Part shown: positions 1-64,000 of the stretch, one piece after another
Numbering within the stretch: the first letter of the stretch is position 1
How the letters are laid out: the number at the start of each line of letters is the position of its first letter
DNA from: Escherichia phage EP1
Direction: 5' to 3' (one strand)
Length of the DNA: 64,000 nucleotides
Sequence record: OR892555.1
Made by a program: the position numbers and the translations under genes
Notes under the pieces: model-generated
Told to the model about the DNA's origin: nothing
Seen by the model: only the letters and a program-made list of their open reading frames with translations
Databases searched by the model: none

Positions 1-21
1 ACCATTATTTGTAGTATACAT
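1..21 (-). CDS. 5' end of a minus-strand gene running off the left edge of the window (first 7 codons only)
   Basis: ATG at 19-21 read on minus strand, directly preceded by the conserved GGAG-attcaaa leader of the repeated cassette; frame open to position 1. Confidence 0.3.
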
Positions 22-69
22 TTTGAATCTCCAGTTTAGGAAGTGGGCTTGCTTGCCCGTCTGATAAGT

Positions 70-98
70 AATTTACTTGTTTTCGTTACCAGTTGCAA
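70..98 (-). promoter_or_regulatory. sigma70-like early promoter (TTGCAA-17 nt-TAAATT on minus strand), followed by GC hairpin leader (45-58) and GGAG RBS
   Basis: hexamers and spacing read directly; same architecture as the copy at 2609-2687. Confidence 0.4.
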
Positions 99-112
99 GC
101 CCTTTTATGAAT

Positions 113-436
113 TTATTTTCGTTTGCTTATTTCGTGAACAATAATAGCGTGATAATCTTTCAAGTCACTGATATTTAAAGCATTTAATAAAGTATTATAA
201 TCATCAACTAACTGAAAATCACCGCTTAAAATGTCGCTAATCTGATATGTGTTAGCCTTGAATCTGAAGCCCATCTCTAAACGCTTTAATTGTTCTACGT
301 TTAAACGCTCTAGGAAGGACGTCACAAGATTATTATTGATTTGCTTTGTGGTTGCATCACTTGCCACCTGATGCGCTTTATAGGCTTTATACAGTGCTAA
401 AATAGCAATGAATAAGGCAACTCCAGAAATTAACAT
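113..436 (-). CDS. hypothetical early protein with N-terminal hydrophobic membrane anchor
   Basis: 107-aa ORF; N-terminus ISGVALFIAILALY is hydrophobic. Confidence 0.55.
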   Translation of the reverse strand: MLISGVALFIAILALYKAYKAHQVASDATTKQINNNLVTSFLERLNVEQLKRLEMGFRFKANTYQISDILSGDFQLVDDYNTLLNALNISDLKDYHAIIVHEISKRK

Positions 437-726
437 GATGACTTACCTTTGTGAAATAGTTTACCAGTGTGACTAATCTCAAAAGAATCTACCATATCCT
501 TTGTGGATTTAACAGAACTTTTATTTGCATTATCATAGATATCTACCTGAAGCAATGGCTTTTTGTATTCTTTACAAAAGTTCCAAATACAGATAACAAC
601 TTCTTTACCATTGATTTTTCCGTGATACCATTCTGTCACTTCATGAGTCCGGCGCATAGATTCTACAAATTTGATATCTTGTAAAAGCTTGCTCAATTTT
701 GAGCGTACATTTGCAGCAATAAACAT
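430..726 (-). CDS. hypothetical early protein
   Basis: 98-aa ORF; ATG at 726 preceded by GGAG-attcaaaa leader of cassette copy 1. Confidence 0.5.
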   Translation of the reverse strand: MFIAANVRSKLSKLLQDIKFVESMRRTHEVTEWYHGKINGKEVVICIWNFCKEYKKPLLQVDIYDNANKSSVKSTKDMVDSFEISHTGKLFHKGKSSC

Positions 727-778
727 TTTTTGAATCTCCAGTTTAGGATTGATTTGATAAATCTCTTTATCTGGGGCT

Positions 779-807
779 ATCTTATCAGCCTGATAACCCC
801 ATGTAAA
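779..807 (-). promoter_or_regulatory. sigma70-like early promoter, cassette copy 1 (minus strand TTTACA-17 nt-TAAGAT), conserved leader to ATG at 726
   Basis: conserved -35 and TAnnAT -10 with conserved spacer length across copies while spacer sequence varies. Confidence 0.45.
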
Positions 808-816
808 GCAATTTAT

Positions 817-1329
817 TTAGATATCGAAAATATTCATCATTGAATCTTTCAAGGCTTCTAAACGTTCCATTACTTCAGATTCTGCGTCTGCGTTGCTTAC
901 TTCCTCTTTTAGTCTATCCTCTAAATCGTCGCCGTCACTATAGCACCAATCGAAAGCGTAGCCAAGATAAAAACTATCTAAAACCGTATTCCCGTTTGCA
1001 TCGACAACCTTTGCAGATAGGTTATATTCTGAAGCCTCTAAATCCCTTTCTAGTTCTTTCTGTAAGCTGATGTAAGCCTCTTGTGATGGATTTTCCCGAC
1101 CTTGTTTTGCATAGTCGCTAGAAAGCTGTTTAAGGCTATAGCGTAAAGGGATTGCATATTTAAACTCGTTACGCTGGAAGTTAGGATTCTTAATAGTTAC
1201 CCCGCCTTGATGGTTATCTGTAAATTCCCAATCACTGATGCTATGGCTTGCTTCATAGCAGTTAACAGCTTCATAGATGATAGAGAATTTTTCTTTTACA
1301 ACTTCAAAGGTGGCGTCTACAGTTCTCAT
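817..1329 (-). CDS. hypothetical early protein
   Basis: 170-aa ORF, ATG abuts cassette copy 2 leader (GGAG, 7-nt spacer). Confidence 0.55.
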   Translation of the reverse strand: MRTVDATFEVVKEKFSIIYEAVNCYEASHSISDWEFTDNHQGGVTIKNPNFQRNEFKYAIPLRYSLKQLSSDYAKQGRENPSQEAYISLQKELERDLEASEYNLSAKVVDANGNTVLDSFYLGYAFDWCYSDGDDLEDRLKEEVSNADAESEVMERLEALKDSMMNIFDI

Positions 1330-1379
1330 TTTGAATCTCCAGTTTAGGATTGATTTGGTAAAGCTCTTTATCTGGGGCT

Positions 1380-1409
1380 ATACTAGCAAACTTTATAACC
1401 CCATGTAAA
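1380..1409 (-). promoter_or_regulatory. sigma70-like early promoter, cassette copy 2 (TTTACA-18 nt-TAGTAT on minus strand)
   Basis: near-identical ~90 bp element to 1675-1760 and 2143-2230. Confidence 0.45.
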
Positions 1410-1416
1410 GCACTTT

Positions 1417-1674
1417 TTAGATTAAATTGCCAGTTAATGATAAGTGCATTTTGTAACCTTGTTTAGTGTAAACATTAGTTTTACCGATAGTCTTTACACC
1501 TTTAAAAAGATTGTAAGAGCTATGCTTTAAGGTTAATTGCTGGTCACACTTTACACCCCATCTTACAGCAGAATCTTTCCCGTTGTCAATCACTTTTCCG
1601 TCTAAATCTTTTGCCAGTAAACGAGCGTTATCACGAGTTTTTGCATTCACTACTACGTTTTTGATGATAGCCAT
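1417..1674 (-). CDS. hypothetical early protein
   Basis: 85-aa ORF with cassette leader and GGAG RBS. Confidence 0.5.
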   Translation of the reverse strand: MAIIKNVVVNAKTRDNARLLAKDLDGKVIDNGKDSAVRWGVKCDQQLTLKHSSYNLFKGVKTIGKTNVYTKQGYKMHLSLTGNLI

Positions 1675-1723
1675 TTTTGAATCTCCAGTTTAGGTTAGTG
1701 ATAAAATCTCTTTATCTGGGGCT

Positions 1724-1753
1724 ATACTAGCAAACTTTATAACCCCATGTAAA
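1724..1753 (-). promoter_or_regulatory. sigma70-like early promoter, cassette copy 3 (TTTACA-18 nt-TAGTAT)
   Basis: repeat copy; hexamers read on minus strand. Confidence 0.45.
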
Positions 1754-1761
1754 GCACTTTA

Positions 1762-2142
1762 TCAGTTAATTTTAAAGATAGTTACATAACCATCACTACC
1801 AATCATCTGAGAAACTCCAGCTTTCTCGACATTGTAACCCATTTTATCAAGATGGTAAATAGCATCTTCATAACCATATGCCGCGCCTTGATAGCGTCTC
1901 TTCTCACATTTTATCAAGGTTTTACCACGTCCAGCAAGTGCATTAATGATAGCTTTATCACCTGATAAACTACCGTCTAGCATAGTTGCGCGGTAATGGT
2001 TTATTTTGTTGCCATTCACATCATACTTAAAATTGTATGCGTGAACAACAATTATTTTACCTTTGAATTTTTCATCAAGTGTTTTCTCCAGTACATCACG
2101 AAAATTTTCTTTGCTGATGAACTTAGGTGCACGATATTTCAT
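1762..2142 (-). CDS. hypothetical early protein
   Basis: 126-aa ORF with cassette leader. Confidence 0.55.
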   Translation of the reverse strand: MKYRAPKFISKENFRDVLEKTLDEKFKGKIIVVHAYNFKYDVNGNKINHYRATMLDGSLSGDKAIINALAGRGKTLIKCEKRRYQGAAYGYEDAIYHLDKMGYNVEKAGVSQMIGSDGYVTIFKIN

Positions 2143-2193
2143 TTTGAATCTCCAGTTTAGGATTGATTTAGTAAAGCTCTTTATCTGGGGCTT

Positions 2194-2223
2194 ATGGTAT
2201 CAATCTTTTAAGCCCCTTGTAAA
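2194..2223 (-). promoter_or_regulatory. sigma70-like early promoter, cassette copy 4 (TTTACA-18 nt-TACCAT); perfect inverted repeat GGGGCTTA/TAAGCCCC spans it
   Basis: repeat copy; -10 differs in sequence but keeps TAnnAT and position. Confidence 0.45.
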
Positions 2224-2228
2224 GTACT

Positions 2229-2390
2229 TTATGCAATAATTTTTATAACTTCTTTTAGTGTGATGTTTTCGCCATTTGTCAAGGCTAAGCATTTGTTACC
2301 AGTGCATGACAAGTAACTAAACGAGACTTTACCAGTTTTAGAAAATCCGTCAAGCCCTTTGTAAGTAATGATAGAGTTTTCTTTTATCAT
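2229..2390 (-). CDS. possible small ORF (53 aa) missed by the 60-aa ORF track
   Basis: ATG at 2388-2390 to TAA at 2229-2231 translated by hand (MIKENSIITYKGLDGF...); fills a gap between genes but has no clear Shine-Dalgarno. Confidence 0.25.
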   Translation of the reverse strand: MIKENSIITYKGLDGFSKTGKVSFSYLSCTGNKCLALTNGENITLKEVIKIIA

Positions 2391-2401
2391 TTGTCAAGCC
2401 C

Positions 2402-2608
2402 TTAAACATCATAATAATAGGTTGCTGTATGTCGAATATGTTTTCTTGTGTGAGTTGTCAAGTAACAAGCTGAATTAATTGATGTATTTACATACATATC
2501 ATAATCTTTCTCTGATATACGTTGCCAAACGTCACAAATCAACATATAAAAACGACGATGTTTTGTTTCAGTATTATCTACAATCATTAATTCACGTTGA
2601 TATAACAT
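2402..2608 (-). CDS. hypothetical early protein
   Basis: 68-aa ORF immediately downstream of cassette copy 5. Confidence 0.45.
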   Translation of the reverse strand: MLYQRELMIVDNTETKHRRFYMLICDVWQRISEKDYDMYVNTSINSACYLTTHTRKHIRHTATYYYDV

Positions 2609-2658
2609 TTTCAGATTCTCCAGTTTAGGAAGTGGGCTTGCTTGCCCGTCTGATGCAA

Positions 2659-2687
2659 ATACTAAATAACTTTGTTTTGCAGGTCAA
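2659..2687 (-). promoter_or_regulatory. sigma70-like early promoter, cassette copy 5 (TTGACC-17 nt-TAGTAT), GC hairpin leader at 2634-2647
   Basis: hexamers and spacing read directly on minus strand. Confidence 0.4.
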
Positions 2688-2779
2688 GCAAATTTTTAAA
2701 AATATTTTTAGGAATTGCCAGAGGAGAACGCGCACACGACTACCACAAAACATAGCACAAATCAAGAATTATTTTTCAG

Positions 2780-3042
2780 TTCTCTACAGATTTTTCTCTT
2801 GACTTTTGGGGAGAGGGGGAGTAAGAGGGGGAGAGGGGCAGGGCTGGCACTATCTACCTACCTGCACAATTCTAAAATGATTTTTCTTGCCCGACACTCG
2901 CCGGGTCTGCACGTTTTGAAAATGAAAAAGCTCTTTGGAGTCCACCTGCACAAATTGAAAATGAATTTTCCCTTTGGATTTCAAAATTTTCTCTACAGAT
3001 TTCTGTCCAGACTTTTACCTGCACAATTTTAAAATGAAAAAG
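2780..3042. repeat. ORF-free region with four copies of a ~20-25 bp motif (CCTGCACAAnTTnnAAAATGAA; 2861-2880, 2907-2930, 2945-2965, 3018-3042) and two copies of TTCTCTACAGATTT (2780-2795, 2989-3005)
   Basis: direct repeats at irregular spacing; no credible ORF on the transcribed strand. Confidence 0.6.
2808..2846 (+). repeat. polypurine G-rich tract (GGGGAGAGGGGGAGTAAGAGGGGGAGAGGGGCAGGG) with five G-runs
   Basis: read directly; stands out in an AT-rich genome. Confidence 0.6.
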
Positions 3043-3110
3043 CCCTCCTTACCTGAAAATTTTACCAGATAAGAAAGGCTTAGTCTATTGTGAATATGCT
3101 ACAGAGTTTC

Positions 3111-3893
3111 TTAGTTCTTTGCAGCTAAGAACTTGATATTGGAAATGTCTACAATTGCTTCAGCATCTTTCTCATTTGCTGCAAGAATGTACACATCAGG
3201 TTCACTTCCAAATGTCGCTGCACGTTGCATACTGCCTTTCAACGGTGGGGTAACTTGAGCGTTACTTAGAGACATTCTCTCAACCGGAGGGTTACTCCGA
3301 TGTACCTTGTTCTTACGATGCCTGAAGAGGGTAACTCCGTCTTCGTTGACAACGGCTACCCCTGCAAAGTATTGTGGTTCACTGTGATTACCCCATGTTG
3401 ACAGAGTATTAAACATTGCCTCTTCAAATACGTAAAGGTAAACATCAACATCTTTCAAGATGTGATTCATGATTACCACAACAGCTTTCGGGTCAAGTCC
3501 ACCAATACCTGCACCAATCATTGGGAGACCAACTTTCTTCAGTTGATTCACTTTGCAGTACTGGTTAAGGCTCAACAAAGCACTCTCAAGAGCATCGTAA
3601 CGAGCATCTTTACCAGTCTTCAACTGAGTGTACAGGTTAGCAATACGGCCTTGTTTAAGACGTGCTACAGAGAGTTTACCAAGCAGTTTCTGACAAGGTT
3701 TATGCTCTCTTCCTCCTGCTACACGGTAGACTTCGGCATCAGTTTCATAGGCTTTTGGGTAACCTTTAGAAATCTTGTCAGCAATACCTGCACCCATCAG
3801 GTTCATACAGTTGCAACCGTGACCAATGATATCAAACTTACCTTTTTCAAAGTCTGCGAAGATATCACCTTTGATGACTTTTACAATACCCAT
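3111..3893 (-). CDS. macro-domain protein (ADP-ribose binding/processing) with ~90-aa C-terminal extension
   Basis: N-terminal GDIF...DIIGHGCNCMNLMGAGIADKI and later GLPMIGAGIGG match macro-domain glycine-rich signatures. Confidence 0.8.
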   Translation of the reverse strand: MGIVKVIKGDIFADFEKGKFDIIGHGCNCMNLMGAGIADKISKGYPKAYETDAEVYRVAGGREHKPCQKLLGKLSVARLKQGRIANLYTQLKTGKDARYDALESALLSLNQYCKVNQLKKVGLPMIGAGIGGLDPKAVVVIMNHILKDVDVYLYVFEEAMFNTLSTWGNHSEPQYFAGVAVVNEDGVTLFRHRKNKVHRSNPPVERMSLSNAQVTPPLKGSMQRAATFGSEPDVYILAANEKDAEAIVDISNIKFLAAKN

Positions 3894-3894
3894 C

Positions 3895-4095
3895 TTACCA
3901 TTTCTCCCATGATTCTTTATCTTCAGAAGGTTTTACACGTTGACCTTCATGGTCTACCCAGATTCCACCACAACCTTCACAGAGTGTTGGCATAGCATAA
4001 CCAGCTTTGAACTCTTCTTCAGAGATAAGACCTCTCAAGTCTCCTGTATCACGTCCAAACAGTTCGATGGAACAATCTTTGCAGAAATCAGCCAT
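3895..4095 (-). CDS. small zinc-ribbon protein (two CxxC pairs)
   Basis: 66-aa ORF with CKDC ... CEGC. Confidence 0.5.
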   Translation of the reverse strand: MADFCKDCSIELFGRDTGDLRGLISEEEFKAGYAMPTLCEGCGGIWVDHEGQRVKPSEDKESWEKW

Positions 4096-4315
4096 TTGAT
4101 ATTACCTCTTGGAAGAATGTACCTTTCAAATCCCATTCAGCTTTATAATCAGTCAATGTGTTAGTATCGAACATTGTATAATATTTGTAATCACCATTCT
4201 TAAACTGGTCATGCAGTGATGGGTTGCAGAACGGAGCTACTGTATCCCTGTCCAAGAATACAGCACCAGATAACACTTTGCGTGTATTTTTACACCTTAC
4301 TAATATTGCTTTCAT
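4088..4315 (-). CDS. hypothetical protein
   Basis: 75-aa ORF in the minus-strand gene array. Confidence 0.45.
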   Translation of the reverse strand: MKAILVRCKNTRKVLSGAVFLDRDTVAPFCNPSLHDQFKNGDYKYYTMFDTNTLTDYKAEWDLKGTFFQEVISNG

Positions 4316-4616
4316 AAAGTACCTTCTCTGTTAACTCGTACAAGTCTACATGTTCAATGCCAGCAATGTCAATACCAAGTTTAGCATATCGCTCTTTGAT
4401 GCCTTCTTTATTTTGAAATATGAGACACCAATGATTTCTTAAAGACTCTTCCAGTTTATCTACACAATCATGAAAGGTTGGTGTGTCACCTCTTGTACCA
4501 ACCATTGCCACAACACCATAAAGAAACTCACCATTACCATATGTGACTTGTGCTACACCAATATCTTTCTCACTATCTTGGATGACAGCTACAAAGGTTT
4601 TACCGTTCAATTCCAT
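4290..4616 (-). CDS. hypothetical protein
   Basis: 108-aa ORF. Confidence 0.5.
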   Translation of the reverse strand: MELNGKTFVAVIQDSEKDIGVAQVTYGNGEFLYGVVAMVGTRGDTPTFHDCVDKLEESLRNHWCLIFQNKEGIKERYAKLGIDIAGIEHVDLYELTEKVLYESNISKV

Positions 4617-4773
4617 CAGAGACTACCTCTTCAATTTGCTGTAGAATTGCTTCTGAAGTTTCTTCCCACATCGTCATACTGTCAATATCACCACAACAAC
4701 TTTCTCCAGCAACGTTGTAACGTGCTTGACCATATTCTTTGATGAGTTCAATCAACTTCTCTTTGCTTGACAT
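4600..4773 (-). CDS. possible small acidic ORF (57 aa) missed by the ORF track
   Basis: ATG at 4771-4773 preceded by GAGGAAG; fills the 4616-4775 gap and overlaps the next start by 17 nt. Confidence 0.3.
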   Translation of the reverse strand: MSSKEKLIELIKEYGQARYNVAGESCCGDIDSMTMWEETSEAILQQIEEVVSDGIER

Positions 4774-4774
4774 G

Positions 4775-5044
4775 TTACTTCCTCGTTTTGAGAACTGCCA
4801 TAATTTCTTTGGTATCTTCTAAGAACCATGTGTAGTGATTCTCTTTTATTTCTGGATGAGTGTCAATCTTTAATTTGCAATCTCTTCCAGTATCTTTCAG
4901 TTGAGTTGTGATACCCTTCATAAAGATATGGCACATCACATCATCCATAACCATTGGCATGAAGTCAATGCGCATGTAAGTATCTTTTGGTCTTGGAAGA
5001 AGTAAATAACCTTCTGTATAGAACAGTTCTGTCTCTTGACTCAT
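4775..5044 (-). CDS. hypothetical protein
   Basis: 89-aa ORF. Confidence 0.5.
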   Translation of the reverse strand: MSQETELFYTEGYLLLPRPKDTYMRIDFMPMVMDDVMCHIFMKGITTQLKDTGRDCKLKIDTHPEIKENHYTWFLEDTKEIMAVLKTRK

Positions 5045-5310
5045 TGCTGCTTATTCCCTAACAAAATCATATCAATCAAATTATTGGCTTTCATCGTACA
5101 CTGATAGTACCCATCACGATAAAATTCAAGGGCTTGTGACAGGTCTGTGCCTGTATTACCCTTGACAACGTAGCGTGATTCTTCTTGAGTATACTTATCA
5201 CTTTCACTTACTTGGGAGTTTTTGAACGTAGAGTTCACTTTGTTCATTGAACACCCTGACATAAGTATCAGTAGCACAAATGTTATAAAACTCTGGCTTA
5301 GTCTTTTCAT
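5041..5310 (-). CDS. putative lipoprotein, candidate outer-membrane spanin subunit
   Basis: signal peptide ending in lipobox-like LMSGC; gene overlaps the 3' end of the preceding membrane-protein gene. Confidence 0.4.
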   Translation of the reverse strand: MKRLSQSFITFVLLILMSGCSMNKVNSTFKNSQVSESDKYTQEESRYVVKGNTGTDLSQALEFYRDGYYQCTMKANNLIDMILLGNKQQ

Positions 5311-5551
5311 ATGTCAATACCTCTTTTGTGTGTTTGTTTTTAGCAAGCACGTCTTTCAAATCATTTTTGTAACTGGAGCTAAGATTTGCTAAACCTTCTT
5401 GGTAAGCATCCTTAGCAACACTTACAAGTTTCTGGTTAGTTAACTCTGTTTGAGTGACTTGGTAATCCTTGTAAGAATAACCCCCCCAGACACCTACACC
5501 AATCAGAAAAACAACTATGAAAGCGGCTTGACAGAACTCTTTAAATTTCAT
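5204..5551 (-). CDS. type-II membrane protein, candidate inner-membrane spanin subunit
   Basis: N-terminal TM (AAFIVVFLIGVGVWGG) then hydrophilic domain; overlapped by the lipoprotein gene in another frame. Confidence 0.4.
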   Translation of the reverse strand: MKFKEFCQAAFIVVFLIGVGVWGGYSYKDYQVTQTELTNQKLVSVAKDAYQEGLANLSSSYKNDLKDVLAKNKHTKEVLTYEKTKPEFYNICATDTYVRVFNEQSELYVQKLPSK

Positions 5552-5567
5552 TTGTCAATCTCCTAAA

Positions 5568-5592
5568 ACGAAAAAGGCTCCCGAAGGAGCCT
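5568..5592 (-). terminator. rho-independent terminator (GGCTCC-cgaa-GGAGCC then U-run on minus strand)
   Basis: perfect 6-bp GC stem, tetraloop, T-tract read directly. Confidence 0.6.
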
Positions 5593-5603
5593 GTATCATA
5601 ACC

Positions 5604-6068
5604 TTAACCGAGGACTTTAGCAAGGACATTTGCAGCCATCGTCGAAGCTTTTGCAGCAGCAGCTACGCCAGCTTTGATAGTGCTATCCTTAATGGCAGAT
5701 ACCGTTGCAGCATCAGTAAAGAGATATGTGGTAGTTTGTGAACCACTTGTAAAGGAAAGCATAAGAGCAGTTTCCAGATTGAAAGAACGGTACGGAGCAC
5801 CGGACTGTACAATTCCTTTAGCACCCAACTCTGAAGCCATACCCATGTCATAGATGGTCATCAGGTTTTCTTTATGTGCTGTAGTAGAACCGACACCTTT
5901 AACGTGTTTTGAAACGTTCAGCAGAGCACGATATTCACGGATATCACCATCAGCTTTTACATTGACAGCACGAAAGATTTTGCCATCAAAGTTGCTTTTA
6001 ATGATATCACGAACAACCTGTGATTTGTTTGCTGATGCGTCGATAGCTACTGTAATAATGTTTTGCAT
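5604..6068 (-). CDS. hypothetical protein (154 aa, Ala/Ser/Thr-rich C-terminus)
   Basis: ORF with own terminator downstream; no recognisable motif. Confidence 0.5.
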   Translation of the reverse strand: MQNIITVAIDASANKSQVVRDIIKSNFDGKIFRAVNVKADGDIREYRALLNVSKHVKGVGSTTAHKENLMTIYDMGMASELGAKGIVQSGAPYRSFNLETALMLSFTSGSQTTTYLFTDAATVSAIKDSTIKAGVAAAAKASTMAANVLAKVLG

Positions 6069-6080
6069 GATTTCTCTCTC

Positions 6081-6776
6081 TTAGTGTTTGATAAGCATTG
6101 TGTTAATTTCTGGAAGGATTCGTTTAACCTTCTCAACATTCCTTACTGTATCTTCTATAAAACATACTACATCATAGTACGGAAGAATGCAAGACTGAAT
6201 CATACGAACTTTCAAACTTTCTGCACTGATTCTATTTGAACCAAAACCACGCATAAAAAGCATGTAGTCAGTCACGATATGCTTGTCAATAAACAAGTGG
6301 GTTGGTACACGTTGAGACTCACCACGAGCAGTTAAAACACCGATTGCAGCACTTTTATGGATGCCTGAAATGATGTTAAAGATGTACGTAGGTTGTGCAT
6401 CAACTGACTCAATCAAGTTTGTATACTGTGACAGAGTGCCATCTTCCAGATATGTTGAGTTTGTTGGCTTATCAAACTTAGTGAGAACACCATCAATATC
6501 TGTTAAAACCATTGGCTTCTTCATATCAAGGTCTTTTGCAACCAAGATTAAGCTGTCACGTTTAACGGCTACTGACTTACCTGTTTGAAGGTCTGTACAG
6601 AGAACTGTTTCAGCAGATGAATGAAAGTTTTTGAAGTCACATTCAACAACCCTTGCAGTATCTGCAAAGTCTTCTTTCATAAGGTCTGTCCAGCTTGCAG
6701 CACTAATATCAATAGCCAGAGGATTGATATCGTAAGCGTGACAAAATACCTTATCCAATTGTTTTAATTCGCTCAT
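6081..6776 (-). CDS. HAD-superfamily phosphatase/nucleotidase-like protein
   Basis: DIDGVL (DxDG motif I), GVLTAR (motif II) and FIEDTVRN (motif IV-like); track start is TTG at 6818, first in-frame ATG is 6776 by frame arithmetic; start uncertain. Confidence 0.35.
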   Translation of the reverse strand: MSELKQLDKVFCHAYDINPLAIDISAASWTDLMKEDFADTARVVECDFKNFHSSAETVLCTDLQTGKSVAVKRDSLILVAKDLDMKKPMVLTDIDGVLTKFDKPTNSTYLEDGTLSQYTNLIESVDAQPTYIFNIISGIHKSAAIGVLTARGESQRVPTHLFIDKHIVTDYMLFMRGFGSNRISAESLKVRMIQSCILPYYDVVCFIEDTVRNVEKVKRILPEINTMLIKH

Positions 6777-7302
6777 GTTTAACCTTTTTGATGTTTGTTG
6801 CAAACTCACATTGAGCAAGCACCTTCATGTTATTGTACACATCTTGAGAGTATTGTCTAGCTTTTGGAATGTGGTATGAGTATCCTGCATTATATGAAGC
6901 CAAGACACGCTGTAAAGAGTATTTCCCATTAGGATTACCATGAACCTTAGTCCAGAACTGAAGCTCTTTGTGTGTCTCCTTTGCAGCATAATCGAAGTCT
7001 CTGACAAGTTTCTTCTTAGCTACATTTGGGTTAACTTTGTTACGCTTTACAACAGTCTTCAAGTGATTCTGGAACAATCCATAATCGTGAGTCTTTTTAT
7101 TTTCAAGACGAAGACCTAACTCTGACTCTTGTAAGGCTATAGCGGCTAAGGTTAATCCCCAACCTTTACCCATCTCTTTCTCACCGTAGTGATAAGCTTT
7201 AAGCATGTTTGTTTTCTGACTGATGGATAATTCTGGACAGTCTGAAGCGACTGCCAGATGTGCTGTTAAGAATAAGCACAAACCTAAAATGAACTTCTTC
7301 AT
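6751..7302 (-). CDS. secreted lytic transglycosylase (SLT domain) with cleavable signal peptide; candidate endolysin
   Basis: signal peptide MKKFILGLCLFLTAHLAVA; SLT motifs ES, GLFQ and SYNAG in order. Confidence 0.7.
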   Translation of the reverse strand: MKKFILGLCLFLTAHLAVASDCPELSISQKTNMLKAYHYGEKEMGKGWGLTLAAIALQESELGLRLENKKTHDYGLFQNHLKTVVKRNKVNPNVAKKKLVRDFDYAAKETHKELQFWTKVHGNPNGKYSLQRVLASYNAGYSYHIPKARQYSQDVYNNMKVLAQCEFATNIKKVKHERIKTIG

Positions 7303-7361
7303 TGGTTCTCCTATTTAGTTCAACATGCAAGCAATTATACACTAATCTTCACAAAACACAA

Positions 7362-7388
7362 ATAAAAAAGGCTGCCGAAGCAGCCCTT
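7362..7388 (-). terminator. rho-independent terminator (GGCTGC-cgaa-GCAGCC then U-run) after rIIB-like gene
   Basis: stem-loop and T-tract read directly. Confidence 0.6.
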
Positions 7389-7402
7389 TAAGAATTTACT
7401 TA

Positions 7403-8512
7403 TCAGATTTCACGTTTACGTTGAGAAATCAATTCACCAGCAGTACCTACAACAACATGCAGTGCTTCAGATTTGCCATCCCATTCTTTGACAACCTGAC
7501 GCTGACCATTCACGATTGCTGCAACTTCATAACGGGAAGCTCGCATTTTCATATCATGGTAATCAGTTGGTACAGATACAACGTCTCGTGGATGTACACG
7601 AACTTTCAGGATAGTATCACCAGAGAAGCTACGTACATAATCCCAAGCACCGACATGCAGACCTTGAGAGCAAGTTACTGTACGGTCATTATCAACCATC
7701 CAGCGTGGCATCTCTACAACGTTACCCAAATCGTTAGGAACTTTGCATGTACGGGAGTCAAACAGCTTACCACCACGAGTTGTAACTTTCTTCCAACCGA
7801 TGATATAACCTTCTTCATCAATCTCAACATCAAGGTGAGATACAAAGCCCCAAAGTTGTTCTACAGAATCTTTGGATGGGTTTTCCATCAGTTTTTCGAA
7901 GAATGCTACCAGACGTTTAAAGCCATCATCACCAACTTTCATCATGTCCAGAATACGGTCTACCAGAGTGGAACGCATTTGAACAGCACCGTAGTACAGG
8001 TTATCACCTTTGATAGTGATTGCACCCTGAGTGAAGTTCTCGATAGACTTACGAATGTTCATCAGTTCGAAAGCTTTCTTGTACTCACCACCTACAACAG
8101 CCATCACGATTTCTTTGTAGTTAGGATGGGTAGATTCAACGATTTCAGAATCTGCACCGAAAGTCATGATAACAGAATCACCAGTAATCATGTACTCAAT
8201 CTGGTTGCCATTCTGCATCGCTTCATGCAGTTGGTTAACAGGTTCCTTCTTCACTGCCTCTTTAACAGCCTTGGCAACTGGCTTAGTAGCCGTCTTCTTA
8301 GCAGACTTTGCAATCTGTTTCAGAGTCTGCTTAGCTGACTTAGAAGATGCTTTCTTAGCACCTTTCAGTGTTGCTTCGTGACGTTCTACAGCACGACCAA
8401 CGGAACGAGTAGAAGTGTTATACTTCATTGCAATGGCAGTTTTGGTAAGTTTACCTTCCTGAACCAGTGCGTAGATTTCTGCGTCGATTTGTGCTTTAGT
8501 TTTAGTAGTCAT
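7403..8512 (-). CDS. rIIB: rIIB-like protein
   Basis: 369-aa ORF immediately downstream of rIIA with basic Lys/Ala-rich N-terminal region; call rests on position and size. Confidence 0.5.
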   Translation of the reverse strand: MTTKTKAQIDAEIYALVQEGKLTKTAIAMKYNTSTRSVGRAVERHEATLKGAKKASSKSAKQTLKQIAKSAKKTATKPVAKAVKEAVKKEPVNQLHEAMQNGNQIEYMITGDSVIMTFGADSEIVESTHPNYKEIVMAVVGGEYKKAFELMNIRKSIENFTQGAITIKGDNLYYGAVQMRSTLVDRILDMMKVGDDGFKRLVAFFEKLMENPSKDSVEQLWGFVSHLDVEIDEEGYIIGWKKVTTRGGKLFDSRTCKVPNDLGNVVEMPRWMVDNDRTVTCSQGLHVGAWDYVRSFSGDTILKVRVHPRDVVSVPTDYHDMKMRASRYEVAAIVNGQRQVVKEWDGKSEALHVVVGTAGELISQRKREI

Positions 8513-8591
8513 CTTATTACTCTCTCTTGTTAGTTAATATTACTTAGTGGTTCGTATTCTAAGGGGCTTTTCAGCCCCTGTCAAACTGTTT

Positions 8592-10958
8592 TTAATCGAA
8601 AGCCTGAGTTCCTTCAGGAATGCACTTAACATCAAATCCTAAGAACTGACCAACTTCAACAGGACTTACTTTATTCCAGTCTAAGTTAGAAAGCAAGAAG
8701 TTTTCTGCTTTACGTGCTGTGAAGTACACATTCAACTTCTGCTTAATACGTTCTCTTGCATTGTAGATTGCAGAGTGTACCTTACTCTTAGCTCTTGTCA
8801 AGCGTTGTAAGTCATGCAGAACACTTGTAACGTCCTTATAAGCAATCGGTGAAGCGACATAAGCCAGCTTACCAAACATTGCTTCTACAGCATCTTCATT
8901 CCCTTCCAAGAAGATACGTTTGCTGTAATCAGTACTGTAGACATAACCTCTTGAGCACTTCTTATCACCAAACTGGAACGTTCTTGCAATAACACCTTTA
9001 TCAGTGATATCACAGTTTGAACTACACCATTCACGAGTTACAAAGCGGTTAAACTCAATCCAGTGAATGTCAGTGATAGAATCTTTGAAGACTTGCTGAT
9101 TCACCTCTAACCAGTCTTCAGGGATTTTCTTCCAGTTTGCTTTACGGAACACATAAACTGACTGTCCAGTTAAACGTGCAGATACCTTAGCAGCCGCCTC
9201 TGGAGAACAGTTAAATATACCACCAAGAACCTCATCACTTTGAGCCTTGATATAATACTGAGGTTCTTCAATATCATCAAAGTTTTCTTTCACTTCTCCA
9301 TAGGACACTCCATGCTCATGTACAGAAGCTTTGTAGAGTTTTACAACACCACGAGTCACGGTACGCTTCACATAGTGATGCTCTTTGTCAGACATTTTAA
9401 CAATCGTCAACAGACTCTTATCAAGCATGTGAAGACTGATAAAATCATCTAACTCTTTCTCATCAGAGAAGACGTATACAATACCATTATAGCGACGGAA
9501 GTTTGAATCTTCATTTTCACGGTCACGGCAAGCTCCACGAATAATTTGATTACGCCCTACAGTTTTTTCAGTACCATTTTTGTTTCTACGGTCATTAATG
9601 AGGAACAAATAGTTAATCATTTTGTTCTTACTCATTGCTCCGAAGATACTGAAGTTTGCACCCTCCTGAGTGTACAACGCTGAAGTAGCACGAATTTTGT
9701 TCTCAAGCTGGCTGTACTTAAAGTATGCAACAGGTTCATAAAGATTGCCAATCACTGGAATATGATTACCACTCTTATCAACAACCAAAGCTCCTGAATC
9801 ATCAGTCGCAAACTTTGGAGTACCGTCTTGATTACTTAATTGTCCTTGACGAATCTTTAAAAGTTTCTGCTCAAGGTTACTTAAGTTCTGACCATTCCAC
9901 TCAAGACGGGTAAACACATGCTGGAAGATTTCACGAGAGTTAGCTCGCAAGTCTGCATAAGCCTGTGCTGCATCTACCAGAGTTGGTTCGTCAGCAATAC
10001 GTTTTACCACATCTTCTACAATTGTTGCAGTAATCTTTTTAACTGCATCTGTAATTGCTTTCTTGGTGGTCTCATTCATCTGCAATGCTTCACGAGATGC
10101 AGCGATAGCCACTGAACCAATCGGCATGTAGATGTTAACAAGGTCTACAGCGTTACGGAAGAATGTAGGAAGAACATTGGTGAACTCTGCACCAAGCAAG
10201 TCTCCTAAGTCAACAGGATAAGCAATGTTACCCATGACAACGTTGAAATTTGTCTGGTTATTACTTGAACGCCAGTTCTCTTTATACTTCATCGCATCGT
10301 AAACACCGTCTTCACGAACAATAGTGGTCATCTCACTGAGAATGTCACGATACTCTACGTTGCATTCTGGCTTCAGTTTGAAGTAAGAGAATACGTTGCT
10401 CGCTTCTTCATGGAACTTCTGAATACGATGGTCAGCCACTGCAACACGAACTGCTAAACCGTTTGGTTCGGTGGTCTGGTTAGTCGTCAGCTTAGTAACT
10501 TGAGGAATACCATTCTCAAGATATACAGAGTACTTATTAACCACGCCGTCTACGTAGCTGGACACGGTGAATGATTGTGCAATTGCAAAAGGTGACTTTG
10601 AACCAATACCCATAGCACCGATGTAGTCGTTTGAGTCATTCTTAGTAGAAGCTCCATAGTTCAGGTACAGAGACATAACCTTCTCATGAGTCAGACCAGT
10701 ACCAAAATCACGAACTTCAAAGTATGGGTCAAAACGAGTTGGCAGGTGTACACGGAACGGTACATTCTCTTTTCCAGCTTCTTTGTGAGTATCTACAGCA
10801 TTACAAGATAACTCACGAATTACAGCACGTTCTTTAAAGGTATAAACACCTGAACTTAACAGGCTGAACATTTCAGGAGTCATCGTGATAGATGCCTGAG
10901 AAGTTTCTAATGAAGATGAACTCTTAATCACCTCTGCGTGGTCATTTACCATGCGCAT
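8592..10958 (-). CDS. rIIA: rIIA-like protein with GHKL (histidine-kinase-like) ATPase domain
   Basis: 788 aa; N-terminal NAVD...FEVRDFGTGL...GAMGIGSKSPF matches GHKL N, G1 and G2 boxes; followed by rIIB-sized partner. Confidence 0.75.
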   Translation of the reverse strand: MRMVNDHAEVIKSSSSLETSQASITMTPEMFSLLSSGVYTFKERAVIRELSCNAVDTHKEAGKENVPFRVHLPTRFDPYFEVRDFGTGLTHEKVMSLYLNYGASTKNDSNDYIGAMGIGSKSPFAIAQSFTVSSYVDGVVNKYSVYLENGIPQVTKLTTNQTTEPNGLAVRVAVADHRIQKFHEEASNVFSYFKLKPECNVEYRDILSEMTTIVREDGVYDAMKYKENWRSSNNQTNFNVVMGNIAYPVDLGDLLGAEFTNVLPTFFRNAVDLVNIYMPIGSVAIAASREALQMNETTKKAITDAVKKITATIVEDVVKRIADEPTLVDAAQAYADLRANSREIFQHVFTRLEWNGQNLSNLEQKLLKIRQGQLSNQDGTPKFATDDSGALVVDKSGNHIPVIGNLYEPVAYFKYSQLENKIRATSALYTQEGANFSIFGAMSKNKMINYLFLINDRRNKNGTEKTVGRNQIIRGACRDRENEDSNFRRYNGIVYVFSDEKELDDFISLHMLDKSLLTIVKMSDKEHHYVKRTVTRGVVKLYKASVHEHGVSYGEVKENFDDIEEPQYYIKAQSDEVLGGIFNCSPEAAAKVSARLTGQSVYVFRKANWKKIPEDWLEVNQQVFKDSITDIHWIEFNRFVTREWCSSNCDITDKGVIARTFQFGDKKCSRGYVYSTDYSKRIFLEGNEDAVEAMFGKLAYVASPIAYKDVTSVLHDLQRLTRAKSKVHSAIYNARERIKQKLNVYFTARKAENFLLSNLDWNKVSPVEVGQFLGFDVKCIPEGTQAFD

Positions 10959-10991
10959 AATAACTTTCCTCTTGGGTTGTTTGATGCAGAG

Positions 10992-11020
10992 ACTTTAAAG
11001 AACTCTGCACCGATTGTCAA
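10992..11020 (-). promoter_or_regulatory. sigma70-like promoter upstream of rIIA (TTGACA-17 nt-TAAAGT on minus strand)
   Basis: consensus -35, TAnnnT -10, GAGGA RBS 8 nt before the rIIA ATG. Confidence 0.4.
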
Positions 11021-11025
11021 TTGAT

Positions 11026-11199
11026 TTAGTTATGTTTCTTTCCAGTTCCGCCACAATAAGGGCAGCAACCATAACTTACCAGACCTGTACCATCACAATC
11101 TTCACACTCTTCTGCACCAAAATAGTGTTTAGCCAGAAGGTATCCAATTACAATCAGGCCACCAAATGACAGGATTAACTCTAACCAATAACCTTGCAT
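11026..11199 (-). CDS. possible small membrane protein (57 aa) with two CxxCxGxG zinc-finger motifs
   Basis: hand translation MQGYWLELILSFGGLIVIGYLLA...CEDCDGTG...CPYCGGTG; start overlaps the upstream stop in a different frame. Confidence 0.3.
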   Translation of the reverse strand: MQGYWLELILSFGGLIVIGYLLAKHYFGAEECEDCDGTGLVSYGCCPYCGGTGKKHN

Positions 11200-11516
11200 A
11201 ACTTCTCTCCAACATGTTTGTACAGAATGAAACTACGGTCATGAACAATACTTGAGGCAACTGCAAAGTTCTCTTCCAGTATTGCTTTGTTCGGATTATA
11301 GAATCCGTCTAAGAATTGGTCAAGTGCTAATTGGTGATTTTGTGGAAGACCTTTTACATAAATCTTCATAGATAGCGTGGCAACCGCTTCACATTGAAGC
11401 TCATCTCGTGCTGCTACCAAGATTTGGTTAATGAACTTGTGACCATCTTCAGGACGCTTGATATTATCCCAATTCTCTTCTAAGACCATGTTGATGTTCA
11501 TCTGTTTGATTTTCAT
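11181..11516 (-). CDS. hypothetical protein
   Basis: 111-aa ORF. Confidence 0.5.
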   Translation of the reverse strand: MKIKQMNINMVLEENWDNIKRPEDGHKFINQILVAARDELQCEAVATLSMKIYVKGLPQNHQLALDQFLDGFYNPNKAILEENFAVASSIVHDRSFILYKHVGEKLCKVIG

Positions 11517-11728
11517 AGAACCCCCGCAACAAATTTCTTAAACTTTTTACGCAGCTTTCTGATTTGCTTTCTTGTAGGCTTTACACAGAATTGGTGGCTT
11601 TCAATAATAGCTTGTCTGTCATCAGGCAAGTCAGCTTCTGTGAACCAAAGCACCCAATAAGATTCTTGATACCCTCCGAAACAACTTTGACTACCAGCAG
11701 TGAAGTATAAATCTGTTTTGAACTCCAT
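11513..11728 (-). CDS. hypothetical protein
   Basis: 71-aa ORF, start overlaps terminator-proximal region. Confidence 0.45.
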   Translation of the reverse strand: MEFKTDLYFTAGSQSCFGGYQESYWVLWFTEADLPDDRQAIIESHQFCVKPTRKQIRKLRKKFKKFVAGVL

Positions 11729-11743
11729 AACATTCTCCAGAAA

Positions 11744-11768
11744 TTAAAAAGGCTCCCGTAGGAGCCTC
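11744..11768 (-). terminator. rho-independent terminator (GGCTCC-cgta-GGAGCC then U-run) after the Nampt-family gene
   Basis: read directly. Confidence 0.6.
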
Positions 11769-11781
11769 TTATAATACTTAT

Positions 11782-13599
11782 TTAAAGCTGTCTGTCAATA
11801 ACATTTCGTACATCACGAAGATTAACGTAGCCATATGGCTGAGAGTCACAGAATACCAACTTCAGAGCACACTGAGGGTTATCTAGTACGCTTTCAAATT
11901 CTGCAAAACCAAAACCATCTACAGCTTCCAGCTTATCACCATCCCACATAGGGACTACACCGCCAAAAGCAGACTTCTTCAGACCACTATCAGTTTTAGG
12001 GTCTTTTGCCAGCATGATTTCTTCCCCATCTATCTGTGCAAGAGTTGCTTTGACAGCGAATGCAAAGGTATCACGAGTCAGGTACTGGTAAGTGTATGAA
12101 CCAACACCAAAAACAACGTTAGAACTTGCAAAGCCCTTTTCAGCAAGACGACTAAGAATCTCTTCAGCACGTTCCAGAGTGATAGAATCACCGTAGATTA
12201 AGCCAATGTGCTCATCAAGAACTTTGTAGCCTTTAGAGTTTACAGTTCCACCAAAGATATTGTACAGAGTCTTGATAGCACCATCAATTTCTGCTGTCAG
12301 CATACGTTTAACAACAACTTTACCAGTCTTGTAAGTTTCTTTCAGGTTAACTGTATCAGCAACGTTAAAGTCTTCTGCATCAACAACTAACTCATAACCT
12401 TCAGAGATTAGCCAAGCAGAGAAACCATAACCCATATCTGTCATGTTACAATTCAAGATTGCATCAAGCAGATAAGTATTGTCAGGAGAAATGGTTGACA
12501 TGTGTTTGTAATACATACTCTTAGCATTTTCCCATTCAATTGCACGATAACCAGTAACAATGTGTACAGGGTCACCGGAATCTGGACGGATTACCAGTTT
12601 ACCGTCACGTTTCAGGATTACTTCACGAAGTTCTGGAAGAATCTGTGTAACAGTGCGCCAGAAGTTATAAGTATCTGAAACCACACTTGCAATGCCAGTT
12701 GGGTAAACATCAACTAACAGATGTTCGAAGGTGTCTACTTCACCGCGCCAACGCATTGCATCTAACAGGTTTTCAGACTGCATAAGATGCCAATCACTAA
12801 CCTCTTTAGATGTACCATTCCATGAGATGTTTGCACACATCACAGAGTGTTCAGTTGCTGGTACAGAGTTGCCAATATCACTTACAGTCATGAACTGACC
12901 ATATGCACGTTTAGCAGTATACACAGCAGGGAAGCTGTCAGTGCCTTTAAAGCTGGTCAGGTGACCTACAGCATTGAAAGCATCATCTGTAAAGCCAGAC
13001 ATACCACGCATTGCAAAGTCGTGACACTGCCAAGGTAGATGGAAGTCATTATCACAGGTCTTATCAGCCCAAGATTTACAAATACGTTTGTAATGCAGTG
13101 CAATAGTTGCAATGGTACAAGCTTTCCAGATTTCAGCAGAGAAAGCATCTTCCAGATAACCAGCTACCCAATGGAAACCTTCGACGGTATTTTTGAAGAT
13201 AATCATTGGAACGCGCATAGGAACGATTGTACCTTCTTCAACAGAGTACACTGCAACTGGCAGATAACCTAAGTCATGAAGTTCTTCCCAATGATGACGC
13301 TTGATAGCATCTGCACCAAGAACACCATTCATTATTTCCAAGATTTCATCAACTGCTTCTTTCTTATCACGTTCAAAGAAAGTTGCGTTCCAATGGTCTA
13401 CTAAGTAATCTTTAACGAAACGTTGAATACCAAAAGCAACTACACCGTCAGTCTCCAAAGGGGTGTTAAACCATTTGTCACCACGAGGTGTCAGGTTCAG
13501 CATCAGATACTGAGTTGCACTCGGATACTGGTAGATGTGACCAGCTTTATAAGCATCTGCATTAAGACCTGCTGGAACTGCATAGATTGATTTAGACAT
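11782..13599 (-). CDS. nicotinamide phosphoribosyltransferase-family enzyme (Nampt/NadV-like, or nicotinamide ADP-ribose transferase of a NAD+ reconstitution pathway)
   Basis: 605-aa ORF with overall Nampt-family character; paired with a Prs-family gene; exact substrate cannot be decided by eye. Confidence 0.75.
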   Translation of the reverse strand: MSKSIYAVPAGLNADAYKAGHIYQYPSATQYLMLNLTPRGDKWFNTPLETDGVVAFGIQRFVKDYLVDHWNATFFERDKKEAVDEILEIMNGVLGADAIKRHHWEELHDLGYLPVAVYSVEEGTIVPMRVPMIIFKNTVEGFHWVAGYLEDAFSAEIWKACTIATIALHYKRICKSWADKTCDNDFHLPWQCHDFAMRGMSGFTDDAFNAVGHLTSFKGTDSFPAVYTAKRAYGQFMTVSDIGNSVPATEHSVMCANISWNGTSKEVSDWHLMQSENLLDAMRWRGEVDTFEHLLVDVYPTGIASVVSDTYNFWRTVTQILPELREVILKRDGKLVIRPDSGDPVHIVTGYRAIEWENAKSMYYKHMSTISPDNTYLLDAILNCNMTDMGYGFSAWLISEGYELVVDAEDFNVADTVNLKETYKTGKVVVKRMLTAEIDGAIKTLYNIFGGTVNSKGYKVLDEHIGLIYGDSITLERAEEILSRLAEKGFASSNVVFGVGSYTYQYLTRDTFAFAVKATLAQIDGEEIMLAKDPKTDSGLKKSAFGGVVPMWDGDKLEAVDGFGFAEFESVLDNPQCALKLVFCDSQPYGYVNLRDVRNVIDRQL

Positions 13600-13643
13600 G
13601 TTTTAATCTCTCTCAAAGTGGGGCTTAAAAGCCCCTGATTAAT

Positions 13644-14525
13644 TTAATAAATGTTTGCTACAGTTACTTGACCGAAATGAGTCAGACCACGGTCTTTCAC
13701 ACTACCTAAAGAATCTGTAGTGTAGATGTGTGAAATACCATTGTCAAGTAGGTTTTCAACACCTTTTGAGAAAATACCATGTGTTACATACAGTTCAACT
13801 TTAGCTGCTCCAGCTTCACGAAGATACTTGGCTGCTTCAATGAAGGTACGACCACCATCACAGATATCATCAATGATGAGTACAGTTTTACCAGTAAGGT
13901 CTACATCATCAAGCAGACGCATACCTGTAATCTCACCAGTCTTAAGGTCTCGAACCTTAGCCATTGTTACGTAAGGCTTATCAACCTCTTTAGCCGTCTC
14001 TGCAATCTTCTTAGCTGCTCCTGCATCTGGTGCTACCAAGAAATCAATGGTAGGCTCACTGGCATAATGTGCTGCAACATCTTTTTGATGGATGTTTTGG
14101 AAGCATTTGAATAGGTTGTCTGCAACGTCACTGTGAGCATCCAGAGCACATACTGCATCAAAATCCATTGCATTTACCAGATTAGCAAACACTTTAAGTG
14201 CTGCTGCATCACCTTTAAACATGTGACGGTCATATCTAGCATTTGGCAGATAAGCAAAAATAACAGTTTTCATAGTTGCTTTCTGAGGAATCATTTTGTC
14301 AATTGCCTCTTTTGCCAGAGCTAAAGCAAACAAGGTGTCTTTGTCATAACCCTGTACAGTGAAGATGACGTTCTCAATATTGGAAGCATTCTTTTCAGCA
14401 TAGGTCACTAGGTCTTCAGAGAAGTTACCACCAATTTCTCCAGACGGGAACTGGATAATGTTGAACTCTTCTTGGTGAGCACCTTTTTTCTGTGAATGCA
14501 ACAGTACGCTAATAATAGTTTTCAT
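13644..14525 (-). CDS. ribose-phosphate pyrophosphokinase-family enzyme (Prs-like, or ADP-ribose pyrophosphokinase of a NAD+ reconstitution pathway)
   Basis: 293 aa; Prs-type motifs DAHSD and PRPP-binding loop VLIIDDICDGGRT. Confidence 0.8.
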   Translation of the reverse strand: MKTIISVLLHSQKKGAHQEEFNIIQFPSGEIGGNFSEDLVTYAEKNASNIENVIFTVQGYDKDTLFALALAKEAIDKMIPQKATMKTVIFAYLPNARYDRHMFKGDAAALKVFANLVNAMDFDAVCALDAHSDVADNLFKCFQNIHQKDVAAHYASEPTIDFLVAPDAGAAKKIAETAKEVDKPYVTMAKVRDLKTGEITGMRLLDDVDLTGKTVLIIDDICDGGRTFIEAAKYLREAGAAKVELYVTHGIFSKGVENLLDNGISHIYTTDSLGSVKDRGLTHFGQVTVANIY

Positions 14526-14537
14526 CTTTAATCTCTC

Positions 14538-14825
14538 TCAATCAAAAGTTACAAAGGTCACAGCCATAGCTGTTTTACATTTTTGTGGATTCACATCATG
14601 ATAGATGACTGAACAGTTGCCTGTTCCATCTGGTACTGGTTTTGTCCAAGTACGTCGAATACGTGGTTCACCAAGTTCACAAAGTTCTTTGTAGAATCCA
14701 TTTGTGTGATGGTCAATCATCTCAATAGCTAATGAGTCTGGTACATGACCACGAATCATATACATCTCACAACCATTACCAGCATCACTTACAAGTTCTT
14801 TTATTTCCCAATCTGTTCTAGCCAT
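14538..14825 (-). CDS. hypothetical protein
   Basis: 95-aa ORF. Confidence 0.5.
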   Translation of the reverse strand: MARTDWEIKELVSDAGNGCEMYMIRGHVPDSLAIEMIDHHTNGFYKELCELGEPRIRRTWTKPVPDGTGNCSVIYHDVNPQKCKTAMAVTFVTFD

Positions 14826-15333
14826 GATAAGTCGCCCTATAAACTGTCTCGAACTTCAACAAGAGAGATATTGCCAGAACTGCATATTCCTTGTCAAGCA
14901 TTGATGGCATATTATTTTTAAGATAATCTTTTTGTTCTTCATAGGTCATCTTAGGAGTGTTCATAATAGTCTCTCCCTGCTTCTGGTTATCAAGCTGAGT
15001 CTGGATAAACCAGTTAGAGCAATGATGCTCACCACCCTTTGTGACGGGCTTGTGGTGGCCTAATGTAAAGGCTTGCTTGCCAGAGTATCTGCATAGCTTA
15101 TTAAGTACTGCAATAGTATTCTTGACAACACAGTACTCATATAGGTTATCTATGGTGTAATGAGGGTAGTATCTGAAGAGTGATTTGTCACGGAAGCTTC
15201 CACGATTCCAAAGAACCATGTGATTAGAGTTTGAAGGGTCATATTTATGAGAGTCTATAAATTCTTGACGCTCATCAAAGTCAAGACGTAGAACAGACAT
15301 TGCAGCAGAACGTTTAAGATTTGAAAGATACAT
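14818..15333 (-). CDS. putative HNH-family endonuclease
   Basis: GHHKPVTKGGEHHCSNW...LDNQKQG resembles the HNH core (HH..P...GG...N). Confidence 0.35.
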   Translation of the reverse strand: MYLSNLKRSAAMSVLRLDFDERQEFIDSHKYDPSNSNHMVLWNRGSFRDKSLFRYYPHYTIDNLYEYCVVKNTIAVLNKLCRYSGKQAFTLGHHKPVTKGGEHHCSNWFIQTQLDNQKQGETIMNTPKMTYEEQKDYLKNNMPSMLDKEYAVLAISLLLKFETVYRATYHG

Positions 15334-15385
15334 GTTTTCTCCAAAATAAAAAGGGAACCTTTTACAGTCCCCTCATAGTACAATC

Positions 15386-15706
15386 TTACTGAGTAGCTTT
15401 CAAGGTTTTAATGAAAACCTCTTCACCTACATCTGCTTTAACATCTTCAGTAAGTTTAATAGTGTGGTTTGTGCAGATAATCTTTTTAGCCCTCTTGTCG
15501 TAAGTTAACTTCAGTTTTTCAATGCCATATGAAGATTTTTCATCAACACTTAAATCATTGTACATTTTTACGGCTTGCTTAAATGGTGTATATGTACCAC
15601 CATCACCTAAGAAACCAGTGCCACAATACAGTGCATCGTGTTTGTCGTGCATGAACCCACACAGAACTGCAATCTGAATCTTACGAGTGTTATAAATCTT
15701 GCTCAT
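15386..15706 (-). CDS. hypothetical protein
   Basis: 106-aa ORF. Confidence 0.45.
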   Translation of the reverse strand: MSKIYNTRKIQIAVLCGFMHDKHDALYCGTGFLGDGGTYTPFKQAVKMYNDLSVDEKSSYGIEKLKLTYDKRAKKIICTNHTIKLTEDVKADVGEEVFIKTLKATQ

Positions 15707-15717
15707 GGCAATTTTCC

Positions 15718-15975
15718 TTATTTGCTACGTTTACGGTTACGTGCTTTCTTAGCTGCACGTTTAATAGCTGCTGCACCAGTCTGACGGTGGGCTTGTTTTT
15801 TACCACCTTTTCCACGTCCAACGTGGATGTAAGGCTGCTGTTCAATTTGGCTTGCAAGAACCTGTGCAACTGCTGAAGCATCTACACCAACTTGCTTACC
15901 CGTCATAGAGACGATTGCTGCTGCTTTTGCCAGTGCCGCTAAGAAACCAGCTTTCATATTGCTAAAAATTCCCAT
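15718..15975 (-). CDS. small basic protein with Gly/Lys/Arg-rich C-terminal tail
   Basis: 85-aa ORF; C-terminus GRGKGGKKQAHRQ...KKARNRKRSK. Confidence 0.45.
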   Translation of the reverse strand: MGIFSNMKAGFLAALAKAAAIVSMTGKQVGVDASAVAQVLASQIEQQPYIHVGRGKGGKKQAHRQTGAAAIKRAAKKARNRKRSK

Positions 15976-15992
15976 TTTAATCTCTCTCTCTT

Positions 15993-16265
15993 TTAAAGTT
16001 TGATGCAGAACTGTGTAAGTTCTTCTTCTGTAATCCCAATTCTTGCGCCGTTGTAAGTTTTGTCTGTAGGGTAAAGCTTGCCATAACTGTGGTCTTCTAT
16101 GACTCTGAAAGTCTTATATTTTAAGATTTCTGATAATGCAATGAGACCACGGCTACCTGAATTTTCATTTGTGAAAAGTACCCACTGGTTGAGTTTTGTT
16201 TCATCAATAGTATAATAACCTACTACACTACTCTGCTCTCCACTGACAATCGCCTTGCCACCCAT
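15993..16265 (-). CDS. hypothetical protein (start moved to internal ATG)
   Basis: ATG at 16265 preceded by GGAGA RBS and clear of the nrdG stop; the longer track ORF overlaps nrdG. Confidence 0.45.
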   Translation of the reverse strand: MGGKAIVSGEQSSVVGYYTIDETKLNQWVLFTNENSGSRGLIALSEILKYKTFRVIEDHSYGKLYPTDKTYNGARIGITEEELTQFCIKL

Positions 16266-16713
16266 ATTCTTTTCTCCAAAGGTTTTGGTTACCAGAACCA
16301 CGATACGGTTTGTTCGTTGGTTTAGAAGCATCATACTTACCATCAATCACCACGTCAACATATTTCATCACTTCATGGTGAATTCTTTGGTGAAGCTGGA
16401 AACCTGTCCAAAGCCAGATAGATTTCTCTGGATAATGCTCTTTAACAGTCTTGCAGATATACGCTACAGTGTCAATGTTACGTTCTTCTAAAGGCTCACC
16501 ACCTAACACTGACAAACCTTCTATACCATCATCCTTTAACATAGCTAAGATATCAGCCATATCAAAATCAGTAAACTCTTTGCCTGCATTGAATTTCCAA
16601 GATTCTTTGTTGAAGCAACCTTCACAGTGATGCTTGCAACCAGCTACAAAGATACTTACACGAGCACCTTCACCATTAGCTGTATCGAACTCTCGAATTT
16701 CCATAAAATTCAT
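16228..16713 (-). CDS. nrdG: anaerobic ribonucleotide reductase activating protein (radical SAM)
   Basis: CKHHCEGC radical-SAM-type cysteine cluster near N-terminus; adjacent to nrdD. Confidence 0.8.
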   Translation of the reverse strand: MNFMEIREFDTANGEGARVSIFVAGCKHHCEGCFNKESWKFNAGKEFTDFDMADILAMLKDDGIEGLSVLGGEPLEERNIDTVAYICKTVKEHYPEKSIWLWTGFQLHQRIHHEVMKYVDVVIDGKYDASKPTNKPYRGSGNQNLWRKEYGWQGDCQWRAE

Positions 16714-17108
16714 TCTACTACCTCCACTTCAATCTTTTCATAAGACATAACATATTCTGGACAGTGTTTGTAAATGAAGTCTTGCAAGATTTTACTATCT
16801 TGTGCAGCAGTCATCAAGGCCACATACTTAGGATTCATCTTCTGGATGTAGCTGTAGAATGAGATATCACCAATCTCGGTTCCCCAATCATCGTCCCAAG
16901 TACCCGTGATGATAATGATTTTATCAAGTAACCAATCAGGAACTACTAAGTTTTCATCCTCTTTGATTGAGTCGATTAACTCCTGAGTGATTGCTAGTTC
17001 ACTGGTGATGTAAAAGCTTGAACCACGACGATGCTCTTTCTCACACTTTCCGTCATCTAACGTGCATTCTTTCAGCACTTCCATTAACGCTTTGGAGATT
17101 TTAAACAT
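16710..17108 (-). CDS. hypothetical protein
   Basis: 132-aa acidic ORF between nrdD and nrdG. Confidence 0.5.
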   Translation of the reverse strand: MFKISKALMEVLKECTLDDGKCEKEHRRGSSFYITSELAITQELIDSIKEDENLVVPDWLLDKIIIITGTWDDDWGTEIGDISFYSYIQKMNPKYVALMTAAQDSKILQDFIYKHCPEYVMSYEKIEVEVVE

Positions 17109-17262
17109 TTTAACTTTCCTCTTAAGTCACAATAAAGGAGTCCTAGACAGAACCCTAGTAAGGTAGAACCGATGAATAAACCAATGATGTTCTCTGCCAT
17201 ATCTAACATCCAATAAAAAGGTGATGCAAGCCTATCAAGACCTACACCACCTTGTCAACTAT

Positions 17263-19404
17263 TTACATAGATTTTCTGTCACGAATTTCAGCAATCTTTG
17301 CATCATTCATTCTTGAAGTTCCCTTGATTTTAGTCCATCCAAGGTAACCACAAACACGGTTAATGACTGAGATATCATGTGAATGACACTTAGGACACTC
17401 TTCAACGTCTGCATTAGGACGATGACCACAATTCTCACAGATTGCTAAGTCAAAGTTCACACCTTGATAGAATCCCTTACCCATACCTCTTGAGACACAA
17501 GCCCTGATAGCTTTATGGTTCTCTGGATTAGCAAGACGAATGTACTGGATGTGACCACCGTTACAGCTATGGAACAGAGGTTCTTCCAAGTCTTGCTTCT
17601 GATACGGAGTAATATCTGCTGCAACGTTCATATGGAAACTGTTAGTGAAGTATTCTTTATCAGAAACATCTTTCACAACACCAAACATATTACGGAACTG
17701 CTTCAATTGCGTCCCACAAAGGCTCTCAGCAGGTGTACCATAAAGGGCATACAAGAAGCCATCTTGCTCTTTAAAGTTTGCCAGACGGTCATTCAGGTAG
17801 TCCAGAACTTGCTGTGCAATCACTTTCTGAGATTCATGCAGTCTACCTTCTCCAGCCAGTACAGAGAGTTCATCCAGTGCAGTTACACCGAAAGAAGCTG
17901 TGAAGGATTTCACAGTATCCCACCCAATCTTATCAGTTGGCTTCTTATCCCCTTTGTACAGGCCACCTTGTGTAAATGCCAGAGGGTTTGAACTTGCTGG
18001 CATATTAGCAATCATCTCATAGCGTTTCTTATGGAAGCTACGAATCATTTCAAGGTATTTGTCAAGCTCTTTCCAGAAGTCTAAACCATTCTCTTTAGCA
18101 TACTGGTAAATCATTGGCAAGTTCAAAGACACTGCACCAATATTTGCACGACCAACGTAGAACTCTTCTCCATTTTCGTCATAGTATGGTGACAGGAAAG
18201 CTCGACAACCCATCGGTGAAATAACCTTACCAGAACGTTCAAAAGATTCTGCAACAGCACCATGACCGGATACACTCAAGAAGTCTGGGTACATTGCTTT
18301 AGAGCAACACTCGATAGCTTTATTGTACAGTTGCCCTTGACAGATATCTTCACTGTGTCTTGTGTGGTCATGAATGTAAACAAGTTTAGGGAACACAACA
18401 GGCTTCTTGTTCTTACCTTGACCATTCATACGAACATCAAGAATAGTGTTTGCAATCATATACTGAAGACGGTTATCTTCGTCAGCCATATCTGAACCAA
18501 GTAAACCAAATGTTAAAGTTGTGAATGCAAAGTCACCACGACTGCAAGGTACGGTATTCAGTTTCATCTCTAGTGACTGGAAACCTTGAGTTAGCTCAAT
18601 CTGTAGCTGTTCCATTACATAATTGTAGTAATGCTCTTTTGGAATCCCATAAGAAGTTGCTTTCTCAGCATGGTAGCGCAAAGACTTCTTAGCATATGGC
18701 ACAAGAATCTTGTCAATCTCTGGGATTGTAAAACCTCCAAATTGTTGTGCAGTTGCTGACAATACAACATCACCGATAACCTGTAAAGCTGACAGAACAG
18801 ACTTAGGTTCACAGTATTCAATTCCAGACATTTCAAAGCCGCCTTTCAGGACTTTACCAATGTCAAACAGGCAACAGTTAATGCCACCAAATACCAAATC
18901 TCTCAGGTCATGAATGTAGATGAAACCTGCTTCAATAGCTTCAAGTTCTTCTGGTGTCAAGTGATACTGCTTGAAGATTTCTTTAGTCAGATATCCACGA
19001 ATGATAGAACCCTTTGTAGAAATTAAGCTGCTGTCAAAGTTAGCATTCTCACGGTCACCTAAGAAGAGGGTGTCTTTAGTCTTCTGATAGAGTTCATCCC
19101 AATTCTGTGCAACCTCTTTACGATAGTTACGATAGGTTGAATAAGATTCGTAAATCTCGTGATTAACCTCTGCTAAAGCCCCTTCAATAATGCTGTGAAT
19201 GTCATCTACAGAAATCAGCAAAGCATTCTGGTTAGAAGCCTTTACAAGAATCCGCATAAAAGCTGACTCAAGAGCATGAACAACTTCTAATGGGAGTTCT
19301 TTATAGCCAACTCGGTTAGCTGACTTTGTAACTGCTGCTAGGACTTTCTTAATATCTGGTTCTTCAAGTGAGCCATTCTTTTTAATAATTTGTACTTTGA
19401 CCAT
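17263..19404 (-). CDS. nrdD: anaerobic ribonucleoside-triphosphate reductase (class III)
   Basis: ATP-cone N-terminus, C-terminal zinc ribbon CENCGH...CPKC and glycyl-radical motif RVCGYLG; start set to ATG at 19404 with GGAG RBS. Confidence 0.9.
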   Translation of the reverse strand: MVKVQIIKKNGSLEEPDIKKVLAAVTKSANRVGYKELPLEVVHALESAFMRILVKASNQNALLISVDDIHSIIEGALAEVNHEIYESYSTYRNYRKEVAQNWDELYQKTKDTLFLGDRENANFDSSLISTKGSIIRGYLTKEIFKQYHLTPEELEAIEAGFIYIHDLRDLVFGGINCCLFDIGKVLKGGFEMSGIEYCEPKSVLSALQVIGDVVLSATAQQFGGFTIPEIDKILVPYAKKSLRYHAEKATSYGIPKEHYYNYVMEQLQIELTQGFQSLEMKLNTVPCSRGDFAFTTLTFGLLGSDMADEDNRLQYMIANTILDVRMNGQGKNKKPVVFPKLVYIHDHTRHSEDICQGQLYNKAIECCSKAMYPDFLSVSGHGAVAESFERSGKVISPMGCRAFLSPYYDENGEEFYVGRANIGAVSLNLPMIYQYAKENGLDFWKELDKYLEMIRSFHKKRYEMIANMPASSNPLAFTQGGLYKGDKKPTDKIGWDTVKSFTASFGVTALDELSVLAGEGRLHESQKVIAQQVLDYLNDRLANFKEQDGFLYALYGTPAESLCGTQLKQFRNMFGVVKDVSDKEYFTNSFHMNVAADITPYQKQDLEEPLFHSCNGGHIQYIRLANPENHKAIRACVSRGMGKGFYQGVNFDLAICENCGHRPNADVEECPKCHSHDISVINRVCGYLGWTKIKGTSRMNDAKIAEIRDRKSM

Positions 19405-19421
19405 TTGTGCTCCTTTATATA

Positions 19422-19446
19422 CGAAAAAGGTCTCCGAAGAGACCCT
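19422..19446 (-). terminator. rho-independent terminator (GGTCTC-cgaa-GAGACC then U-run)
   Basis: read directly. Confidence 0.6.
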
Positions 19447-19450
19447 TATA

Positions 19451-19657
19451 TTAATTCTTTTTGAAAATCTTCTCAACAAACTTTTTGAGTTTGCTGCTAA
19501 TGTCAAGATGGATTTCTAGAATCTCAAAGATTACCCATACTAGCATAGCACCAAACAAAGCACCTTGTTTGATATCAATAAACAGGTTCACAAAGAAGAA
19601 ACCTAAGATAATCATCGGTGCATCAACTGTGAAACCTTCCCACAAACGCTTAAGCAT
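19451..19657 (-). CDS. small two-TM membrane protein with charged C-terminus (holin-like topology)
   Basis: 68 aa; hydrophobic MIILGFFFVNLFI and ALFGAMLVWVIFEIL, C-terminus KLKKFVEKIFKKN. Confidence 0.45.
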   Translation of the reverse strand: MLKRLWEGFTVDAPMIILGFFFVNLFIDIKQGALFGAMLVWVIFEILEIHLDISSKLKKFVEKIFKKN

Positions 19658-19892
19658 TGTTCACCTCTGCCATAAAGTTTTGTAGTGTTCCAACCGGAGT
19701 CAGAACATTGCCATCAGTCTTCATGATGAATGGCATCTGACGAACTGGCATCTGTGCAATATCCATCAGTCCTGACAGTTCATAGTCCTGTCCTAACATT
19801 CTTACAACGTGGTCAATACCACGAGCCTTTGCAAAGTTCTTTGCAGTTTCACACTGAGGGCAACCAGTTTTTGAGTAAATTACGTAAGTCAT
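19650..19892 (-). CDS. glutaredoxin/NrdH-like redoxin
   Basis: 80 aa with CPQC active-site motif near N-terminus; sits beside nrdB. Confidence 0.6.
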   Translation of the reverse strand: MTYVIYSKTGCPQCETAKNFAKARGIDHVVRMLGQDYELSGLMDIAQMPVRQMPFIMKTDGNVLTPVGTLQNFMAEVNNA

Positions 19893-20965
19893 TAAGGAAC
19901 CTCTAAATATCCTGAGTTTAAATCATCTACAACGGTATTCAACAAGTACGCACCGTTTTGCTGTTCTTGGTTAGCATTCTGCTCTTTATCAATTTCCATC
20001 TTCTTAATCATGTATTTCAAAGGTGGTTCTTTAGGAGCTACGAAGTCTCTTGGAATACCAAACATATCATACAATGGTGCAGCGTTATAGTAAACCCACT
20101 CATGCAGAAGTTTTGTATTCAAACCAACTACGGCACGACATTCAGAGAAAATATAATAAGACCATTTCTCTTCACTTTCAACCACTTCATCAAGAATTAC
20201 TTTGATTTCTGGAAGAACCTGACGGAAAGCTTCTTGCCACTCTTCATCTTTCAAAGTTTCTTTCAGTGCTTCAATGTCAATCTTCGTGTGAAGGATTTCA
20301 TCAAGCATAATTTTCTGTACTGCCTGAGCAATACCTTGGAACTTATCTTGTGCATCAAGTGCAAAGGTACATGCAAAGGATGCCATAAAGGATACGCCTT
20401 CCAAGGCTGTTACTGCAAAGAGACCTTTCAAAATCACTTTGTGGAAGTGTAAAGGGTCTTTCTCAAGCAGTGAATCACGAACATAGCCTAAGCGATAGTT
20501 GATACCTTCGTCAAGTAGTTCTTCCAGTGCTCTGTTCACAGTCTTCAGACGGTCTTGCACAGCAGCATTCTGGTTAATCTCATCAAGGATTGTTTCAGGA
20601 TTCTTAATACACTGACGAACAATCTCTGAATAAGTCAAGGCATGAAGGTTCTCAATTTCAGATTGCTTCATAATTGCCGTTGCGTAGATATCATCAGAGA
20701 TGAATGGTGCAAAAGCAAATGCCAAACTCTTAGCAACCTGTGTATCAGCTTCCCACTGCCACTTAAGAATCTCAAGCATTACACCAGACATTGATTCTGG
20801 AACGCTTTCAAAGTCTAATCGTGACTGTTCAAACGGGAACTCATCTTCAGACCAGTCTTGTGCTTTCTGCTGTTTATACAGTTCAAAGATTTTTGGATAG
20901 TGTTTGTTGAGTGAGTCAAAAGTTTTTCGCTCACTCCCTAAAAAGATTGGATGTTGGTTAATCAT
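19892..20965 (-). CDS. nrdB: ribonucleotide reductase small (beta) subunit, class I
   Basis: 357 aa with R2-type di-iron ligand spacing; adjacent to nrdA. Confidence 0.9.
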   Translation of the reverse strand: MINQHPIFLGSERKTFDSLNKHYPKIFELYKQQKAQDWSEDEFPFEQSRLDFESVPESMSGVMLEILKWQWEADTQVAKSLAFAFAPFISDDIYATAIMKQSEIENLHALTYSEIVRQCIKNPETILDEINQNAAVQDRLKTVNRALEELLDEGINYRLGYVRDSLLEKDPLHFHKVILKGLFAVTALEGVSFMASFACTFALDAQDKFQGIAQAVQKIMLDEILHTKIDIEALKETLKDEEWQEAFRQVLPEIKVILDEVVESEEKWSYYIFSECRAVVGLNTKLLHEWVYYNAAPLYDMFGIPRDFVAPKEPPLKYMIKKMEIDKEQNANQEQQNGAYLLNTVVDDLNSGYLEVP

Positions 20966-21237
20966 TCTGGTAGTTTTCCTGTATTAAGAAATTCTCTGGC
21001 TTCAGATGTTGTCATTACAATCCAACGTTCAGTTTTAAACATATCAAGTGACCTTGCGTATGTCTGTCTAGGATTGAAACAATCAGTGTAGCGTATATGC
21101 TCTTTCCAAGAACCATCTGGCATCTTAACTTTTAAATCCAAATCTGCAATATAATACAGTGATTTTCTTGGTGCATAATACAAATACAACGAGCTATCTT
21201 TACTTCTTAGACTTGCAGCTTTGATAAGTTCTAGCAT
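20962..21237 (-). CDS. hypothetical protein inserted between nrdA and nrdB (start moved to internal ATG)
   Basis: ATG at 21237 with GGAGA RBS lies 55 nt after the nrdA stop; the longer track ORF overlaps nrdA. Confidence 0.35.
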   Translation of the reverse strand: MLELIKAASLRSKDSSLYLYYAPRKSLYYIADLDLKVKMPDGSWKEHIRYTDCFNPRQTYARSLDMFKTERWIVMTTSEAREFLNTGKLPE

Positions 21238-21292
21238 AGTTTCTCCAAAGTTATTTTTAGAGGGTCTTTTATGACCCTCATAGTTATTAAAA

Positions 21293-23527
21293 CTAAACAC
21301 CGCAACCCTCGCAGTAAGCATCTTGTAGTGCTGACTTACCAACACCGATACGACTGTTAAGGTAGTACATAGTCTTCATACCAACTGAGTTAGCATAAAT
21401 CATGTACTTCAAAGCTTGCTCTAATGATACCTTTTTCGATTTTGAATAGTCAACATAGAAATCTGAAGAGATAGCTTGACCAGTGAATTTTTGAACAATT
21501 GCATAGCAATCAATCATATCAAAGGTGTCAATATCCCAAGCAATTTCATAGACATACTTCAATTCTTCGTAATCTGGAACGATGAACAGGACGTTACCAG
21601 TTGCTGACTTCTTGGTTAAGATGAAGTCACGAATTGGATACAAACCATTTGTCGTATTAGTTGCCAGTGAAGAACTCTCGTTAGGCATGTAAGCCTCAAG
21701 TACAGAGTTTCTAATACCACCGTTTGCTTTAATACGGTCTGCTAAGTCATCCCAATCATAACGAAGTTTTGCATCGTGTTTTGTATCAATCTTCCTGTTA
21801 GCTGTCTTCGGAGGAACCCAACCTTCAGGGTACTTGGTGAACTTCATATATTCAGGTACACCACGTTCTTTTGCAAGTCTTAATGAAGCCTCATGCAGAT
21901 AGTAAGAGTGCATCTCTGCGAGTTCATGTAGCTTCGTTTTACCTGCTCTTGAAGAATAGTTCACGTAGTTCTTCGCAAGGTAATGAGCCACATTCGTAAG
22001 ACCAATCCCAACAGAACGACGTTTCTGAACGTGGTTACGCATTGACGGATACGGATAGTCCATAAGGTCAATAACGGAGTCAACCATTGCAAGAGCATAA
22101 TAAGCAACGTCAGCGTATTCATCTTCTGTGATTCTCCCTGCTACCAGACTAGCCAAGAAGCAAAGAGCAACTTCACCATCTTCTTTAGGTGCTGTGTAAC
22201 TGTAAAGGTCACGTTCATCTTCGAATCCGTGAACTGGCAATACAATTTCCATACACAAGTTAGACATTTTCAAAGGTTCTTTAAACGGTGTGTGAGTGTT
22301 CGCATTGTTCGTAAAGAACGGATACACACGACCTGTAGCATAACGTTGCTGGATGAACAACTTAGCAACTTCACGAGCCTTAACACGTTTATGCTTAACA
22401 CCTGAATGAACTGCGTGACCGACTGCCATAGCAAATTCATCAGCAGATGCTGTGTAGAACATGTCATAAAGCTTTGGAGCGTCCTTGTAAGAGAACAGCA
22501 ACCAATCTGTGTCGTACTGTACACACTGCCAGAAGTAATCATTTGCACCAAATGAATAATCCATCTCATTAATACGCTTAGAAGGAACCGTTGTAGGATG
22601 CTTCAAACGTAGTAAATCTTCAATCTGCGGGTCTATGGCAGTGTAGAAGTTGTTAGCTGAACCACCACGACTCTTCTGTTTATTAGCCTCTACAGCAGCC
22701 CGTACAAGTTTGTAGTAAGGCAGCTTACCCATGTGTTCAATGGTGTTTTGACGAATACCATCACCAATTGTACGGGTCTCCATCAGCATACCAATACCAG
22801 CTTGCTTCGTGGTCATATCATAAGCTACCTTAGTAGCAATACCAAGAGACTCAGCAGTGTCATTAGCCTTAATTAAGCAGCATGACGCATAACCTGACTT
22901 AGTAGCACGTAAACCATTCAGATAAGGCGTAGGAGCGTTAATCTTCAGGTCAGACAGGTAAGTATACAGATTGATAACATCTTCCAGTCTACGGTGCTTA
23001 GGTTGTCTCTCAAAGGCTTTCATAGCCATACCCATAAACATAAACTGTGGAGACTCAAACAGACGACCTGACTTGATATCTCGGATACCGTATTTGTCAC
23101 GGAACTGTTTCAGTACTGCATAGCCGTAAGAGATATCTTTTGAGTGAACAATGTGACCTTGCAAATAGTCAATCTCTTGTTCTGTGTAATCCATGTGTTC
23201 CCACAAACCCATTTGTTCCATCTTCATAACGAAGTTGAACAGTTGAGGAACTTTTGTGAAACCACCAAAAGCTTCTTTATAGATGATGCCAAGAAGTAAA
23301 CGACCAGCCATATCAGAGTATTCTTGAGTCTGCTTATCAATACAAACGTCAATCATAGCTTGGTGCATCTCTTTGGTAGAGCAACCTTCATAGACACGCT
23401 TCATAGCTTCCATAGTTACTTCTGACCAAATGATTCCTCGTTTGTCAGCCCATGAAGCCCATTTGTTTAAACGTTCTGGTTCGAATGGTACGATTGTACC
23501 GTCAGATTTGCGAATGGTCTTAATCAT
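21293..23527 (-). CDS. nrdA: ribonucleotide reductase large (alpha) subunit, class I
   Basis: 744 aa, ATP-cone N-terminus, C-terminal CEGCGV cysteine pair. Confidence 0.9.
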   Translation of the reverse strand: MIKTIRKSDGTIVPFEPERLNKWASWADKRGIIWSEVTMEAMKRVYEGCSTKEMHQAMIDVCIDKQTQEYSDMAGRLLLGIIYKEAFGGFTKVPQLFNFVMKMEQMGLWEHMDYTEQEIDYLQGHIVHSKDISYGYAVLKQFRDKYGIRDIKSGRLFESPQFMFMGMAMKAFERQPKHRRLEDVINLYTYLSDLKINAPTPYLNGLRATKSGYASCCLIKANDTAESLGIATKVAYDMTTKQAGIGMLMETRTIGDGIRQNTIEHMGKLPYYKLVRAAVEANKQKSRGGSANNFYTAIDPQIEDLLRLKHPTTVPSKRINEMDYSFGANDYFWQCVQYDTDWLLFSYKDAPKLYDMFYTASADEFAMAVGHAVHSGVKHKRVKAREVAKLFIQQRYATGRVYPFFTNNANTHTPFKEPLKMSNLCMEIVLPVHGFEDERDLYSYTAPKEDGEVALCFLASLVAGRITEDEYADVAYYALAMVDSVIDLMDYPYPSMRNHVQKRRSVGIGLTNVAHYLAKNYVNYSSRAGKTKLHELAEMHSYYLHEASLRLAKERGVPEYMKFTKYPEGWVPPKTANRKIDTKHDAKLRYDWDDLADRIKANGGIRNSVLEAYMPNESSSLATNTTNGLYPIRDFILTKKSATGNVLFIVPDYEELKYVYEIAWDIDTFDMIDCYAIVQKFTGQAISSDFYVDYSKSKKVSLEQALKYMIYANSVGMKTMYYLNSRIGVGKSALQDAYCEGCGV

Positions 23528-23546
23528 TATTTTAGAGTCCTACAGG

Positions 23547-23572
23547 TGAAAAGGGTCTCCGAAGAGACCCAT
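23547..23572 (-). terminator. rho-independent terminator (GGGTCTC-cgaa-GAGACCC then U-run) upstream of nrdA
   Basis: read directly. Confidence 0.6.
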
Positions 23573-23578
23573 TAGAGA

Positions 23579-23914
23579 TTAAATGCTAAAGATTTGTTTA
23601 TTTTGCCAAAGTTCATAGAACTTGTTAGAAACCTTGGTAAGTGAGGCTTTTGACATTGCGTTGAAGTACCACCAACGTTTAGTTTCATCAAACAGTTTTT
23701 CAAGGTCTTCGTGCAGGTTGTCTTCCATTCGTGAAATAACAAAGTTACCACGCTTCTTACCAGTAACACGACCAAACTTGATATCACTTCGTCCTTTACA
23801 ATCTTCTGTGTACATCACTATGTCACCGAACCGTAAAGGTTTGTCAAACTTATCTACTCCAAGTTCAACGCCAGCTTTTACATCTTCAATTGTAAGATTG
23901 TTTGCTTTAGACAT
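23579..23914 (-). CDS. hypothetical protein
   Basis: 111-aa ORF. Confidence 0.5.
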   Translation of the reverse strand: MSKANNLTIEDVKAGVELGVDKFDKPLRFGDIVMYTEDCKGRSDIKFGRVTGKKRGNFVISRMEDNLHEDLEKLFDETKRWWYFNAMSKASLTKVSNKFYELWQNKQIFSI

Positions 23915-24239
23915 GATATTTATCCAAGTTTCGTTTCAGGTAAAGCCACCCATCATCAGTGCGTTCAACACCCATGAACAGTGGAGCCGTTACAACCTTT
24001 CCAAACGTATTGCGATGCTGACAAATCTCATAAGAATACGTTTTCTCAATGTTCAGGCCATATTTGAAAAGAACTGCTTTCAAGACCTGTTCATTATCCA
24101 GTAAAGTTTCTGGTGTCTCTCCATATTTTGCTAACAGTGAATCATTCATAAACACTGTCATAGAGAGATTGTAGTTTGAGAAATGGCTCTTTGGAGCCAC
24201 CTCTTCAGTATTAATGTTCTGTGAATCCATTATAACCAA
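23907..24239 (-). CDS. hypothetical protein
   Basis: 110-aa ORF. Confidence 0.5.
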   Translation of the reverse strand: MVIMDSQNINTEEVAPKSHFSNYNLSMTVFMNDSLLAKYGETPETLLDNEQVLKAVLFKYGLNIEKTYSYEICQHRNTFGKVVTAPLFMGVERTDDGWLYLKRNLDKYHV

Positions 24240-24966
24240 CCCCTTTTAACCAATTCTTCAGGTTATTTGCATCATAGTTCAGTTTCGGGTATGAGGTCAC
24301 ATGGAACTTCTCACCGTCATAGTAAACAATATCCGCAAGCCATAATCCGTTTTCTCGGCAGAAGTCTTTGTCTGCTTTTGAACTGATTGGTCGAACTTCT
24401 GTGAAGTCACTCAATCCAAGGTCTTTCAAACTTCCTACAAGACCTTTACAGATAACGCATGTGTCAGATGTTACCACGAATAATTCTTTGCTTTCAAGTT
24501 CCGCAATGAACTCTGCAAGCTGTACTTTAGGAAGATTAGACTGCTTCATAACCTTCTTATCAGACTCACGGATAATGGCGTACCATTCTTTTCCATCAAT
24601 CATTGAAGCACGTACATGACATTCATCACCAGTATACTTCTCGATATCTGCAAGACGCTTCAAAGCTTCTTCGTAGTTATCGGTATACTTCAGGTTGTTA
24701 TTCTCACAGACTGCTTTCATAGCTCCGTCATGGTCATGCTGTGAAAGGTAAATCAGTCCATCAAGAACATACTGTAAATCCGCCTGAGCATCAAGAGCCT
24801 CAATAGGGTCTTTTTCATCAACAGCTTTTAAAAGCTCTTTGGCCTCTTCTAACATACAAAGTGCTTGACTACGCATTGAAGACCAGTACTCAGGTGTATA
24901 AGGAGTCAACGGGGTATTACCACAACGCTGATTCCAAGTTAAAACGGATTCTCTGGAATTAAACAT
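24211..24966 (-). CDS. two-domain protein: N-terminal all-alpha NTP-pyrophosphohydrolase-like region, C-terminal thioredoxin/glutaredoxin-like fold
   Basis: acidic EExxE...D helices (LEEAKELL, DAQADLQYVLDG) then CVIC with glutaredoxin-like spacing; both assignments tentative. Confidence 0.4.
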   Translation of the reverse strand: MFNSRESVLTWNQRCGNTPLTPYTPEYWSSMRSQALCMLEEAKELLKAVDEKDPIEALDAQADLQYVLDGLIYLSQHDHDGAMKAVCENNNLKYTDNYEEALKRLADIEKYTGDECHVRASMIDGKEWYAIIRESDKKVMKQSNLPKVQLAEFIAELESKELFVVTSDTCVICKGLVGSLKDLGLSDFTEVRPISSKADKDFCRENGLWLADIVYYDGEKFHVTSYPKLNYDANNLKNWLKGVGYNGFTEH

Positions 24967-25193
24967 TAAACCTCCTGAAACAGTTTCTGCTGAGACTCAA
25001 TATAATCCAGTCGGCCTTTCAGTTCAACACGTTTGTTAATCAGGTGCTGAATCTGGGACTCAAGAGCCTCCATTTCGGACTCCGTAGCTTCTTTAGCTTT
25101 GACAATTGCATCTTTCAGTGCTGCAATGTGGCTGTCAATTTTAGCTACGTGGTCATTATTAATTTTGTTAAATATCATCTTATTCTCTCTCAT
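24966..25193 (-). CDS. small coiled-coil protein
   Basis: 75-aa ORF, heptad-like charged sequence. Confidence 0.4.
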   Translation of the reverse strand: MRENKMIFNKINNDHVAKIDSHIAALKDAIVKAKEATESEMEALESQIQHLINKRVELKGRLDYIESQQKLFQEV

Positions 25194-25680
25194 TAAGTTT
25201 CATGATTTTATGGATTCTCTTCTCAGCATCTTCATAAGTCTCTTTAGTCAGAAACTTGATTGCTGCAATGTTTGCATTGTAGAAGAGTCGAAGCTTGGAG
25301 TCAATCCTTTTTGTCATGACGTCAAACTTATGTTGAAGGTTAGCTTCTCCGTAGACCAAACCACCTCGCGTATAATAAGTTTGCACAATATAGAAGTCAA
25401 ACTCTTTTTCACAGAAAGTTTCAATATCTTTCTTAATATACTCAGAAGAGGTCTGGTAAACCATCCAGTCACTCTCTTTTGTCACAATCTTACGTCTGGT
25501 CTTCCCAGCTACTTTCTTCTTGGTGACATTATTAAACTGCTTCTTACCAATGTAATACTGTCCAGTCTTTTTGCAGTACACTAAGTAAACGAAACCAAAA
25601 TACTTAGCGGGGTCAATCTCCCCGCACAGTGAAATCCAATGTCCATATTCATGGCAATTGCCAAAACCTTTAATCTTCAT
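25180..25680 (-). CDS. GIY-YIG family endonuclease-like protein
   Basis: FGFVYLVYCKKTGQYYIGKK matches the GIY...YIG spacing. Confidence 0.5.
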   Translation of the reverse strand: MKIKGFGNCHEYGHWISLCGEIDPAKYFGFVYLVYCKKTGQYYIGKKQFNNVTKKKVAGKTRRKIVTKESDWMVYQTSSEYIKKDIETFCEKEFDFYIVQTYYTRGGLVYGEANLQHKFDVMTKRIDSKLRLFYNANIAAIKFLTKETYEDAEKRIHKIMKLNERE

Positions 25681-26710
25681 TCATAACAGGCTCCCAACCA
25701 TATTTAGCAAAGGTGAAATCGTCTTTAGGGTTACGCTCTTGATAGGCAATCCAGAAGTGCTGGTGCATCAGTTCAAGAGGTGTTTTTGTAATCACCTGAC
25801 CATCCCACGATTCATAAGTGTATGACTCTTTCTTAGCGTAGAGTCCATAGATAGCATCAAGACACTCTTTATAGGTCTCTTTACCTTCCAGAGCGTTCAT
25901 TACAGCAACTTTCCCTGCACCCTTAAGGCCAAAGTAGTTATCTGCGTTATCTCCTGCTACAGCTTGATAGCAGAGGAATTTAAAGCCTACACCAACAGTC
26001 TTTTTAGCTTTTGGCTTAGACTTGATAGGGCAATCCCAAATATCACCTACATTGCCATCTGCAATGAAAATCAGAGGGGCTTTCTCGTAAGTCATATCAA
26101 TACAGTAAGTTCCTTCCGCTTGGCGAAGGTCTTTGTCAATGCTCATAAGAGCAGCCTTCTTACCCATCTTCTCAGCTTTTGCAATAACAATGGAGTCAGC
26201 TTCAAAGCCACCTTTGAGAAGCTTAAACTCAGGTCGTGACAGAAGATACTCACGACAAGCAACTAAATGCGTAGGGGTTACTGATTCTTTACGGTTACCT
26301 TGATACTGGTGTTCAAGACCTTTAATGTCTTTGTGTTTGTGTACACCTTTTTCAGTAAGGTATCCCATCCAAGTTCGCTCTTTACCAACAACCTTCAACC
26401 ATTCCTGAAGAACTTGCTGAGTTGCCATAATAGCTTCTTTTTCACTCTTAGCTTCTTTCCAAGACTGTCTTTCCCATTCATCTTCATCGAATGCAAGACC
26501 AAGTTCCTCTGTCAGAACTCTCTGGTCAGATAGCCATTGATTAGCATCTTTAGCACTCTCAAAAGCATCAGACTCTTCAGCAGTGAGTTTATTCACATAC
26601 TTGTACTTTGCTTTCTCAACGACACAGGCTCCCTTGTAAGCGATACTGTCAGAGTCAATAAAGACATGTGTCACAGTATCTGGGAGTTTTGTTAATGTGT
26701 ACTTTTCCAT
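25670..26710 (-). CDS. 5'-3' exonuclease / flap endonuclease (RNase H-like)
   Basis: HVFIDSDSIAYKG N-terminal motif and H3TH-like AGDNADNYFGLKGAGKVAV. Confidence 0.7.
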   Translation of the reverse strand: MEKYTLTKLPDTVTHVFIDSDSIAYKGACVVEKAKYKYVNKLTAEESDAFESAKDANQWLSDQRVLTEELGLAFDEDEWERQSWKEAKSEKEAIMATQQVLQEWLKVVGKERTWMGYLTEKGVHKHKDIKGLEHQYQGNRKESVTPTHLVACREYLLSRPEFKLLKGGFEADSIVIAKAEKMGKKAALMSIDKDLRQAEGTYCIDMTYEKAPLIFIADGNVGDIWDCPIKSKPKAKKTVGVGFKFLCYQAVAGDNADNYFGLKGAGKVAVMNALEGKETYKECLDAIYGLYAKKESYTYESWDGQVITKTPLELMHQHFWIAYQERNPKDDFTFAKYGWEPVMNED

Positions 26711-26723
26711 TTATATCTCCAAT

Positions 26724-26755
26724 ACGAAAAAGCCCCATACTAAGTACAGGGCTTT
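26724..26755 (-). terminator. terminator-like hairpin (AGCCCC...GGGGCT) then U-run
   Basis: imperfect stem with T-tract; lies between SSB-like gene and exonuclease gene. Confidence 0.5.
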
Positions 26756-26772
26756 GTAGTAACTACTGAGAA

Positions 26773-27627
26773 TTAATCTTCAGTATCAAAATCTTCTTCT
26801 TCGTCGTCATCTGGGTCTGGCATCTCTTCGTCGTCGTCGTCGTCAGAGTTAGTATCTTCAGAATCCTTCGCATCTTCTTCGGTAATTTCACCGTTATCTT
26901 CAACGCCATCCAGACCAAGCAGAGCCAGTTCATCTTCATCCAGTTCAGGCTCACCGTTACCACCTGTACCACCAGTGTACGGAACCAGAGTATCAATGAT
27001 AAACTGTTCCTGAATCGGCTTAGTCAGAACGTTGCTTTCAAAAGTGTAGAAGTGAGTTGCAAGAATCACACTACCAAATGAACCGTTACCTACTGCGATA
27101 TCTGGGTGAATAATGTCATAAGTTTTGTCGTCATCGTGTTTATCAGAATGTTGAGCCTTGATTTTCTTCATCGGCTGTTTAACTGCAACACGCTTACCGT
27201 TAACCTCTTCAATCAGCATAACAGGGAATGACTGTTTCGCTGTCCAGACCGCACCATCTTTATAAGCAGCAGCGCGACTTACTTTCAGAATGTGATAAGT
27301 GTCTGCTTCGAATGGTGGTTTGCAACCAAACTTCTCTTCGAAGTCATCTGCATCAACCGCTTCAGTTGTAACTTTATCCCAACCATCAGGATTCTTTTTA
27401 GACTTGGTGAACTCTTTAAAGAGTTTGTTACCGTCTTTTGCCAGAATCGAAACGCTGTAGTTACAGTCCTTGCCTGGGAATTTCTTATCAACTGACTTAC
27501 CTTTTCCCGGACGTGGGATAGTGTTCAGGTAGTAGAACCAAACATCTTTCAGCAAATAACGCAGAGTCTGACGTTCAGTACCGTTGTATTTTTCTACCGG
27601 AGATTTCATTTTAACAACTTTAGACAT
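26773..27627 (-). CDS. single-stranded DNA-binding protein-like, with acidic C-terminal tail
   Basis: C-terminus DDDDDEEMPDPDDDEEEDFDTED; start set to ATG at 27627 with GAGGA RBS. Confidence 0.5.
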   Translation of the reverse strand: MSKVVKMKSPVEKYNGTERQTLRYLLKDVWFYYLNTIPRPGKGKSVDKKFPGKDCNYSVSILAKDGNKLFKEFTKSKKNPDGWDKVTTEAVDADDFEEKFGCKPPFEADTYHILKVSRAAAYKDGAVWTAKQSFPVMLIEEVNGKRVAVKQPMKKIKAQHSDKHDDDKTYDIIHPDIAVGNGSFGSVILATHFYTFESNVLTKPIQEQFIIDTLVPYTGGTGGNGEPELDEDELALLGLDGVEDNGEITEEDAKDSEDTNSDDDDDEEMPDPDDDEEEDFDTED

Positions 27628-27712
27628 TCTTAAATCCTCTTTCTCAAAATTATTTCTTTCAAACTTGAAGGAGTACAATCTTACAGACTTCATACTCCCT
27701 TGTCAAACACTT

Positions 27713-27850
27713 TTAAGCAGATTTTTTAGCTGCTTTACGTGCTGTCTTACCAGTGCGAACACGTTTTGCTTCATAGTGTGCAGCAGATTTACCAGCAGTT
27801 GCTTTCAGTGAATCGCCAAATACTTTTTCAAACGCTTTAGAATGTTTCAT
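27713..27850 (-). CDS. possible small basic protein (45 aa) missed by the ORF track
   Basis: ATG overlaps upstream stop as ATGA; GGAGA RBS; translation MKHSKAFEKVFGDSLKATAGKSAAHYEAKRVRTGKTARKAAKKSA. Confidence 0.35.
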   Translation of the reverse strand: MKHSKAFEKVFGDSLKATAGKSAAHYEAKRVRTGKTARKAAKKSA

Positions 27851-28143
27851 ACAACTCTCCGATAAATTTCGTATTCAAATGTTTTGTCAGTTAACCTAAA
27901 CATATAGCCAGTATCGTTGTCAATAGAAACTAAGATTCCATCAATGACACTCTCAAGTTCTCTATATCCTAACTCAACCGTATGTCCTTTGTTAATGAGT
28001 ACTTTACAGAAATTGTCTATACGAGTCAAGCACTCTTTTTTAAATTTTACTGAATTTGTTTCTTCATAGAATGGCGTAAAACCCTCCTTAAGATACGCAT
28101 CAGTCAGTTTCAAACGGGCAGTCATCGTCTTCTCCATCTTCAT
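27847..28143 (-). CDS. hypothetical protein
   Basis: 98-aa ORF downstream of primase-helicase. Confidence 0.45.
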   Translation of the reverse strand: MKMEKTMTARLKLTDAYLKEGFTPFYEETNSVKFKKECLTRIDNFCKVLINKGHTVELGYRELESVIDGILVSIDNDTGYMFRLTDKTFEYEIYRRVV

Positions 28144-30097
28144 TTAACACTGGTGGAATGGTAGAACTTTGACGTTGCTCTTGAGTGTAAACCTCTCCAG
28201 TCTCACGGTCAAAGTCTTCGTCATCATAATGTGGCATAGAGTCATCATAGTGGTCATCGGCTTCACCAATACCAAACTGCTGACGAATATTCTCTGCTGC
28301 ACCATCAATATCAACACCGCTACCAGCAGCCTTGATAAGACGGCCTGTATCTGGATTATACCAAGTGTGACCAGCAATACCAGTTGACTTACCATGACGA
28401 CGGCATTTAGTTAACTTGATTTTTGTCAAGTTTTTCTTAACAGGGTCTGGGTCAACCTTGTTACGCATTAACAGAATGTTGTTCATGGAAATCTGGAAGT
28501 ATGCACCAGAACCCTTGATATCCTCTTCAGAAATATCACCACCTTCAGAGTTAGCTTTCTGACCGCCTGCACTCTTACGAACGTGGCAGACGTTTACCTG
28601 TGCATATTGGTAACGCTTGCAACGACGCAACAGTTCAGACAAGACTTCTTCTTCATCCGTATCAGAACGTGACAGAGCCAGTGTGATAGGGTCAAGAATG
28701 ATAATCTTACAGTCTAAGCTGTTAACCAGATAGTCAACAAACTCTAACAGGTTATCTTGGTCGATTGCCCCTTGGTGGTCAACGATATGGATACGACGAC
28801 CAGCAGACAACTCATCATGTGCAACCTTGATTTCATCCCAATTACGTTCATCGTAAGGAATCTCTGAAATCTGTTTACTCAAGTGAATTGCACAAAGCAT
28901 CTCCATTAACTCTTCATAAGTATCTTCTACAGGAATCACGCCAATATTGTAATCAGTTTCCTTCCAAGCAGTGTAAATCATTTCACGGGTGTAAGCTGAT
29001 TTACCTACTGAAGATGGTGCTGCCAGAGTTGTAATCTCCCCTAAACCGTAACCACCATAAGTCAGCCTGTTCAAGTCTCCAAAAGATTCTGGGAATGGAA
29101 TCAGTGGAATCTGACCACGATTCTTCATTGCATCAAAACCATCTGCGAAGTTCTTGATACCAGCAGGGCAGTAACGAGGTGCATTATAGATACGCTGTTT
29201 AAAACCTTCCAGTACTGTATCTTTCTCTTTGTAAAACTTAGTCCACCACTCATTCAGGTCTTTGACACCTTCTGGATACTGAAATAAGCGAACCTTCTCA
29301 ATCGGAAGAATACCAGCAGCCTCTTTAGTGGCTTTTGCACCTGCTTCATCGTTATCAAAGCACAGGTAAATCTCATCAAACGATGTGATGTACTGATAGT
29401 TGTCTTTGATAGACTTAATGTTTGCACCTGATGGAACAGATACGTGACAGTAATTCTTACGACGAGACTTGTCTTTGATTGCCAGAGAAGTCATGTAGAT
29501 TGCTGTAGCACATTCCATCTCACCTTCCCAGATGAATAGACGGTTGCCACCTTCTGGAGCAATCCATGAACCGAACATTGCCAGTTCACCTTTAATATCC
29601 CCTACACCACCTGAGAAGTCTTTAAGCTTACCACGAAGATGCTCTTTCGGATGGTCTTCTGGGTAACGGTGACGAACACGATAACCTACATGTTCAAGTT
29701 TTCCATTTTCATCTTTCTTGTAAGTTGGGTAAAAGTGTGCATCAATCTCACCTTCACCATCTACATCAACCTTTATTCCAAGACGGTCGAGAACCTTTGC
29801 AGGAATCTTACGGTCTTTCAAATCCATCGCTTCAAGGTTATCTTTTACATCGTCTAAATCCATACCACGGAAAGTACGATTTTTATTGTCTGAACCAGTA
29901 GAATAAGTACTCACAATTTGCCCTTTATCAAAATCCCACTCTGGAAAACCCTTGTTGCAACTAAAGCAAGTCATCGAATAAGAATCATCGTCATGATGAT
30001 AGATTGAACCAGCATCTGATGAACCACACTTAGGGCAAGCACAATGACCAACAAACTGACCAGCTTCCTTCAATTTACGACCTTTAGACATTAGCAC
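28100..30097 (-). CDS. bifunctional DNA primase-helicase (T7 gp4-like)
   Basis: N-terminal zinc ribbon CPKCGS...CFSCNKG, TOPRIM-type DNDEAG, Walker A LAAPSSVGKSAYT. Confidence 0.85.
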   Translation of the reverse strand: MLMSKGRKLKEAGQFVGHCACPKCGSSDAGSIYHHDDDSYSMTCFSCNKGFPEWDFDKGQIVSTYSTGSDNKNRTFRGMDLDDVKDNLEAMDLKDRKIPAKVLDRLGIKVDVDGEGEIDAHFYPTYKKDENGKLEHVGYRVRHRYPEDHPKEHLRGKLKDFSGGVGDIKGELAMFGSWIAPEGGNRLFIWEGEMECATAIYMTSLAIKDKSRRKNYCHVSVPSGANIKSIKDNYQYITSFDEIYLCFDNDEAGAKATKEAAGILPIEKVRLFQYPEGVKDLNEWWTKFYKEKDTVLEGFKQRIYNAPRYCPAGIKNFADGFDAMKNRGQIPLIPFPESFGDLNRLTYGGYGLGEITTLAAPSSVGKSAYTREMIYTAWKETDYNIGVIPVEDTYEELMEMLCAIHLSKQISEIPYDERNWDEIKVAHDELSAGRRIHIVDHQGAIDQDNLLEFVDYLVNSLDCKIIILDPITLALSRSDTDEEEVLSELLRRCKRYQYAQVNVCHVRKSAGGQKANSEGGDISEEDIKGSGAYFQISMNNILLMRNKVDPDPVKKNLTKIKLTKCRRHGKSTGIAGHTWYNPDTGRLIKAAGSGVDIDGAAENIRQQFGIGEADDHYDDSMPHYDDEDFDRETGEVYTQEQRQSSTIPPVLNEDGEDDDCPFETD

Positions 30098-30281
30098 CTC
30101 TGCGTTGTAGTTCTGCTTTTAAGCCATTTTCAATCTTGTCTAGCTCGTGAATCTCTTCTGCAATCTCTTTCCGTCTTGAAGCTACCCTTTCAAGTCGCTC
30201 CATCATAACTTCTTTGGAAAGAGATGAGAGTTCAACCGAACGATGGTCAATAACTTCTAAATTATTTACTCTCATCTTCAT
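30084..30281 (-). CDS. small coiled-coil protein
   Basis: 65-aa ORF. Confidence 0.35.
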   Translation of the reverse strand: MKMRVNNLEVIDHRSVELSSLSKEVMMERLERVASRRKEIAEEIHELDKIENGLKAELQRRGANV

Positions 30282-30286
30282 CTCTC

Positions 30287-31030
30287 TTATTTAATGATAA
30301 TAGTTTTCAGCTTATTTTCGAGGTCTTCAAGACTACCATTGTTTTGAATAATGTCACGTTCAAATTTGGTAGAAATCCCATTTTCTGATTTATGTGATGA
30401 AACCTTAACCAGATTGTCTCTTTTTACCTCAATGATTTGGCTATCAAAAGACTTTAAGAACTCTGCTTCGTGGTCAAAACGTAAGTCACTAATCAGTGCA
30501 ATACCATACTGGTTAGCTTTTGAGCATGATTCAAAGAACCTTTCCATCCTTTCTGCAAGGTCACGAATCCAGAACTTCTCTCCAAGAACTTTCCTGATAA
30601 CTTCAGTTCCCCAGATTTGTTGAATCTGACGTGAAGAGAACTTGTAGGTTTTGCTAAGTCCCATTCTGGTTAGTAGAGTCGGTTTAGCAACCTTCTTCAG
30701 CTCCATGATTAAGCGTCCAGTTAGTTCACCACATAACTTGACGTCAAGATGCAAGTTTTTGTGCGGGAATACCTGTTCAAGTGACCATTGAACTGCAAAG
30801 TACAGGTCAGAGAATCTTAAGTTGAACTTTTGAGGTGTCTCTTTAGTTTCACCATATAAATCATTCCAGTCAAGACCAAAGATGTATGCAGCAGATTCTT
30901 TTAAACTGTCTGCAAAAGCAAAGATGTGAACGTTGTAACCTTCTTCTTCTTGAAGAAAGTTCTTGGTCAACATGCAGGAAGTGTCCTTACCAGAACGAGC
31001 CTTTCCAGTAAATGCAATAATACTTTTCAT
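30287..31030 (-). CDS. deoxynucleoside monophosphate kinase-like P-loop protein
   Basis: N-terminal IAFTGKARSGKDT P-loop as in phage dNMP kinases. Confidence 0.55.
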   Translation of the reverse strand: MKSIIAFTGKARSGKDTSCMLTKNFLQEEEGYNVHIFAFADSLKESAAYIFGLDWNDLYGETKETPQKFNLRFSDLYFAVQWSLEQVFPHKNLHLDVKLCGELTGRLIMELKKVAKPTLLTRMGLSKTYKFSSRQIQQIWGTEVIRKVLGEKFWIRDLAERMERFFESCSKANQYGIALISDLRFDHEAEFLKSFDSQIIEVKRDNLVKVSSHKSENGISTKFERDIIQNNGSLEDLENKLKTIIIK

Positions 31031-31047
31031 ATACCATTATCTCCATA

Positions 31048-31075
31048 CGAAAAAGCCCCCAATTAAGGAGGCTTT
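31048..31075 (-). terminator. terminator-like hairpin (AGCCCCC-aattaa-GGAGGCT) then U-run
   Basis: 7-bp stem with one mismatch plus T-tract. Confidence 0.5.
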
Positions 31076-31090
31076 GGGAAAACAATTCTA

Positions 31091-31894
31091 TTAGTGAATA
31101 TGTGTAGAATCAAGCTTTTCTTTTTCAGACAGAGCCTGAATAGTTGCTACAAACTCGTCACCAAAGTTGATGGCAATCTTATCTTGAAGTACTGCCGCAC
31201 CAGTTTGCATGATAACTTCACGAAGTGCTTCACCACTTACGTTACCAGCAATCTGCTCTACAAACTCAATAGGTGCATCAATCAAACCTGCAACTTCGAA
31301 CAGGGCGTGAATACTCATAACAGTGATGATTGAAGGAACCAGAGCAGTCAGTTTGACTTGAATCTCATCAAGGCCACGTTCAGCTTCGTTGCCAACAATC
31401 TCTTGGAGTTGCTCTTTGGTTAACTTCACCATTTCCTGTGAACGCTCAAAGATATCTGCAAAACCCCAATCCAGTTTTTCATAACGTGGAAGTTTCTCTT
31501 GAACACGCTTCTCAAGTACAGCCATCACACTTGCAATGGAGTTGATAATCAGGTTGAATGTGTCATCTTCAGTGAATTCAAGCAGTGCTTCTTTCTCTTC
31601 TTCAGAGAGAACTTTGTAGTCACCAGTTTGCATCTTGTCAAAGATGTAGCCTGTAAAGGCATCCACACCAACAGCTACTGAAGCAAGAGCAAGTTGACGG
31701 TTATTCAGAAGCAGTTCAACCTGTGAGCGAAATGCTGACTCATCAGAGATTTCTGCATTAGCCTGATAAGATTCAGGAGTTGCTTGTGAACTGAAGGTAT
31801 TGCTACGCATGACAATAGCAAGGCTTTCAACAGTGTTCAGCATAAAGTTGCTATCAATACCTTTAGAGGCCAGCATTTCATTTACAGTAGTCAT
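31091..31894 (-). CDS. hypothetical protein
   Basis: 267-aa acidic ORF. Confidence 0.5.
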   Translation of the reverse strand: MTTVNEMLASKGIDSNFMLNTVESLAIVMRSNTFSSQATPESYQANAEISDESAFRSQVELLLNNRQLALASVAVGVDAFTGYIFDKMQTGDYKVLSEEEKEALLEFTEDDTFNLIINSIASVMAVLEKRVQEKLPRYEKLDWGFADIFERSQEMVKLTKEQLQEIVGNEAERGLDEIQVKLTALVPSIITVMSIHALFEVAGLIDAPIEFVEQIAGNVSGEALREVIMQTGAAVLQDKIAINFGDEFVATIQALSEKEKLDSTHIH

Positions 31895-31895
31895 A

Positions 31896-32318
31896 TTAAC
31901 TCTCTCTCATTTTGTTAAGTGTTTGTCGTGATAACTTTAAGCTTTCTGTAGAGGAAAAGTCAAGAACTTTTTCAGACCTTGGGAAGTAGTGTCTATCCCA
32001 TGAACTTTCTACATCGCTAATCAGTGTTGTTAGGTTATCTAAGTCTGTTCCGTTTTGCAACTTCTTTTTTAAAGAATCTATCAAGAAGAGTGTATCTTTT
32101 GCTTTACGCCTCTCAGCAGATATCTCCTTCATATGCTCAAAGACTGAACATTTCATTCTTTCATCGTAACCTTCGGAGAGTTCAATCTCATGTTGAACAT
32201 CAACCATTCGACGATGATGGTAAGCGTACTCCTTTTGAGCAGCAATGTCAAGTTCTTCCAACTTTTTTAAAGCTCTCATGAAGTCAGCTATGTCTGGGTG
32301 AACAAACATTCTCTGCAT
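31896..32318 (-). CDS. hypothetical protein
   Basis: 140-aa ORF, first gene of the minus-strand block. Confidence 0.5.
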   Translation of the reverse strand: MQRMFVHPDIADFMRALKKLEELDIAAQKEYAYHHRRMVDVQHEIELSEGYDERMKCSVFEHMKEISAERRKAKDTLFLIDSLKKKLQNGTDLDNLTTLISDVESSWDRHYFPRSEKVLDFSSTESLKLSRQTLNKMRES

Positions 32319-32515
32319 AATGCCCTCTTTTAAGTACCTATTAAACTTAATCTGTTTTCTTTACGTATTCTATACGTATAACTTTAAAGCTTCTTAAAAG
32401 CTATTAAAAATCTTTTAAGGGTTTTTAAAGAAACTGTATAGTTAATCTGTAAAGGGAGTCTTTTAAGTTAAAACCCACTCCGCAAGATTAACACCTTGTC
32501 AAGTGAATTGTCAAC

Positions 32516-32544
32516 TTGCTTTTTTAAACTTTTTGCAGTAATGT
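32516..32544 (+). promoter_or_regulatory. candidate sigma70-like promoter for the DNA polymerase operon (TTGCTT-17 nt-TAATGT)
   Basis: hexamers in the divergent intergenic region; GGAG RBS before ATG at 32576. Confidence 0.4.
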
Positions 32545-32575
32545 ATTGAGTCAATGATTTTGAGAGGGAGTAAAA

Positions 32576-35275
32576 ATGGAAAACGTAGATTTTGAAAACT
32601 TGCACTTGGTAGGTGATACAGAAACTGATGGGTTACTCCTTGAGTTCACAAAAGCACATGTAATGGCATTTGCAGATTACAAAGATGATGGTGATGAACC
32701 TGCTGTGTGGGTATTCACCGATGAACCTATTCTTGGTCACAAATGCACTAAGTACATCAAAGGTGGTCTTCGTGAAGGTGTAGAGTTTGCTCTCAAGGCA
32801 AAGCGTCTCTGTATTCATAACGGTCTTGGCTACGACTGGTGGGTGTTCAATCACATTGCACCGGACTTATGGAACTTTGACAATCCGAAGTGTAAACCTT
32901 GGGGAGACTTCTTTCAGGATTCTCTTATTCAGTCTCGTGTTCAGTGGATGGATAGACCTACACCAAAAGGTTACAAAGGTGCGCATGGTTTGGCTGCATG
33001 GGGTGCTCGTGTTGGTGTTCGTAAACCAGAGATTGAAGAGTGGGGTGTTTGGAATGCTGACATTCTGAACCGTGTTGTTGAGGATATTCGAATCAACGCC
33101 AAAACTAAACGTGCTCTTGATAACGAATACCTGAAGTTGAAGAAGTGTGGTGTAGACACTTACGAAACCTACATGCGAGCTAAAGAAACATCTTTCTGGA
33201 TGAGTCAGCAAGCCATCAACGGTTGGAAAGCTGATATTGAACTTATGCAGTTCCATGTCAAAGAACTTGACAGATTGACTGATGAATTAGCTGCTGAAGT
33301 TGAGCCTCATCTACCACCGACTATTAAGACGAAAGGTAAAGTTACTGGTGAAGAGTTTGCAAGGGCTTGGAACGAGTATGTTGAGACATTTGGTAAAGCA
33401 GATGGTCTGAAGCGCATCACTAAGTATCCAAAAACTAAGTTCCGTCAGCAGGTTCGTAATGGTGAGATGCAGACTTACGCTATCAAACCTTTTGGTAAAC
33501 CAACTACCAAGATTTTCAACATTGAGAAGCGTAACTGCTACACTCCAACTAACACGGTTACTGGAGAAGAGTACAAAGAAGGCTTCGTGGCAATGAAAGA
33601 TGCTCGTGCAGTTTGTAACGAGTTGAATGCTGCGATTGATAAGAAGTGCAAAGACTGGAAACCAGTTAAGACCGTGAAGACTGTGAAGTACTACAATAAT
33701 CACGTAGTAAATCACTTTGAACTTGAGTCAAGTCGTTACACAGGTTTGATTGATGCACCTTATACACCAATTGAGTTCGAAGTTTCACGCATGACTCAGG
33801 TTGCGGTTGTGAAGGATTATCTGAAAACTCTTGGCTGGATTCCTGATGACTGGAACTACAAGAAAGACTCTGATGGTCGTCCGGTGAAGGTTTGTCGCTT
33901 CAAAGACAACAAGAAGATGATTCGTAAACATCCGAAATGGCAAGAGATGGTGGAACGTTGCGGATTGAACTATGTTGAACATGAAGGTGTACAGTATATC
34001 GAACACAACTGGTCTGTGAAGAAGTACACAGATTTGCTTGAGCCTTGCTTGATTCGTACTTCACCGAAACTGACTGAATCATCTTACGATACAATTGAAG
34101 GTGAACTTGGACAGAAGATTGCGAAGTACTACACTTTGATGCACCGACGCAGAACTATTGAGAACTCAAAGGATGATGAAAAAGGTTGGTTAAACCAGAT
34201 TCGTCCAGATGGTCGTTTGAGTGCTGGTGCAATGGTGTTTGGTACTTCAACTGGACGCATGACACAATACGGAATTGTGAACGTACCTTCTGGTGCTGCT
34301 GTTTACGGTGAACCAATGAGGGCAGTCTGGATTTGTGAAGAAGGAACAAACGTAGTTTCCGTTGACATGAACTCTGCACAGCTTGTTTTACTGTGTAACT
34401 TTATGGGTGATAAAGAGTTCACCAAAGCGGTAACTCAGGGTAAAGAAGAGATTGAGTTTATCCGTCAGGAAGATGGCAGATATTACTGCAAACACTTTGA
34501 CGAATACCTGAATCCAGAAGTTGATAAGTATCTGCGTTATGACTCTGAAAACGACTTGTACGTAGTTTACTCAGGCACTGATGCTCATACACTGAACAGT
34601 ATCTACTTCAGCTTGAACGAAGAACAAGATATCTTGACTTGTCGTATGACTCAGGATGAAAATCTTCTTCACGAAATTAGTAAAGGTCGTAAAAAAGCTA
34701 AGAATGGTATCTATGCGTTACTGTTCGGTGCTGGTGATGAAAAGTTTGCTAAAACGATTAAAGCTGCGACTACTCAGGAAGGTGCATTGACTAAACAGAC
34801 TTACTTTGTGCGCTTGCCGAAGATTAAGAAACTGTTAGATGACTTGGAAGCTGACTTTAAGGCAACTAAGAAAGCACTTGAAGAGGTGTTTGGTAAAACT
34901 GCTGCAATTGCTAAAGGTGGTTTTGTCAAGGTAGCTGGAGCATGGTTGTGGTGTAAGTCTCCACACAAACTGTTAAACTATTTGCTGATGGGTTCAGAAA
35001 GTCAGGTTCAAAATGAGGCAATTAACCTTGCTTGTCGTAGAGCCTATGACGAAGGGTTGATGAAATTGAATGGACGTAAGCCAGCTATCGGCGCTAGGCT
35101 TCTTCTGGCATACCACGATGAGAATAGTTGGGAATGTCCAGAGAGTATGACTCAAGAAGTTAAAGCTATTACTGACTGGATGTACGGACAGGCTTCTAAA
35201 AACCTTGGGCTAAGGAAAGAAACTATGGTAACAGGTACTGGTAAGGTTGGTAAGAGTTGGTTGGAAGTGCACTAA
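32576..35275 (+). CDS. DNA polymerase, family A, with 3'-5' exonuclease domain
   Basis: 899 aa; exo motif VGDTETDGL; polymerase motif A DMNSAQLVLL, motif B KNGIYALLFGAG, motif C YHDE. Confidence 0.9.
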   Translation: MENVDFENLHLVGDTETDGLLLEFTKAHVMAFADYKDDGDEPAVWVFTDEPILGHKCTKYIKGGLREGVEFALKAKRLCIHNGLGYDWWVFNHIAPDLWNFDNPKCKPWGDFFQDSLIQSRVQWMDRPTPKGYKGAHGLAAWGARVGVRKPEIEEWGVWNADILNRVVEDIRINAKTKRALDNEYLKLKKCGVDTYETYMRAKETSFWMSQQAINGWKADIELMQFHVKELDRLTDELAAEVEPHLPPTIKTKGKVTGEEFARAWNEYVETFGKADGLKRITKYPKTKFRQQVRNGEMQTYAIKPFGKPTTKIFNIEKRNCYTPTNTVTGEEYKEGFVAMKDARAVCNELNAAIDKKCKDWKPVKTVKTVKYYNNHVVNHFELESSRYTGLIDAPYTPIEFEVSRMTQVAVVKDYLKTLGWIPDDWNYKKDSDGRPVKVCRFKDNKKMIRKHPKWQEMVERCGLNYVEHEGVQYIEHNWSVKKYTDLLEPCLIRTSPKLTESSYDTIEGELGQKIAKYYTLMHRRRTIENSKDDEKGWLNQIRPDGRLSAGAMVFGTSTGRMTQYGIVNVPSGAAVYGEPMRAVWICEEGTNVVSVDMNSAQLVLLCNFMGDKEFTKAVTQGKEEIEFIRQEDGRYYCKHFDEYLNPEVDKYLRYDSENDLYVVYSGTDAHTLNSIYFSLNEEQDILTCRMTQDENLLHEISKGRKKAKNGIYALLFGAGDEKFAKTIKAATTQEGALTKQTYFVRLPKIKKLLDDLEADFKATKKALEEVFGKTAAIAKGGFVKVAGAWLWCKSPHKLLNYLLMGSESQVQNEAINLACRRAYDEGLMKLNGRKPAIGARLLLAYHDENSWECPESMTQEVKAITDWMYGQASKNLGLRKETMVTGTGKVGKSWLEVH

Positions 35276-35284
35276 GGTATTGAA

Positions 35285-35797
35285 ATGATTACAGAAATTC
35301 GATTAAAGGAGATTTTAAAGTATGACCCCGATACAGGGGTCTTTACTTGGAAATTCAGAGAAGGTAATGCAAACTTTAACTCCAGATTTGGAGGCAAGAG
35401 GGCTGGAAACTACAGAACAAATACTGATGGTCACAAATCTGTCCAATTGCTGATTGATGGAAGGAGCTACCAAGCAAATCGTTTAGTTATCTTGTATATG
35501 GATGGATACCTACCCGATAAATCTTTACAGGTTGACCACAAAAACTGTGATGGATGGGATAACAGGTATTTGAATTTGAGGGTTTGCACAGCTTCACAAA
35601 ACTCTTGCAATCGGTCTAAGAAGTCTCTATCAGGTTTACCAAAAGGTGTTCAGAAGATAAGGAAACGTTTTAGGGCAATGCTTCGTTTGCAAGGAAGGAA
35701 TTACCATCTTGGGATGTTTGACACGCCTGAAGAAGCCCACGAAGCTTACTGTGAAGCTGCTATAAAACTCCACGGAGATTTTGCAAAACTTAGTTGA
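35285..35797 (+). CDS. HNH homing endonuclease with AP2 DNA-binding domain
   Basis: VDHKNCDGWDNRYLNLRVCTASQN HNH core; C-terminal AP2-like segment. Confidence 0.75.
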   Translation: MITEIRLKEILKYDPDTGVFTWKFREGNANFNSRFGGKRAGNYRTNTDGHKSVQLLIDGRSYQANRLVILYMDGYLPDKSLQVDHKNCDGWDNRYLNLRVCTASQNSCNRSKKSLSGLPKGVQKIRKRFRAMLRLQGRNYHLGMFDTPEEAHEAYCEAAIKLHGDFAKLS

Positions 35798-35822
35798 CAA
35801 GGTGCTCATGGAAGAGTACCAT
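35794..35822 (+). promoter_or_regulatory. sigma70-like promoter (TTGACA-17 nt-TACCAT) for downstream small genes
   Basis: consensus -35, TAnnnT -10, GGAG RBS before ATG at 35850. Confidence 0.45.
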
Positions 35823-35849
35823 ATACTATATATTGTATAGGAGACTTGT

Positions 35850-36050
35850 ATGACTATTTCAGAAATTGAAGTTCAACTGCAATGTGCTGGATACTCTCAA
35901 AGTGAGATTGAGTCTATGTGCATCATCATTTGCAGTAGCCATAAGCACCTCAAGCTTTCTAATGAAAATCTTCGCAAGGTTGATATTTTTATTGCTGGAG
36001 GTAAGATTATCAAGGATAAGACAGGCTACCTTAAAGGTGAACGTCTATGA
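35850..36050 (+). CDS. hypothetical protein
   Basis: 66-aa ORF with RBS. Confidence 0.45.
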   Translation: MTISEIEVQLQCAGYSQSEIESMCIIICSSHKHLKLSNENLRKVDIFIAGGKIIKDKTGYLKGERL

Positions 36051-36256
36051 GCCATCGTGGAAGAACTCATCTCGCCATGATGCAAGGGGCTTCAAAAGAG
36101 ACTATCAAGAATCGGAAGAAAACTCTTTTTGACAGAATGAATAGACTCATTGATAATGCAAGCCTACCTAACTCTGAAAAGGTTTTCTTGAAAGGGAATC
36201 TGAAGAGTATCGCACAGGAACTTATTGACATTGAATTTTGGAGACACCAAAAATGA
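36047..36256 (+). CDS. hypothetical protein
   Basis: 69-aa ORF, start overlaps upstream stop. Confidence 0.45.
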   Translation: MSHRGRTHLAMMQGASKETIKNRKKTLFDRMNRLIDNASLPNSEKVFLKGNLKSIAQELIDIEFWRHQK

Positions 36257-36504
36257 GCAATAAAGAGCAAGAAGCTTTAGCAATCTTCAAGAGCGAAGAC
36301 AAATCAATAGCTTTTGTCTCAGAGGCTTGGTGCAGAGATTTGGGGTATGATTGGTATCTCTTCTTATGCGCTAAGAAAGATGTTAAACCAGTTGATGAAA
36401 CCCGATTCAAAGAACTGTATAATATCTGCCAAGAGGGTTATGAAGAACATTACGAAGGTTCTTTGAATCTTGTAAATTCAAAAGCTTCAGACTTATTTTA
36501 TTGA
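36253..36504 (+). CDS. hypothetical protein (start moved to internal ATG)
   Basis: GGAGA RBS before ATG at 36253. Confidence 0.45.
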   Translation: MSNKEQEALAIFKSEDKSIAFVSEAWCRDLGYDWYLFLCAKKDVKPVDETRFKELYNICQEGYEEHYEGSLNLVNSKASDLFY

Positions 36505-36514
36505 GAGGTTCAAA

Positions 36515-36760
36515 ATGTTAAAATTATTGATACCAGCTTTAGTATTCTTACTGGTGGGGTGCAACCCTTCTTATGAGAATAAGGATGCCTCTTACAGACT
36601 TCCTCCAGAAATGCAAGACTGCAAGATTTACAAGCTTAATGGTGATGCCATTAGCAAAGATGTTATTGTAGTTCGCTGCCCAAATTCTCAGACGACAACT
36701 TCTTACAAGTATGGTAAGAATAATCAGTCACACACCACAGTTTTTGATGGAGGATATTGA
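36515..36760 (+). CDS. putative lipoprotein
   Basis: signal peptide with LVGC lipobox. Confidence 0.5.
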   Translation: MLKLLIPALVFLLVGCNPSYENKDASYRLPPEMQDCKIYKLNGDAISKDVIVVRCPNSQTTTSYKYGKNNQSHTTVFDGGY

Positions 36761-36761
36761 T

Positions 36762-36968
36762 ATGCAGGTTCTGGTAAACTTTATCTATAAGTATGAAAAC
36801 ATCTTCAGCACTATGACTGTAGCTCAACGCAATCCGGTTATCCCACGAGAAGGGGAGACTGTTGAGATTAATGATTGGAACTACAGAGTTGAAGAGGTCA
36901 AGCATAAACTTAAAGATGGTTATGACCACCAAGTTGTAAATGTGTATTTAAAAGGTAAGTGGCAATGA
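36762..36968 (+). CDS. hypothetical protein (start moved to internal ATG)
   Basis: GGAGG RBS before ATG at 36762. Confidence 0.4.
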   Translation: MQVLVNFIYKYENIFSTMTVAQRNPVIPREGETVEINDWNYRVEEVKHKLKDGYDHQVVNVYLKGKWQ

Positions 36969-37059
36969 GAGTCTTACATATCATCTCTGAAGATTTTGGA
37001 GGGTGCTCTTGGCACTCATTTTTCACAAAAGGCTGTCTAGCTTGTGAGGCACGTAATAA

Positions 37060-38160
37060 ATGACAATTCTGTACAAACAAAATAAAGATGGTTCTTTCAA
37101 CGTCTGGTCATGTGTTGCTGTAGGTGATAAAGTCGTCACAACTTATGGTAAAGAAAATGGCAAGATGATGTTTGAAGAGTACACAGCAGAACCTAAGAAC
37201 ATCGGTAAGAAGAATGAGCGTAATGCTGAACAGCAAGCTCTCTTTGAAGTTGCTGCTAAGTACAAGAAGCAGGTTGACCGTAAAGGTTATGCTTATTCAA
37301 AATCTGAAGCAGAGAACACTGAAAAGGTTGGTGTACAACTCGCACAAGATGCTGCAAAGGTAAGCCATGCCAAGTATTTGAAGTTCCCTGCTGATGCTCA
37401 ACCTAAGCTTGATGGTGTTCGTTGCCGCATATCAAGAGATGTTGACTCAGTGAACTTCACAGCTTATTCCCGTGAAAATACTGTGTACAACGTACCTGAA
37501 GAGTTGATTCCAGATTTACTCATGATGCTTAAACTCCATAAAGATGTTGATGATTTTGACGGTGAGATTTATGCTCATGGTTGGGACTTGGAAGATATTG
37601 TATCTATGATTAAGAATGCTGACAATCCAGACCGTCACCTGCTTAAATTCTACTGGTATGATATCTGTGATAAAACTAAAACTTGGCCTGAGCGTCGTGG
37701 AATCATTGATAACTCACCAATTGTTGAACTCGGTGATGCTTGCAGAGTTGTGCCTGTTCAAACTATCCGTGTCAACTCTTGGGAAGAGTTCGACAAAGCC
37801 CATGATAATTGGGTTAAGCTGAAGTTTGAAGGGGCTATGTACCGTTCAATCTCTGAAGAATCTTTCTACGAGTGTAGTCACCGTTCATACTTCTTAATCA
37901 AGCATAAGAAGATGCACACTGAAGAGTTTAAAGTAACTGGTGTGAAGACTGATAAACGTGGTCATGGTAAGTTCGTTGTAGAAACTCTTCCTAACGTCTT
38001 TGTAGATGTTTCATGGAAAACTACCCATGATAAGAAACAGTATCTTGCTGAACATCCTGAAGAGTTTATCGGGAAGCCTTTGACGGTTCAGTTCCAGAAG
38101 ATGACTCGTAAGGGGTCTTTACAGTTCCCTGTTGGCCTCGTTATACGAGATTATGAATAA
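37060..38160 (+). CDS. ATP-dependent DNA ligase
   Basis: adenylation motif I KLDGVR (KxDG) with ligase-like downstream motifs. Confidence 0.8.
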   Translation: MTILYKQNKDGSFNVWSCVAVGDKVVTTYGKENGKMMFEEYTAEPKNIGKKNERNAEQQALFEVAAKYKKQVDRKGYAYSKSEAENTEKVGVQLAQDAAKVSHAKYLKFPADAQPKLDGVRCRISRDVDSVNFTAYSRENTVYNVPEELIPDLLMMLKLHKDVDDFDGEIYAHGWDLEDIVSMIKNADNPDRHLLKFYWYDICDKTKTWPERRGIIDNSPIVELGDACRVVPVQTIRVNSWEEFDKAHDNWVKLKFEGAMYRSISEESFYECSHRSYFLIKHKKMHTEEFKVTGVKTDKRGHGKFVVETLPNVFVDVSWKTTHDKKQYLAEHPEEFIGKPLTVQFQKMTRKGSLQFPVGLVIRDYE

Positions 38161-38166
38161 AAGTTG

Positions 38167-38194
38167 TTGACATACACTCTCCGGTAGATATACT
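38167..38194 (+). promoter_or_regulatory. strong sigma70-like promoter (TTGACA-16 nt-TATACT) inside a 7-bp inverted repeat CCGGTAG/CTACCGG
   Basis: near-consensus hexamers; GGAG RBS before ATG at 38245. Confidence 0.55.
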
Positions 38195-38244
38195 AGCAAT
38201 ATAAAATTTGATATAGGAACTACCGGATGAGTTAGGAGAAGAAA

Positions 38245-38625
38245 ATGAAAAAGATTATGGTAGGTGTCATTCTGGCAACTCTGAGTTTTGGTGCATCAGC
38301 TATGAAGATGCCTGAAGCAGACTTTAGCAAGGTCTCTATGGAGGCTTGTCAGATTGTTCGTAAAGTCGTAACAGATGCTGGAGAGTTGACTAAACCGTTA
38401 TCTTCTCCAACTGTAATGGAAATGTCTGACCGTATCACTGATTACAATTACCGTGTGATGGCAGACTACTACGAAGCTGTTTCTGATGCTATGGTCACTC
38501 AGGATGTTGACTTGCTTGATGACAAAGACATTGAGAAGGTTGAAGATACTAAGCGTGACATGATGGATGAAACTTTTAAAGGTGTTCATTATTTTGTTGA
38601 AAAGCGTACTTGTGTAGGTTTATGA
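38245..38625 (+). CDS. secreted/periplasmic hypothetical protein
   Basis: N-terminal signal peptide MKKIMVGVILATLSFGASA. Confidence 0.5.
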   Translation: MKKIMVGVILATLSFGASAMKMPEADFSKVSMEACQIVRKVVTDAGELTKPLSSPTVMEMSDRITDYNYRVMADYYEAVSDAMVTQDVDLLDDKDIEKVEDTKRDMMDETFKGVHYFVEKRTCVGL

Positions 38626-38626
38626 T

Positions 38627-38830
38627 ATGAAGAAGAATCATTGCAGAAAGAACTATGGAGAAGTGCTTGACGATGAAGGTTATGCAATCTTTCGAGTTTA
38701 CTGTGCAGATGACTCTGAAGTAGATAAAGCACTTGATGATTATATCAATGGTACTCGTGAAAACGTCAGAGCAACAAACATAGATTCATTGATTGACACT
38801 TCCAGAAAACGGAGGAAGAAAGATGAATGA
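38627..38830 (+). CDS. hypothetical protein
   Basis: 67-aa ORF. Confidence 0.4.
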   Translation: MKKNHCRKNYGEVLDDEGYAIFRVYCADDSEVDKALDDYINGTRENVRATNIDSLIDTSRKRRKKDE

Positions 38831-39122
38831 AGTCTTTGACCCTTACGCCCCACAAGATAAGTGGGAAGCCGATAGAGAGTATGAGATGGAAAGTTATATC
38901 TGTCCAATGGATGTAGACGAAATGAGAGAGTTCGTTGCATTCCGTTTTGAAAAAGAAATTGAGAAAAGAAAACTTTCTCAGGCACAAGTGGCAAAAATTT
39001 GTGATATCTCTCAAAGTCGTGTTTCCAACATTGTCAATGGTACTGGAAAGATTACCCTTGAATACATGTTGAAAGCTTGTGAAAAACTTGGTGTTAACTT
39101 CAACTTAAGGTTGTCAGATTAA
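38823..39122 (+). CDS. helix-turn-helix DNA-binding protein (XRE-like)
   Basis: LSQAQVAKICDISQSRVSNIVNG HTH motif; GGAGG RBS before ATG at 38823. Confidence 0.55.
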   Translation: MNEVFDPYAPQDKWEADREYEMESYICPMDVDEMREFVAFRFEKEIEKRKLSQAQVAKICDISQSRVSNIVNGTGKITLEYMLKACEKLGVNFNLRLSD

Positions 39123-39123
39123 T

Positions 39124-39483
39124 ATGAAACGTGAAAATGCAATCATCAAAGGTAACTTCGCAATTGGCTTCTACGGGAAACCTACTGAAGCTGAGAAGGT
39201 ATGGGGTCATGAGATTCTCGAAGAGATGATTCCAAAACTCCAAAAAGGAGAAATCAAGCATTCTGAAAAGAATCGTGTGAAAGGTTATATGGCAATTGGT
39301 TCAGCTATATCTAACATCAAACTTGAGACGACATGTGCAAAAGATGTTCGTAACTCGTTTATCAAAGAACTTTTCAATAACCTTGATGGTGTTGATGCTA
39401 CCGCTATCTGGCTTGATATTGATGGTGTTAAGTATACAACTTTCGTATTTAAAAACGAGGATATCAAATGTCTCTTCCCGTAA
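39124..39483 (+). CDS. hypothetical protein
   Basis: 119-aa ORF. Confidence 0.45.
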   Translation: MKRENAIIKGNFAIGFYGKPTEAEKVWGHEILEEMIPKLQKGEIKHSEKNRVKGYMAIGSAISNIKLETTCAKDVRNSFIKELFNNLDGVDATAIWLDIDGVKYTTFVFKNEDIKCLFP

Positions 39484-39968
39484 AAATTGACTTGTTCTTC
39501 GGATACAATCTGATGACAGGATGTATGCTCAGTCTTCCAAAGTCTCCTTATCGTACTGAGAAGGGTGCTGTGAAACGTGCTGCACACTACAATAATGACT
39601 TAGGTCGTTTGCAGACGATTTACAAGTGGCTTGAAGAAGACGGTCGCGTGAATGAGTACTTTCATCAGCTTCGTATGTCTAATGAAGAAAATAAGATGGG
39701 TTACGAAATGTTCCCACGTCTTTACAAAGTGACTTCACCAACTTCTCAAACTTGGAATGAGAAGTCTATTGAGGGTTACAAAAAGGTCACAATGTCTCCG
39801 TTTAGTAGTGGTGCAGAGTTTGAGAAGCTACGTGAGATAATTTATCAGACTGTTGCAAAGCGTGTTGCAAAGGGTCTTTCTTATAATGAAAAGATTGACT
39901 GGAACACTCAAAAGGTTATACAATTCTTTGCATACGATAATGACAAACAAACTTTTGTAGAGGTTTAA
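39468..39968 (+). CDS. hypothetical protein
   Basis: 166-aa ORF. Confidence 0.5.
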   Translation: MSLPVKIDLFFGYNLMTGCMLSLPKSPYRTEKGAVKRAAHYNNDLGRLQTIYKWLEEDGRVNEYFHQLRMSNEENKMGYEMFPRLYKVTSPTSQTWNEKSIEGYKKVTMSPFSSGAEFEKLREIIYQTVAKRVAKGLSYNEKIDWNTQKVIQFFAYDNDKQTFVEV

Positions 39969-39969
39969 A

Positions 39970-40488
39970 ATGAAGATTGGAAACAGCTTAACAGAGCCAG
40001 AAGCAATCCTGCTTAAGGGTGTTATCAAAGAACATCTGAAAAATCGTAGACTCCAAGAAGGTACAATCCTGATTGAGACAAACTACGAAGCCGGAACGAT
40101 TGAGTTTCTTGATGAAGATACTGGTGATGCACTTTGCCTTTTACCAACTCACCTCTTCACTACTGAGTTCCGAGATTCTAAATCAATCTCTGTGAAGCTG
40201 GTTCCAAGCATTGAGTTGTATGAAGGTATGCAATATCCACGTAGCTTCAAAGCTTTACTTAACATCTTCATAGATGACATTGTAGATTTAGTAAGGCCAG
40301 AAGCTGGTGAGTATGTAATCACTGCTGAGTGTAAGAATAGCAGCTACATCACTCTCGCTGGTAATCTTTCAACGATGAACTTCTTAGATTTCATCCCGAA
40401 ACACTTTGAAGACTTTCTTTCATCGTGTGGTGATGACCTTGATTTCATTGTAAAACTGGAACAAGAATATAAGGTGAATAAGAAATGA
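39970..40488 (+). CDS. hypothetical protein
   Basis: 172-aa ORF. Confidence 0.5.
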   Translation: MKIGNSLTEPEAILLKGVIKEHLKNRRLQEGTILIETNYEAGTIEFLDEDTGDALCLLPTHLFTTEFRDSKSISVKLVPSIELYEGMQYPRSFKALLNIFIDDIVDLVRPEAGEYVITAECKNSSYITLAGNLSTMNFLDFIPKHFEDFLSSCGDDLDFIVKLEQEYKVNKK

Positions 40489-40754
40489 AAATCTTTAAAG
40501 TTGAACACTGTTACATGCAGAGTGGTGAGCCAATTCGTTGTCCACATTGTGGTGGCACAGACTTCCAAGGTGAGGTTACAGATATCATCTCTGGTCATGT
40601 AGCAGAAGAGTATACTCGTTGCCGTGGTTGTATGAAGATTGTTTCATTTTGGGCTTATGGAAGTTATGAGCCACACCCACACATTATTTACCATCCAGTT
40701 AAAGTGGTTAAGAACGTCATCAACTGGTTTATCATCAAGGGGTTTTTCAAATGA
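40485..40754 (+). CDS. small zinc-ribbon protein
   Basis: CPHCGG ... CRGC. Confidence 0.45.
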   Translation: MKIFKVEHCYMQSGEPIRCPHCGGTDFQGEVTDIISGHVAEEYTRCRGCMKIVSFWAYGSYEPHPHIIYHPVKVVKNVINWFIIKGFFK

Positions 40755-41296
40755 TTCGTTTAGTATTTGCAAGTGGTCGTAAAGGTGAGTTTGGTACTCC
40801 TGATGGAATGCCTTGGGAACGTAACCGTGAAGATATGAAAGAGTTTAAAAAGCTGACTCAAAACCAGCTTGTACTCATGGGTAATGAAACTTTCAAAACT
40901 CTTGGACGTAAACCTTTACCAAATCGTGAGAACATGATTCTGACAAACAACCTCCCATATTACGGTATAGACTTTGATAATGATGGCTTTGTCTTTGCAA
41001 AGGTTGACCCAGATTCTTTCGGTGCATTCTTGAAGAAGATTGACAGCCAGATTGATGAAAACGTATGTGTGATTGGTGGTGCAAACATCTTGAAAGCAGC
41101 TTTACCGTTTGCTGATGAAGTTTACCACACAGTTATCTATGAAATTACTAAAGAGCCAACTGTGTATCTTCCTGAAGAGGGATTCTTTGATTATTTACAC
41201 GAACCTGAACTCTTTGCTAGAATACAGGCTAAACCTCTGGATGACAAATCTGGGGTTGTAAATTTCTATGTTCCACAAGTAAGAGGACGTTTCTGA
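40751..41296 (+). CDS. dihydrofolate reductase
   Basis: DHFR-like GMPWERNREDMKEFKKLT...LVLMGNETFKTLG and VIGGANI; sits directly upstream of thyA. Confidence 0.75.
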   Translation: MIRLVFASGRKGEFGTPDGMPWERNREDMKEFKKLTQNQLVLMGNETFKTLGRKPLPNRENMILTNNLPYYGIDFDNDGFVFAKVDPDSFGAFLKKIDSQIDENVCVIGGANILKAALPFADEVYHTVIYEITKEPTVYLPEEGFFDYLHEPELFARIQAKPLDDKSGVVNFYVPQVRGRF

Positions 41297-41297
41297 T

Positions 41298-42194
41298 ATG
41301 TCACAAGCAGATGTAAGCTACAAAAATATCCTGAACCATGTTTTAACAGTTGGTGAGCAGCGTAAAACCCGAACTGGTTCTGTAATTTCAACGTTCTCAC
41401 CTCCAGAGTTTCGTTTTGATATGCGTACTGGTTTCCCTTTACTGACCTCTAAACAGGTTCTGACAAGACAAGTTATCGGGGAAGCTTTATGGTTCTTGAA
41501 CGGTGAGAATAAACTTGGTCATCTTCGCTATCGTACTTGGGGAGAAAACGATGGGGAACGTTGGACAATCTGGACAAATGACTTTGAACGCTGGCTTAAA
41601 ACAACATATGCAAGCGAGCAAGACTGGTTAGAGGATGCAGGTGGACGAATCTACGGTGTTCAGTGGAGAGCCTCAGAAGGTCATGGTGGCGTTACAGTTG
41701 ACCAGTTAGACAATCTGATTACCAAGATGAAAAAGTCTCCTACAGACCGTTACATGCTGGTTAACGCTTGGAATGCTGCTGATATCTCAGCTAATGCAAT
41801 GGCTTTACCACCTTGTCATGTGCTTTTCCAGATTTACATCTCGAATACTGGTGAAGTGGATTTAAAATGGTATCAACGTTCTGTAGACAGTTTCTTAGGT
41901 TTGCCATTTAACATTGCGTCTTATGGTTTCATCTTAGAAGTGCTTTGCAAGATGACTGGCTATACACCTCGTTATCTGATTGGTACTTTTGGTGACACTC
42001 AGATTTATCAGAACCATATGAGTCAGGTATTCCAGCTTTTAGGTAATGAAGAGTTTCCTGCACCGAAGTTTGAGATTGTTCAAGATTTGAAATGTCTGGA
42101 TGACCTAAAACATATGACTGCAAGTGACTTTATCGGTGGTTTCAAAGACTATCGACATGCAGGGAAGATTGAAGCTCCCTTGTCAGTAGGTTGA
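41298..42194 (+). CDS. thyA: thymidylate synthase
   Basis: active-site ALPPCHVLFQIY and WYQRSVDSFLGLPFNIASY match the ThyA signature. Confidence 0.9.
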   Translation: MSQADVSYKNILNHVLTVGEQRKTRTGSVISTFSPPEFRFDMRTGFPLLTSKQVLTRQVIGEALWFLNGENKLGHLRYRTWGENDGERWTIWTNDFERWLKTTYASEQDWLEDAGGRIYGVQWRASEGHGGVTVDQLDNLITKMKKSPTDRYMLVNAWNAADISANAMALPPCHVLFQIYISNTGEVDLKWYQRSVDSFLGLPFNIASYGFILEVLCKMTGYTPRYLIGTFGDTQIYQNHMSQVFQLLGNEEFPAPKFEIVQDLKCLDDLKHMTASDFIGGFKDYRHAGKIEAPLSVG

Positions 42195-42200
42195 TAGATA

Positions 42201-42240
42201 CAAAAAAGGCTCCTTTTTACGGGAGCCTTAAACTTATTTT
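42201..42240. terminator. bidirectional rho-independent terminator at the convergence of plus and minus blocks (A-run, GGCTCC-loop-GGAGCC, T-run)
   Basis: hairpin flanked by A-tract and T-tract between thyA stop and the converging minus-strand gene. Confidence 0.6.
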
Positions 42241-42608
42241 TTCTTAGCATTTTGAGTGTTCTGTTCAGTGATTGCTTGCAAAGCTGATACAGATTGTGCT
42301 AGGTTGTTAACACTGTCAGAGAATTTATCAAGGGTCTTGGTCAACTTGGCGTTTTCACCCTTTACGTTCTCTAGCTGAACCTTCTGGTTCTCCATGCCTA
42401 ATTGCAGGAGTTTCATGTCAGACTGTAAATCACGAATAGCTGAATAGTTGCTTTTGTTGTAACTATCTAGCTGCTGTAACTTTGTCGAAACGGAAACTTC
42501 CTGCTTCCCACTAGACACCTGCATTGTAGTGTACATACCAATTACACTGAAGATACCCACAACAATTGCACCAATGTTATTTTTGAAAGCATCCTCTAAC
42601 CACTTCAT
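42234..42608 (-). CDS. membrane-anchored coiled-coil protein
   Basis: N-terminal TM IGAIVVGIFSVIGMY then heptad-like Q/L/N-rich region. Confidence 0.45.
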   Translation of the reverse strand: MKWLEDAFKNNIGAIVVGIFSVIGMYTTMQVSSGKQEVSVSTKLQQLDSYNKSNYSAIRDLQSDMKLLQLGMENQKVQLENVKGENAKLTKTLDKFSDSVNNLAQSVSALQAITEQNTQNAKKK

Positions 42609-42802
42609 TCTTTCTCCCCTTTAAAGGCTTTTTCCAAGTTATTAACAAATTCATCATCAATAGGCGTATCTGTCTTACTCGCAAGGTATCTTGCAAGTCT
42701 GAAGAAGGCTTTCTCAATCATGTATTCACTCAGAAGGGAAAGTAGAAGTTTCCAGAGGAAGCTACCCAAGTTTTTTAAGAGGATTACTAGGATAGTCGGC
42801 AT
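42605..42802 (-). CDS. small hydrophobic/amphipathic protein
   Basis: 65-aa ORF with ILVILLKNLGSFLWKLLLSLL. Confidence 0.4.
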   Translation of the reverse strand: MPTILVILLKNLGSFLWKLLLSLLSEYMIEKAFFRLARYLASKTDTPIDDEFVNNLEKAFKGEKE

Positions 42803-42881
42803 TATGTCACCTCATCAGCCAAGATGGTGAGAATACCTATGAAAATATTAACACCGTCTTAACATTTAGTCAACAAATTGA

Positions 42882-45419
42882 TTACGCCGTTCTAACCCAT
42901 GCCATCAATCTGATAAACAAGTTTACAACACTGAATGCTGAACCAGAACCTGTACCACCAGTGTCACCACTAACTGTGTGGGTGTGAGCACCAATACCAA
43001 CCGTGTGAGCGTGGTTACCAGCAGAAGCAGCAGTACCAGAGATTGTGTGGGTGTGAGCACCACCTGCATCAGTGTAACCTGGCCCTGTACCAAGCTTACC
43101 ACCACCACCACCAGAGTAGTGAGTAGAGTTCTGACCAATCCATGAGATAGCATGTTTGTGACTACCAGCAGATGCAGCAGAACCACTTACAGAGTGGGTA
43201 TGAGCACCAGTCGTGTTAGAGGTCTTAGTACCATAGTCAAAGCTTGACGTTGTAGCTGAGAAGCTGTGAGTATGTGAAGGAAGGTGTCCTACAGCTAATG
43301 TCACAGTATCTGCACCACCAACTGTCTTAACATCTGAACCATTCGCTGCACCGATTCTGACAGTTCTACCGACACCTTCATTTAGATACGTCCAAGTTAA
43401 TCCCGGAAGGGTAGTATTAGGGTTCTGGTTAGTTGCAAACCATGTTACAATACCTACAGGGTAAACTTTCTTAAGGTCTGTAGAGTCTGTAACAGCATTT
43501 GCAATCTTCTGGTCAACTTCAGTTTTAGTATATGCACCAACATCTGATGCTGAAGGTTTTAACAAGCTTGTGTAAATAGACTGGACACTACCAGAAACCA
43601 TGCTAGTTGGTGGTGTTACAGAACCTTCAGGTGTTGTATACATAGATACTGCGGCATTTGAAGTGCATCTCCAACTAAAGCTAATACTGTGTGCATAACC
43701 ACCAGATTTAGCGTAGATATCATAACTATTGCTACCATTCGAAACATAACCAATATCAGTAAACAATGGACTAGTGTCAGTACTATTCCAAAGAACTGCC
43801 GTGATACCAACAGGTGTAGAGTTGTTTCCAGTCCTTAAAATAATACTAGTAGGCGCGGCTTGTGCTGTTGAGCCAGCATTATAACCAGCACCACCTGCAA
43901 ACCTCATTTCTACAGTTGATGTACTCTGTGGCATAACTACGGTTGCCACCTTAACCCATAAACCATTAGTACCTGAGCTATTTGGACTAATAGACCCAAT
44001 CATTTCATATCTTAAGTCTGATAAACTTTTTGTATAATATCTTGAATCAAAGTTTGCAAAGTCTGAAGGTTTCACCTGTCCAGTGATATTCACACTTTTA
44101 TTGGCGACAATCTCATTAGCAAGCTGCAAAGAACTACCAAGTATGTGGTTTTGCAATGACAGAGTTGTTGAACCATCTGAGCCAACACCAATAAACCACC
44201 TGTTAGTAGTACCATCTGAGTCTCTTGAGATGATATAAGAGGCTTTACCTGCACTGCTTGGCATTAATACTAGACCCTGACCATCATTCTTAATGGTCTG
44301 TACACCAGTAAAGGTGTTTGCAGTATTGTTCCTTGCAATTGTAGAAAGTGTTGCAGCAGGAATAAATCTGGCATCAATGTTAGACCAATCTGTAGGCTGA
44401 ACCTGTCCAGTGATTGCAAGACTCTTGTTAACTCTGACCATGTTATCAAGTAATACATAGGTATCATTTGAGATGTTTGTCAATACAACTGAGTTGCTAC
44501 CATCTGCATAGTTACCTACAGCCCACTTCATAGAAGCATCTGTGTTCTGACCTTCAATGTAAAGTGCTTTACCACTTGTCAAGTTCTTCAGAGTTAATCT
44601 TGCACCATCACCAAGTAACGTTGTAGTACCTCTGAGGGTGTTGTTTCCAGTAATCGTGTTAGCTGCTGCCAACTGAACAAATCTTTGGTCTGCTGCATCA
44701 CGAGTATAGAATCTTGCATCAAAGTTTGCGAAGTCTGAAGGAACAACCTGTCCAGTAACTTGAAGACTTTTGTTAATACCTACAGAACCAGTACCAAGAA
44801 CAATATTAGTATTCTGTTTGGTGTTTGCAATAGTAACGTCAGAACCAGAACTCAAGTTACCAATTGTGAACCTTACAGCGTTTGCTGTATCACGACCTTC
44901 ATAATACAATGCAGCCGCAGCAGTGTTCTTCAAAGTCAAACCAGCATTATCTGTCTGGAAAATCTGACTTGCTGTAAAGGTATTTTGAGTTCCCTTGATA
45001 GCAAATCTTGCATCGTTCTCATCATTAGTTCTCATCCCAAGTTCATTGGGAGATGGCTTATTCAGAGTGTGATAAACAGTTGCACTTCTTGAAGCATCTG
45101 CAATAGTCAGTTTAAGACCATTTGCATTAAGCTTGAAAGTTTTTGCAGTGTCACCGAAGACAATTTCGGAGTTACCTGTTGGGTCAAGTAAATCTTTTCC
45201 CCCATAGGTAAGCTTTACAATTCCTAAATTACCTGTCATGGTTCCACCAACTAATTGCAGAAATCTTTCCAGTCTAAATGATGCAAGGAAATCCGCATAA
45301 GTCATTCTACGGTCTTCATCACCTAGCATCTCAGTTCTTTTCTTAACTCTGACATGCAATAGGTCATCAGAACGAATCTCACTAATCGAGTTTAATTCAC
45401 TCAATTTAAATTCTGCCAT
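42882..45419 (-). CDS. long tail fibre protein with His-x-His repeat C-terminal tip
   Basis: 845 aa; C-terminal GAHTHS...HKHA...AHTHTISG...NHAHTVGIGAHTHTVSG repeats. Confidence 0.75.
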   Translation of the reverse strand: MAEFKLSELNSISEIRSDDLLHVRVKKRTEMLGDEDRRMTYADFLASFRLERFLQLVGGTMTGNLGIVKLTYGGKDLLDPTGNSEIVFGDTAKTFKLNANGLKLTIADASRSATVYHTLNKPSPNELGMRTNDENDARFAIKGTQNTFTASQIFQTDNAGLTLKNTAAAALYYEGRDTANAVRFTIGNLSSGSDVTIANTKQNTNIVLGTGSVGINKSLQVTGQVVPSDFANFDARFYTRDAADQRFVQLAAANTITGNNTLRGTTTLLGDGARLTLKNLTSGKALYIEGQNTDASMKWAVGNYADGSNSVVLTNISNDTYVLLDNMVRVNKSLAITGQVQPTDWSNIDARFIPAATLSTIARNNTANTFTGVQTIKNDGQGLVLMPSSAGKASYIISRDSDGTTNRWFIGVGSDGSTTLSLQNHILGSSLQLANEIVANKSVNITGQVKPSDFANFDSRYYTKSLSDLRYEMIGSISPNSSGTNGLWVKVATVVMPQSTSTVEMRFAGGAGYNAGSTAQAAPTSIILRTGNNSTPVGITAVLWNSTDTSPLFTDIGYVSNGSNSYDIYAKSGGYAHSISFSWRCTSNAAVSMYTTPEGSVTPPTSMVSGSVQSIYTSLLKPSASDVGAYTKTEVDQKIANAVTDSTDLKKVYPVGIVTWFATNQNPNTTLPGLTWTYLNEGVGRTVRIGAANGSDVKTVGGADTVTLAVGHLPSHTHSFSATTSSFDYGTKTSNTTGAHTHSVSGSAASAGSHKHAISWIGQNSTHYSGGGGGKLGTGPGYTDAGGAHTHTISGTAASAGNHAHTVGIGAHTHTVSGDTGGTGSGSAFSVVNLFIRLMAWVRTA

Positions 45420-45431
45420 TATACAATCCTC

Positions 45432-45455
45432 TTAAAAGGGGCTAAAAAGCCCCTA
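45432..45455 (-). terminator. terminator-like hairpin (GGGGC-taaaaa-GCCCC) between the two fibre genes
   Basis: 5-bp GC stem with short T-run. Confidence 0.5.
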
Positions 45456-45461
45456 TTATAA

Positions 45462-46610
45462 TTAAGCAGTTCTCTGCCATACATATAGAACAAATGATGG
45501 CTGTTCAATGTTAAATGCCTGACCAGAACCAGTTGAGCCAGTTGTACCAGAGTGAGAGTGTTCACCTGCACCTGTAACAGTTACAGTAGCCGTATGCGAG
45601 TGGCTACCAATTGATACAGAGTGGCTATGAGCACCAATCGCTACAGTATGAGTGTGCGCACCAATCGCTACAGTGTGCGTATGGTTGTTAGCGGTTGTCA
45701 GAGTGGCTCTTGGGTCATAGTCTGCACCAACTACTGAAAGTCCCGGATGACTCCCTGGGTCATAACCACGGTTAATCCACGTTGTCTGAGTGAATCCAGC
45801 AGAACTCGTAGTTTTATTACCATAGTTAAATGATGATGTGGTCTTAGTACCATAATCAAATGTTGTAGTGCTTCTATTCCCATAGTCAAATGAACTGATT
45901 GAAGCAGTTGCACCATGTGAGTGACCACCACCTGTAACGTACACTGAGTGAGTGTGAGCAGGGATGTTATTAGCTGTCAATGCAGCAGTCTGTGAACCAA
46001 ATGTCGAACCTGCTGGTCTAGAAGCACTGTCATAACCTACAAGCGCTCTACCTCTTGAAACCAGTTCCCAAGTACCTCCACAAATCAGGTAAGTAGATGG
46101 GTTAGCAGCATTCATCGACAAGTGGATAGTACCAACTGGATATGAAGCCTGAACAGCTCTGTATAGACTATTAACTGCTCTTGCTGTAGCATACTTATCA
46201 GCATCTTCATTATATGCGTTGGAGGCTAACCAGTTCTGAACATTACCCAAACCAACTTGTGATTTAGTTGTGTTGTGAGGGTTATTCTTATCATTAATGT
46301 GAGCCTGAATAAGTTGATTAACTTCATCAGAAGACATAATCTGTAAGTTCGCTCTTGCTTCAGCTACGTCAACGATATCTGATAAGTTATTTGCAGCGAC
46401 AAGCTGTAAAGCATTTAAGACATTACCTAATTCAACCTGAACTTTTGTGACACCGTGAGGGTTATTCCTCAAGGATGCGTGAGGGTCAAGTAGTTGTTCA
46501 AGTGTACATCTCTTGTCTTCAATACCTTGTTTAAGGTGGAAGATATCACTTAACTCAATTGGTAATGATGCTTGAGGCAAGGCACTAATTTGAATTTCAC
46601 CTACTGCCAT
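45462..46610 (-). CDS. tail fibre protein (paralogous tip with His-x-His and FDYG repeats)
   Basis: 382 aa; SSFDYGNRSTTTFDYGTKTTSSFNYG and HTHTVAIGAHTHTVAIGAHSHSVSIGSHSHT; C-terminal tail similar to the 845-aa fibre. Confidence 0.7.
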   Translation of the reverse strand: MAVGEIQISALPQASLPIELSDIFHLKQGIEDKRCTLEQLLDPHASLRNNPHGVTKVQVELGNVLNALQLVAANNLSDIVDVAEARANLQIMSSDEVNQLIQAHINDKNNPHNTTKSQVGLGNVQNWLASNAYNEDADKYATARAVNSLYRAVQASYPVGTIHLSMNAANPSTYLICGGTWELVSRGRALVGYDSASRPAGSTFGSQTAALTANNIPAHTHSVYVTGGGHSHGATASISSFDYGNRSTTTFDYGTKTTSSFNYGNKTTSSAGFTQTTWINRGYDPGSHPGLSVVGADYDPRATLTTANNHTHTVAIGAHTHTVAIGAHSHSVSIGSHSHTATVTVTGAGEHSHSGTTGSTGSGQAFNIEQPSFVLYVWQRTA

Positions 46611-46612
46611 TA

Positions 46613-46927
46613 TTAGCCTCCAATAAATTCATAAGTGTACTGATTAGTTGTGCTTGTTGGAGCAGTACCTGTCACTGTATTAATAAGATTCCATCCAGCC
46701 GATACTAAATCAGGCTGTTCAGTAGCAAAGCTTCTTACTTCACCAACAATAGCTGTTGTCCCATTTGCTCTTTCCAGCAAATAGTTTAAAATATAGTTAT
46801 ACCACTGACGACCCATTGGTTCACCACGTAGTAAACCTGTTGCCTGAATCTCAGGAGGTGGTAACACTTTTAACTGGTTACCATCAGCGTCTACATCATC
46901 TGTAGCCCATCTTACTGCATCTGCCAT
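46613..46927 (-). CDS. hypothetical tail/baseplate-associated protein
   Basis: 104-aa ORF translationally coupled in the late operon. Confidence 0.45.
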
Positions 46928-47784
46928 TATGAACTTCCTTCCTGTTGAGATTTATCTTTTCTGCCTTTGATGATTTGTGCAACTTCAGCCATTACACCGT
47001 ATTCACCACCTGCAACCGTTTCTTTGCCGACAATAAAGTTGTCGTTGCTGTTATTCGTTCTGCTCACATTCATATAATCTTTTGAAGTGCTTCCAGCAGT
47101 TCTATCAATTCTAAAATAACCGTCTCTTACACCTGCATCTGCTAAACTCCCTAGCAAGTTAGCTTCAAGAGAGCCACCAGTGTTATTCGTTACAAGACCT
47201 TTGTTATTGTCTGTTACAAACCAGTTATCTTTGTCATCAACGATAGCTAAGGCTGAATCAGCAACCTCTACAGGTGTCCAAGCAGTACCATTCAAAGTCA
47301 CATCTCTTAAGATGACTGCTGAACCAATTGTTGTTGCAGCAATCTTTGAAAGTGTGTATGCTGTATCTAGAACGTTATTTCTCGTGTTAACACGAATAAC
47401 AATCCCACCAGTCATCGGTGTAATATGCTCAAACACCTGTGAAAAGGTAGCATTGTAAAGTGTCATTACGGCATTTTGAAGAAACGCTGGAGTTGTGTCA
47501 GAACGTCTTAGGAAAATTTGGATATACAGCATTGCACGATATGAATCGTCATCAGCACCAAGAGGTCTAGGGACTTTAATCAAAGCCCCGATATTATCTA
47601 GTTGCTGACCAATAGCTGTACGGATATTACGTTCTGTGTGCATCTGCCAAGTAATATCCTCTAACAATTGTAACTCATCTGTAATAGATTTCAATAGACT
47701 AGTGTAAATAAACTTTTCTTTGAATTGAGTTACAGTTCTTTCATCCAATGTTTTGTAATAGACGTCTTCAATCTTTTCAAACAT
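46927..47784 (-). CDS. putative baseplate protein
   Basis: 285-aa ORF between J-like protein and fibres; by position. Confidence 0.45.
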
Positions 47785-47786
47785 TG

Positions 47787-49255
47787 TTACTCCTTAGTGA
47801 TAGTGTACTGGCTGCTTTCCCATACCGTATACTGGTCACCATCAACTGTGATTCTCGAAGTAGTGTACTGGTCATCCGAAGGTGGAACTGCTTGGTTATT
47901 TGAAAGAGCAACTTTAATTTCGTTGATTTCAATACCTTGAATAACGTCATAGATGTATCCATAGATTCTGTTAGGAATCACGTCATTACCAACTTTCAGG
48001 GTTCTACCATAATCGTTAATACCCTGTACAATACTGTCATGGATATCTTCTTCAGGGATTGTCAAGCTTTCTTCATCATACAACTCATAAGTTACCTTAA
48101 CAAAGACATACTTAGGTGTTGGTCTGCTGAAGTAAACGTTATGAGCCAAACCTCCAAGGTCATATGCAGTACCAAAGATGGAGCCGTAAGCCCTGATACC
48201 AGCAGGTTTAGTATCCCAGATAGCTTGAGCAACGTTATCATTCTGACCACCTACAACGACAATCTTGAAAGATTTCGGAGGAATACCATCAGAAGTTGTT
48301 GTCTCAGTGTCGTTCTCAACACCTGAAGCATCTGAAACACCCTGAACTCTCTTGACAGCAGCAACGATAGCGTCTAAAGTACCTACACCAGTAACAGTTA
48401 AAGATTCTAGGTAACGCTGACGAAGTTCTGTATCAGTTTCTTCATCACGTCCTGTTGTCAGGTCGTATCTGTTAAACACATTATCAAGACCGTCTACGGT
48501 TGTCTCGATTTCAATTAGTGTTCCTGCCAAAGCTGGAATAGCACCAACCTGTTCAGCAACTACATCGTGAATTGTAGTAATCTTCGTAAAGCTTAGGAAT
48601 GTCGTTGCAGTAACAACCATAGGGTTTGTTCTGGCAATAATATCCCCTTCATCTTTATAGACCCTTAGAGATGAACCATCATTAGTAACTTCAGCCTTAG
48701 CAACAATACCACCATTAATAGCATCTGCAAGTTCGTTTAGCAGAGTCGTGATAGTATCTGAAGAAGTAGGTTGATAAGAGAAAACAACGTTATCAATAAT
48801 AATAACATAGTTTGCATCAGTACGTAAAGAGTTAACTTCTAAAACTGCTTCAACACAATAAGATGGTGTCAAGGTGAAGGTAGAAACTGGATAGAAAATA
48901 TTACCAGCAGTACTTCTCAGTCTTGTTGTTGCAGGGATTGAAGCACCAGTTGTGCCAGTAAATTCAGCCTGTCCTCTTGTAGCCTGAGCAACGTATCTGT
49001 AGATTGCGTTTAAGGCTGTGATATCATCTAGGTTGAATCCTTCAGCTTTATCAATGGTATTACCATCATAAATCTCAGACAGAACTTCATGAGTATCTGC
49101 CAAGGCTCTTGCTACTGATGCTAAGAAGAGACCTAATTGGCTGTCTTCAGATACGTCAAGGTTTGGGGAGATATCTCTTAAAAGTCTTGCTTTGATATTA
49201 TCAAAGATTTCTTGATATCTCAATGTTTGTAATCCTGTTGCGGTTAATCCAGCCA

Positions 49256-49256
<1 letters not shown>
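47787..49256 (-). CDS. baseplate J-like protein
   Basis: 489 aa; size and position after a gp25/W-like gene. Confidence 0.55.
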
Positions 49257-51274
<2,018 letters not shown>

Positions 51275-51275
<1 letters not shown>

Positions 51276-51616
51276 TATAAGTTCTCCATCAAACGCATAT
51301 CTTCAGAAGTGTAATAGTTAAGTTCAAATGCCTTATCCCTCCCAAAGTTATTTCTCGATGGTTGTAAGTCAGTTCCGAAGATTTTTTCAACGAAGATTTC
51401 ACCAGATAAGGAAGGAACTACATAGCGGCCTGTGATAGATTGGTCGGCAAGGCATTTCTTTTCAGATAATAATACATTACCATCAACATCAGTTAGCGTC
51501 AAGAACCATCTGTCAAGCCTTTCTTTGTATTTCAATTCAATAACAAAAACAGCACCTTCTAAAGTCACTGTCTGAGTTGACCATTCCGTATCTGGAACAG
51601 GGATATACTGAGACAT
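51275..51616 (-). CDS. putative tail protein
   Basis: 113-aa ORF, coupled start/stop. Confidence 0.4.
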
Positions 51617-52413
51617 TAATAAGTTCCTTTCTTGTTTGGGTTAACTGAATGCTTCTGCATAGATTTACCACTTCCAGCACCAGTACTAAGAACTTGAGCA
51701 GCGTTTCTTTCAGCTTCATCACTAAAGGTTGTCTGCCCTTTACTGGTATTTGCAGAGCGACCACAAGCAGCCATAGCACGATATTCATCACTTGAAAGTT
51801 CTCTTACACCATTTGATTGTAGGTCATACAGAAGTTGACAGTTTAATTTACCGTTACCTAAAGAAGTTGTAGTATTACCAGTATTCTTCTTTGAAGTTGC
51901 TCCACCATCATTTGTGGTAGCTGTTTTACCAGTTGCTGCTGAAACGTCAGTTTGTCCGACTACAGCTTTAAATTCCACACCTTGAAAAGTCATCTGAATA
52001 CGAAGACCATTTGCAATCGTGTGTTCTTTATAAGCTTTGAAGTTTGTGATAATGCTATCGTCAATCTTAATACCATCTTTACAGATAACAGAAATAATCT
52101 GTTTCTGGTCTCGCCAAGTTTCTACAGTGTCGATAAAGTTTTCTACAAGTTGGCCTTGACGGGTGCGTAATAGGCTACCTTCGTAGCCCACTACAACAAC
52201 ACCAGAGATAGTAATAGTCTTTGGAGCACGTTGAACGTTATCAGTTACAGTCTGTCCAGATTGCATTGTTTGAGTAGTCACCATCATGGGTGAGTCATAC
52301 TCCATACTCTCTGTTGCAGATAATGTCAAAAATGCGTCAACATTATCTCTCAGATGGAAGTAAATACCATCCTTACCAGAGTATTTAATTTGCATATTAG
52401 AATTCCATAACAT
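51616..52413 (-). CDS. putative tail protein
   Basis: 265-aa ORF immediately after tape measure. Confidence 0.4.
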
Positions 52414-54656
52414 TATTCTTCCTCTGGGTAACTTGAGTTAAGAAGGATATCTTCTTGGTGCTTGTCCATGATATCAACCATCTTAGTAGCAATCTGCTTA
52501 CCATCAAGATTGAATGAAACATTCAGAGTCTGTCTAGTCTGCATAGGGAAACCAGAGGGTGTCATCATCATTGGTGTTTGATTGAACTTAGTTGCAAAGT
52601 TATTTAAAGACTCTGACAAGTTGTTCATGATAATATCCCAATTGGACATTCCGTTATCAACAAAGCTACGATTACCTTGAGCATCTACAGAATATTGTGC
52701 AAACTGTAGCTGTCCATTCTGGTCAAAAAACATTGGACGTTTTGGGTTGGTAATGCTTGATACAGCATCTTCAAAAGGCTTTGGAAGAGTAACTTCGTTG
52801 AACCTACCATTGTTCTTTCTGTCTGTAGAGCCAGATAACATCAATGATGAACCAACTGTACCAAGAACCATTCTGGTAGCTGTAACTCCTGCAACACCTG
52901 TAGCTGTTTCTGCTGTAGCTGCTGCACCACCTAGACCAAACTTCTGCATGATTTTTGCAAAGATACCTTCTTCAAAGATACTCTTAACGAATGCTACAGT
53001 GCCACCAAAGATTTTAGCAACCTTAGTAATAGCAGCAATTGCAACACCAATCATAGCAAAGGTTGAAACTAGTTCAGCAGAATCCTTGATAAGTTTCTGT
53101 TGACTTGCATCCAAATCCTTGTACCATGCCATTGCAGAGTAATACAGTGAAGATGTTCTATACATGATATCTGTTACGAAGTCAAGTAAGTTACCAGCAC
53201 CTTTTAACAGGTAACCAATCACTGTACCGAGTGCTTCAGCAGTACCCATAGAACCTTGTAAGAACATTGCAATGGATTGTGAAAGCTGTGAAATACCGTC
53301 GCTAGAGTTGTTAAACAATGCAACTAACATGTTATCCCACATAGACTTCGCTTGACCCATTGAGGTAGCTGTCTGCTTAGATACGGCATTCATACCACCT
53401 GCTGCCTGTACCAACTCAGCCATCTTTTCAGATACCTTTGGAAGTACATCTTCAGCAAGGAGCTTACCGTCTTTCATCAACTTATCAAGTTCTTGTGGGG
53501 TCTTACCAATAGCATCAGCAAATAACTGTACAGCACCTGCTAAACGGTCACCTAACTGACCACGAAGTTCTTCAGCCTGAATCTTACCCTTAGAAGCCAT
53601 CTGTTGGAAAGCAACCATGATACCTTTCAGGTCTTCGTCTGTTGCACCCCTGATACGAGAGAACATTGCAGCGTTCTTATAGAACTCCTGAGTTCCTTGG
53701 AATCCAAGAGCAGGTTGAGCACCAGCAGCAAAGTTTGAGTATTGCTTCATGGTATTTGTGTAGTTCTGTCCAATCTGATGAGCGAACGATGCAGCGAACA
53801 TTCTAGCTTGCTGTGTATCTGCTCCGAAGATAGCTGTTGAGGCTAACTGTGCAGACTGTCTTTTAACACCTGCATCAATTGTCTTCTGAGCCAATTCTAA
53901 GGCTGCATAAGCTGAAACAAAACCACCAATCATCTGGCGTAGAGATGAGTTAGCTCTTTCCTGAAGCCAAGCTGATTCTCTGACTGACTTGAGTCTAGCA
54001 TTTTCTGCAATAACCCAACGCTTGGTAACGTCAATGAGCTTTTTGACTTCCATCTCATATTCACCGACTTTACCAGTTCCCTTATATTTGTTATAAAGAC
54101 CTTGCAAGTTTCCTCTGAAGGAAGCTGCCATTTGGTTACCTTGCCCACCAATAGTTTCAAGGCGACGTGTCAGACCAGAATAGAAGTTGTTGTTAAACAT
54201 TCTTTCCATCTGTCTCTGAGCAATATCAGGTCTTGGAGGTCTTGGGTTGCCACTTCCACCAGTAGGAGGGAAACCAGTACCACCTTTTCTACCACCACGA
54301 ACAGTGACTTTTCCATCAACTTTCATAGCGTCTCTTAAAGCCTTGTTAATTTCCTTGGCAGTTTTTCTACCTTGCGTCTCCAGTCTTTTAAGAGATTTAA
54401 CACCTTGTGAATCAAGGTTAAGGGAGTTGTTGAGTGCTTTATTGATTCTGCCCGAAGCAGTCTGAGCGTTTTTTACAATTCTGTTTAATGCTTCCTGTGA
54501 AGACTTATTAGGTTTCACGTCAAAGGCTTTGTTAATATTACGTTCGATTCGTTGAGCAGACTGCATAGCCATCTTTTCAACTCTCTGCAAACCTTTAACA
54601 ACCTTTTCACTGAAACCCAACTCCACAATAAAGCTATCAACTGTATATTGTGCCAT
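52413..54656 (-). CDS. tail tape measure protein
   Basis: 747 aa, long alpha-helical/coiled-coil character with Gly-rich segments; follows the chaperone pair. Confidence 0.8.
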
Positions 54657-54895
54657 TAAATTTTACCTGCCCTTCTAAGTTCGTTATAAGCAATTTCTTC
54701 TTTGTATGACCTCTGGATTTCTAAATACTGTCGCAGAGATAATAAATCAGAGAAAGTCATTGAGAAGAGTTGGTCGAGTGTTTCTTTACACCCTTCCATA
54801 CCGTAAATAGCAAGCACAAATTTCATCTCATCTGCTTCTTCATAAGTTGCTGCTACAGCCCCATCAGTCAATGGGGTCTGCATAGCACTACTCAT
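54656..54895 (-). CDS. C-terminal extension of the tail assembly chaperone (predicted -1 frameshift product)
   Basis: 79-aa ORF starts 2 nt after the chaperone stop with no RBS; -1 frame from the slippery site is open into it. Confidence 0.5.
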   Translation of the reverse strand: MSSAMQTPLTDGAVAATYEEADEMKFVLAIYGMEGCKETLDQLFSMTFSDLLSLRQYLEIQRSYKEEIAYNELRRAGKI

Positions 54896-54897
54896 GC

Positions 54898-55308
54898 TTA
54901 CTGAGAAGTTAGGCTTTTGAAAATGCTTGCTTCGAAAAAACTTCCGAAATTAGCCTCCAGAGCAAATGCCAAGAAGTCAATAAATTCACCGTAGTTCGCT
55001 TGGAAGTATTTATCTACGTTTAGAGGGAAGTCATCTACAGTTGCACCTTGGAATAACAAAGCAGCCATTGAGTCAATATCGAGTTCATCAATACGGTCAA
55101 AGCAAGCTTCAACTAATTCTTTGAAAGGTACTGCTGTTACACTTTCTTCGCCTTCTTTCTGCTCTTTCCCAGATAAACTTGAAAACATCTGAGCAATTGT
55201 CGGTACAACAACTTTACCGAGTTTCATCGACATTTTAATACCATCTCTTGCACCTAGCAGGACAATATTCACTTTCTTACCATTAATAATTTTAGATTCT
55301 GTCTTCAT
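54898..55308 (-). CDS. tail assembly chaperone
   Basis: 136-aa acidic protein between tube and tape measure; slippery heptamer near its 3' end. Confidence 0.55.
   Translation of the reverse strand: MKTESKIINGKKVNIVLLGARDGIKMSMKLGKVVVPTIAQMFSSLSGKEQKEGEESVTAVPFKELVEACFDRIDELDIDSMAALLFQGATVDDFPLNVDKYFQANYGEFIDFLAFALEANFGSFFEASIFKSLTSQ
54934..54940 (-). other. candidate -1 programmed frameshift slippery heptamer U_UUU_UUC
   Basis: zero-frame codons ...AGU UUU UUC GAA...; -1 frame then reads R S K H F Q K P N F S V S M S S A M Q without a stop. Confidence 0.5.
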
Positions 55309-55342
55309 TGTGATTCCTTAAATTTCTTAGGTTCTATAAACG

Positions 55343-55375
55343 AAAAAAGGGAAGACCTTTTATAGTCTCCCCCTT
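55343..55375 (-). terminator. rho-independent terminator after the tail tube gene
   Basis: hairpin GGGGAGAC...GTCTTCCC followed by U-run on minus strand. Confidence 0.55.
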
Positions 55376-55387
55376 ATTAGGATGTTC

Positions 55388-55834
55388 TTAAACACTTGAC
55401 GCAGGAATCGTAGAAGTGTAGTCTAGCTTCTCACAACCAAAAATCCAAGTTTTAGAGTTCTGGTCACGACCAAGTTCAATCTGTGGAAGTTCCTGCAACC
55501 ATGCGTTAATACCAGTTGCCAGAACAGAACCAGATGGGTCGTAGATTACGAAGTTAGAAGAGATATCTTCTTCAAGTTCCATGTCATCTTGTTTAGCTTG
55601 AATCGCAGAAAGCATCTGGTTAGAGAGTGAAGTCTGCATTAGCTCAATCTCAATAGTACCTGTCTTATCTGCGTTTCTTGTCAGAGCTACCTGACCACCT
55701 GCACCAACAACTGGTGTAACAAGTGGAGAAGTTCTCTGTAGACGTAAGAATGAGTCTGGAGCAAAGCCTTCGATGGCAATACCATTCCAGCTACATACAA
55801 CGTCTTTAGGGGAATATTGCTGATACATAGCCAT
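55388..55834 (-). CDS. tail tube protein
   Basis: 148 aa immediately downstream of sheath. Confidence 0.5.
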   Translation of the reverse strand: MAMYQQYSPKDVVCSWNGIAIEGFAPDSFLRLQRTSPLVTPVVGAGGQVALTRNADKTGTIEIELMQTSLSNQMLSAIQAKQDDMELEEDISSNFVIYDPSGSVLATGINAWLQELPQIELGRDQNSKTWIFGCEKLDYTSTIPASSV

Positions 55835-55849
55835 TCCAATTTACCTCTA

Positions 55850-57202
55850 TTATTCGTAAGCCACTGTACCTTTCAAGTCAACATCCAAGATAGCACCTGC
55901 TAAGATACCTGCGAAGGTAACGTCTTTCAGGATACGAGCTTTCTTGTCTGCCAAAGCAACTTGAGAGGCTTTAGGAACATTAACTGTATAAGATGACAGG
56001 AAGTTTCTGTTAACTGCTCTTTGCAGAGAGGTTTCAATGACCTGACGAATACGGGTAATACCAGTATCATCATAAGTAATCTTACCACCCTTCTGATTAA
56101 TTAGCAAGTCTCTAAGAGAAGTTTTCAAGTCAGATTCTAACCAGTCAACACCACGGATGATATCAATCCATTCACCACCAGAAGTGATACCTCTACGTAC
56201 AACTGGAACACCGCCATCAAGGTCGATGAAGTTGCAGTGACGTACATCCAAAGCGGATTTCTGAATGCTTGTCAGAGGTCTCTGGTTAGCTGGCTGAAGA
56301 GATGCTTCAACACCAGTCAACTGAGCGTTACCCCAAGCAATGGAACCTGCGTCATATGGAGCACCATAAGCGATGTAAGCCATTTCTGGGTAGTCATAAC
56401 TTGCAGTGTGATGCCATAGGCAAACAGTACGTGTGTACATGCTCTTAGCAAGTTGTGCAGGAACATCAGAAGCTGATGCCAATTCAGTACCTTGCAGGGC
56501 AGCTACATCAGAGTTAGCTGTGAAGAAAATCTTCTTACGAGCCTGAATCTCAGAAGCCATTGCCAAGACGAACTGTGTAGTTCTATCTTCAGCAGCAATG
56601 AAGTACCAGTCAGTTGAGTACGTTTCAATTGCAGCCAGAGCAGTTGCAGCAGTATCAGCAGTTGTACCAGCGATTGATACAGTGTTGGTTGTTGATGTAA
56701 CTTTTACGAAGTCATTGTCACCAGCTTTTGTAACAATCATGGTTGCAGAGCTACCAGTACCTGTTACGTTGATAGTAACATCATCTTTGATTGTTTGGTC
56801 AGCTTCAATCTGCTCTTTAAACTGCGTCAGTACAATCAGAGCGGTGTCATCAGCTTGAGCAGTGTATTGGTATGGCTGAGAAACCCCACCACCTACAGCA
56901 ACCGTCAGAGAGTAATCTGTGCTTTCAGTTACTTCATCGGGGATTGAAACTGTATACTGCATAGCACGTCTACCAATATATAGCTGAGTTACTTTTGGAG
57001 TCTGACTCCATAGTTGTTTTGCAGCTTTATAAGCAGCAGTACTTTCACCGAAATCTTCAGCAACTTCAGTCAGAGAAGTATAGCCACGAACCCTTTCTTC
57101 AAAGTTGTCTGTTGACGCTAAGAATAATGGTAGACCAAAACCTTCTCTCGTAGTTCCTGCGGTGTTCAATGTAATATCTACATTAACAATTGGATTCCAC
57201 AT
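55850..57202 (-). CDS. contractile tail sheath protein
   Basis: 450 aa, upstream of tube/chaperone/tape-measure in canonical order. Confidence 0.6.
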   Translation of the reverse strand: MWNPIVNVDITLNTAGTTREGFGLPLFLASTDNFEERVRGYTSLTEVAEDFGESTAAYKAAKQLWSQTPKVTQLYIGRRAMQYTVSIPDEVTESTDYSLTVAVGGGVSQPYQYTAQADDTALIVLTQFKEQIEADQTIKDDVTINVTGTGSSATMIVTKAGDNDFVKVTSTTNTVSIAGTTADTAATALAAIETYSTDWYFIAAEDRTTQFVLAMASEIQARKKIFFTANSDVAALQGTELASASDVPAQLAKSMYTRTVCLWHHTASYDYPEMAYIAYGAPYDAGSIAWGNAQLTGVEASLQPANQRPLTSIQKSALDVRHCNFIDLDGGVPVVRRGITSGGEWIDIIRGVDWLESDLKTSLRDLLINQKGGKITYDDTGITRIRQVIETSLQRAVNRNFLSSYTVNVPKASQVALADKKARILKDVTFAGILAGAILDVDLKGTVAYE

Positions 57203-57802
57203 TTATTTTACCCCTTTGGAGTCTACATCTAGATGGATAGTATATTCTGGTGGCTCCTGTCCTTCCTCATAAACCAACTCACCATCAACGATAACGCACT
57301 CAATAATACCGCCACGTTCATCTTTCAAGACTGAGTTCATTACAAGGGTTACAACAAGAGGTGCAGAATTTTCGAAATCTGTATTAAGATAAGTGTAATC
57401 ATTCGGGATAGCTCCAGTATCAAGTACCGTAGCACCTGTCTGTTCAAGCAAGAAATCCCTTGTGGAACTCATCTCTAACCTTTGTTTTAGCTCCAGCATA
57501 ATACTGTGAGCACCTTTACCATTTACAGTAATTAGTACGGGAATCTGAAAAGCAATTCGATAACAAACTACATCATCTTCCACGAATTTATCAAGTAGCC
57601 AACCATAAGGTGTTGTAGCATCTTGGCAGTATACTGTAATGAATGGCTGGTCAGGTTTTAAACCTTTATCGTTAGAGTTGTCAGAGGGGTAAGCCCTAAT
57701 AACGTTTGGTCTGTTATTCTTATCACGCGCTAATCGGTGACCAATAACATCTGCCAAAGTTCTGACAATCCCTTTCTCAAGTTCTGCTGTTTCTAACTGC
57801 AT
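57203..57802 (-). CDS. putative tail completion / sheath-proximal structural protein
   Basis: 199-aa ORF, by position. Confidence 0.45.
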   Translation of the reverse strand: MQLETAELEKGIVRTLADVIGHRLARDKNNRPNVIRAYPSDNSNDKGLKPDQPFITVYCQDATTPYGWLLDKFVEDDVVCYRIAFQIPVLITVNGKGAHSIMLELKQRLEMSSTRDFLLEQTGATVLDTGAIPNDYTYLNTDFENSAPLVVTLVMNSVLKDERGGIIECVIVDGELVYEEGQEPPEYTIHLDVDSKGVK

Positions 57803-58178
57803 TCATTTTATCCCTTCTAATAATGATATATTCATAATGGGATGTGTAAGCTAATTGATTTGACCAGTCCATTGTCATAAATACTTCGTACTCGTGACCA
57901 TCAATCATCACAATATCGGATTCAGTCCAGTCAACATCATCAGATGCTCTCAACTTAGCTACAGTATAAAGGATTCTGGTATCAGTCAGACGAATACCTT
58001 CCGGTAAGACAATCTGCGTACCATTCTTTACAGAACCCTTAATATATGGCTGGATATTACCTTTGCAGTTAATCTCTACAATATCTTCTGAAGCTACCCA
58101 ATCACCATCGTTATTGTAATAACCATCTTCAGATACTTTGCGCTTAACTACAAAGCGGTGTCTGTTTAAGAGTCTCAT
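57777..58178 (-). CDS. putative head-tail joining protein
   Basis: 133-aa ORF, by position. Confidence 0.45.
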   Translation of the reverse strand: MRLLNRHRFVVKRKVSEDGYYNNDGDWVASEDIVEINCKGNIQPYIKGSVKNGTQIVLPEGIRLTDTRILYTVAKLRASDDVDWTESDIVMIDGHEYEVFMTMDWSNQLAYTSHYEYIIIRRDKMNAVRNSRT

Positions 58179-58657
58179 TTCTTAATACCTTTTTTAGTAG
58201 AAATTTTATAAGCAAGCTTGTCTCTCAAATCACCTGTCTCTACAAGAGGTGCGTTAAAACCTTTTTTCTTGACTGTGGAAGGTGCGTTAGGAGGAAGGAT
58301 AGCAGTATTACCGAAACCTCTTTTAATTGACTTCTGAGCACTCTTTGCAAATGCTTCCAAAGTATTTGTGGGGTCTACGTTAAGACTGTTAAGTTGCTTA
58401 TAGAGATTCTTCTTAGTCTGCTCTAACAAGGTCTGTCTGTTTAGCATCATAGTGATTTCAAACAACCTACGATATACTTTACCAGAAGCTGAGGGAACCC
58501 CAATAACTTCGTGTAAATACATTAAAGCAGGATAAGAAAAACCAGAGCTATGTTGACCTTGTTCTTGAAAATACCCAACTTGAGCATTAGCCGTATGCAA
58601 GTTCTTCATAGCCCCGACTAATTTAGCTCTAGCGGGGTGAATAACCCTTTTAACCAT
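58175..58657 (-). CDS. putative head-tail joining / head completion protein
   Basis: 160-aa ORF, by position. Confidence 0.45.
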   Translation of the reverse strand: MVKRVIHPARAKLVGAMKNLHTANAQVGYFQEQGQHSSGFSYPALMYLHEVIGVPSASGKVYRRLFEITMMLNRQTLLEQTKKNLYKQLNSLNVDPTNTLEAFAKSAQKSIKRGFGNTAILPPNAPSTVKKKGFNAPLVETGDLRDKLAYKISTKKGIKK

Positions 58658-59109
58658 TATTCATCTCGCTCGATAATAAATACGCCATTGACATTAGGGC
58701 AGAAGTCTCTACCATGATATCTAGCAGCATCGCCATATTCAGTATATTTCTTGACAGAGCAAGGATTCTGTTGACGTCTGATATCAATATCACACTGACT
58801 AATCCCACCCGCATAAGGTAGACCAGACACTGAACTTTTAATCAGGTCGTCGTAGACAGCTTTTAGAGACTTGAATCTGGAAGAGTTACGTAAGTAAACA
58901 CCACCAACTTTCTCATCTCCCATCTTGGCTACTTGAAAGAGTAAATATTTAAGAGCTTTGATGGCTGCTTTCTTTTCGTCTTTACCAGATTCCACATAGA
59001 ACCACTCTAGCACCGACTGTTCAATAAGAAGTTCATCGTTATTGGTGTCGGTGCAGAGGATTCTTACTCTATCAAGAGGGTTATTGGCTGGGTCGCCTGT
59101 ATAACACAT
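58657..59109 (-). CDS. putative head-tail adaptor protein
   Basis: 150-aa ORF directly after major capsid gene. Confidence 0.45.
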   Translation of the reverse strand: MCYTGDPANNPLDRVRILCTDTNNDELLIEQSVLEWFYVESGKDEKKAAIKALKYLLFQVAKMGDEKVGGVYLRNSSRFKSLKAVYDDLIKSSVSGLPYAGGISQCDIDIRRQQNPCSVKKYTEYGDAARYHGRDFCPNVNGVFIIERDE

Positions 59110-59130
59110 TTATAACCCTCCTTTCAAGTA

Positions 59131-60243
59131 TTAGTCTTGTGGTGCAGCGTCAGAACGAACGTCTACCAGCAACTGAGGACGTGTGCAGTATGGCAGCATG
59201 TAAGAGTGAGCTTCGAAGTCAATACCTTCGTCACGGTCTTTTTCGTATTCGAATACATACAGTTCCTGACCAAGAGTATTTGCGTAACCCATCTTCGGAC
59301 ATGGGCCATATGCAACTTCGAAGATGTTGTTAGCTTCACCCAACATAGAAACGTTAGGGAACGCATGACCAACACCTACAGTGTTTGCTACGCCGTCGAT
59401 GCTTACCAGAACGTGAGTCTTACCACGCTTATCTTGGAACTTACCGTTGTACTGTACAAACTTCACACCACCGTAGTAGAATGTGTTCATATGAGCCTGA
59501 ACGCCATCAGTACCACCAGTTCTCAGAGAGCCAGTAATCTGCTGCCAAGCCAGTGGAGTCTGCTGTGCAAGGTATGCGTCACGAATCTTCGGATGCTTGA
59601 TAAGCTTGCTGAAGAACAGACGGTCAACAACTACGTGAATTTCTTCACCGTTGATAACTGTACCAATCTTAGCTTCATCTTCCATGTGCATACGAAGTTC
59701 TTCGATAGCAGCGTCGATATCAGCGTTTGGATTGTCAAGGTCAAAGTAAACAGTCTTCTTCTCAACGTCAAACTGCTTGAACAGGTCAGCATAAAGAACA
59801 CCATTAGCGTCGATTACTTTACCCTTCAGAGCTTGCATAAACAAGAACTCACGAGTAATATCGAACTTGGTACGAATCTTCATCAGCTTACGAGCACGAA
59901 CGATAGCTTCAGTAGTCAGTTCGTTTGCAGTGCCTGGGCGACGTACACCCTGAATTTCATCAGGAGTGATGCTTTCAATTTCTTTGAAATACATCATTGG
60001 GAAGCTAATCTGCTTAACTTTCTCTGGAGCGCTCGTTTCAGCTTTGCGGCTGGTACGGTCTACAGCATCCAGTAAGCTAACATCAGACTCAGTTAAATCC
60101 ATCAGGAAAGTGGTCTGAGTGGTTGGAGCAGAACGGAAAAGACCCAAACCGGAAATATAACCGTAAGTATTTGGGATAGACTGGACTTCACCAGTCAGGT
60201 CAGCAAGGAAAAATCTGCTTTGTTCAGAATTGATTAATGCCAT
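59131..60243 (-). CDS. major capsid protein (lambda E-like family)
   Basis: 370 aa; C-terminal half resembles the lambda gpE pattern; follows decoration and protease/scaffold genes. Confidence 0.75.
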   Translation of the reverse strand: MALINSEQSRFFLADLTGEVQSIPNTYGYISGLGLFRSAPTTQTTFLMDLTESDVSLLDAVDRTSRKAETSAPEKVKQISFPMMYFKEIESITPDEIQGVRRPGTANELTTEAIVRARKLMKIRTKFDITREFLFMQALKGKVIDANGVLYADLFKQFDVEKKTVYFDLDNPNADIDAAIEELRMHMEDEAKIGTVINGEEIHVVVDRLFFSKLIKHPKIRDAYLAQQTPLAWQQITGSLRTGGTDGVQAHMNTFYYGGVKFVQYNGKFQDKRGKTHVLVSIDGVANTVGVGHAFPNVSMLGEANNIFEVAYGPCPKMGYANTLGQELYVFEYEKDRDEGIDFEAHSYMLPYCTRPQLLVDVRSDAAPQD

Positions 60244-60273
60244 TATAAAATTCTCCAGAATGTCTTATTGTTA

Positions 60274-60651
60274 TTACAGGCCAGTTGGTACGAAATCAAT
60301 GCCTTTCGCTTTAAGAGCAGTCTTAACAGCGTCAGCATCAACACCTTCAGCCAGAGTTAAGAGGTCTTTAAGTTCAGCATCACGGAAGATACCAACAACT
60401 TTCAACTGACCATGATAAGACAGTTGCAGGTCTGCGTAGAAGTTAACGATGCAAACAGAGTCAGCCTGAGCTTCTTCACCTGCTGCAACTTTAGTACCAT
60501 CAGCTTTCAGAACTTCACCTACACGGTAGTCTGTTGAAGCTACTGGTTCATACACTTTACGAGAGTGACCATTTGGTGTAATCTGTTCCCAAAGAATGAT
60601 ATCATTCAGTGGTTCTCTGTTACCTAAGTGAGTAAAACCTTGATATGCCAT
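60274..60651 (-). CDS. head decoration protein (lambda D-like)
   Basis: 125 aa between protease/scaffold and capsid genes. Confidence 0.55.
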   Translation of the reverse strand: MAYQGFTHLGNREPLNDIILWEQITPNGHSRKVYEPVASTDYRVGEVLKADGTKVAAGEEAQADSVCIVNFYADLQLSYHGQLKVVGIFRDAELKDLLTLAEGVDADAVKTALKAKGIDFVPTGL

Positions 60652-60662
60652 TATGTGTTTCC

Positions 60663-62015
60663 TTAATTGATAAGAGATTTCAAAGCATTCTGGAGAGCCA
60701 GTTTGCGTTGTTCTGCGGTGTCATCAGAAGCCTTTTCAGAAGGTTTTTCTTCATCAACCAGTTCTGCTTCACCGTCATTACCCATTTCTTCCATTGCATT
60801 AGAGTGTTCCAGAACAGCACCAGCAGTTTCTTTCAGCTTAGTGATTTCTGAATCTTTCTCCGACATTGCAGAAGCATGAGCCGCGATAGTTTCATTTAGT
60901 TTCTGGTTAGCACCTTCCATAGCATTCATAAAGAGAACACTCAGAGGGTTGTCAAGACCAGCGCCTAAGATAGCCTGAGCAGCTTCTGTTGCGTCAAACC
61001 CGAAAGCTTCAGCAGAAGCAGAAATCTTACCAGTCAGTTCAGACATAGTTTTTTCCTGTTCTTTTGCTTTCATCTGAGCAACCTGAGCGCGTAGAGCCTC
61101 TAGTTCTTGCTTTTCTTGTTCAGTCATTTCTTCACCTGAATTGTTAACGTTTAAACTTACAGGAGCTTCGTCAGAACCTTGTAAGTAATTTAAGAAATCA
61201 TCTTGAGACATGATTGAATTAATTAAACCAAGTTCAAGAGCTTCCTGAGCAGAATAAACATTCGCCTCAGTATTCTTTACAGCTTCTTCAGAGATGTTAC
61301 GTGCATCAGCTACAAAACCTGTGAAGGTGTTATAGGTGTCATTAATTCTCTGTTGAAGTCTTGTTTTGCTTTCTTCTGAGAGTGCTTGGAATGGAGAACC
61401 CAAACCTTTAAATTCACCAGCTTTAATAACGTTAATTGTAACGCCATTCTTTTCAAATGCTTTAGTTAATTCTTGGTGAACCATAATTACACCGATTGAA
61501 CCAACATCTGCATCTGGTGATGCAATTACTTCATCAGCAGAACATGCAAGTGCATATGCAGCGGAACATGCGAACTCATCAACATATGCTACAATTTTCT
61601 TTTTGCCTCTGGAGGCTACGATGTGACGTGCTAATTCAAAACAACCTGAAGCTTCACCACCACCAGAATCAACGTGCAGTACAATTGTCTTAATAGATTC
61701 ATCTGCTAAAGCTTCGTCGAAGCCTCTGCGTAAACCTTCATAAGAACTTAGACCACCAGTACACATTGCATCCATAAATGTCATACGATGTGTTAGGCCA
61801 CCCATAATAGGAATAATAGCAATGTCGTCTTTGACTTTTAAAAGACTTCTTGCCTCACCTTTAGGTTTGTCGAAATTGACTGCTGCTTGAACTTCACCTA
61901 ACAAGCGGTTATTTACATAAGTCGCTGCTGAGTGAGCTAGAGATTCAGTGGCTAGTAAAGGCTGGTTGAATAATCTATCAGCAAGTCTGAAGATATTCGA
62001 ACTCATTTTACTCAC
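60663..62015 (-). CDS. prohead protease (S49/ClpP-like) with C-terminal coiled-coil scaffold-like domain
   Basis: IVLHVDSGGGEASG...CSAAYALACSADEV...GSIGVIMVHQ protease core; Glu/Ala/Lys-rich C-terminus. Confidence 0.75.
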   Translation of the reverse strand: MSKMSSNIFRLADRLFNQPLLATESLAHSAATYVNNRLLGEVQAAVNFDKPKGEARSLLKVKDDIAIIPIMGGLTHRMTFMDAMCTGGLSSYEGLRRGFDEALADESIKTIVLHVDSGGGEASGCFELARHIVASRGKKKIVAYVDEFACSAAYALACSADEVIASPDADVGSIGVIMVHQELTKAFEKNGVTINVIKAGEFKGLGSPFQALSEESKTRLQQRINDTYNTFTGFVADARNISEEAVKNTEANVYSAQEALELGLINSIMSQDDFLNYLQGSDEAPVSLNVNNSGEEMTEQEKQELEALRAQVAQMKAKEQEKTMSELTGKISASAEAFGFDATEAAQAILGAGLDNPLSVLFMNAMEGANQKLNETIAAHASAMSEKDSEITKLKETAGAVLEHSNAMEEMGNDGEAELVDEEKPSEKASDDTAEQRKLALQNALKSLIN

Positions 62016-62016
62016 C

Positions 62017-62349
62017 CTATTTGTTTAAATCCACCGATACTGAAGCGATAACATAGATACCTTCTTCAGCAAAGAATTGAGGGCTGCTAAGAGCACCTGT
62101 TGCCACGCATTTATCGTTGGCATCCCATAGGCTATAGTGTGAGACCGTTGCAGAAGCTGGCACAGTGATATTAACTGTGTCTTCTGAGGCAATTAAGCCA
62201 TTGTTCGGTTCAGAGAAATAAATAGCCACTGGCTGAGTAACCTTATTTGCTGTAGGGTCTGCCGTTGGGTCTACATTGTGTAAAACAATAGTCGTTGGGG
62301 TTAGCGTGGCGAGGATTTTATTCTTACCATCAATAGTTAATGTTCCCAT
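62017..62349 (-). CDS. hypothetical head-module protein
   Basis: 110-aa Thr/Val-rich ORF between portal and protease. Confidence 0.4.
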   Translation of the reverse strand: MGTLTIDGKNKILATLTPTTIVLHNVDPTADPTANKVTQPVAIYFSEPNNGLIASEDTVNITVPASATVSHYSLWDANDKCVATGALSSPQFFAEEGIYVIASVSVDLNK

Positions 62350-62849
62350 TAATTGAACCTTACTTTCTGTTTAAGGACTGTTGAATGGTTACCAGATTCA
62401 TCCACCACATTTACAATCATATCATATACTTTACCTTTGACAAGTACTTTGTAATCATTTTGTGAAAAAATGTACTCAAGTCTGTTAGACTCTTTGTTTA
62501 CTGTCATTGGAGATTGAAATGCTGTGTCAATGGTAATGAACGCAGCTTCAACGCTATTAACGTTTATACGTTTATTCTCACAGTTATATAACTTTACACC
62601 CAAAAGGCATGAACTGTCAAATGGAATTTTAACAATTTCACTACAATTGTTTGAAATAAACGAATTTCCGTCCATTGGGGCATCAAGTAACCTGCAAATA
62701 GTGAAAACGTTAGAGGTTCCACCATCACTTACATAACCTGAAAGGCTGACCCTTGAGCCAGCCTCCACAGATAATGTATCAGTAATAACCAGAACACCTC
62801 TATACGAATGCACTCGTGTAGCATTTGAAATAGAGATAACTTCAGCCAT
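62349..62849 (-). CDS. hypothetical head-module protein
   Basis: 166-aa ORF between portal and protease. Confidence 0.4.
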   Translation of the reverse strand: MAEVISISNATRVHSYRGVLVITDTLSVEAGSRVSLSGYVSDGGTSNVFTICRLLDAPMDGNSFISNNCSEIVKIPFDSSCLLGVKLYNCENKRINVNSVEAAFITIDTAFQSPMTVNKESNRLEYIFSQNDYKVLVKGKVYDMIVNVVDESGNHSTVLKQKVRFN

Positions 62850-64000
62850 TATTTATTTGCCTTATTCGCTGTACTTGGGTCTTTTGCTGAAGGGGTCTTT
62901 GCAGTCCCCTCTCCGGCAGTCTTATAACCATCACCTGAACGACTTTGAGTGTTAGGAGATAATTCTTCAGACACAGGTTGGGACTCATCAGCAGGTGGTA
63001 AGCCAATGTGTTCTCTAAGCTTGTTAGACAGTTCCTTATCAACTTCCATAGCACCAACTGCAACGGTCTTCTGGATATAAGCACCGATAGCTTCAAGGTC
63101 TGGAGTTTCAATGTCGTCATAAACGATTTGGACGTGTTCTTCGTCATCCCACATATTCAGAGCGTAAGTCTGTGCTACTAGGTCACGGTTAATTACGTTT
63201 CTGATTTGTTTCAGAAGAATATCTACAGACATTGCAAGTAAACTTGTCTTAGAATCTGCTAAAGAGAATGAACCGTATTTTGACTGACCCATTGCAAGAA
63301 CATCTGACATAAACGCCATCATAATCTGCTTAGAATAACGGTCAATAATAGCTCCAGTATCATAAGCCTTTGCACCCTGTCTAGACACTAATGAGAACTC
63401 AAAGATATCCTCTTTAGTTTCTGGGTCGATGAATCTAGGCCAGATTAAACCTGCTCGGTCATTTGCAATCATATCATTAACTACAGATTTGCAGTATTCT
63501 ACGAAAGCTTTCTTTTCAGGTTCAGCATTCTCATCCAGATAATCAGGTGGTAAACCAATCTTTGGCATACCTACTAAATCTCTGGAAACACCAACTGCTT
63601 CGTACTCTTCAATTTGGACTTTATATTTCCAAGGTACATAAGCATTAAGTAATGGTGAACGACCTTCTGGGTTACCGTATTCATCATCATATTTGAACAG
63701 CAAGAATTTACTTCTTGGAAGTTTTCTTGTTAATGGCTGTTCAGCCATATTAATAGCTCCAGCAATGTGTGAAACGTTTCTCAGATTCTGTCTAACACCT
63801 GTTACTTTTCGATAGTCTGAATCAAAATACCATTTATCAAGTGTTGATTGGTTTCTGATGGGGAGTTTAGCCCAACCAATTAAACCATCATTATATCTCG
63901 AAGGGTATTTCCCTTTATTACCCTGACGCTTCTTGTAAACTTTCTCATTCACGCAGAATCCGTAAGTGCAGAATGACATTACAGAGTTAATAAAGTCAGC
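62849..64000 (-). CDS. portal protein, 5'-truncated by the window edge
   Basis: frame stays open upstream of the track ATG to position 64000; sits upstream of protease/scaffold and capsid genes. Confidence 0.55.
   Translation of the reverse strand, partial: ADFINSVMSFCTYGFCVNEKVYKKRQGNKGKYPSRYNDGLIGWAKLPIRNQSTLDKWYFDSDYRKVTGVRQNLRNVSHIAGAINMAEQPLTRKLPRSKFLLFKYDDEYGNPEGRSPLLNAYVPWKYKVQIEEYEAVGVSRDLVGMPKIGLPPDYLDENAEPEKKAFVEYCKSVVNDMIANDRAGLIWPRFIDPETKEDIFEFSLVSRQGAKAYDTGAIIDRYSKQIMMAFMSDVLAMGQSKYGSFSLADSKTSLLAMSVDILLKQIRNVINRDLVAQTYALNMWDDEEHVQIVYDDIETPDLEAIGAYIQKTVAVGAMEVDKELSNKLREHIGLPPADESQPVSEELSPNTQSRSGDGYKTAGEGTAKTPSAKDPSTANKANK

Follow-up and report, generated by a model that had tools for sequence, protein, structure and literature searches.

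NAD+ reconstitution pathway 1 (NARP1) is a significant recent discovery, in which phages restore a metabolite that the immune system of the host has destroyed. The founding NARP1 operon, bas63_0079/0080 of Escherichia phage JohannRWettstein (Bas63), was deleted by Osterman et al. (bioRxiv 10.1101/2024.02.11.579819). The deletion sensitised the phage ~20-fold to SIR2-HerA, and ADPR-PP was seen only when wild-type Bas63 was combined with the defence system (Osterman et al., bioRxiv 10.1101/2024.02.11.579819). The Adps of Bas63 purified poorly and, therefore, the biochemistry was carried out on the SpbetaL1 and ICP1 homologs, which are only ~36-55% identical. So far, enzyme activities leading to ADPR-PP and NAD+ have been shown for the SpbetaL1, ICP1, DyoEdafos and Paenibacillus homologs, and for Bas63 by metabolomics. 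Counter-defence has been documented against SIR2-HerA for the Bas63 operon, and against Thoeris I, DSR1/2 and SEFIR for other NARP1 operons.

Both enzymes of the pathway have well-known relatives. Adps shares its superfamily and overall chemistry with canonical Prs (E. coli b1207), which transfers the pyrophosphoryl group of ATP to the C1 hydroxyl of ribose. Namat does so with the canonical Nampts (human NAMPT, Xcc Nampt and H. ducreyi NadV), which join nicotinamide to an activated ribose. Structures have been reported for the Adps of Vibrio phage ICP1, in which residues H121, D161, K185, D212 and D213 are needed for ADPR-PP formation (PMC13586617), and crystal structures for the Namat of SpbetaL1 (PDB 9w5w, 9w5x; PMC12774641). 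Other arrangements have also been described. NARP2 comprises a Nampt and a bifunctional NMNAT/Nudix enzyme, and NARP3 a PnuC-like transporter and a NadR-like enzyme. In NARP1-AP, found in Vibrio phage Gary-like thalassaviruses, a Macro-domain phosphatase named Adpp lies between Adps and Namat (bioRxiv 10.64898/2026.01.28.702374).

In this study, we analysed a 64-kb stretch of DNA, hereafter the window, from a phage genome of ~88 kb. The phage is a SUSP2-like member of the Felix-O1 type (Ounavirinae), and the window is ~95% identical in DNA sequence to SUSP2; the SUSP2 group belongs to Suspvirus, and Bas63 to Felixounavirus. A preliminary description of this DNA had reported a Prs-like gene and a Nampt-like gene side by side, separated by a GC hairpin and equipped with their own terminator. 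Our analysis bears out each of these elements, which are arranged as follows.

13644-14525, minus strand: adps, the Prs-like gene, 293 aa, ATG start, taken from the ORF list.
13600-13643, minus strand: intergenic spacer of 44 nt, with a GC hairpin and, after it, the Shine-Dalgarno-like stretch GAGAGAGA ahead of the start codon of namat.
11782-13599, minus strand: namat, the Nampt-like gene, 605 aa, ATG start, taken from the ORF list.
11747-11770, minus strand: intrinsic terminator closing the transcription unit, with five GC pairs in its 10-bp stem, a loop of 4 nt and a T-run.

Since both ORFs lie on the minus strand, the Prs-like gene is transcribed first and the Nampt-like gene second. The motifs quoted in the preliminary description are also in place in the 293-aa protein, DAHSD at aa 129-133 and VLIIDDICDGG at aa 215-225. 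Osterman et al. accepted a Namat homolog up to 10 genes away from adps; here the two genes are 44 nt apart on one strand and share a downstream terminator. Among the three ORFs on each side of the pair, we found only DUF7279 and DUF7390 and otherwise no match.

Altogether, the gene pair is very probably a NARP1 operon of a SUSP2-like coliphage of the Felix-O1 type. The suspicion that it encodes Adps and Namat rather than a true Prs and a true Nampt is supported by orthology, synteny, specificity residues and the lack of an NMNAT in the window. The operon is not new. At the DNA level the locus is 93-95% identical to those of SUSP2 and mistaenkt, the Adps of mistaenkt shares 98.3% identity with the 293-aa protein, and these near-identical genes are already catalogued as NARP1: supplementary tables give the SUSP2 and mistaenkt orthologs under Adps and under "Adps-associated" Namat (Osterman et al. 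2024, bioRxiv 10.1101/2024.02.11.579819).

The closest functionally documented relatives are bas63_0079 and bas63_0080, which are syntenic, full-length orthologs of the window pair. Both phages are Ounavirinae, and the gene order (small ORFs, adps, namat, small ORFs, rIIA, rIIB) is common to the two. Adps measures 293 aa in both and is 78% identical to Bas63_0079 over 292 aa, the full length; Namat measures 605 aa in the window and 593 aa in Bas63 and is 76% identical to Bas63_0080 over 605 aa. Moreover, the two Namats have in common two insertions, the SCL sequence xDKW and the SCH sequence GSYTYQY[LM]TRD, and both operons carry an intergenic hairpin. The differences amount to an amino-acid divergence of 22-24% and to 12 additional residues in the first insertion of the window Namat.

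The spacer hairpin (GGGGCU-UUUA-AGCCCC, 13620-13635) has a centroid energy of -11.5 kcal/mol (z = -2.4). Comparison of the window, Bas63 and SUSP2 revealed an invariant stem and a variable loop. No T-run follows this hairpin on the sense strand, and thus it is not a typical terminator. We infer only that it may act in mRNA processing or stability, or in attenuation. The structure downstream of namat, on the other hand, is a strong terminator with a stem and a T-run, reading 11770-11747 on the minus strand. It lies 12 nt past the stop codon and folds as RNA at -17.5 kcal/mol (z = -3.7), an energy reached by none of 200 shuffled sequences.

The 293-aa protein matches the Pfam families Pribosyltran and Pribosyl_synth, as well as phrog_619 (1e-97). 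Its sequence places it far nearer to biochemically proven Adps than to the Prs of E. coli. Identity is 36% to ICP1 Adps (122 bits; comparison sequence taken from GenBank) and 40% to River4 Adps (130 bits), and 26% to E. coli Prs (b1207, 63 bits), so that the bit score to ICP1 Adps is twice that to the E. coli enzyme. The fold is that of ICP1 Adps, with the same catalytic Lys, Asp pair, His and Cys-containing PP loop. The ICP1 catalytic residues are kept as R97, H131, D167, K190, D219, D220, C222, D223 and F228, their counterparts in ICP1 being R87, H121, D161, K185, D212, D213 and D216, together with Cys215 and Phe221 of the PP loop. Most of the conserved catalytic residues are also kept in canonical Prs and are therefore non-discriminating alone. 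The PP loop differs from that of E. coli Prs in its Cys, Gly and Phe (DDICDGGRT in the window protein, DDMIDTGGT in E. coli), and the C-terminus is shortened relative to this enzyme. Two adenine contacts of ICP1 Adps are not kept at the aligned positions, where F18 is matched by A16 and F92 by M102 (next to F103), in an N-terminal alignment that is unreliable (32% identity); Bas63 Adps has F16 and M102 at the same two positions. A sequence search of the PDB matched no solved Adps; its strongest hits came from archaeal and human Prs, none better than 1e-19.

The 605-aa protein matches NAPRTase, NAMPT_N and phrog_448 (2e-196). The profile and structure comparison proposed in the preliminary description has now been run, and the Nampt-like protein best matches the Namat crystal structure. 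In phmmer, the SpbetaL1 Namat (9w5w/9w5x) scored 4e-124 and human NAMPT 1e-40; canonical Nampts as a whole score far lower than Namat in searches with the window protein. An AF2 model (pLDDT 91.7) has the Namat crystal structures as top Foldseek matches (E = 2e-53, TM 0.94). Window and SpbetaL1 Namat share the fold, the catalytic residues and the adenine-clamp motif, and residues F195, D221, H251, R338 and D340 align to F189, D215, H245, R306 and D308 of SpbetaL1.

The 605-aa protein carries the adenine "selectivity clamp" of the Namat type, which true Nampts lack. The SCH motif GSYTYQYLTRD occupies aa 500-510 (nt 12070-12102) and contains the aromatic residues Tyr502 and Tyr506, which would stack on the adenine. 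These aromatics are missing from bona fide Nampts (GAQTYQRNTRD in HdNadV and GGALLQKVDRD in Xcc Nampt), and mammalian Nampts likewise have no aromatic residues at the SCH-equivalent positions. In addition, the SCL residues K42-W43 (nt 13471-13482) agree with Bas63. Residues G40-D41-K42-W43 align with T38-S39-R40 of SpbetaL1 Namat and with SDKW of Bas63, so that Lys42-Trp43 of the window stands against Arg40 of SpbetaL1. The pattern sought here, with either an Arg in third place as the stacking residue or a Lys/Tyr followed by the stacking residue, was recognised by alignment only.

The preliminary description had pointed out that the Nampt-like protein exceeds a typical Nampt by more than 100 residues. 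This extra length is real. SpbetaL1 Namat measures 491 aa and lacks both of the following insertions, which account for the difference.

12742-12828 (aa ~258-286), minus strand: Namat insertion 1, likewise specific to the lineage.
12283-12546 (aa ~352-439), minus strand: Namat insertion 2, a compact, lineage-specific alpha/beta subdomain of 88 aa.

Insertion 2 is absent from SpbetaL1 Namat and from bacterial homologs of 496 aa, and is present with variable length in the Namats of Ounavirinae-like phages, including Bas63. It is confidently folded in the full Namat model and reaches a pLDDT of 85.6 when modelled alone. Searches with this subdomain gave no match in Pfam and no fold match in the PDB (best E = 0.29). 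Of note, the long Namat is no reason to suspect another function, because the validated Namat of Bas63 (593 aa) is similarly long.

Published work on orthologs is our basis for inferring what the window pair does, both in its chemistry and as a counter-defence. During infection, a defence such as SIR2-HerA, type I Thoeris, DSR1/2, SEFIR or Kongming would cleave NAD+ into ADP-ribose and nicotinamide. Adps would then transfer the beta,gamma-pyrophosphate of ATP to the distal ribose of ADP-ribose, at its 1'' hydroxyl (ADPR + ATP -> ADPR-PP + AMP), and Namat would convert ADPR-PP and nicotinamide directly into NAD+ and PPi. Such a route would proceed with no NMN intermediate and no need for an NMN adenylyltransferase. 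As an ortholog of the founding example, the operon adds nothing new on the NARP1 mechanism. Correct recognition of NARP1 helps to predict which therapeutic phages escape SIR2-, TIR- or SEFIR-based defences. Some forward value lies only in the insertion subdomain of Namat and in an unlinked homolog of the Macro-domain Adpp, which is encoded elsewhere in the window.

3111-3893, minus strand: Macro-domain protein of 260 aa, a candidate accessory gene ~8 kb downstream of the pair.

This protein matches Pfam Macro (5e-8) and phrog_335, annotated as "phosphatase" (8e-100). It shares 32% identity (E = 6e-17) with the phosphatase that Vibrio phage River4 encodes between its adps and namat genes, and its PDB matches, to TARG1/OARD1 and to the ADP-ribose 1''-phosphate phosphatase Poa1p, are weak. 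Hence the tentative and rather doubtful suggestion that phages of the Felix-O1/SUSP type run a "split" NARP1-AP, with the 88-aa subdomain of Namat as a lineage-specific functional add-on. The Macro protein, of the TARG1/Poa1p-like class, might dephosphorylate ADPR-1''-phosphate produced by aRES-type defences and so feed ADPR to Adps, and insertion 2 might contribute, for example, regulation, partner binding or inhibitor evasion. If this were true, the published survey, which covered only two genes on either side of the pair, would have misclassified such phages as plain NARP1. NARP1-AP and the window share the Adps/Namat core, but the Macro gene of the window lies outside the operon, and its product carries an extra C-terminal region of ~100 aa. 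NARP1-AP proper, with the Macro phosphatase within two genes of the pair, does not apply here: the six ORFs flanking the pair (three on each side) have neither a Macro nor a RyR domain, and the homolog at 3111-3893 is ~8 kb off. Moreover, the Macro family has members in ~2,800 phage records, T4 Tk.4 among them, and these are mostly not neighbours of adps and namat genes, so any linkage of the window gene to NARP1 is speculative.

It is less probable still, though conceivable, that the operon has a dual use, with the PRPP-dependent NMN activity of Namat boosting the NAD+ pool besides NARP1 even when no defence is at work. The extra NAD+ would serve the phage's own NAD-consuming enzymes, and the location of the operon among genes of nucleotide metabolism (NrdAB, NrdDG, a MazG-like gene and a polynucleotide kinase) would suit such a role. 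Namat indeed retains PRPP-dependent NMN synthesis in vitro, and clamp mutations leave this activity unaffected; the partner enzyme, however, has no detected PRPP-producing activity. In Bas63, ADPR-PP is confined to cells with the defence and the phenotype of the mutant is defence-specific, which also speaks against a general supply of NAD+.

The conventional assignment fares worse. A true PRPP synthetase and a true Nampt would make NMN from ribose-5-phosphate and nicotinamide, and the host enzymes NadR or PncC/NadD/NadE would finish NAD+. Every database name for the two genes agrees with this assignment, which we nonetheless consider highly improbable. The broad subfamily model TIGR01251 is passed by Adps (135 bits against a cut-off of 113), whereas all NCBIfam Prs equivalog models fail, the best being NF002095 (113 bits, cut-off 296) and the remainder reaching 56-103 bits against cut-offs of 297-536. 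The other supporting model, NF006629, is passed by Namat (466 against 405 bits), but evidently does not separate Namat from Nampt, and the aromatic clamp specific to Namat is present. In addition, SpbetaL1 Adps yielded no product in an assay of Prs activity, and the E. coli host has a Prs of its own, only 26% identical to the window protein. All public records of this phage group still name the genes "ribose-phosphate pyrophosphokinase" and "nicotinamide phosphoribosyltransferase", which is why recognising NARP1 matters for annotation.

A NARP2 or NARP3 type, in which the Nampt-family gene seen here would work with an NMNAT, or a PnuC with a NadR-like enzyme, is effectively refuted at the sequence level within the window, given a partner gene that is Prs-like, the defining trait of NARP1, a nucleotidyltransferase motif that occurs in no window ORF, and no annotated NMNAT, NadR or PnuC in SUSP2 or in the examined half of Bas63. 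The earlier observation that no window protein carries an NMNAT motif thus stands: the pattern GxFxPx[HT]xGH has 0 matches among the six-frame ORFs of 50 aa or more (387 in all), and the annotation of the complete SUSP2 genome and of the examined half of the Bas63 genome lists no NMNAT. The looser pattern [HT]xGH has five matches, all rejected as NMNAT, in HNH-type or spurious ORFs. Finally, the only "NAD synthetase" label in SUSP2, on gp057, is a misnomer and was rejected as a sign of an NAD enzyme, since the window ortholog (25180-25680) turned out to be a SegE-type protein with a GIY-YIG domain (PF19835, 6e-26).

To judge from sequence comparisons, the gene pair of this window is very probably best explained by the published chemistry of NAD+ reconstitution pathway 1 (NARP1). 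In this pathway, an ADP-ribose pyrophosphokinase (Adps) would use ATP to pyrophosphorylate ADP-ribose (ADPR), and a nicotinamide ADP-ribose transferase (Namat) would condense the resulting ADPR-pyrophosphate (ADPR-PP) with nicotinamide to yield NAD+. The phage would thereby reverse the NAD+ cleavage performed by SIR2-, TIR-, and SEFIR-type effectors. The analysis of the window pair demonstrates orthology, motifs, and the absence of an NMN adenylyltransferase from the window, and we infer both the chemistry and the counter-defence phenotype from orthologs. The preliminary description had depicted a PRPP-synthetase-family gene adjoining a Nampt-family gene, with a GC hairpin between them and a terminator of their own. 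This layout was recovered as described; the sole correction concerns the strand, which is minus for both genes. The NAD+-rebuilding reading proposed in that description is supported as well. The relevant features are as follows.

13644-14525, minus strand: adps, 293 aa, open reading frame (ORF) with ATG; Pfam Pribosyltran and Pribosyl_synth; phrog_619 'ribose-phosphate pyrophosphokinase', 1e-97
11782-13599, minus strand: namat, 605 aa, ORF with ATG; Pfam NAPRTase and NAMPT_N; phrog_448 'nicotinamide phosphoribosyl transferase', 2e-196
13620-13635: hairpin GGGGCU/AGCCCC, inside the 44-nt adps-namat spacer
11770-11747, minus strand: terminator 3' of namat, 10-bp stem plus T-run, -17.5 kcal/mol, z = -3.7
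14538-15333, minus strand: two conserved ORFs, 171 aa (phrog_3500, weak HNH-like match) and 95 aa (phrog_4726), equivalent to genes 77-78 of Escherichia phage JohannRWettstein (Bas63)
15374-15351, minus strand: hairpin, the nearest upstream terminator-like site
25180-25680, minus strand: ortholog of gp057 of Escherichia phage SUSP2, 166 aa, SegE-type GIY-YIG, PF19835, 6e-26
3111-3893, minus strand: Macro-domain protein, 260 aa, N-terminal Macro (Pfam, 5e-8), phrog_335 'phosphatase', with a further C-terminal region of ~100 aa

Megablast places the window among the Felix-O1-like myoviruses (Ounavirinae). Its first 25 kb are ~95% identical to SUSP2 (genus Suspvirus), and the 2.9-kb locus shares 93-95% identity with mistaenkt, EcSzw-2, and SUSP2, and ~83% with many Felixounavirus-type phages. 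NARP1 was discovered in Bas63 (BASEL collection, Felixounavirus, Ounavirinae), in which deletion of genes 79-80 leads to sensitivity to SIR2-HerA. In the same study, ADPR-PP was seen only with the wild-type phage and the defence system together, and host PncC or NadR was dispensable for rescue (Osterman et al., 2024; 10.1101/2024.02.11.579819). Compared with the Bas63 genome record (MZ501086), the window Adps is 78% identical to bas63_0079 (293 aa) over 292 aa without gaps, and Namat is 76% identical to bas63_0080 (593 aa) over 605 aa. The gene context is also common to both phages, with two small ORFs upstream and, downstream, small ORFs followed by rIIA (788 aa) and rIIB; the intergenic hairpin is likewise kept in the Bas63 operon. 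Moreover, proteins of SUSP2, mistaenkt, and Felix O1 have been tabulated as Adps and 'Adps-associated' Namat (Osterman et al., 2024; supplementary tables, 10.1101/2024.02.11.579819), and the Adps proteins of mistaenkt and the window share 98.3% identity. The pair is an already-known system in the phage group of its discovery, with near-identical genes already catalogued, and the residual novelty lies in side observations only.

With low probability, a PRPP-dependent side activity of Namat may in addition be of physiological relevance. That the two proteins are simply a conventional PRPP synthetase (Prs) and Nampt, the functions named in their phrog labels, is very improbable. The DAHSD and VLIIDDICDGG motifs noted at the outset are present in Adps (from residues 129 and 215, respectively). 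Most catalytic residues of Adps are common to Prs, and for this reason the case for Adps was built on orthology rather than on motifs. The window protein scores 122-130 bits against the Adps of ICP1 and River4 and 63 bits against E. coli Prs, and falls by a wide margin below every NCBIfam Prs equivalog cut-off. In an alignment with the ICP1 enzyme, whose structures and mutants are described in a 2026 paper (PMC13586617), Lys185, His121, Asp161, Asp212, and Asp213 correspond to K190, H131, D167, D219, and D220, and the Cys-containing PP loop is kept (C222). Two adenine-contact Phe residues of ICP1 Adps appear not to be conserved, the positions aligned with them being A16 and M102. Bas63 also has M102, and the N-terminal alignment is weak.

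Namat and Nampt are separated by a two-part adenine 'selectivity clamp', one part of which is a variable loop giving a stacking residue (PMC12774641, 2026). The window Namat carries GSYTYQYLTRD at residues 500-510, and its loop, GDKW, has the order of Lys followed by a stacking residue described for Bas63. Bona fide Nampts differ in this segment (GAQTYQRNTRD in H. ducreyi, GGALLQKVDRD in Xanthomonas). All of the 120 best database homologs of the window Namat show the form GS-x6-TRD and have Phe or Tyr at motif position 3; at position 7, Phe or Tyr is found in 116 and Met in 4. In the SpbetaL1 enzyme, the residues aligned with the catalytic F195, D221, H251, R338, and D340 had been mutated or described. 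Phmmer ranked SpbetaL1 Namat chains first (4e-124), followed by HdNadV (9e-101), Xcc Nampt (5e-51), and human NAMPT (1e-40). In agreement with this ranking, the top Foldseek matches of a confident AlphaFold2 model (pLDDT 91.7) were Namat crystal structures (E = 2e-53, TM 0.94 on target).

The extra length of the Nampt-like protein, said to exceed a typical Nampt by more than 100 residues, was confirmed (605 aa versus 491 aa in the crystallised Namat). On alignment, it is accounted for by two lineage-specific insertions, at residues ~258-286 (12742-12828) and ~352-439 (12283-12546, minus strand). Both are compatible with NARP1 function, since the validated Bas63 enzyme has them and Ounavirinae-like phage Namats carry variable-length versions. 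The second insertion is predicted with high confidence (pLDDT about 86-95), in context and alone, to form a small alpha/beta subdomain, which had no Pfam match and no significant Foldseek match among solved structures (best E = 0.29).

The preliminary description had also reported that no window protein carries an NMN adenylyltransferase (NMNAT) motif. Indeed, GxFxPx[HT]xGH occurs in none of the six-frame window ORFs with a length of 50 aa or more, and loose HxGH matches were rejected, as they fall in HNH-type or spurious ORFs. No NMNAT, NadR, or PnuC is annotated in the full SUSP2 genome or in one half of that of Bas63. Hence, NARP2 (Nampt plus a bifunctional NMNAT/Nudix enzyme) and NARP3 (a PnuC-like transporter plus a NadR-like enzyme) are excluded at the sequence level for the window and these annotated regions. 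SUSP2 gp057, labelled 'NAD synthetase' (RefSeq; phrog_447), was rejected as an NAD enzyme: its window ortholog has a SegE-type GIY-YIG endonuclease-like domain, and the label is a propagated mis-annotation.

Regarding the spacer hairpin, its stem is invariant among the window, Bas63, and SUSP2 and its 4-nt loop differs; a conserved GAGAGAGA stretch separates it from the namat start codon. Because no T-run follows it on the sense strand, it is probably not a terminator, and may instead serve in processing, stability, or translational coupling. A 12-nt gap separates the end of the 95-aa ORF from the start codon of adps. Since the nearest upstream terminator-like site lies beyond the 171-aa and 95-aa ORFs, the unit closing at 11747 may also include them, co-transcribed with NARP1.

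A Macro-domain gene lies on the same strand, ~8 kb downstream of the pair. In Vibrio phage River4, a phosphatase gene is interposed between adps and namat, and the product of the window gene shares 32% identity with that phosphatase (E = 6e-17). This three-gene layout likens River4 to Vibrio phage Gary, in which NARP1-AP, that is, NARP1 plus the Macro-domain phosphatase Adpp, converts aRES-derived ADPR-1''-phosphate to ADPR (bioRxiv 10.64898/2026.01.28.702374). The window protein could be an unlinked Adpp. It also matches Poa1p and TARG1 weakly, and its family, of which T4 Tk.4 is a member, spans ~2,800 phage records; a dedicated tie to NARP1 is only hypothetical.

Among its best 120 homologs, the cellular proteins nearest to the window Namat are encoded on enterobacterial chromosomes, measure 496 aa, and carry the motif GSFTYQYNTRD. 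In Klebsiella michiganensis (DAHJTQ010000013.1, 3127-5491), such a gene is preceded by one for a Prs-like protein that shares 49% identity with the window Adps, in a core-chromosome context and adjoining a divergent gene for an NrtR-type (Nudix plus winged-helix) regulator. This locus looks like a chromosomal NARP1, may be under the control of that regulator, and agrees with earlier literature mentions of NARP1 loci in bacteria outside prophages.

Elsewhere in the window, a nucleotide-metabolism block includes a 251-aa nucleotide pyrophosphohydrolase of the MazG-like/PRA-PH type (24211-24966, minus strand; phrog_2144, 3e-94; PF01503, 2e-7), encoded upstream of the Nrd genes. GC skew is positive only at ~32000-42000, coinciding with plus-strand genes that include an 899-aa DNA polymerase (32576-35275) and an adjoining 170-aa HNH endonuclease (35285-35797); outside this block, the genes of the window are read from the minus strand.

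Follow-up and report, generated by a model that had tools for sequence, protein, structure and literature searches.

A conserved two-helix membrane protein at the end of a Suspvirus ribonucleotide reductase operon is probably not the holin

We find that a 68-residue protein encoded at the end of the class Ia ribonucleotide reductase (RNR) operon of a Felix O1-like myophage is the Suspvirus orthologue of Felix O1 gp116, a member of a small family limited to the Ounavirinae. The gene lies in the window (the whole stretch of DNA that was analysed, 64,000 nucleotides from a Suspvirus) and is a genuine conserved membrane protein gene. Our best reading, to which we give a probability of about 0.45, is that the protein is a dispensable inner-membrane hairpin acting through helix-helix contacts, possibly in exclusion of the kind exerted by T4 Imm, and probably not a holin. 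The protein was already catalogued, and the suggestion that it is a holin is fifteen years old: Whichard et al. 2010 placed gp116 among five possible Felix O1 holins (PMC3185647), using the same criteria of small size, two transmembrane domains (TMDs) and a charged tail that underlie the original prediction for this window. The features on which our analysis draws are collected in Table 1.

Table 1. Features of the window that bear on the gp116 gene and on rival lysis candidates.
Feature	Position	Strand	Details
68-aa two-helix membrane protein, Felix O1 ORF116/gp116 orthologue	19451..19657	-	PHROG 4532
Glutaredoxin (grx), 80 aa, CPQC active site, upstream cistron	19650..19892	-	PF00462, 29.7 bits; phrog_22
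nrdB, class Ia ribonucleotide reductase beta subunit	19892..20965	-	
91-aa conserved hypothetical protein between nrdA and nrdB, Felix O1 ORF113	20962..21237	-	PHROG 2652
nrdA, class Ia ribonucleotide reductase alpha subunit, first cistron of the unit	21293..23527	-	
nrdD, anaerobic RNR large subunit, next transcription unit past the terminator	17263..19404	-	
Probable translational-coupling junction	19650..19667	-	Shine-Dalgarno GAGGTG 19662-19667; ATG 19655-19657; glutaredoxin stop TAA 19650-19652; ATGCTTAA
Intrinsic terminator (Felix O1 t116)	19421..19447	-	hairpin GGTCTC-TTCG-GAGACC 19429-19444; T5 19424-19428
Second exact copy of the 16-nt hairpin and T-run, directly upstream of nrdA	23547..23569	-	hairpin 23554-23569
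Overlapping i-spanin and o-spanin	5041..5551	-	i-spanin 5204..5551; o-spanin 5041..5310, lipobox LMSGC
124-aa protein, one N-terminal TMD and coiled-coil tail, Felix O1 gp79	42234..42608	-	PHROG 4038; rival holin candidate
Small membrane protein of 65 aa, Felix O1 gp78; its gene overlaps the 124-aa gene at the start of the latter	42605..42802	-	PHROG 402

A small, conserved family

The protein (MLKRLWEGFTVDAPMIILGFFFVNLFIDIKQGALFGAMLVWVIFEILEIHLDISSKLKKFVEKIFKKN) matched phrog_4532 in a PHROG scan with an E-value of 3.8e-37, residues 1-67 aligning to positions 1-67 of the 68 in the profile, and it is 60-96% identical to 18 database proteins. Felix O1 ORF116 sits at the equivalent position of its locus. 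Names in use for family members are "hypothetical membrane protein" for NP_944998 of Felix O1, AVU07_agp065 in SUSP1 and bas63_0066 (46375..46581) in Bas63. Every one of the 257 related GenBank records carries an unbroken reading frame, and 27 of 27 IMG/VR loci keep it whole, with the same overlap and the same terminator; the IMG/VR scan returned Felix-like contigs only. The median dN/dS of the gene is ~0.28, compared to 0.10 for grx and 0.03 for nrdB.

When 1.84 billion protein representatives were searched with a profile, only three real clusters of the family emerged; the search added just P0020 and P0022, the latter a remote homologue (hhalign probability 96.7%, 25% identity). Two other matches, P0021 and P0023, were long repetitive sequences and were rejected as spurious. 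In the Erwinia Ounavirinae we detected no homologue. Profile searches gave no Pfam match at E<=1 and no match in NCBIfam or the PDB, and Foldseek against BFVD found no fold match (best E 2.8).

Predicted topology

Hydropathy analysis places the hydrophobic peaks at about residues 13-27 and 32-49, with a spacer of four residues, DIKQ, between them, and the AF2 model has helices at residues 2-27, 29-51 and 54-66 (mean pLDDT 68.5). The C-terminal tail has a net charge of +4, and +2 to +4 across all lineages; it is strongly amphipathic in five of six lineages (muH 0.53-0.71), and P0022, the remote homologue, has a muH of 0.35. The net charge of the loop is 0 to -2. These charges and the amphipathicity of the tail favor a predicted N-in/C-in topology. 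Hydropathy, the AF2 helices and the +4 tail thus agree with the original description of a 68-residue protein with two hydrophobic segments and a charged C-terminus.

The second helix is near-invariant across the family and follows the pattern Q31-G32-x-x-F35-G36-x-M-L-x-W41-x-I-x-E45-I-L. It contains a GxxxG helix-helix packing motif that is invariant in all family members examined, with the exception of P0022. The membrane boundaries are marked by conserved acidic residues: D12, D28, E45 and, at position 48, E or D. TMD1, APMIILGFFFVNLFI, is rich in Phe, Ile and Leu and strongly hydrophobic, and is not SAR-like. Cys is absent from the family, as is any conserved His. Among the small proteins encoded on the coding strand of the window, this one alone has two TMDs.

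The last cistron of a glutaredoxin-RNR unit

The gp116 gene is the last cistron of an nrdA-orf-nrdB-grx unit that is bracketed by two identical terminator hairpins; the 16-nt hairpin has two exact matches in the 64 kb, against 0.02 expected by chance. The terminator at the end of the gene is identical in all Felix-like lineages (contig L011 has a different hairpin in the same place). The same terminator is annotated in phage KhF3 and is given as t116 for Felix O1 (PMC3185647). Rfam and repeat scans of the locus returned nothing but the terminator. The Shine-Dalgarno sequence and start codon of nrdD follow this terminator within 20 nt. Translation of nrdD truly begins with the ATG at 19404; a 747-aa reading frame with a TTG start that overlaps the gp116 gene is an artefact of ORF listing. 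The initial placement of the gene between nrdD and a redoxin gene, inside a nucleotide-metabolism operon and with its own downstream terminator, proved accurate: the flanking genes are nrdD and the glutaredoxin gene, and the hairpin with its run of five U occupies 19424-19444.

At 37 of 37 loci (27 from IMG/VR and 10 others) the gene overlaps the glutaredoxin stop codon, by 8 nt in general and by 11 nt in the ESh22 lineage. Because the start codon overlaps the stop codon, ribosomes that finish glutaredoxin probably re-initiate on gp116; it is the overlap that points to coupling. The gene for P0022, on contig L011, shows the same 8-nt overlap with the grx stop and has a terminator after it, on a contig that has neither nrdD nor nrdG. 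This retained arrangement indicates that the linkage of gp116 is to the grx/nrdAB unit and not to nrdD.

Expression timing and fitness data

In Felix O1, expression is highest at 25 min for ORF112, ORF114 and ORF115 (nrdA, nrdB and grx), and at 60 min for ORF117 and ORF121 (nrdD and nrdG) and for the structural genes. The mid-infection timing of gp116 is taken from these operon partners, ORF112, ORF114 and ORF115, which the Felix O1 RT-PCR covered. The endolysin gene, ORF35, falls in the same 25-min peak class as the grx operon, and timing therefore does not exclude a lysis role for gp116.

In the CRISPRi-ART screen of SUSP1, the gp116 orthologue agp065 had a fitness value of 0.33 (p 0.73) and was scored Not Fit, and the nrdA orthologue agp061 was scored "Fit". 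This screen likewise failed to pick up the endolysin, the spanins and the annotated holin. Since it missed the endolysin and spanins, the score of agp065 is weak evidence against a holin. The Bas63 gene bas63_0066 lies within a segment at ~46-66 kb that the PhageMaP text describes as uniformly nonessential on four hosts.

Lysis genes and better-placed holin candidates

The overlapping spanin genes are the only recognizable lysis genes near the left end of the window. A 154-aa reading frame beside them was considered as the endolysin and rejected, as it is not a lysozyme, and the window contains no orthologue of the Felix O1 endolysin. Of the earlier statement that the gp116 gene lies far from an endolysin/spanin cluster, the distance from the spanins holds and the endolysin does not, the cluster consisting of spanins only. 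The gene is thus not linked to a lysis cassette: the spanins are 14 kb away, the endolysin orthologue is outside the window and it is grx to which the gene is probably coupled. Since the Felix O1-like group has its lysis genes scattered, linkage to them discriminates weakly. The Felix O1 endolysin, gp35, has no N-terminal TMD or hydrophobic segment and is a soluble enzyme; for this reason a pinholin would not suffice in Felix O1.

The two additional small membrane proteins that had been noted after the tail fibre genes, at 42234-42802, are both real. A protein of the 124-aa type was called a class III holin by authors of the Center for Phage Technology (CPT) in the genome announcement of phage Mushroom. 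In the T4-like phage Phi1, the gene order is tail fibre, PHROG 402 protein and holin t; Felix-like phages and their Erwinia relatives have a Phi1-like order with the 124-aa protein in the position of t. In the SUSP1 CRISPRi-ART screen the 65-aa orthologue, agp027, was "Fit" and the 124-aa orthologue was not. A holin role fits the single-TMD 124-aa protein with its 65-aa partner better than it fits gp116, and we regard these two as better-placed candidates.

Discussion

Could gp116 nonetheless be the holin, or one of two holin components? It would then be a class II protein with both termini in the cytoplasm that builds up in the inner membrane from mid-infection, oligomerizes through GxxxG and, once a critical level is reached, opens holes that free the soluble lysozyme. 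The protein fits the generic description of a holin, with 68 residues, two TMDs and a basic hydrophilic C-terminus; its packing motif is invariant (P0022 excepted), all 257 relatives have its gene as part of the core, and no other small two-TMD protein is encoded on the coding strand of the window. It has been a candidate since Whichard et al. 2010 (PMC3185647), and Adler et al. 2025 still call the Ounavirinae holin unidentified, writing that lysis in this group "remains a mystery". Expression of the endolysin ORF35 and the grx operon as one 25-min class, and the scatter of lysis genes in these phages anyway, are further points in its favor. Set against them, gp116 resembles no curated holin family or structure in Pfam, the PHROG "lysis" families, NCBIfam, the PDB or BFVD. 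A dual start, giving a holin/antiholin pair, is a common and not an obligatory feature of holins, and gp116 does not have one: a second start codon is not conserved, and the Felix O1 lineage has Ala in place of M15, the sole second Met. The protein is probably translationally coupled to a redox enzyme within an operon for dNTP synthesis, and in the Erwinia Ounavirinae, where its homologue was not detected, the gp78/gp79 pair is conserved. Furthermore, a candidate with T-like topology occupies the position that holin t has in Phi1. The SUSP1 knock-down and the nonessential Bas63 segment, as the PhageMaP text describes it, are weak points on the same side. Class II holins are defined by function together with topology (Wang, Smith & Young 2000). 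Size, two TMDs and a charged tail are non-specific, and the holin label derives from topology only. The original claim that gp116 bears the hallmark of class II holins is therefore sustained for the topology (two TMDs, predicted N-in/C-in, charged tail) and not for the label, there being no family match, no dual start and no SAR-like TMD1. We consider a holin function unlikely; the soluble endolysin is probably released by a holin other than gp116.

Three other explanations are less probable still. As an antiholin or modulator of lysis timing, gp116 would be made before the holin and would bind its transmembrane or short cytoplasmic segment, lysis itself proceeding without need of it. The gp116 gene belongs to an earlier transcription unit than the 124-aa candidate, which is encoded in the late tail-fibre operon; gp116 seems non-essential in the screens (for Bas63, by the PhageMaP text), its highly conserved membrane helix would suit a specific helix-helix partner, and Felix-like phages also have rIIA and rIIB. 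T4 RI binds the periplasmic domain of T, and gp116 cannot act like RI because its four-residue loop leaves it essentially no periplasmic domain. Moreover, the gene is linked to no lysis gene and nothing suggests lysis inhibition in Felix-like phages; we judge this role quite improbable. About equally improbable is that gp116 serves the phage glutaredoxin or the aerobic RNR as a dedicated partner in the membrane, its amphipathic cytoplasmic tail recruiting or regulating Grx/NrdAB at the inner membrane; a hairpin dedicated to glutaredoxin and aerobic RNR together is marginally less probable again. The overlap with grx is kept at every locus, including that of the 25%-identical homologue on the contig without nrdD and nrdG, and such coupling often marks proteins made in a fixed ratio. 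Erwinia phage phiEa104 (Kolesnikvirus) has a non-homologous 72-aa two-TMD protein directly after grx, and T4 gp55.8, a predicted membrane protein of 70 aa, is encoded directly upstream of nrdH. Against a partnership of this kind, gp116, lacking Cys and conserved His, can perform no redox or metal chemistry by itself; it evolves ~3x faster than grx; and small membrane ORFs are common in phages, so that adjacency may be chance. We know of no membrane role in RNR function. Three other phage groups (Maynard, PaulScherrer and Yut2), whose glutaredoxins are related, have no membrane protein beside grx, and a general rule that grx is accompanied by a membrane protein was accordingly rejected. Finally, the ORF might encode no functional protein and persist through DNA signals, namely an nrdD promoter, the terminator or signals at the 3' end of grx. 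Whichard et al. put a putative promoter, P117, in the 3' end of ORF116 (PMC3185647), a -10-like TAATAT lies over the gp116 stop codon, and synonymous change is low at several codons of the second helix. The window has a TTGAGA-N17-TAATAT match here, but Felix O1 does not keep its -35 element, and we claim no conserved sigma-70 promoter for nrdD at this place. With dN/dS of 0.28 at dS of up to ~1.8, frame and length kept in >280 genomes, a strong Shine-Dalgarno sequence before the gene, and a hydrophobic and amphipathic pattern retained at only 25% identity, a non-coding explanation is hardly credible.

Our preferred reading is that gp116 is an accessory inner-membrane hairpin. It is predicted to have both ends in the cytoplasm and a periplasmic turn of four residues, and its basic amphipathic helix should rest on the cytoplasmic face of the membrane. 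It would be made from mid-infection onward as a protein that is dispensable under laboratory conditions, and it probably acts by helix-helix association within the inner membrane, with itself and/or with a membrane partner from host or phage. Such association would condition the membrane of the infected cell. The most plausible specific role would be to block the entry of DNA from superinfecting phages, as Imm does. T4 Imm is small, crosses the inner membrane with two TMDs and is made early; it blocks the entry of DNA from superinfecting T-even phages. By analogy, a small two-TMD protein that is pre-late and non-essential possibly has an Imm-like role, and superinfection exclusion by gp116, one of the alternatives first suggested for this gene, would be compatible with the data. 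The PHROG scan, which gave phrog_4532 only, and the profile search of 1.84 billion representatives, which gave the protein's own family only, showed no homology to Imm or to a known exclusion protein, and Felix-like phages are not known to have an exclusion phenotype. Counting against our reading, a gene that is universal, fixed and coupled looks more like a core function than a typical accessory gene of an arms race.

Felix O1-like phages are widely used in Salmonella typing and biocontrol, and their genome has very few small membrane proteins that are conserved, of which gp116 alone has two helices. If gp116 is an exclusion factor, or a partner of glutaredoxin or RNR, a core gene would gain a function; if such proteins anchor dNTP synthesis to the inner membrane or control it there, they would constitute an unrecognised link between phage nucleotide metabolism and the membrane.

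Comparison with known systems

Like class II holins such as S21-68 of phage 21, gp116 is small, with two TMDs, a predicted N-in/C-in topology, a basic C-terminus and a glycine-based packing motif in TMD2. It differs from the S21-68 pinholin in having no sequence or fold similarity to it, no SAR-like TMD1, no dual start and no adjoining endolysin, the endolysin here being soluble and the gene belonging to a mid-infection dNTP operon. The 124-aa protein resembles T4 holin T and class III in its single N-terminal TMD and large C-terminal domain, but it is not homologous to T (PHROG 4038 versus PHROG 860 for T4 t) and its tail is a coiled coil. Similar to gp107 of phiEa104 (72 aa, PHROG 23748) and T4 gp55.8 (70 aa, PHROG 1930), gp116 is a small membrane protein adjoining glutaredoxin or NrdH in an nrd cluster; neither is homologous to it (hhalign probability <1%), and gp55.8 lies upstream of the redoxin rather than downstream. 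With Felix O1 gp116 the protein shares its length (66-68 aa in the family), its position between grx and nrdD, the overlap of start and stop codons, the terminator and the conserved second helix. Identity is ~63-65% to the Felixounavirus proteins and 94-98% to those of Suspvirus, the differences falling mostly in helix 1 and the tail. Both gp116 and T4 Imm are small two-helix inner-membrane proteins (in gp116 by prediction) of virulent myoviruses, pre-late in their expression (for gp116, as judged from its operon partners) and, for gp116 apparently, not needed for standard plaquing. Exclusion genes frequently differ from one relative to the next; the gp116 gene, by contrast, belongs to the fixed core and is coupled to grx.

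Identity, topology and conservation of the 68-aa membrane protein

The 1.1 kb around the membrane-protein gene shares 99% identity with Escherichia phages EcSzw-2 and EcSzw_1 and 96-98% with SUSP2, mistaenkt and CHB7 (genus Suspvirus, subfamily Ounavirinae); identity to ~250 Felixounavirus and Mooglevirus genomes is ~84%. A full-length match (E 3.8e-37) assigns the protein to PHROG 4532, annotated as of unknown function, whereas searches of Pfam, NCBIfam, the PDB (sequences) and BFVD (folds) gave no match. It is already catalogued: the Felix O1 counterpart is ORF116 (NP_944998, 'hypothetical membrane protein'), described as 'Membrane protein (2 TMD), 68 aa' (Whichard et al. 2010, PMC3185647), and the holin suggestion dates from 2010, when it was published on the same grounds as those of the original prediction. 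Hydropathy placed hydrophobic segments at residues ~13-27 and ~32-49, joined by a D-I-K-Q linker, and the tail past residue 49 carries a net charge of +4 (+2 to +4 in every lineage), in agreement with the two hydrophobic segments and charged C-terminus originally predicted. AlphaFold2 (18 homologues; moderate confidence, mean pLDDT 68.5) returned three helices, 2-27, 29-51 and 54-66. The tail is strongly amphipathic. Because it is basic and the loop is neutral or acidic, the positive-inside rule argues for an N-in/C-in orientation, and the predicted topology is a hairpin with the amphipathic tail at the cytoplasmic face. Across the family Cys is absent and no His is conserved.

The gene is real. 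It was detected by tblastn in all 257 records containing the region. All 27 IMG/VR loci (27 of 27) carry an intact ORF of 66-68 aa that shares 8 nt with the CPQC glutaredoxin gene, or 11 nt in one lineage, and the same hairpin lies behind it. It is under purifying selection, with a median dN/dS of 0.28 and dS up to ~1.8 (pairwise Nei-Gojobori, ten lineages), compared to 0.10 for grx and 0.03 for nrdB. Invariant in all nine compared Felix-like lineages are M1, L2, G8, D12, A13, F26, D28, Q31, G32, F35, G36, M38, L39, W41, I43, E45, I46, L47, I49 and K56; the second helix, including the G32xxxG36 motif, is almost wholly fixed, in contrast to the variable helix 1 and tail. Synonymous variation is scant in codons 38-47 (window 19517-19546), and nine lineages share the second-helix codons ATG, TGG, ATC and CAA-GGT without change, with GTA and CTA nearly as uniform. 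The low synonymous variation in codons 38-47 hints at nucleotide-level constraint or recent exchange, besides selection on the protein.

The phylogenetic range is restricted. Searching 1.84 billion cluster representatives with a profile gave three credible clusters only, two 68-aa groups and the 82-aa protein P0022. Profile comparison (96.7% probability, 25% identity, 63 columns) and reciprocal tblastn (E 3e-7 against Felix O1-like phages) confirm that P0022 is a true remote homologue. It is encoded on a 16-kb contig of an uncultured, Ounavirinae-like phage (Logan SRR27912342) whose nrdB-grx region has 78% DNA identity to Suspvirus. This contig carries nrdA, nrdB, grx and the P0022 gene, with an 8-nt overlap between the P0022 gene and the grx stop; nrdD and nrdG are absent from the contig, and the remaining gene order is syntenic through PRPP synthetase and NAMPT. 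The hairpin after P0022 differs (GCCTCC-TTCG-GGGGGC plus T4). Since P0022 keeps the grx overlap without nrdD or nrdG, the conserved partner of the membrane-protein gene is the nrdAB-grx unit with its terminator, not nrdD.

A terminator-bracketed unit, probably of mid-infection

We mapped the genes of the window from the mistaenkt annotation. A long leftward block holds rIIA/B, the spanins, NAD and PRPP genes, nrdG, nrdD, the membrane-protein gene, grx, nrdB and nrdA; polymerase, ligase, frd and td lie in a rightward block; and the late genes, terminase through tail fibre, make up a further leftward block. As originally described, the gene lies in a nucleotide-metabolism operon with its own terminator. 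Its start codon, preceded by the Shine-Dalgarno sequence GAGGTG, overlaps the glutaredoxin stop (ATGCTTAA), and 4 nt past its own stop codon lies the hairpin (AA)GGGUCUC-UUCG-GAGACC(UUU) with a five-U run. Within 20 nt downstream of this hairpin come the nrdD Shine-Dalgarno sequence and the nrdD ATG (19404), and a 747-aa TTG-initiated ORF overlapping the membrane-protein gene is therefore an ORF-listing artefact.

The 64-kb window has exactly two copies of the 16-nt hairpin GGTCTCTTCGGAGACC (~0.02 chance matches expected). They enclose a unit made up of nrdA, a 91-aa ORF, nrdB, grx and the membrane-protein gene. Directly before each copy is a -10-like hexamer (TAATAT, TCTAAT); a transcript from it would begin inside the 5' arm of the hairpin and would therefore escape termination. 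For Felix O1, a terminator t116 (ggtctcttcggagaccttttt) is listed, as is a putative promoter P117 within the 3' end of ORF116 (PMC3185647); unlike the two identical copies in the window, the Felix O1 upstream terminator t111 differs in sequence. By RT-PCR, Felix O1 ORF112, 114 and 115 (nrdA, nrdB, grx) belong to a 25-min peak class, whereas ORF117 and 121 (nrdD, nrdG), on the far side of t116, reach their maximum at 60 min, as do structural genes 72-77 (PMC3185647). This split favours the terminator as a functional boundary, and the timing of its operon partners implies that the membrane protein is made mid-infection.

Other small membrane proteins and holin candidates

Adler et al. 2025 stress that Felix O1 'lacks an identifiable holin' and that lysis by Ounavirus 'remains a mystery'. 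On the coding strands of the window, only the 68-aa protein among the small proteins has two TMDs.

Positions of the hairpin copies and small-protein genes in the window
Feature	Position	Strand	Description
68-aa protein	19451..19657	-	ORF product identical to the sequence originally quoted
GGTCTCTTCGGAGACC, copy 1	19429-19444	-	hairpin
GGTCTCTTCGGAGACC, copy 2	23554-23569	-	hairpin
41-aa ORF	17084-17209	-	one hydrophobic helix (MLDMAENIIGLFIGSTLLGFCLGLLYCDLRGKLKCLKSPKR); just past nrdD terminator (17218-17253)
154-aa ORF	5604-6068	-	PHROG 2267, annotated as of unknown function; adjoins spanins
57-aa protein	11026-11199	-	N-terminal TMD, then CEDCDGTG...CCPYCGG; two CxxC pairs, zinc-ribbon-like
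81-aa protein	36515-36760	+	lipoprotein signal LVFLLVGC; polymerase-ligase block
126-aa protein	38245-38625		signal peptide
124-aa protein	42234..42608	-	phrog_4038; one N-terminal TMD, coiled-coil tail
65-aa protein	42605-42802	-	PHROG 402; small membrane protein directly upstream of, and overlapping, the 124-aa gene

The two small membrane proteins expected past the tail fibre genes are indeed there, as the 65-aa and 124-aa genes that close the leftward late block. Annotators at the Center for Phage Technology (CPT) called the 124-aa protein a class III, T4-like holin on topology (phage Mushroom genome announcement). Homologues of the 65-aa protein reach well beyond Ounavirinae; they include gp73 of Erwinia phiEa21-4 and proteins of Hafnia, Aeromonas and Cronobacter phages. 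T4-like Phi1 encodes its homologue (ORF252) in the interval from tail-fibre gene 37 to holin t. Felix-like phages and phiEa21-4 share the order tail fibre, 65-aa protein, 124-aa protein, terminators; by synteny with Phi1, the 124-aa protein is in the t position. The 65-aa protein may be a lysis or tail-fibre-assembly factor.

Of the predicted endolysin/spanin cluster, the spanins stand and the endolysin does not: the neighbouring 154-aa ORF equals the Felix O1 endolysin in length but does not encode a lysozyme and has no Pfam match, and no orthologue of that endolysin was found in the window. The Felix O1 enzyme has no N-terminal hydrophobic segment and so needs a large-hole holin, not a pinholin.

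Felix O1 ORF118 and ORF119, both membrane ORFs, have no counterpart in the window; the 41-aa ORF, which mistaenkt leaves without annotation, alone fills the gap. From its position beside nadV, the 57-aa protein is the apparent counterpart of Felix O1 gp131, another 2010 holin candidate (PMC3185647). The 81-aa protein may belong among the outer-membrane lipoproteins with which some phages shield their own receptor.

Possible roles of the 68-aa protein

Our preferred reading, at a probability of roughly 45%, is an accessory membrane factor acting by helix-helix contacts, most plausibly in T4 Imm-like exclusion of superinfecting DNA. The fixed GxxxG helix would contact itself and/or a membrane partner, and the protein would condition the membrane of the infected cell. 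The gene appears dispensable in two laboratory screens. In CRISPRi-ART of SUSP1, its orthologue AVU07_agp065 (phrog_4532) was 'Not Fit' (fitness 0.33, p 0.73, four guides) and nrdA (agp061) was 'Fit' (Adler et al. 2025); in the PhageMaP knockout study of Bas63, the stretch at ~46,000-66,000, which includes the orthologue bas63_0066 (46375..46581), is described as nonessential throughout in four E. coli hosts. The main counter-argument is that a strictly core, positionally fixed and translationally coupled gene is unlike a typical arms-race accessory gene. Given its conservation, that the ORF is non-functional is scarcely credible.

The membrane location stands, as do operon and terminator; a holin or co-holin is nonetheless unlikely, as topology is the one feature that favours the label and several membership tests came out against it. 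The 'Not Fit' score is weak evidence, since none of the annotated lysis genes scored in that screen (Adler et al. 2025), and timing does not by itself exclude a lysis role, since endolysin ORF35 is likewise in the 25-min class (PMC3185647). A lysis-timing role we consider improbable. In CRISPRi-ART, agp027 (phrog_402), the SUSP1 orthologue of the 65-aa gene, was among only 19 'Fit' genes, and the annotated 'putative holin' agp028, the orthologue of the 124-aa gene, was not 'Fit' (Adler et al. 2025). The 68-aa protein is not the best Ounavirinae holin candidate; the 124-aa protein is a better placed one, although its identity as a holin is not proven thereby.

As improbable as a lysis-timing role is that of a membrane partner of glutaredoxin/RNR, which would fit the overlap with grx; some of the probability falls outside all of these readings. 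The adjacency is not general, since grx lacks a membrane-protein neighbour in three other phage groups whose glutaredoxins are related. Two known systems, neither homologous to the 68-aa protein by detectable similarity, nevertheless parallel the grx-gp116 pair: grx of Erwinia phage phiEa104 (Kolesnikvirus) is followed directly by the gene for gp107, of 72 aa with two TMDs (4268-4486 of the phiEa104 locus), and in T4 gp55.8, a 70-aa predicted membrane protein, is encoded immediately upstream of nrdH (42116-42328 of the T4 locus).

Follow-up and report, generated by a model that had tools for sequence, protein, structure and literature searches.

The closest described counterparts of the protein considered here are T7 gp2.5 (PDB 1JE5; PF21265 SBB_T7; PHROG 112) and the Enc34 ORF6 / DUF2815 proteins (PDB 5ODJ/5ODK/5ODL, 4KLK and 4JG2; PF10991). 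The tips of bacterial SSBs, such as the C-terminus ...DFDDDIPF of E. coli SSB, and most phage tips of the gp2.5 superfamily are alike in being an acidic run that ends in a hydrophobic or aromatic docking residue. T7 gp2.5 uses its tail to contact both gp5 and the helicase (PMC4124056, PMC5686142), the site on gp5 being a front basic patch that includes K587/K589/R590/R591 (PMC12339929). The same acidic tail stimulates gp6 (PMC4124056) and, according to a reference cited in PMC5686142, competes with ssDNA for the cleft. A long helix placed right after strand beta2 and capping the barrel is a hallmark of T7-type SSBs, and aromatic stacks are described in the Enc34 SSB (PMC5686142).

The window analysed here is a stretch of 64,000 nucleotides from Escherichia phage EP1 (OR892555.1), a Suspvirus (Ounavirinae, Felix-O1-like). 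Felix O1 and its relatives are typing and therapy phages in wide use, and the Felix-O1-like replication module has so far been without an identified SSB. Indeed, no gene is annotated as SSB in the Felix O1 record, and a literature search found no paper describing an SSB of Felix-O1-like phages. The gene proposed for this role lies on the minus strand:

26773..27627, minus strand: coding sequence of the SSB-like protein, 284 aa plus the stop codon at 26773-26775 (ORF list and translation)
27636..27639, minus strand: ribosome-binding site GAGG, 9-12 nt 5' of ATG 27627, read from the sequence
26971..27627, minus strand: predicted basic OB-fold core, residues 1-219

The ORF that the sequence-only reading had placed at 26773-27627 is real, starts at ATG 27627 and encodes a protein whose C-terminus, ...SDDDDDEEMPDPDDDEEEDFDTED, is identical to the one quoted there. 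The N-terminus reads MSKVVKMK in all homologues. The protein is assigned to PHROG 3877 ("unknown function") with an E-value of 1e-163, and its residues 1-254 are 99-100% identical to proteins of phiSUSP1 and pEC-M719-6WT.1, both named "hypothetical protein". The GenBank names examined, out of about 300 matching phage records, are likewise "hypothetical"; a homologue in Yersinia phage P778 is named "methyltransferase" in one record, and a UniRef name given to one member of the 90% cluster already reads "Single-stranded DNA-binding protein".

Direct searches did not link the protein to a known SSB family. At E <= 1, Pfam gave no match for the window protein or for any of the 20 members of alignment A2, apart from one to TFIIA that fell on the acidic tail and was discarded as spurious. 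There was no direct match to PHROG 112 at E <= 0.01, nothing relevant in PDB sequence searches, whether by phmmer with the protein as query or with the A3 and A5 profiles, and no homology to the OB domain of bacterial (E. coli-type) SSBs. With T7 gp2.5 as query, phmmer gave an E-value of 2.4 and BLASTP was also not significant, and hhalign of the narrow-family profile against gp2.5 reached a probability of 2.5% only.

An exhaustive hmmsearch with a tail-less core profile (E <= 1e-3) gathered 128 relatives, 116 of which were aligned. PHROG 3877 is matched by 113 of these 116 and PHROG 112, described as [quoted passage not shown], by 65 (best E 1e-17), with bridging proteins significant for both families (P0030, 9e-21 / 6e-12; P0046, 3e-16 / 2e-14). 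Among Pfam families, PF21265 is found in 8/116 and PF10991 in 9/116, the latter being remote relatives, as the window protein itself has no match to PF10991. Aligned with T7 gp2.5 by hhalign, the superfamily profile (A4) reached 93% probability with an E-value of 3e-7. In this alignment G-x-G-S is conserved, Y194 (at least 90% conserved) pairs with T7 Y158 and the invariant F196 with T7 W160, both pairings coming from the alignment only. In the mutational literature, T7 Y158 is an aromatic residue that contacts ssDNA by stacking.

The predicted fold points the same way. A first AF2 model, built on 11 close homologues, was poor (pLDDT 42.6); the second was built on a 72-sequence alignment reaching gp2.5-like remote relatives, and the quality of the model depends on their inclusion. 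The predicted core superposes better on gp2.5 and Enc34 ORF6 than on other OB folds, the Foldseek matches being specifically to T7-type SSBs with modest TM-scores of 0.30-0.58. The superposition is limited to 129-138 residues by additional elements: in the model, the N-terminus carries a beta extension specific to the clade (about residues 1-22), and further strands occur at about 134-164. Thus, the core is some 30 residues longer than that of T7 gp2.5, to which the protein has just 14% structure-based identity; identity to the Enc34 ORF6 / DUF2815 structures is 10-14%, and their tail tip differs. The model has a short helix at 66-73 after the second long strand, a strand at 87-92 and a second short helix at 93-100, so that the long capping helix of the T7 type may correspond here to two short ones. 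By its predicted fold and its conserved aromatic and basic residues, such as Y194, the core (residues about 1-219) would be the part that binds ssDNA.

The gene stands within a replication module whose other members have T7 counterparts:

28100..30097, minus strand: T7 gp4-like primase-helicase (28% identity to T7 gp4A, E 5e-46; Toprim_2 and DnaB_C in Pfam; PHROG 239)
25670..26710, minus strand: T7 gp6-like 5'-3' exonuclease, directly downstream of the SSB-like gene (PHROG 107, E 4e-62; BLASTP to T7 gp6, E 5e-6)
32576..35275, plus strand: family A DNA polymerase, 899 aa, divergent (BLASTP to T7 gp5, E 7e-13; PF00476 on homologues)

It is located between the primase-helicase and exonuclease genes and near the gp5-like polymerase, homologues of which are annotated as DNA polymerase in phiSUSP1 and Felix O1; in T7 as well, the SSB is encoded among gp4, gp5 and gp6. 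Two small conserved ORFs, one of PHROG 4982 and one of PHROG 4424 (the latter very basic), are found between the primase-helicase and SSB genes, the pair occupying 27713-27850 and 27847-28143, and the synteny of the replication module is kept in all lineages fetched. A local search found no E. coli-type SSB and only one ORF of the gp2.5 superfamily per genome.

The label SSB-like, first given by the sequence-only reading, is hence supported by the PHROG 112 matches among the relatives, the hhalign result and the T7-like replisome context. The gene is very probably the replicative SSB of the phage, a divergent member of the T7-type (gp2.5 / Enc34 ORF6 / DUF2815) superfamily. This assignment would complete a T7-like replisome, with analogues of gp4, gp5, gp6 and gp2.5, in a myovirus of about 86-90 kb, and supplies a rule for annotation pipelines. 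It also provides a candidate for the phage SSBs sensed by several defence systems, such as retron Eco8 (as cited in PMC12916289).

Beyond the core, the protein ends with a long acidic tail comprising the following elements:

26899..26952, minus strand: linker (residues 226-243) bearing the conserved motif E-L-D-E-D-E-L-A-x-L-G-L-D-G-V and a short predicted helix at 231-236
26791..26898, minus strand: acidic tail, residues 244-279, predicted disordered from its composition and length-variable among relatives
26828..26844, minus strand: (GAC)5 tract encoding D262-D266 (Tandem Repeats Finder, period 3, 5.7 copies, 17 nt)

As in T7 gp2.5, a basic core is thus followed by an acidic disordered tail with a near-terminal aromatic residue. 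Residues 1-222 carry a charge of +6 (pI 9.0), whereas the 62 residues 223-284 carry -33, which is about twice the charge of the T7 tail (-16 over 42 residues). The linker motif is an additional conserved helix motif compared with gp2.5. Alignment A1 shows no variation at its residues D232, L234, L237 and G238, the last of which is equally invariant in the 20-member alignment A2, and the helix 231-236 is predicted in both AF2 models with a pLDDT of about 60. The modelled end of the tail falls below a pLDDT of 50.

The sequence-only reading had described this tail as poly-acidic and encoded by a slippage-prone (GAC)n microsatellite over about 26770-26870. The strong acidity stands, with 34 D/E and 1 K in the 59 residues 226-284, whereas the repeat shrinks to a single perfect period-3 tract of 17 nt, the only one found in the tail coding region by Tandem Repeats Finder and a regex scan. 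The remaining acidic codons are a mix of GAA, GAT, GAC and GAG. The pure GAC tract is peculiar to this isolate, because its closest relatives encode the same D/E run with mixed GAC/GAT codons; the microsatellite interpretation was thus set aside for a pure repeat so short and not conserved in relatives. The comparison of tail lengths proposed at the same time did reveal variation of a few codons within the acidic runs. Indeed, over the window and 28 IMG/VR loci the protein measures 280-287 aa, and cluster members extend this to 289 aa, with indels of 1-3 codons located inside D/E runs; the variant P0239 reaches 303 aa by a 16-residue duplication. These small in-frame indels weakly suggest slippage as a source of the variation, and a maintained microsatellite is not what the relatives display.

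The last residues of the tail form a conserved tip that recurs on a second replication protein:

26776..26790, minus strand: C-terminal tip F280-D-T282-E-D, which fits the [FW]-x-T-x motif of the family; neither F280 nor T282 varies in alignment A1

All 60 full-length family members end with an [FW]-x-[T/V]-x tip, in a single case with V replacing T. The superfamily is marked by an aromatic residue at the C-terminus or close to it: of the 116 remote relatives, 80 have F or W as their last residue and another 25 have one of these within the last four, and many of the relatives end with D-x-[IL]-P-F as bacterial SSBs do. In T7 gp2.5 and E. coli SSB, the aromatic is terminal, whereas in the window protein it precedes x-T-[DE], F280 being five residues from the C-terminal end and not the last residue.

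The primase-helicase, whose C-terminus reads ...DGEDDDCPFETD, has the same F-x-T-[DE] tip, its last four codons lying at 28103-28114. An [FW]-x-T-x tip ends this protein in 10 of 11 lineages, the exception being the primase-helicase of a Hafnia phage. When the 593 six-frame ORFs in the window and the 743 in Felix O1 were searched, only the SSB and primase-helicase genes had the tip in an acidic context. The residue at x is of the same kind in both proteins, acidic in the Felix-like phages and K/R in the Kolesnikvirus-like ones, where the SSB homologues end with DDDDVPF-KTE; this charge switch was probably a single evolutionary event. T7 displays a comparable pairing, as the end of gp4 (...SNDTDF) mirrors that of gp2.5 (...DEDGDF) and, as in T7 gp4, the window primase-helicase terminates in an acidic stretch with an aromatic. 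It differs from gp4 by its P-F-E-T-D tip in place of a terminal D-F, and by the 78 residues that follow the conserved TGRL/TGWL motif, against 24 in T7. A second likeness between both tails, seen by eye between ELDEDELAxLGL and the "..QQFGIGE.." or "..SQLGFDAP.." of the primase-helicases, was rejected; with an HMM of the SSB linker motif, no primase-helicase rose above noise (best E 9.5).

Since the SSB and the primase-helicase share their tip, they probably have one docking partner in common within the replisome. The idea, already put forward in the sequence-only reading, of a tail recruiting a replication partner gains indirect support from the presence of the same tip at the end of the primase-helicase. 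We tentatively propose, giving it somewhat less than an even chance, that Ounavirinae replisomes use a new type of docking peptide, made of an acidic run followed by [FW]-x-T-[DE] with an internal aromatic, present on the SSB as well as on the primase-helicase, and that its x position switched from acidic to basic on both proteins in the Kolesnikvirus branch. The basic OB-fold core would bind ssDNA, while the tail, by analogy with T7, would be expected to fold back on the DNA-binding cleft to tune this binding and to dock on further proteins of the replisome. A single site would then probably serve the SSB and the primase-helicase, either in competition or in a hand-over, most likely on the phage family A DNA polymerase, which the T7 precedent designates as the candidate docking partner of both tails; both this partner and the autoregulation by the tail are modelled on T7. 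Were the docking peptide of this new type, the recognition pocket should be unlike the "terminal Phe plus free carboxylate" pocket of T7 gp2.5/gp4 and of the bacterial SSB C-terminus, and the tails would compete for one site, presumably on the polymerase, thereby coordinating helicase coupling with SSB displacement. The conserved tip common to both proteins offers a compact and testable handle on how the replisome holds together, and a natural variant to compare with the intensively studied interaction between the T7 tail and polymerase.

The KWKRR basic patch of T7 polymerase aligns with AIAKGGFVK in the window polymerase, so that any docking site there would lack sequence conservation. Together with a tip unlike the T7 and E. 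coli type with terminal Phe, this leaves a minority chance, unlikely yet substantial, that the protein is an SSB whose tip binds another hub, either a host protein or the product of a small intervening ORF, or acts only in cis on its own DNA-binding surface. The PHROG 4982 and PHROG 4424 ORFs lie at a suitable place for such a hub, between the SSB and primase-helicase genes, and a cis action would recall the competition of the T7 tail with ssDNA for the cleft that is reported in the reference cited in PMC5686142. However, an action solely in cis leaves unexplained the same tip on a helicase of different fold, and the T7 precedent favours the polymerase (PMC4124056, PMC12339929).

A role as the replicative SSB also has to be weighed against a function turned towards recombination. 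The protein might be mainly a single-strand annealing or recombination mediator acting with the adjacent 5'-3' exonuclease, with the host SSB coating ssDNA at the fork. The description of PHROG 112 includes "ssDNA annealing protein", the gene is directly upstream of that of the gp6-like exonuclease, and gp2.5 stimulates gp6 through its acidic tail in T7 (PMC4124056). Nevertheless, both roles reside in one protein in T7, making this a matter of emphasis more than a true alternative. In addition, the tip is common to the primase-helicase and not to the exonuclease, and no other phage SSB candidate was found in the Felix O1 annotations or by local search. Such a reading is considered improbable. 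A non-DNA-binding OB scaffold with a DNA-mimicking tail (anti-restriction, decoy), or an enzyme such as the "methyltransferase" named for Yersinia phage P778, is hardly credible in spite of the tail charge of -33, as the protein matches no enzyme family, methyltransferases included, its core is basic (pI 9) with the residue aligned with T7 Y158 conserved, its fold matches specifically T7-type SSBs and its gene is within the replication module in every lineage.

The replicative SSB assignment is also compatible with the way the gene is bordered:

27678..27706, minus strand: sigma-70-like promoter TTGACA-17-TAAGAT, about 50 nt 5' of the start codon (consensus scan, 10/12; putative function)
27670..27698, minus strand: inverted repeat GGAGTA / TACTCC flanking the -10 hexamer
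26729..26755, minus strand: intrinsic-terminator-like hairpin with a 12-bp stem, followed by a T-rich tract, in the interval separating the stop codon from the exonuclease gene

That the gene has a sigma-70-like promoter and a terminator to itself agrees with a need for stoichiometric amounts of the protein. An equivalent promoter-like site is found 5' of the gene in most lineages examined, and the upstream in-frame ATG at 27693 falls within it in the window. All lineages examined have a hairpin and T-run at this place, the sequence of the stem differing between them, and the arms of the inverted repeat vary by lineage yet remain complementary.

The putative SSB gene is a minus-strand ORF at 26773..27627 (stop codon included), whose 284-aa translation ends in ...SDDDDDEEMPDPDDDEEEDFDTED, exactly as the sequence-only reading had quoted it. 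Its start codon is ATG 27627, with GAGG 9-12 nt upstream. All SSB homologues have MSKVVKMK as N-terminus, and another in-frame ATG of the longer stop-to-stop frame, at 27693, lies within a promoter-like site. By tblastn, the protein was found in 301 of 50,697 phage records. It is 99-100% identical (over the part unmasked by BLAST) to its counterparts in phiSUSP1, SUSP2, and pEC-M719-6WT.1, 90-95% identical to those of Felix O1 and about 240 Felixounavirus and Mooglevirus records, and 45-54% identical to those of Erwinia (Kolesnikvirus), Hafnia, and Yersinia phages. The window is therefore a Suspvirus, subfamily Ounavirinae.

Among the matches listed (100 of 301), the gene is named 'hypothetical protein', 'unknown', 'gp066', and once 'methyltransferase'. 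The Felix O1 RefSeq annotation names no SSB in the entire genome and gives the homologue as ORF104 'hypothetical protein'. PHROGs places the protein in phrog_3877, 'unknown function' (E 1e-163). The named members of three 90%-identity clusters are all hypothetical or uncharacterized except UniRef A0ABX6PT92 (Salmonella phage SapYZU01), 'Single-stranded DNA-binding protein', and the assignment is therefore already present in at least one automatic annotation. In Yersinia phage vB_YenM_P778 (L033), the homologue at 4986-5837 is labelled 'methyltransferase' in PP693300.1, which looks like a misannotation since no SSB family member matches any methyltransferase family.

Direct searches with the protein retrieve no Pfam family at E <= 1 except a tail artefact, and no PDB chain by phmmer or family profile; phmmer with T7 gp2.5 as query gives E 2.4. 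A word-indexed protein search recovered only a narrow family of 12, then 23 proteins. Its marginal outlier, P0023, ends in ...DDSDLPF and matches both phrog_3877 (1.5e-16) and phrog_112, 'Gp2.5-like ssDNA binding protein and ssDNA annealing protein' (1.4e-4). An exhaustive hmmsearch of 1.84 billion representatives, with tails removed to avoid low-complexity matches, yielded 128 proteins at E <= 1e-3 (27 at E <= 1e-10), mostly 200-250 aa long. Among the 116 relatives aligned, 113 match phrog_3877, 65 phrog_112 (best 1e-17), nine PF10991 (Enc34_ssDNA-bd), and eight PF21265 (SBB_T7). Individual proteins, such as P0030 (9e-21 and 6e-12) and P0046 (3e-16 and 2e-14), are significant for both families over the same domain.

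Aligned by hhalign to T7 gp2.5, the narrow family gives a weak 2.5% probability, whereas the superfamily profile reaches 93% (E 3e-7, 96 columns). In the latter alignment, MPF94-96 of gp2.5 is paired with PPF104-106 of the SSB, GGGS144-147 with GNGS180-183, Y158 with Y194, and W160 with F196, while the gp2.5 'TFGGG' falls on the last strand and 'YTGG', directly before the tail. In the T7 mutational literature, Y158 is an aromatic residue in contact with ssDNA; among family members, Y194 is at least 90% conserved and F196 invariant.

AlphaFold2 gave no usable model from 11 close homologues (pLDDT 42.6). When the superfamily alignment served as query in a third search for homologues, 64 proteins qualified for structure prediction, and residues 1-245 modelled on a 72-sequence alignment gave pLDDT 90.1 and pTM 0.84, with 206 residues above 90 and values below 50 only at 220-227 and 242-245; this good model rests on an alignment that includes gp2.5-like relatives. 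In Foldseek against the PDB, nine T7-type SSB chains top the list (E 2e-4 to 4e-2, probability 0.85-1.00), followed by noise; the top chains include DUF2815 4klk, Enc34 SSB 5odj/5odk/5odl, T7 gp2.5 1je5, and 4jg2. Named BFVD matches are 'DNA helix destabilizing protein', 'DNA binding protein', 'phage ssDNA-binding domain-containing protein', 'DUF2815', and 'SsDNA binding protein'. The larger size of the SSB keeps the TM-scores modest (0.30-0.58). Its additions relative to the superfamily are three N-terminal strands (about 1-22) and some 24 residues between 134 and 164, and, instead of the long capping helix that is a hallmark of T7-type SSBs (PMC5686142), the model shows two short helices, 66-73 and 93-100. 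As the matches to the predicted fold are T7-type SSBs, the model argues against a non-OB fold, which the sequence-only reading had named as refuting its SSB interpretation.

That interpretation also gains support from the profile links to gp2.5 and from the replisome context. The minus-strand order is dNMP kinase, primase-helicase, two small ORFs, SSB, 5'-3' exonuclease, and GIY-YIG homing endonuclease:

32576-35275, divergent from the SSB gene: family A DNA polymerase (T7 gp5 match, E 7e-13)
28100-30097, minus: primase-helicase (28% identical to T7 gp4A, E 5e-46)
27847-28143, minus: small ORF, 98 aa, PHROG 4982, its start overlapping the primase-helicase gene end
27713-27850, minus: small ORF, 45 aa, very basic, PHROG 4424
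25670-26710, minus: 5'-3' exonuclease (T7 gp6 match, E 5e-6)
25180-25680, minus: GIY-YIG (SegE-like) homing endonuclease, 3' of the exonuclease gene

Erwinia, Hafnia, and Yersinia phages keep this gene order, as do six metagenomic contigs whose homologues are 41-76% identical. When all six-frame ORFs were searched locally, in the window and in the complete Felix O1 genome alike, no E. coli-type SSB came up and each genome had exactly one gp2.5-superfamily ORF. The phage thus has a T7-like replisome with the SSB gene as probable gp2.5 counterpart. Together, these data support the gene as a putative divergent T7-type SSB missed by current family libraries, an assignment that would complete a T7-like replisome in Felix-O1-like myoviruses. 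Equivalents of the small ORFs occur in Felix O1, Yersinia phage P778, and several metagenomic relatives and are absent from Kolesnikvirus and the Hafnia phage. Felix O1 carries an HNH endonuclease at the place of the GIY-YIG gene, and which mobile endonuclease fills the slot after the exonuclease gene thus seems to vary among relatives.

Of the specific results, the most interesting is a conserved C-terminal tip with an internal aromatic residue, common to the SSB and the primase-helicase, the latter ending in ...NEDGEDDDCPFETD. In the SSB family alignments, F280 and T282 are invariant, and the tip fits [FW]-x-[T/V]-x in all 60 full-length members, with the variants FDTED, FKTE, FETDDE, FETE, FETA, WETN, and FKVE. 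The wider superfamily has a terminal F or W in 80 of 116 proteins, often as ...D-[IL]-P-F, the ending also of bacterial SSB, and another 25 carry an aromatic residue in the last four positions. Since the superfamily mostly ends in F/W and the Ounavirinae tip is [FW]-x-T-x, this clade retains the aromatic residue and adds x-T-[DE] after it. Only three of the 593 six-frame window ORFs of at least 40 aa have [FWY]-x-T-[DE] within the last eight residues: the SSB, the primase-helicase, and a non-acidic ORF without other support; the outcome is the same for the 743 ORFs of Felix O1.

C-terminal tips of the primase-helicase and the SSB by lineage (L numbers denote loci of relatives)
Suspvirus (window, L001, L002): primase-helicase CPFETD; SSB DFDTED
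Felixounavirus: primase-helicase CPFETE; SSB DFDTED
Mooglevirus: primase-helicase CPFETD; SSB DFETDDE
L038: primase-helicase CPFETE; SSB APFETE
L040: primase-helicase GFETE; SSB DFDTEDDEE
Erwinia Kolesnikvirus: primase-helicase IPFRTE; SSB VPFKTE
L041: primase-helicase IPFKTE; SSB IPFKTE
L036: primase-helicase EFQTA; SSB NFETE
L037: primase-helicase GFVTA; SSB DFETE
Yersinia P778: primase-helicase QFSTT; SSB EFETD
Hafnia phage: primase-helicase no tip; SSB EWETN

Aromatic-x-T is therefore found on both proteins in 10 of 11 lineages. In Felix-like groups both proteins have an acidic residue directly after the aromatic, in Kolesnikvirus-like ones both have a basic residue there; this switch is probably a single event and so is suggestive rather than statistical proof. 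In the Hafnia phage vB_HpaM_SarahDanielle (L032), the annotated primase-helicase (2959-4875) ends in ...DGNTGEVLS, without the acidic F-x-T tip, and none of its alternative frames brings the tip back; the SSB homologue still carries W-E-T-N. The shared tip mirrors T7, in which gp2.5 ends in ...DEDGDF and gp4 in ...SNDTDF. For the T7 gp2.5 tail, reported interactions are with polymerase and helicase (PMC4124056, PMC5686142) and with the polymerase front basic patch K587/K589/R590/R591 (PMC12339929). In the window polymerase, AIAKGGFVK stands opposite the T7 patch KWKRR in the alignment; if the tip docks on the polymerase, it does so at a site whose sequence is not conserved.

The very acidic tail announced from sequence is borne out, with 34 D/E and one K in residues 226-284. 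The charge computed for residues 223-284 is -33, against -16 for the 42-residue T7 gp2.5 tail, and that of the core (1-222), which has pI 9.0, is +6. Calling its coding sequence a GTC/GAC microsatellite was an overstatement: Tandem Repeats Finder and regex detect just one perfect tract of period 3, which is 17 nt long (5.7 copies, 26828-26844) and codes for D262-D266. The other acidic codons are mixed GAA, GAT, GAC, and GAG, and in the nearest relatives this Asp run has GAC and GAT codons interspersed. Apart from this tract, the window has just one perfect trinucleotide tract of five or more copies, (ACC)5/(CCA)5 at 43098-43113.

After the core, the motif E-L-D-E-D-E-L-A-x-L-G-L-D-G-V is conserved, with D232, L234, L237, and G238 invariant among close members and a helix predicted at 231-236; the acidic spacer that follows varies in length and sequence. 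The expected variation in tail length between relatives does exist, though small, and its dependence on a maintained microsatellite did not hold. Protein length is 280-287 aa in the window and 28 IMG/VR relatives (285 aa in 19 of 29) and 281-289 aa among cluster members, where one further variant reaches 303 aa through a tandem duplication of 16 residues (DNDI[SP]EYGDDDEDGDD). Differences are all in-frame, of 1-3 codons or the duplication, and confined to D/E/G runs, leaving the helix motif, an [LM]-P-x-P-D-D element, and the tip unchanged. The 303-aa variant, P0239 from an Erwinia/Kolesnikvirus-type cluster, has the repeat copies DNDISEYGDDDEDGDD and DNDIPEYGDDDEDGDD and is the largest tail-length change seen.

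Two candidate expression signals flank the gene:

27706-27678, minus: sigma-70-like promoter TTGACA-17-TAAGAT upstream of the SSB gene
26755-26729, minus: 12-bp hairpin, then T-rich stretch, between the SSB stop codon and the exonuclease gene

By raw count, promoter-like sites and hairpins in the region do not exceed those in shuffles. In nearly all lineages, the same positions hold an equivalent promoter-like site and hairpin/T-run, with differing stem sequences. The arrangement is suggestive of a strongly expressed, self-contained unit, such as one would expect for a stoichiometric protein. Within 27670-27706 (minus), an inverted repeat GGAGTA ... TACTCC brackets the -10 hexamer, and its arms covary in relatives (AGAGTA/TACTCT, GTGAGGGTA/TACTCTCAC, GGAGGTA/TACCTTC, GGTGGGTA/TACTCACC). 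Possible roles of the repeat are operator, DNA hairpin, or, in read-through transcripts, RNA processing site. A relaxed scan for the combined layout found five sites; shuffles gave 1.0 on average and at most 5. The same layout is seen at minus-strand promoter-like sites at 10969-11020 (arms TGCAGAG/CTCTGCA) and 2172-2223 (arms GGGGCTTA/TAAGCCCC).

Follow-up and report, generated by a model that had tools for sequence, protein, structure and literature searches.

A free-standing HNH-AP2 endonuclease gene behind the DNA polymerase gene of a Suspvirus phage, probably acquired by homing together with the polymerase 3' end

The HNH-AP2 gene and its site downstream of the polymerase gene

The window analyzed here is a stretch of 64,000 nucleotides of DNA from Escherichia phage EP1 (OR892555.1). 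BLAST searches with its polymerase region and its first 25 kb against approximately 50,000 phage genomes assigned it to Suspvirus within the Ounavirinae (Felix O1-like myoviruses). SUSP2 was 95% identical to it over 25 kb, and in the polymerase region the identities were 95% for mistaenkt and CHB7 and 86–89% for Mooglevirus and Felixounavirus phages. The family-A DNA polymerase gene, pol (32576–35275, plus strand; Pfam DNA_pol_A, 2.5e-14; phrog_17, 5e-112), encodes 899 amino acids without interruption. It adjoins a gene for a predicted homing endonuclease (HEG; 35285–35797, plus strand; 170 amino acids), of which it is the probable target gene. All four ORFs that the initial annotation had listed as likely free-standing homing endonucleases, namely this one and ORFs 14818–15333, 20962–21237, and 25180–25680, were found at those coordinates.

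The HEG protein combined an I-HmuI-like HNH domain with a C-terminal AP2 domain. Its HNH_3 catalytic core (PF13392; residues 63–107, positions 35471–35605, as delimited by the Pfam envelope and the alignment with I-HmuI) scored 42.7 bits against a curated cut-off of 24.8 (E = 4.3e-11). The AP2-type DNA-binding domain (approximately residues 121–166, positions 35645–35782; three strands and a helix) matched Pfam AP2 with E = 3.8e-5 and 24.4 bits, below the gathering cut-off of 33.3, and in a search of solved proteins the C terminus gave a weak match to plant AP2/ERF domains. Both PF13392 and PF00847 were present in most database homologues. Among the PHROG families the protein matched phrog_99, "HNH endonuclease" (2e-57), and the nearest solved protein by sequence was I-HmuI (PDB 1U3E; E = 0.008), the alignment spanning the DH...N...NLR...N motif. 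Residues D84, H85, N93, N97, R99, and N109 were invariant in an alignment of 37 homologous sequences. The AlphaFold model built on that alignment was confident (pLDDT 92.3); it resembled a solved HNH homing endonuclease in fold, and its C-terminal domain, in line with the profile match, presented a three-stranded sheet on a C-terminal helix. The HNH_3, AP2, and phrog_99 matches confirmed the earlier description of an HNH endonuclease with an AP2 domain following the DNA polymerase gene. Between HEG copies of the type found in the window (type A, see below), dN/dS was 0.07–0.11, indicating purifying selection on the protein, and the reading frame had its full length in all type-A carriers. Paralogues elsewhere in the window were found neither by tblastn with the HEG types A, B, and C, an Endo VII-type ORF, and the extra ORF of 3HA14 nor by hmmsearch with three family profiles against the 271 ORFs of at least 60 amino acids. 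An NCBIfam search with the four flagged ORFs returned nothing useful.

The HEG starts 9 nt past the pol stop codon (TAA, 35273–35275; ATG at 35285), a gap essentially as reported before (10 nt), and it is read in a frame other than that of pol. Because the ORF begins beyond the pol stop and no Rfam intron was present, the gene was deduced to be free-standing; an intron-encoded HEG was ruled out, as there was no Rfam match in the window at the gathering threshold or around the HEG at E ≤ 1. Read directly from the sequence, the short spacer (35274–35284, plus strand) contains AAGG, an SD-like sequence, 7 nt ahead of the HEG start codon. A promoter scan upstream of the HEG found none, and an RNA structure sequestering the HEG start was ruled out (z = −0.55). 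Given the lack of a promoter of its own, the HEG probably depends on the pol transcript for its expression. Several seg and mob genes of T4 are likewise promoter-less cassettes (PMC2988022). At the other end of the gene, a sigma-70-like promoter sequence, TTGACA-17-TACCAT (35794–35822, plus strand; a consensus match only), overlaps the HEG stop codon with its −35 box.

This box marks the landing site. In Sf14, whose site is empty, the pol stop codon is followed by 5 nt and then by GTTGACAAGG; in the window the identical GTTGACAAGG comes after the HEG, and alignment with relatives placed the HEG stop codon TGA within TTGACA. Relative to the empty sites of Sf14, 3HA14, and wV8, the insertion is precise. 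Forty-four loci were classified, comprising the window, 11 GenBank relatives, and 32 IMG/VR contigs that a search with the pol C terminus had retrieved. TTGACA lay either 5–6 nt (empty sites) or approximately 508–534 nt (occupied sites) beyond the pol stop, and at each occupied site the HNH-AP2 gene belonged to lineage A, B, or C, the three being 43–55% identical to one another. Type A was found in the window, KPS64, Alf5, and PC79-13 (89–94% amino acid identity to the window), type B in mistaenkt, CHB7, and Michonne (43%), and type C in SUSP1 and Sf13 (49–55%). When an empty-junction query was used and 30 evenly spaced records were taken from the 281 that matched, 8 ran on without interruption across the junction and 15 carried an insert of approximately 500 bp annotated as HNH or homing endonuclease; the occupancy figures rest on these two samples, the 44 loci and the 30 of 281 BLAST matches. 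Type A was found in 25 records from three genera, in each as a single copy and at no other place than behind pol. The best database matches to the window HEG were 91–94% identical. The KPS64 allele is 94% identical to it, and KPS64 is a Mooglevirus, whereas the window has a Suspvirus backbone. Close relatives thus differ in the presence or absence of the gene after pol, with precise empty sites, and for ORF 35285–35797 the insertion pattern of a mobile HEG, as originally proposed, holds.

To the right, the type-A HEG of the window and the type-B HEG of mistaenkt do not differ at any position in their final 68 nt (100% identity); the remainder of the two genes is 56% identical. When all three types are compared, identity is 84–100% in the final 70 nt and 56–64% in the rest of the gene. 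This 3' module (35730–35797, plus strand), common to all HEG lineages at the site, is a plausible and probable right-hand homology arm for the replacement of one lineage by another. The cassette downstream (35793–37100) is 97.5% identical to that of the Mooglevirus Sf14 and 96.9% to that of mistaenkt, and it differs strongly from those of SUSP1 and the Felixounaviruses. All candidate donors are 97–99% identical in the downstream DNA, so that the boundary of the conversion on this side cannot be placed.

The polymerase 3' end and the proposed history of the site

Eleven pol genes, each of 2700 nt, were compared in a gapless alignment. Over nt 1–2400, the window was 96–97% identical to the Suspvirus phages mistaenkt, CHB7, and SUSP1 and approximately 86% identical to the others, including KPS64. 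Over the last 280 nt, it was 76–79% identical to the Suspvirus phages and 91% identical to the Mooglevirus phages KPS64 and Sf13. Divergence from mistaenkt rose from 3.3% (nt 1–2424) to 21.2% (nt 2425–2697), and a step from 3–4% to 21–24% at nt 2425, near window position 35000, was found against each of mistaenkt, SUSP1, and CHB7. KPS64 (type A) diverged from the HEG-free 3HA14/Sf14 by 1.5% before and 25.6% after nt 2464; these phages are 98% identical in pol, with zero differences at nt 2242–2463 and then 60 in the last 234 nt. Alf5 (type A) and wV8 (empty site) differed at 3.7% of positions up to nt 2461 and at 25.7% beyond it. Sharp steps therefore recur in three independent backgrounds. 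Visual choice of the breakpoints inflates the significance implied by the very small Fisher p-values; nevertheless, the step at the 3' end of pol is large and replicated.

The divergent tract, which we call haplotype II (35000–35275, plus strand), was recognized by this step and by its affinity to KPS64 and Sf13, and it is co-inherited with the type-A HEG. Approximately 10 amino acid changes fall in its 93 codons versus 1–3 in the remaining 806, and the two C-terminal haplotypes of the polymerase can be written as RRMI..LLC..T..A..V..Y and RRAY..LLL..N..Q..I..M. Dense blocks of multi-nucleotide differences lie at pol nt 2464–2471, 2521–2532, 2577–2579, and 2605–2607 (window positions 35039–35046, 35096–35107, 35152–35154, and 35180–35182). 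The tract is a candidate location for differences in the endonuclease target or in immunity to it. Taken together, the pol 3' tract and the HEG are 92% identical between KPS64 and the window, and dS between the two HEG copies is 0.28.

Haplotype II was present in every type-A carrier, and haplotype I was present in most empty sites. A haplotype II-like tract was also seen in three VpaE1-like empty-site genomes (L031–L033), in two type-B carriers (L015 and L027), and in Sf13 (type C), so that an exclusive association of haplotype II with the type-A HEG was ruled out by the VpaE1-like empty sites and some type-B and type-C carriers. Given this occurrence outside type-A carriers, the tract may have a different origin, either as a polymorphism of greater age that recombines on its own or in connection with the pol intron that those non-type-A genomes carry. 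The phylogeny of the flank nonetheless followed the HEG and not the backbone, even though haplotype II occurs in some HEG-free genomes as well. A step of this kind beside an HEG is the classic signature of co-conversion, and we infer that the tract was co-converted. The predicted mosaicism by gene conversion is accordingly seen at the pol site, where the 3' tract beside the HEG switches its phylogenetic affinity.

The affinities described above showed that the segment from approximately 35000 to at least 35729, that is, the pol 3' tract and the HEG, came into the Suspvirus backbone from a donor resembling the Mooglevirus phages KPS64 and Sf13. We consider it probable (roughly 0.8) that ORF 35285–35797 is a functional intron-less HEG that was brought in together with the pol 3' tract by homing and that the other three flagged ORFs are vertically inherited residents. 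In a mixed infection, the enzyme would nick or cut a rival genome without the allele, in or near the last 240–275 nt or so of pol, and the lesion would then be repaired by recombination with the HEG-carrying genome, whereby the HEG and the neighboring 3' end of pol would be copied across. The landing site is the intergenic interval flanked by the pol stop codon on one side and, on the other, by the promoter-like box ahead of the following cassette. In the window, the incoming segment would have replaced an earlier content of the site, at which type B or type C is present in the phages most closely related to the window. Haplotype II would represent the uncut, immune variant of the target.

It is improbable, in our estimation, that the HEG is instead a decaying or inactive remnant, passively carried, and that the mosaic arose by ordinary homologous recombination among co-infecting Ounavirinae. 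Mosaicism does exist elsewhere, the cassette 35793–37100 being 97.5% identical to that of Sf14 while pol is 86% identical, and haplotype II is found in HEG-free genomes too; the nuclease activity of the HEG protein is itself predicted from motifs. A passive remnant would hardly account for a full-length frame in all type-A carriers with invariant catalytic residues, for a dN/dS of 0.07–0.11, for recombination boundaries that abut the HEG in three independent backgrounds, or for three lineages at exactly one site.

Still less probable is a domesticated HNH-AP2 protein, acting either as an AP2 transcription factor on the adjacent promoter-like box or as a nuclease that excludes competitors, so that its position would reflect its function. 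AP2 domains are sequence-specific DNA binders, the HEG stop overlaps the TTGACA box preceding the next cassette in every genome, and marker exclusion by an HEG favors the carrier phage (PMC2988022). However, approximately one third of the sampled relatives lack the gene at this site and are yet viable isolates, three divergent lineages are interchangeable there, and a protein acting purely as a regulator would have no use for the nuclease motif, which is conserved.

Returning to homing as the preferred explanation, we tentatively suggest an extension of it. The three mutually exclusive lineages may evict one another by way of their shared last 70 nt or so and the downstream flank, and the pol haplotypes may be susceptible and immune alleles, in which case an ongoing arms race would be reshaping the C terminus of an essential polymerase. 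This extension and, separately from it, a domesticated status of the GIY-YIG gene discussed below are possibilities that we hold with considerable doubt.

The three other flagged ORFs

ORF 25180–25680 (minus strand; 166 amino acids) encodes a SegE-type GIY-YIG nuclease domain (PF19835, residues 22–138 of 166; E = 5.7e-26, 91.6 bits versus a cut-off of 25) and overlaps by 11 nt the 3' end of the exonuclease gene (25670–26710; phrog_107, 4e-62). A GIY-YIG-like ORF next to a flap exonuclease gene, as had been annotated, was thus verified. At 60% identity or more, the protein occurred in approximately 297 phage records, essentially all Ounavirinae in the collection, and in these the gene almost always stood beside the 5'-3' exonuclease gene. 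Its identity to the window followed the phylogeny (Suspvirus 98.8%, Mooglevirus 93%, Felixounavirus 85%, Erwinia phages 62%). FGFxY...YxGKKQ, E112, N114, R131, and N135 were invariant. Many homologues of 128–132 amino acids consist of the nuclease domain alone, and family members of that length therefore have no C-terminal DNA-binding domain. More distant single-copy homologues (30–39% identical) were found in cyanomyophages, with 307 Synechococcus-phage records among the matches, and in roseophage DSS3_VP1; there too, the gene lies beside a 5'-3' exonuclease gene. The gene is labeled "NAD synthetase" in RefSeq and PHROG and "GIY-YIG homing endonuclease" in relatives. PDB sequence searches with this ORF and with ORF 14818–15333 gave nothing meaningful.

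The near-universal presence of the GIY-YIG gene at the same locus, without presence/absence polymorphism among relatives, and its phylogeny-following identity led us to regard it as a conserved resident nuclease gene and to discard its assignment as a mobile HEG. That this core-only gene has been domesticated and serves as a housekeeping nuclease is a separate suggestion, held with the same doubt as the mutual eviction of HEG lineages. The genuine site of mobile HEGs in this neighborhood is the exonuclease/GIY-YIG junction and not the GIY-YIG gene. The junction (25670–25690, minus strand) is an empty landing site in the window and is occupied in relatives: in CHB7, a 491-bp insertion there encodes an HNH-AP2 protein (L044:1278–1778), and an extra piece at the same junction is also present in EcSzw-1/2, Moogle, Sf14, Sf16, ESh22, and Henu11/12.

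ORF 14818–15333 (minus strand) is a conserved Ounavirinae ORF that may encode a divergent protein of the beta-beta-alpha-metal (HNH) type. It had been described as an HNH-like ORF following the Prs-like gene; the ORF is present, but its HNH-type matches are weak, its PHROG (phrog_3500) is of unknown function, and a 95-amino acid ORF stands between it and prs. It contains an invariant motif, GH[HY]..GG.HH.SNW.IQ..DNQ.Q, that resembles H...N...N, and its structural model shows a strand-strand-helix arrangement at residues 89–122. Profile and fold searches with the protein gave no significant match. Its homologues are confined to Ounavirinae-type phages. At least 80% of the length of the surrounding 2-kb region was aligned in 207 of 238 records, and in the best 40 of these 238 the region was a single piece without indels. 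With its region conserved in this way and not polymorphic, the ORF does not qualify as a mobile HEG.

The small ORF 20962–21237 (minus strand) does lie, as had been noted, between nrdA (21293–23527) and nrdB (19892–20965), its stop overlapping the nrdB start by 4 nt. Its only family match was phrog_2652, function unknown, and Pfam and further profile searches found no nuclease or other domain. Without a nuclease signature and with its region aligned in 249 of 258 records, it gives no support to the mobile HEG proposed there.

Of the mobile status that had been suggested for all four ORFs, only that of ORF 35285–35797 is therefore retained, the other three being conserved at the same loci, a pattern that the initial annotation had itself named as grounds for refutation. 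That these three are further mobile free-standing HEGs is very unlikely, for although the SegE_GIY-YIG match is strong, relatives carry the annotation "GIY-YIG homing endonuclease," ORF 14818–15333 has weak HNH matches, and mobE of T4 sits between nrdA and nrdB (PMC2988022), all three are found at the same locus in essentially all Ounavirinae with identity following phylogeny, they overlap the start or stop codons of their neighbors in an operon-like manner, the GIY-YIG family mostly lacks a DNA-binding domain, and the nrd ORF lacks a nuclease signature. An over-annotation is thereby corrected: genes labeled "GIY-YIG homing endonuclease" and "putative HNH endonuclease" behave as conserved core genes.

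Comparison with known systems

Endonucleases of this kind have been annotated in Felix O1-like phages before. KPS64 gp36 is 94% identical, occupies the same position, and is annotated "HNH endonuclease" with AP2/ERF InterPro domains; Michonne gp37, directly after pol, is annotated "HNH homing endonuclease, contains AP2/ERF domain"; and Alf5_095 is another annotated HNH-AP2 endonuclease of this phage group. With annotated relatives at the same position, the HEG is already known in kind and place. The window copy is a sequence variant of the same kind that stands in a Suspvirus and not a Mooglevirus backbone. Felix O1 has six HNH endonuclease genes, none of them in introns or inteins (PMC3185647), and two HNH endonuclease genes were reported for Moogle (PMC4319497).

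I-HmuI of Bacillus phage SPO1 (PDB 1U3E), with approximately 20% sequence identity, is intron-encoded and has a C-terminal helix-turn-helix module, whereas the window HEG is free-standing and has an AP2 domain in that place. A closer parallel in genetic organization is provided by MobA–MobE of T4. Like these, the window HEG would be a promoter-less HNH cassette in an intergenic position beside an essential nucleotide or replication gene (PMC2988022), and it shares with them presence/absence polymorphism, co-conversion of the flank, and probable nicking (PMC2988022), the last two being predictions from sequence for the window HEG. The free-standing endonucleases of T4 have distant cleavage sites and cause co-conversion and marker exclusion, and MobA and MobE nick DNA (PMC2988022); the mechanism proposed for the window HEG agrees with this behavior. 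The T4 Mob proteins belong to Tevenvirinae phages, in contrast to the Ounavirinae considered here, and differ from the window HEG, which is of the HNH_3 type with an AP2 domain, in both HNH subfamily and DNA-binding domain. The window ORF between nrdA and nrdB is not an analogue of MobE.

SegH and Hef replace mobC and mobE in T4-related phages, according to Sandegren et al. 2005 as cited in PMC2988022. The two cases agree in having different HEGs at one intergenic site in different relatives and differ in that the occupants of the site downstream of pol share one architecture and a nearly identical stretch of approximately 70 nt at their 3' end. The shared stretch suggests that recombination inside the HEG, and not independent invasion by unrelated families, accounts for the replacements.

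The locus is a tidy natural case of probable intron-less homing outside the T-even phages. The near-isogenic pairs with and without the HEG, KPS64 versus 3HA14/Sf14 and Alf5 versus wV8, would be convenient for measuring homing and marker exclusion, and mixed infections do arise in the phage therapy and biocontrol cocktails in which Felix O1-like phages are used.

Barth et al. 2023 (PMC10448857) described, in ICP1 and other phages, nuclease genes that adjoin essential genes and coincide with limits of genetic exchange. The "HEG islands" there exceed 10 kb, whereas the detectable tract in the window is shorter than 1 kb and is bounded by a single HEG; in the window, too, the exchange boundary is next to the HEG, lying approximately 275 nt inside pol. 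With its three lineages, shared 3' module, and replicated boundary in pol, the site is a clean illustration and not a new phenomenon, and it leaves the current understanding of homing endonucleases unchanged.

A second landing site at the exonuclease/GIY-YIG junction

The junction between the exonuclease gene and the GIY-YIG gene (window 25670-25690) is a second polymorphic landing site for homing endonuclease genes. It is unoccupied in the window, and in the Suspvirus CHB7 it is occupied by an HNH-AP2 gene of 491 bp (L044:1278-1778, the CHB7 junction locus). The same extra piece was found at this junction in EcSzw-1/2, Moogle, Sf14, Sf16, ESh22, and Henu11/12. Beside the insertion, the final ~60 nt of the exonuclease gene are divergent.

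The family of the neighboring GIY-YIG gene (window 25180-25680) is labeled "NAD synthetase" in RefSeq records and in PHROG phrog_447. The window gene matched Pfam SegE_GIY-YIG at 5.7e-26, and the label is likely a propagated misannotation, one that extends to hundreds of cyanophage records as well.

The homing endonuclease gene and the interval up to the DNA ligase gene

One feature resembling a terminator was flagged inside the HNH-AP2 gene: in its 5' end, at the codons for the conserved YDPDTGVF, a GC-rich hairpin with a perfect 6-bp stem (GACCCC-GATACA-GGGGTC, window 35324-35341) precedes a stretch rich in T. This feature may be either a coincidence or an attenuator of expression of this gene.

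Between the HNH-AP2 gene and the DNA ligase gene lies a cassette of small ORFs (window 35793-37100), which is 97.5% identical to its counterpart in the Mooglevirus Sf14 and 96.9% identical to that in mistaenkt, whereas the polymerase genes of the window and Sf14 share just 86% identity. In the Suspvirus SUSP1 and in Felixounaviruses, the counterpart is largely unrelated. Judged from these sequences, the whole cassette looks to have been exchanged recently between genera. A further indel hot spot of the interval is the position directly before the DNA ligase gene at which phage 3HA14 harbors an additional 178-aa ORF of unknown function (L010:5030-5563, its polymerase-region locus). This ORF is absent from the matching point of the window (about 36969-37060), and tblastn revealed no homologue of it across the window.

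Polymerase interruption in relatives and RNA genes

In Salmonella phage PC79-13, the polymerase gene is split between ...NGIYA and LFGAGDE... by an insert of ~800 nt (L005:3040-3830), and it is split at the same point in VpaE1-like IMG/VR contigs (L030-L035). The window polymerase gene is continuous at the corresponding position (about 34715-34720) and has no insert. The insert contains a 160-aa Endo VII/HNH-type ORF with the motif DHDHKTGKVRGMLCHNCN. Rfam Intron_gpI matches flanking this ORF scored 26.5 bits (E=1.7e-4), below the gathering score of 50. The insert is probably a group I intron carrying its own homing endonuclease gene.

Over window positions 1-64000, no Rfam family, tRNA included, reached its gathering score. 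Felix O1-like phages typically have a tRNA cluster, which must be located beyond this 64-kb window.
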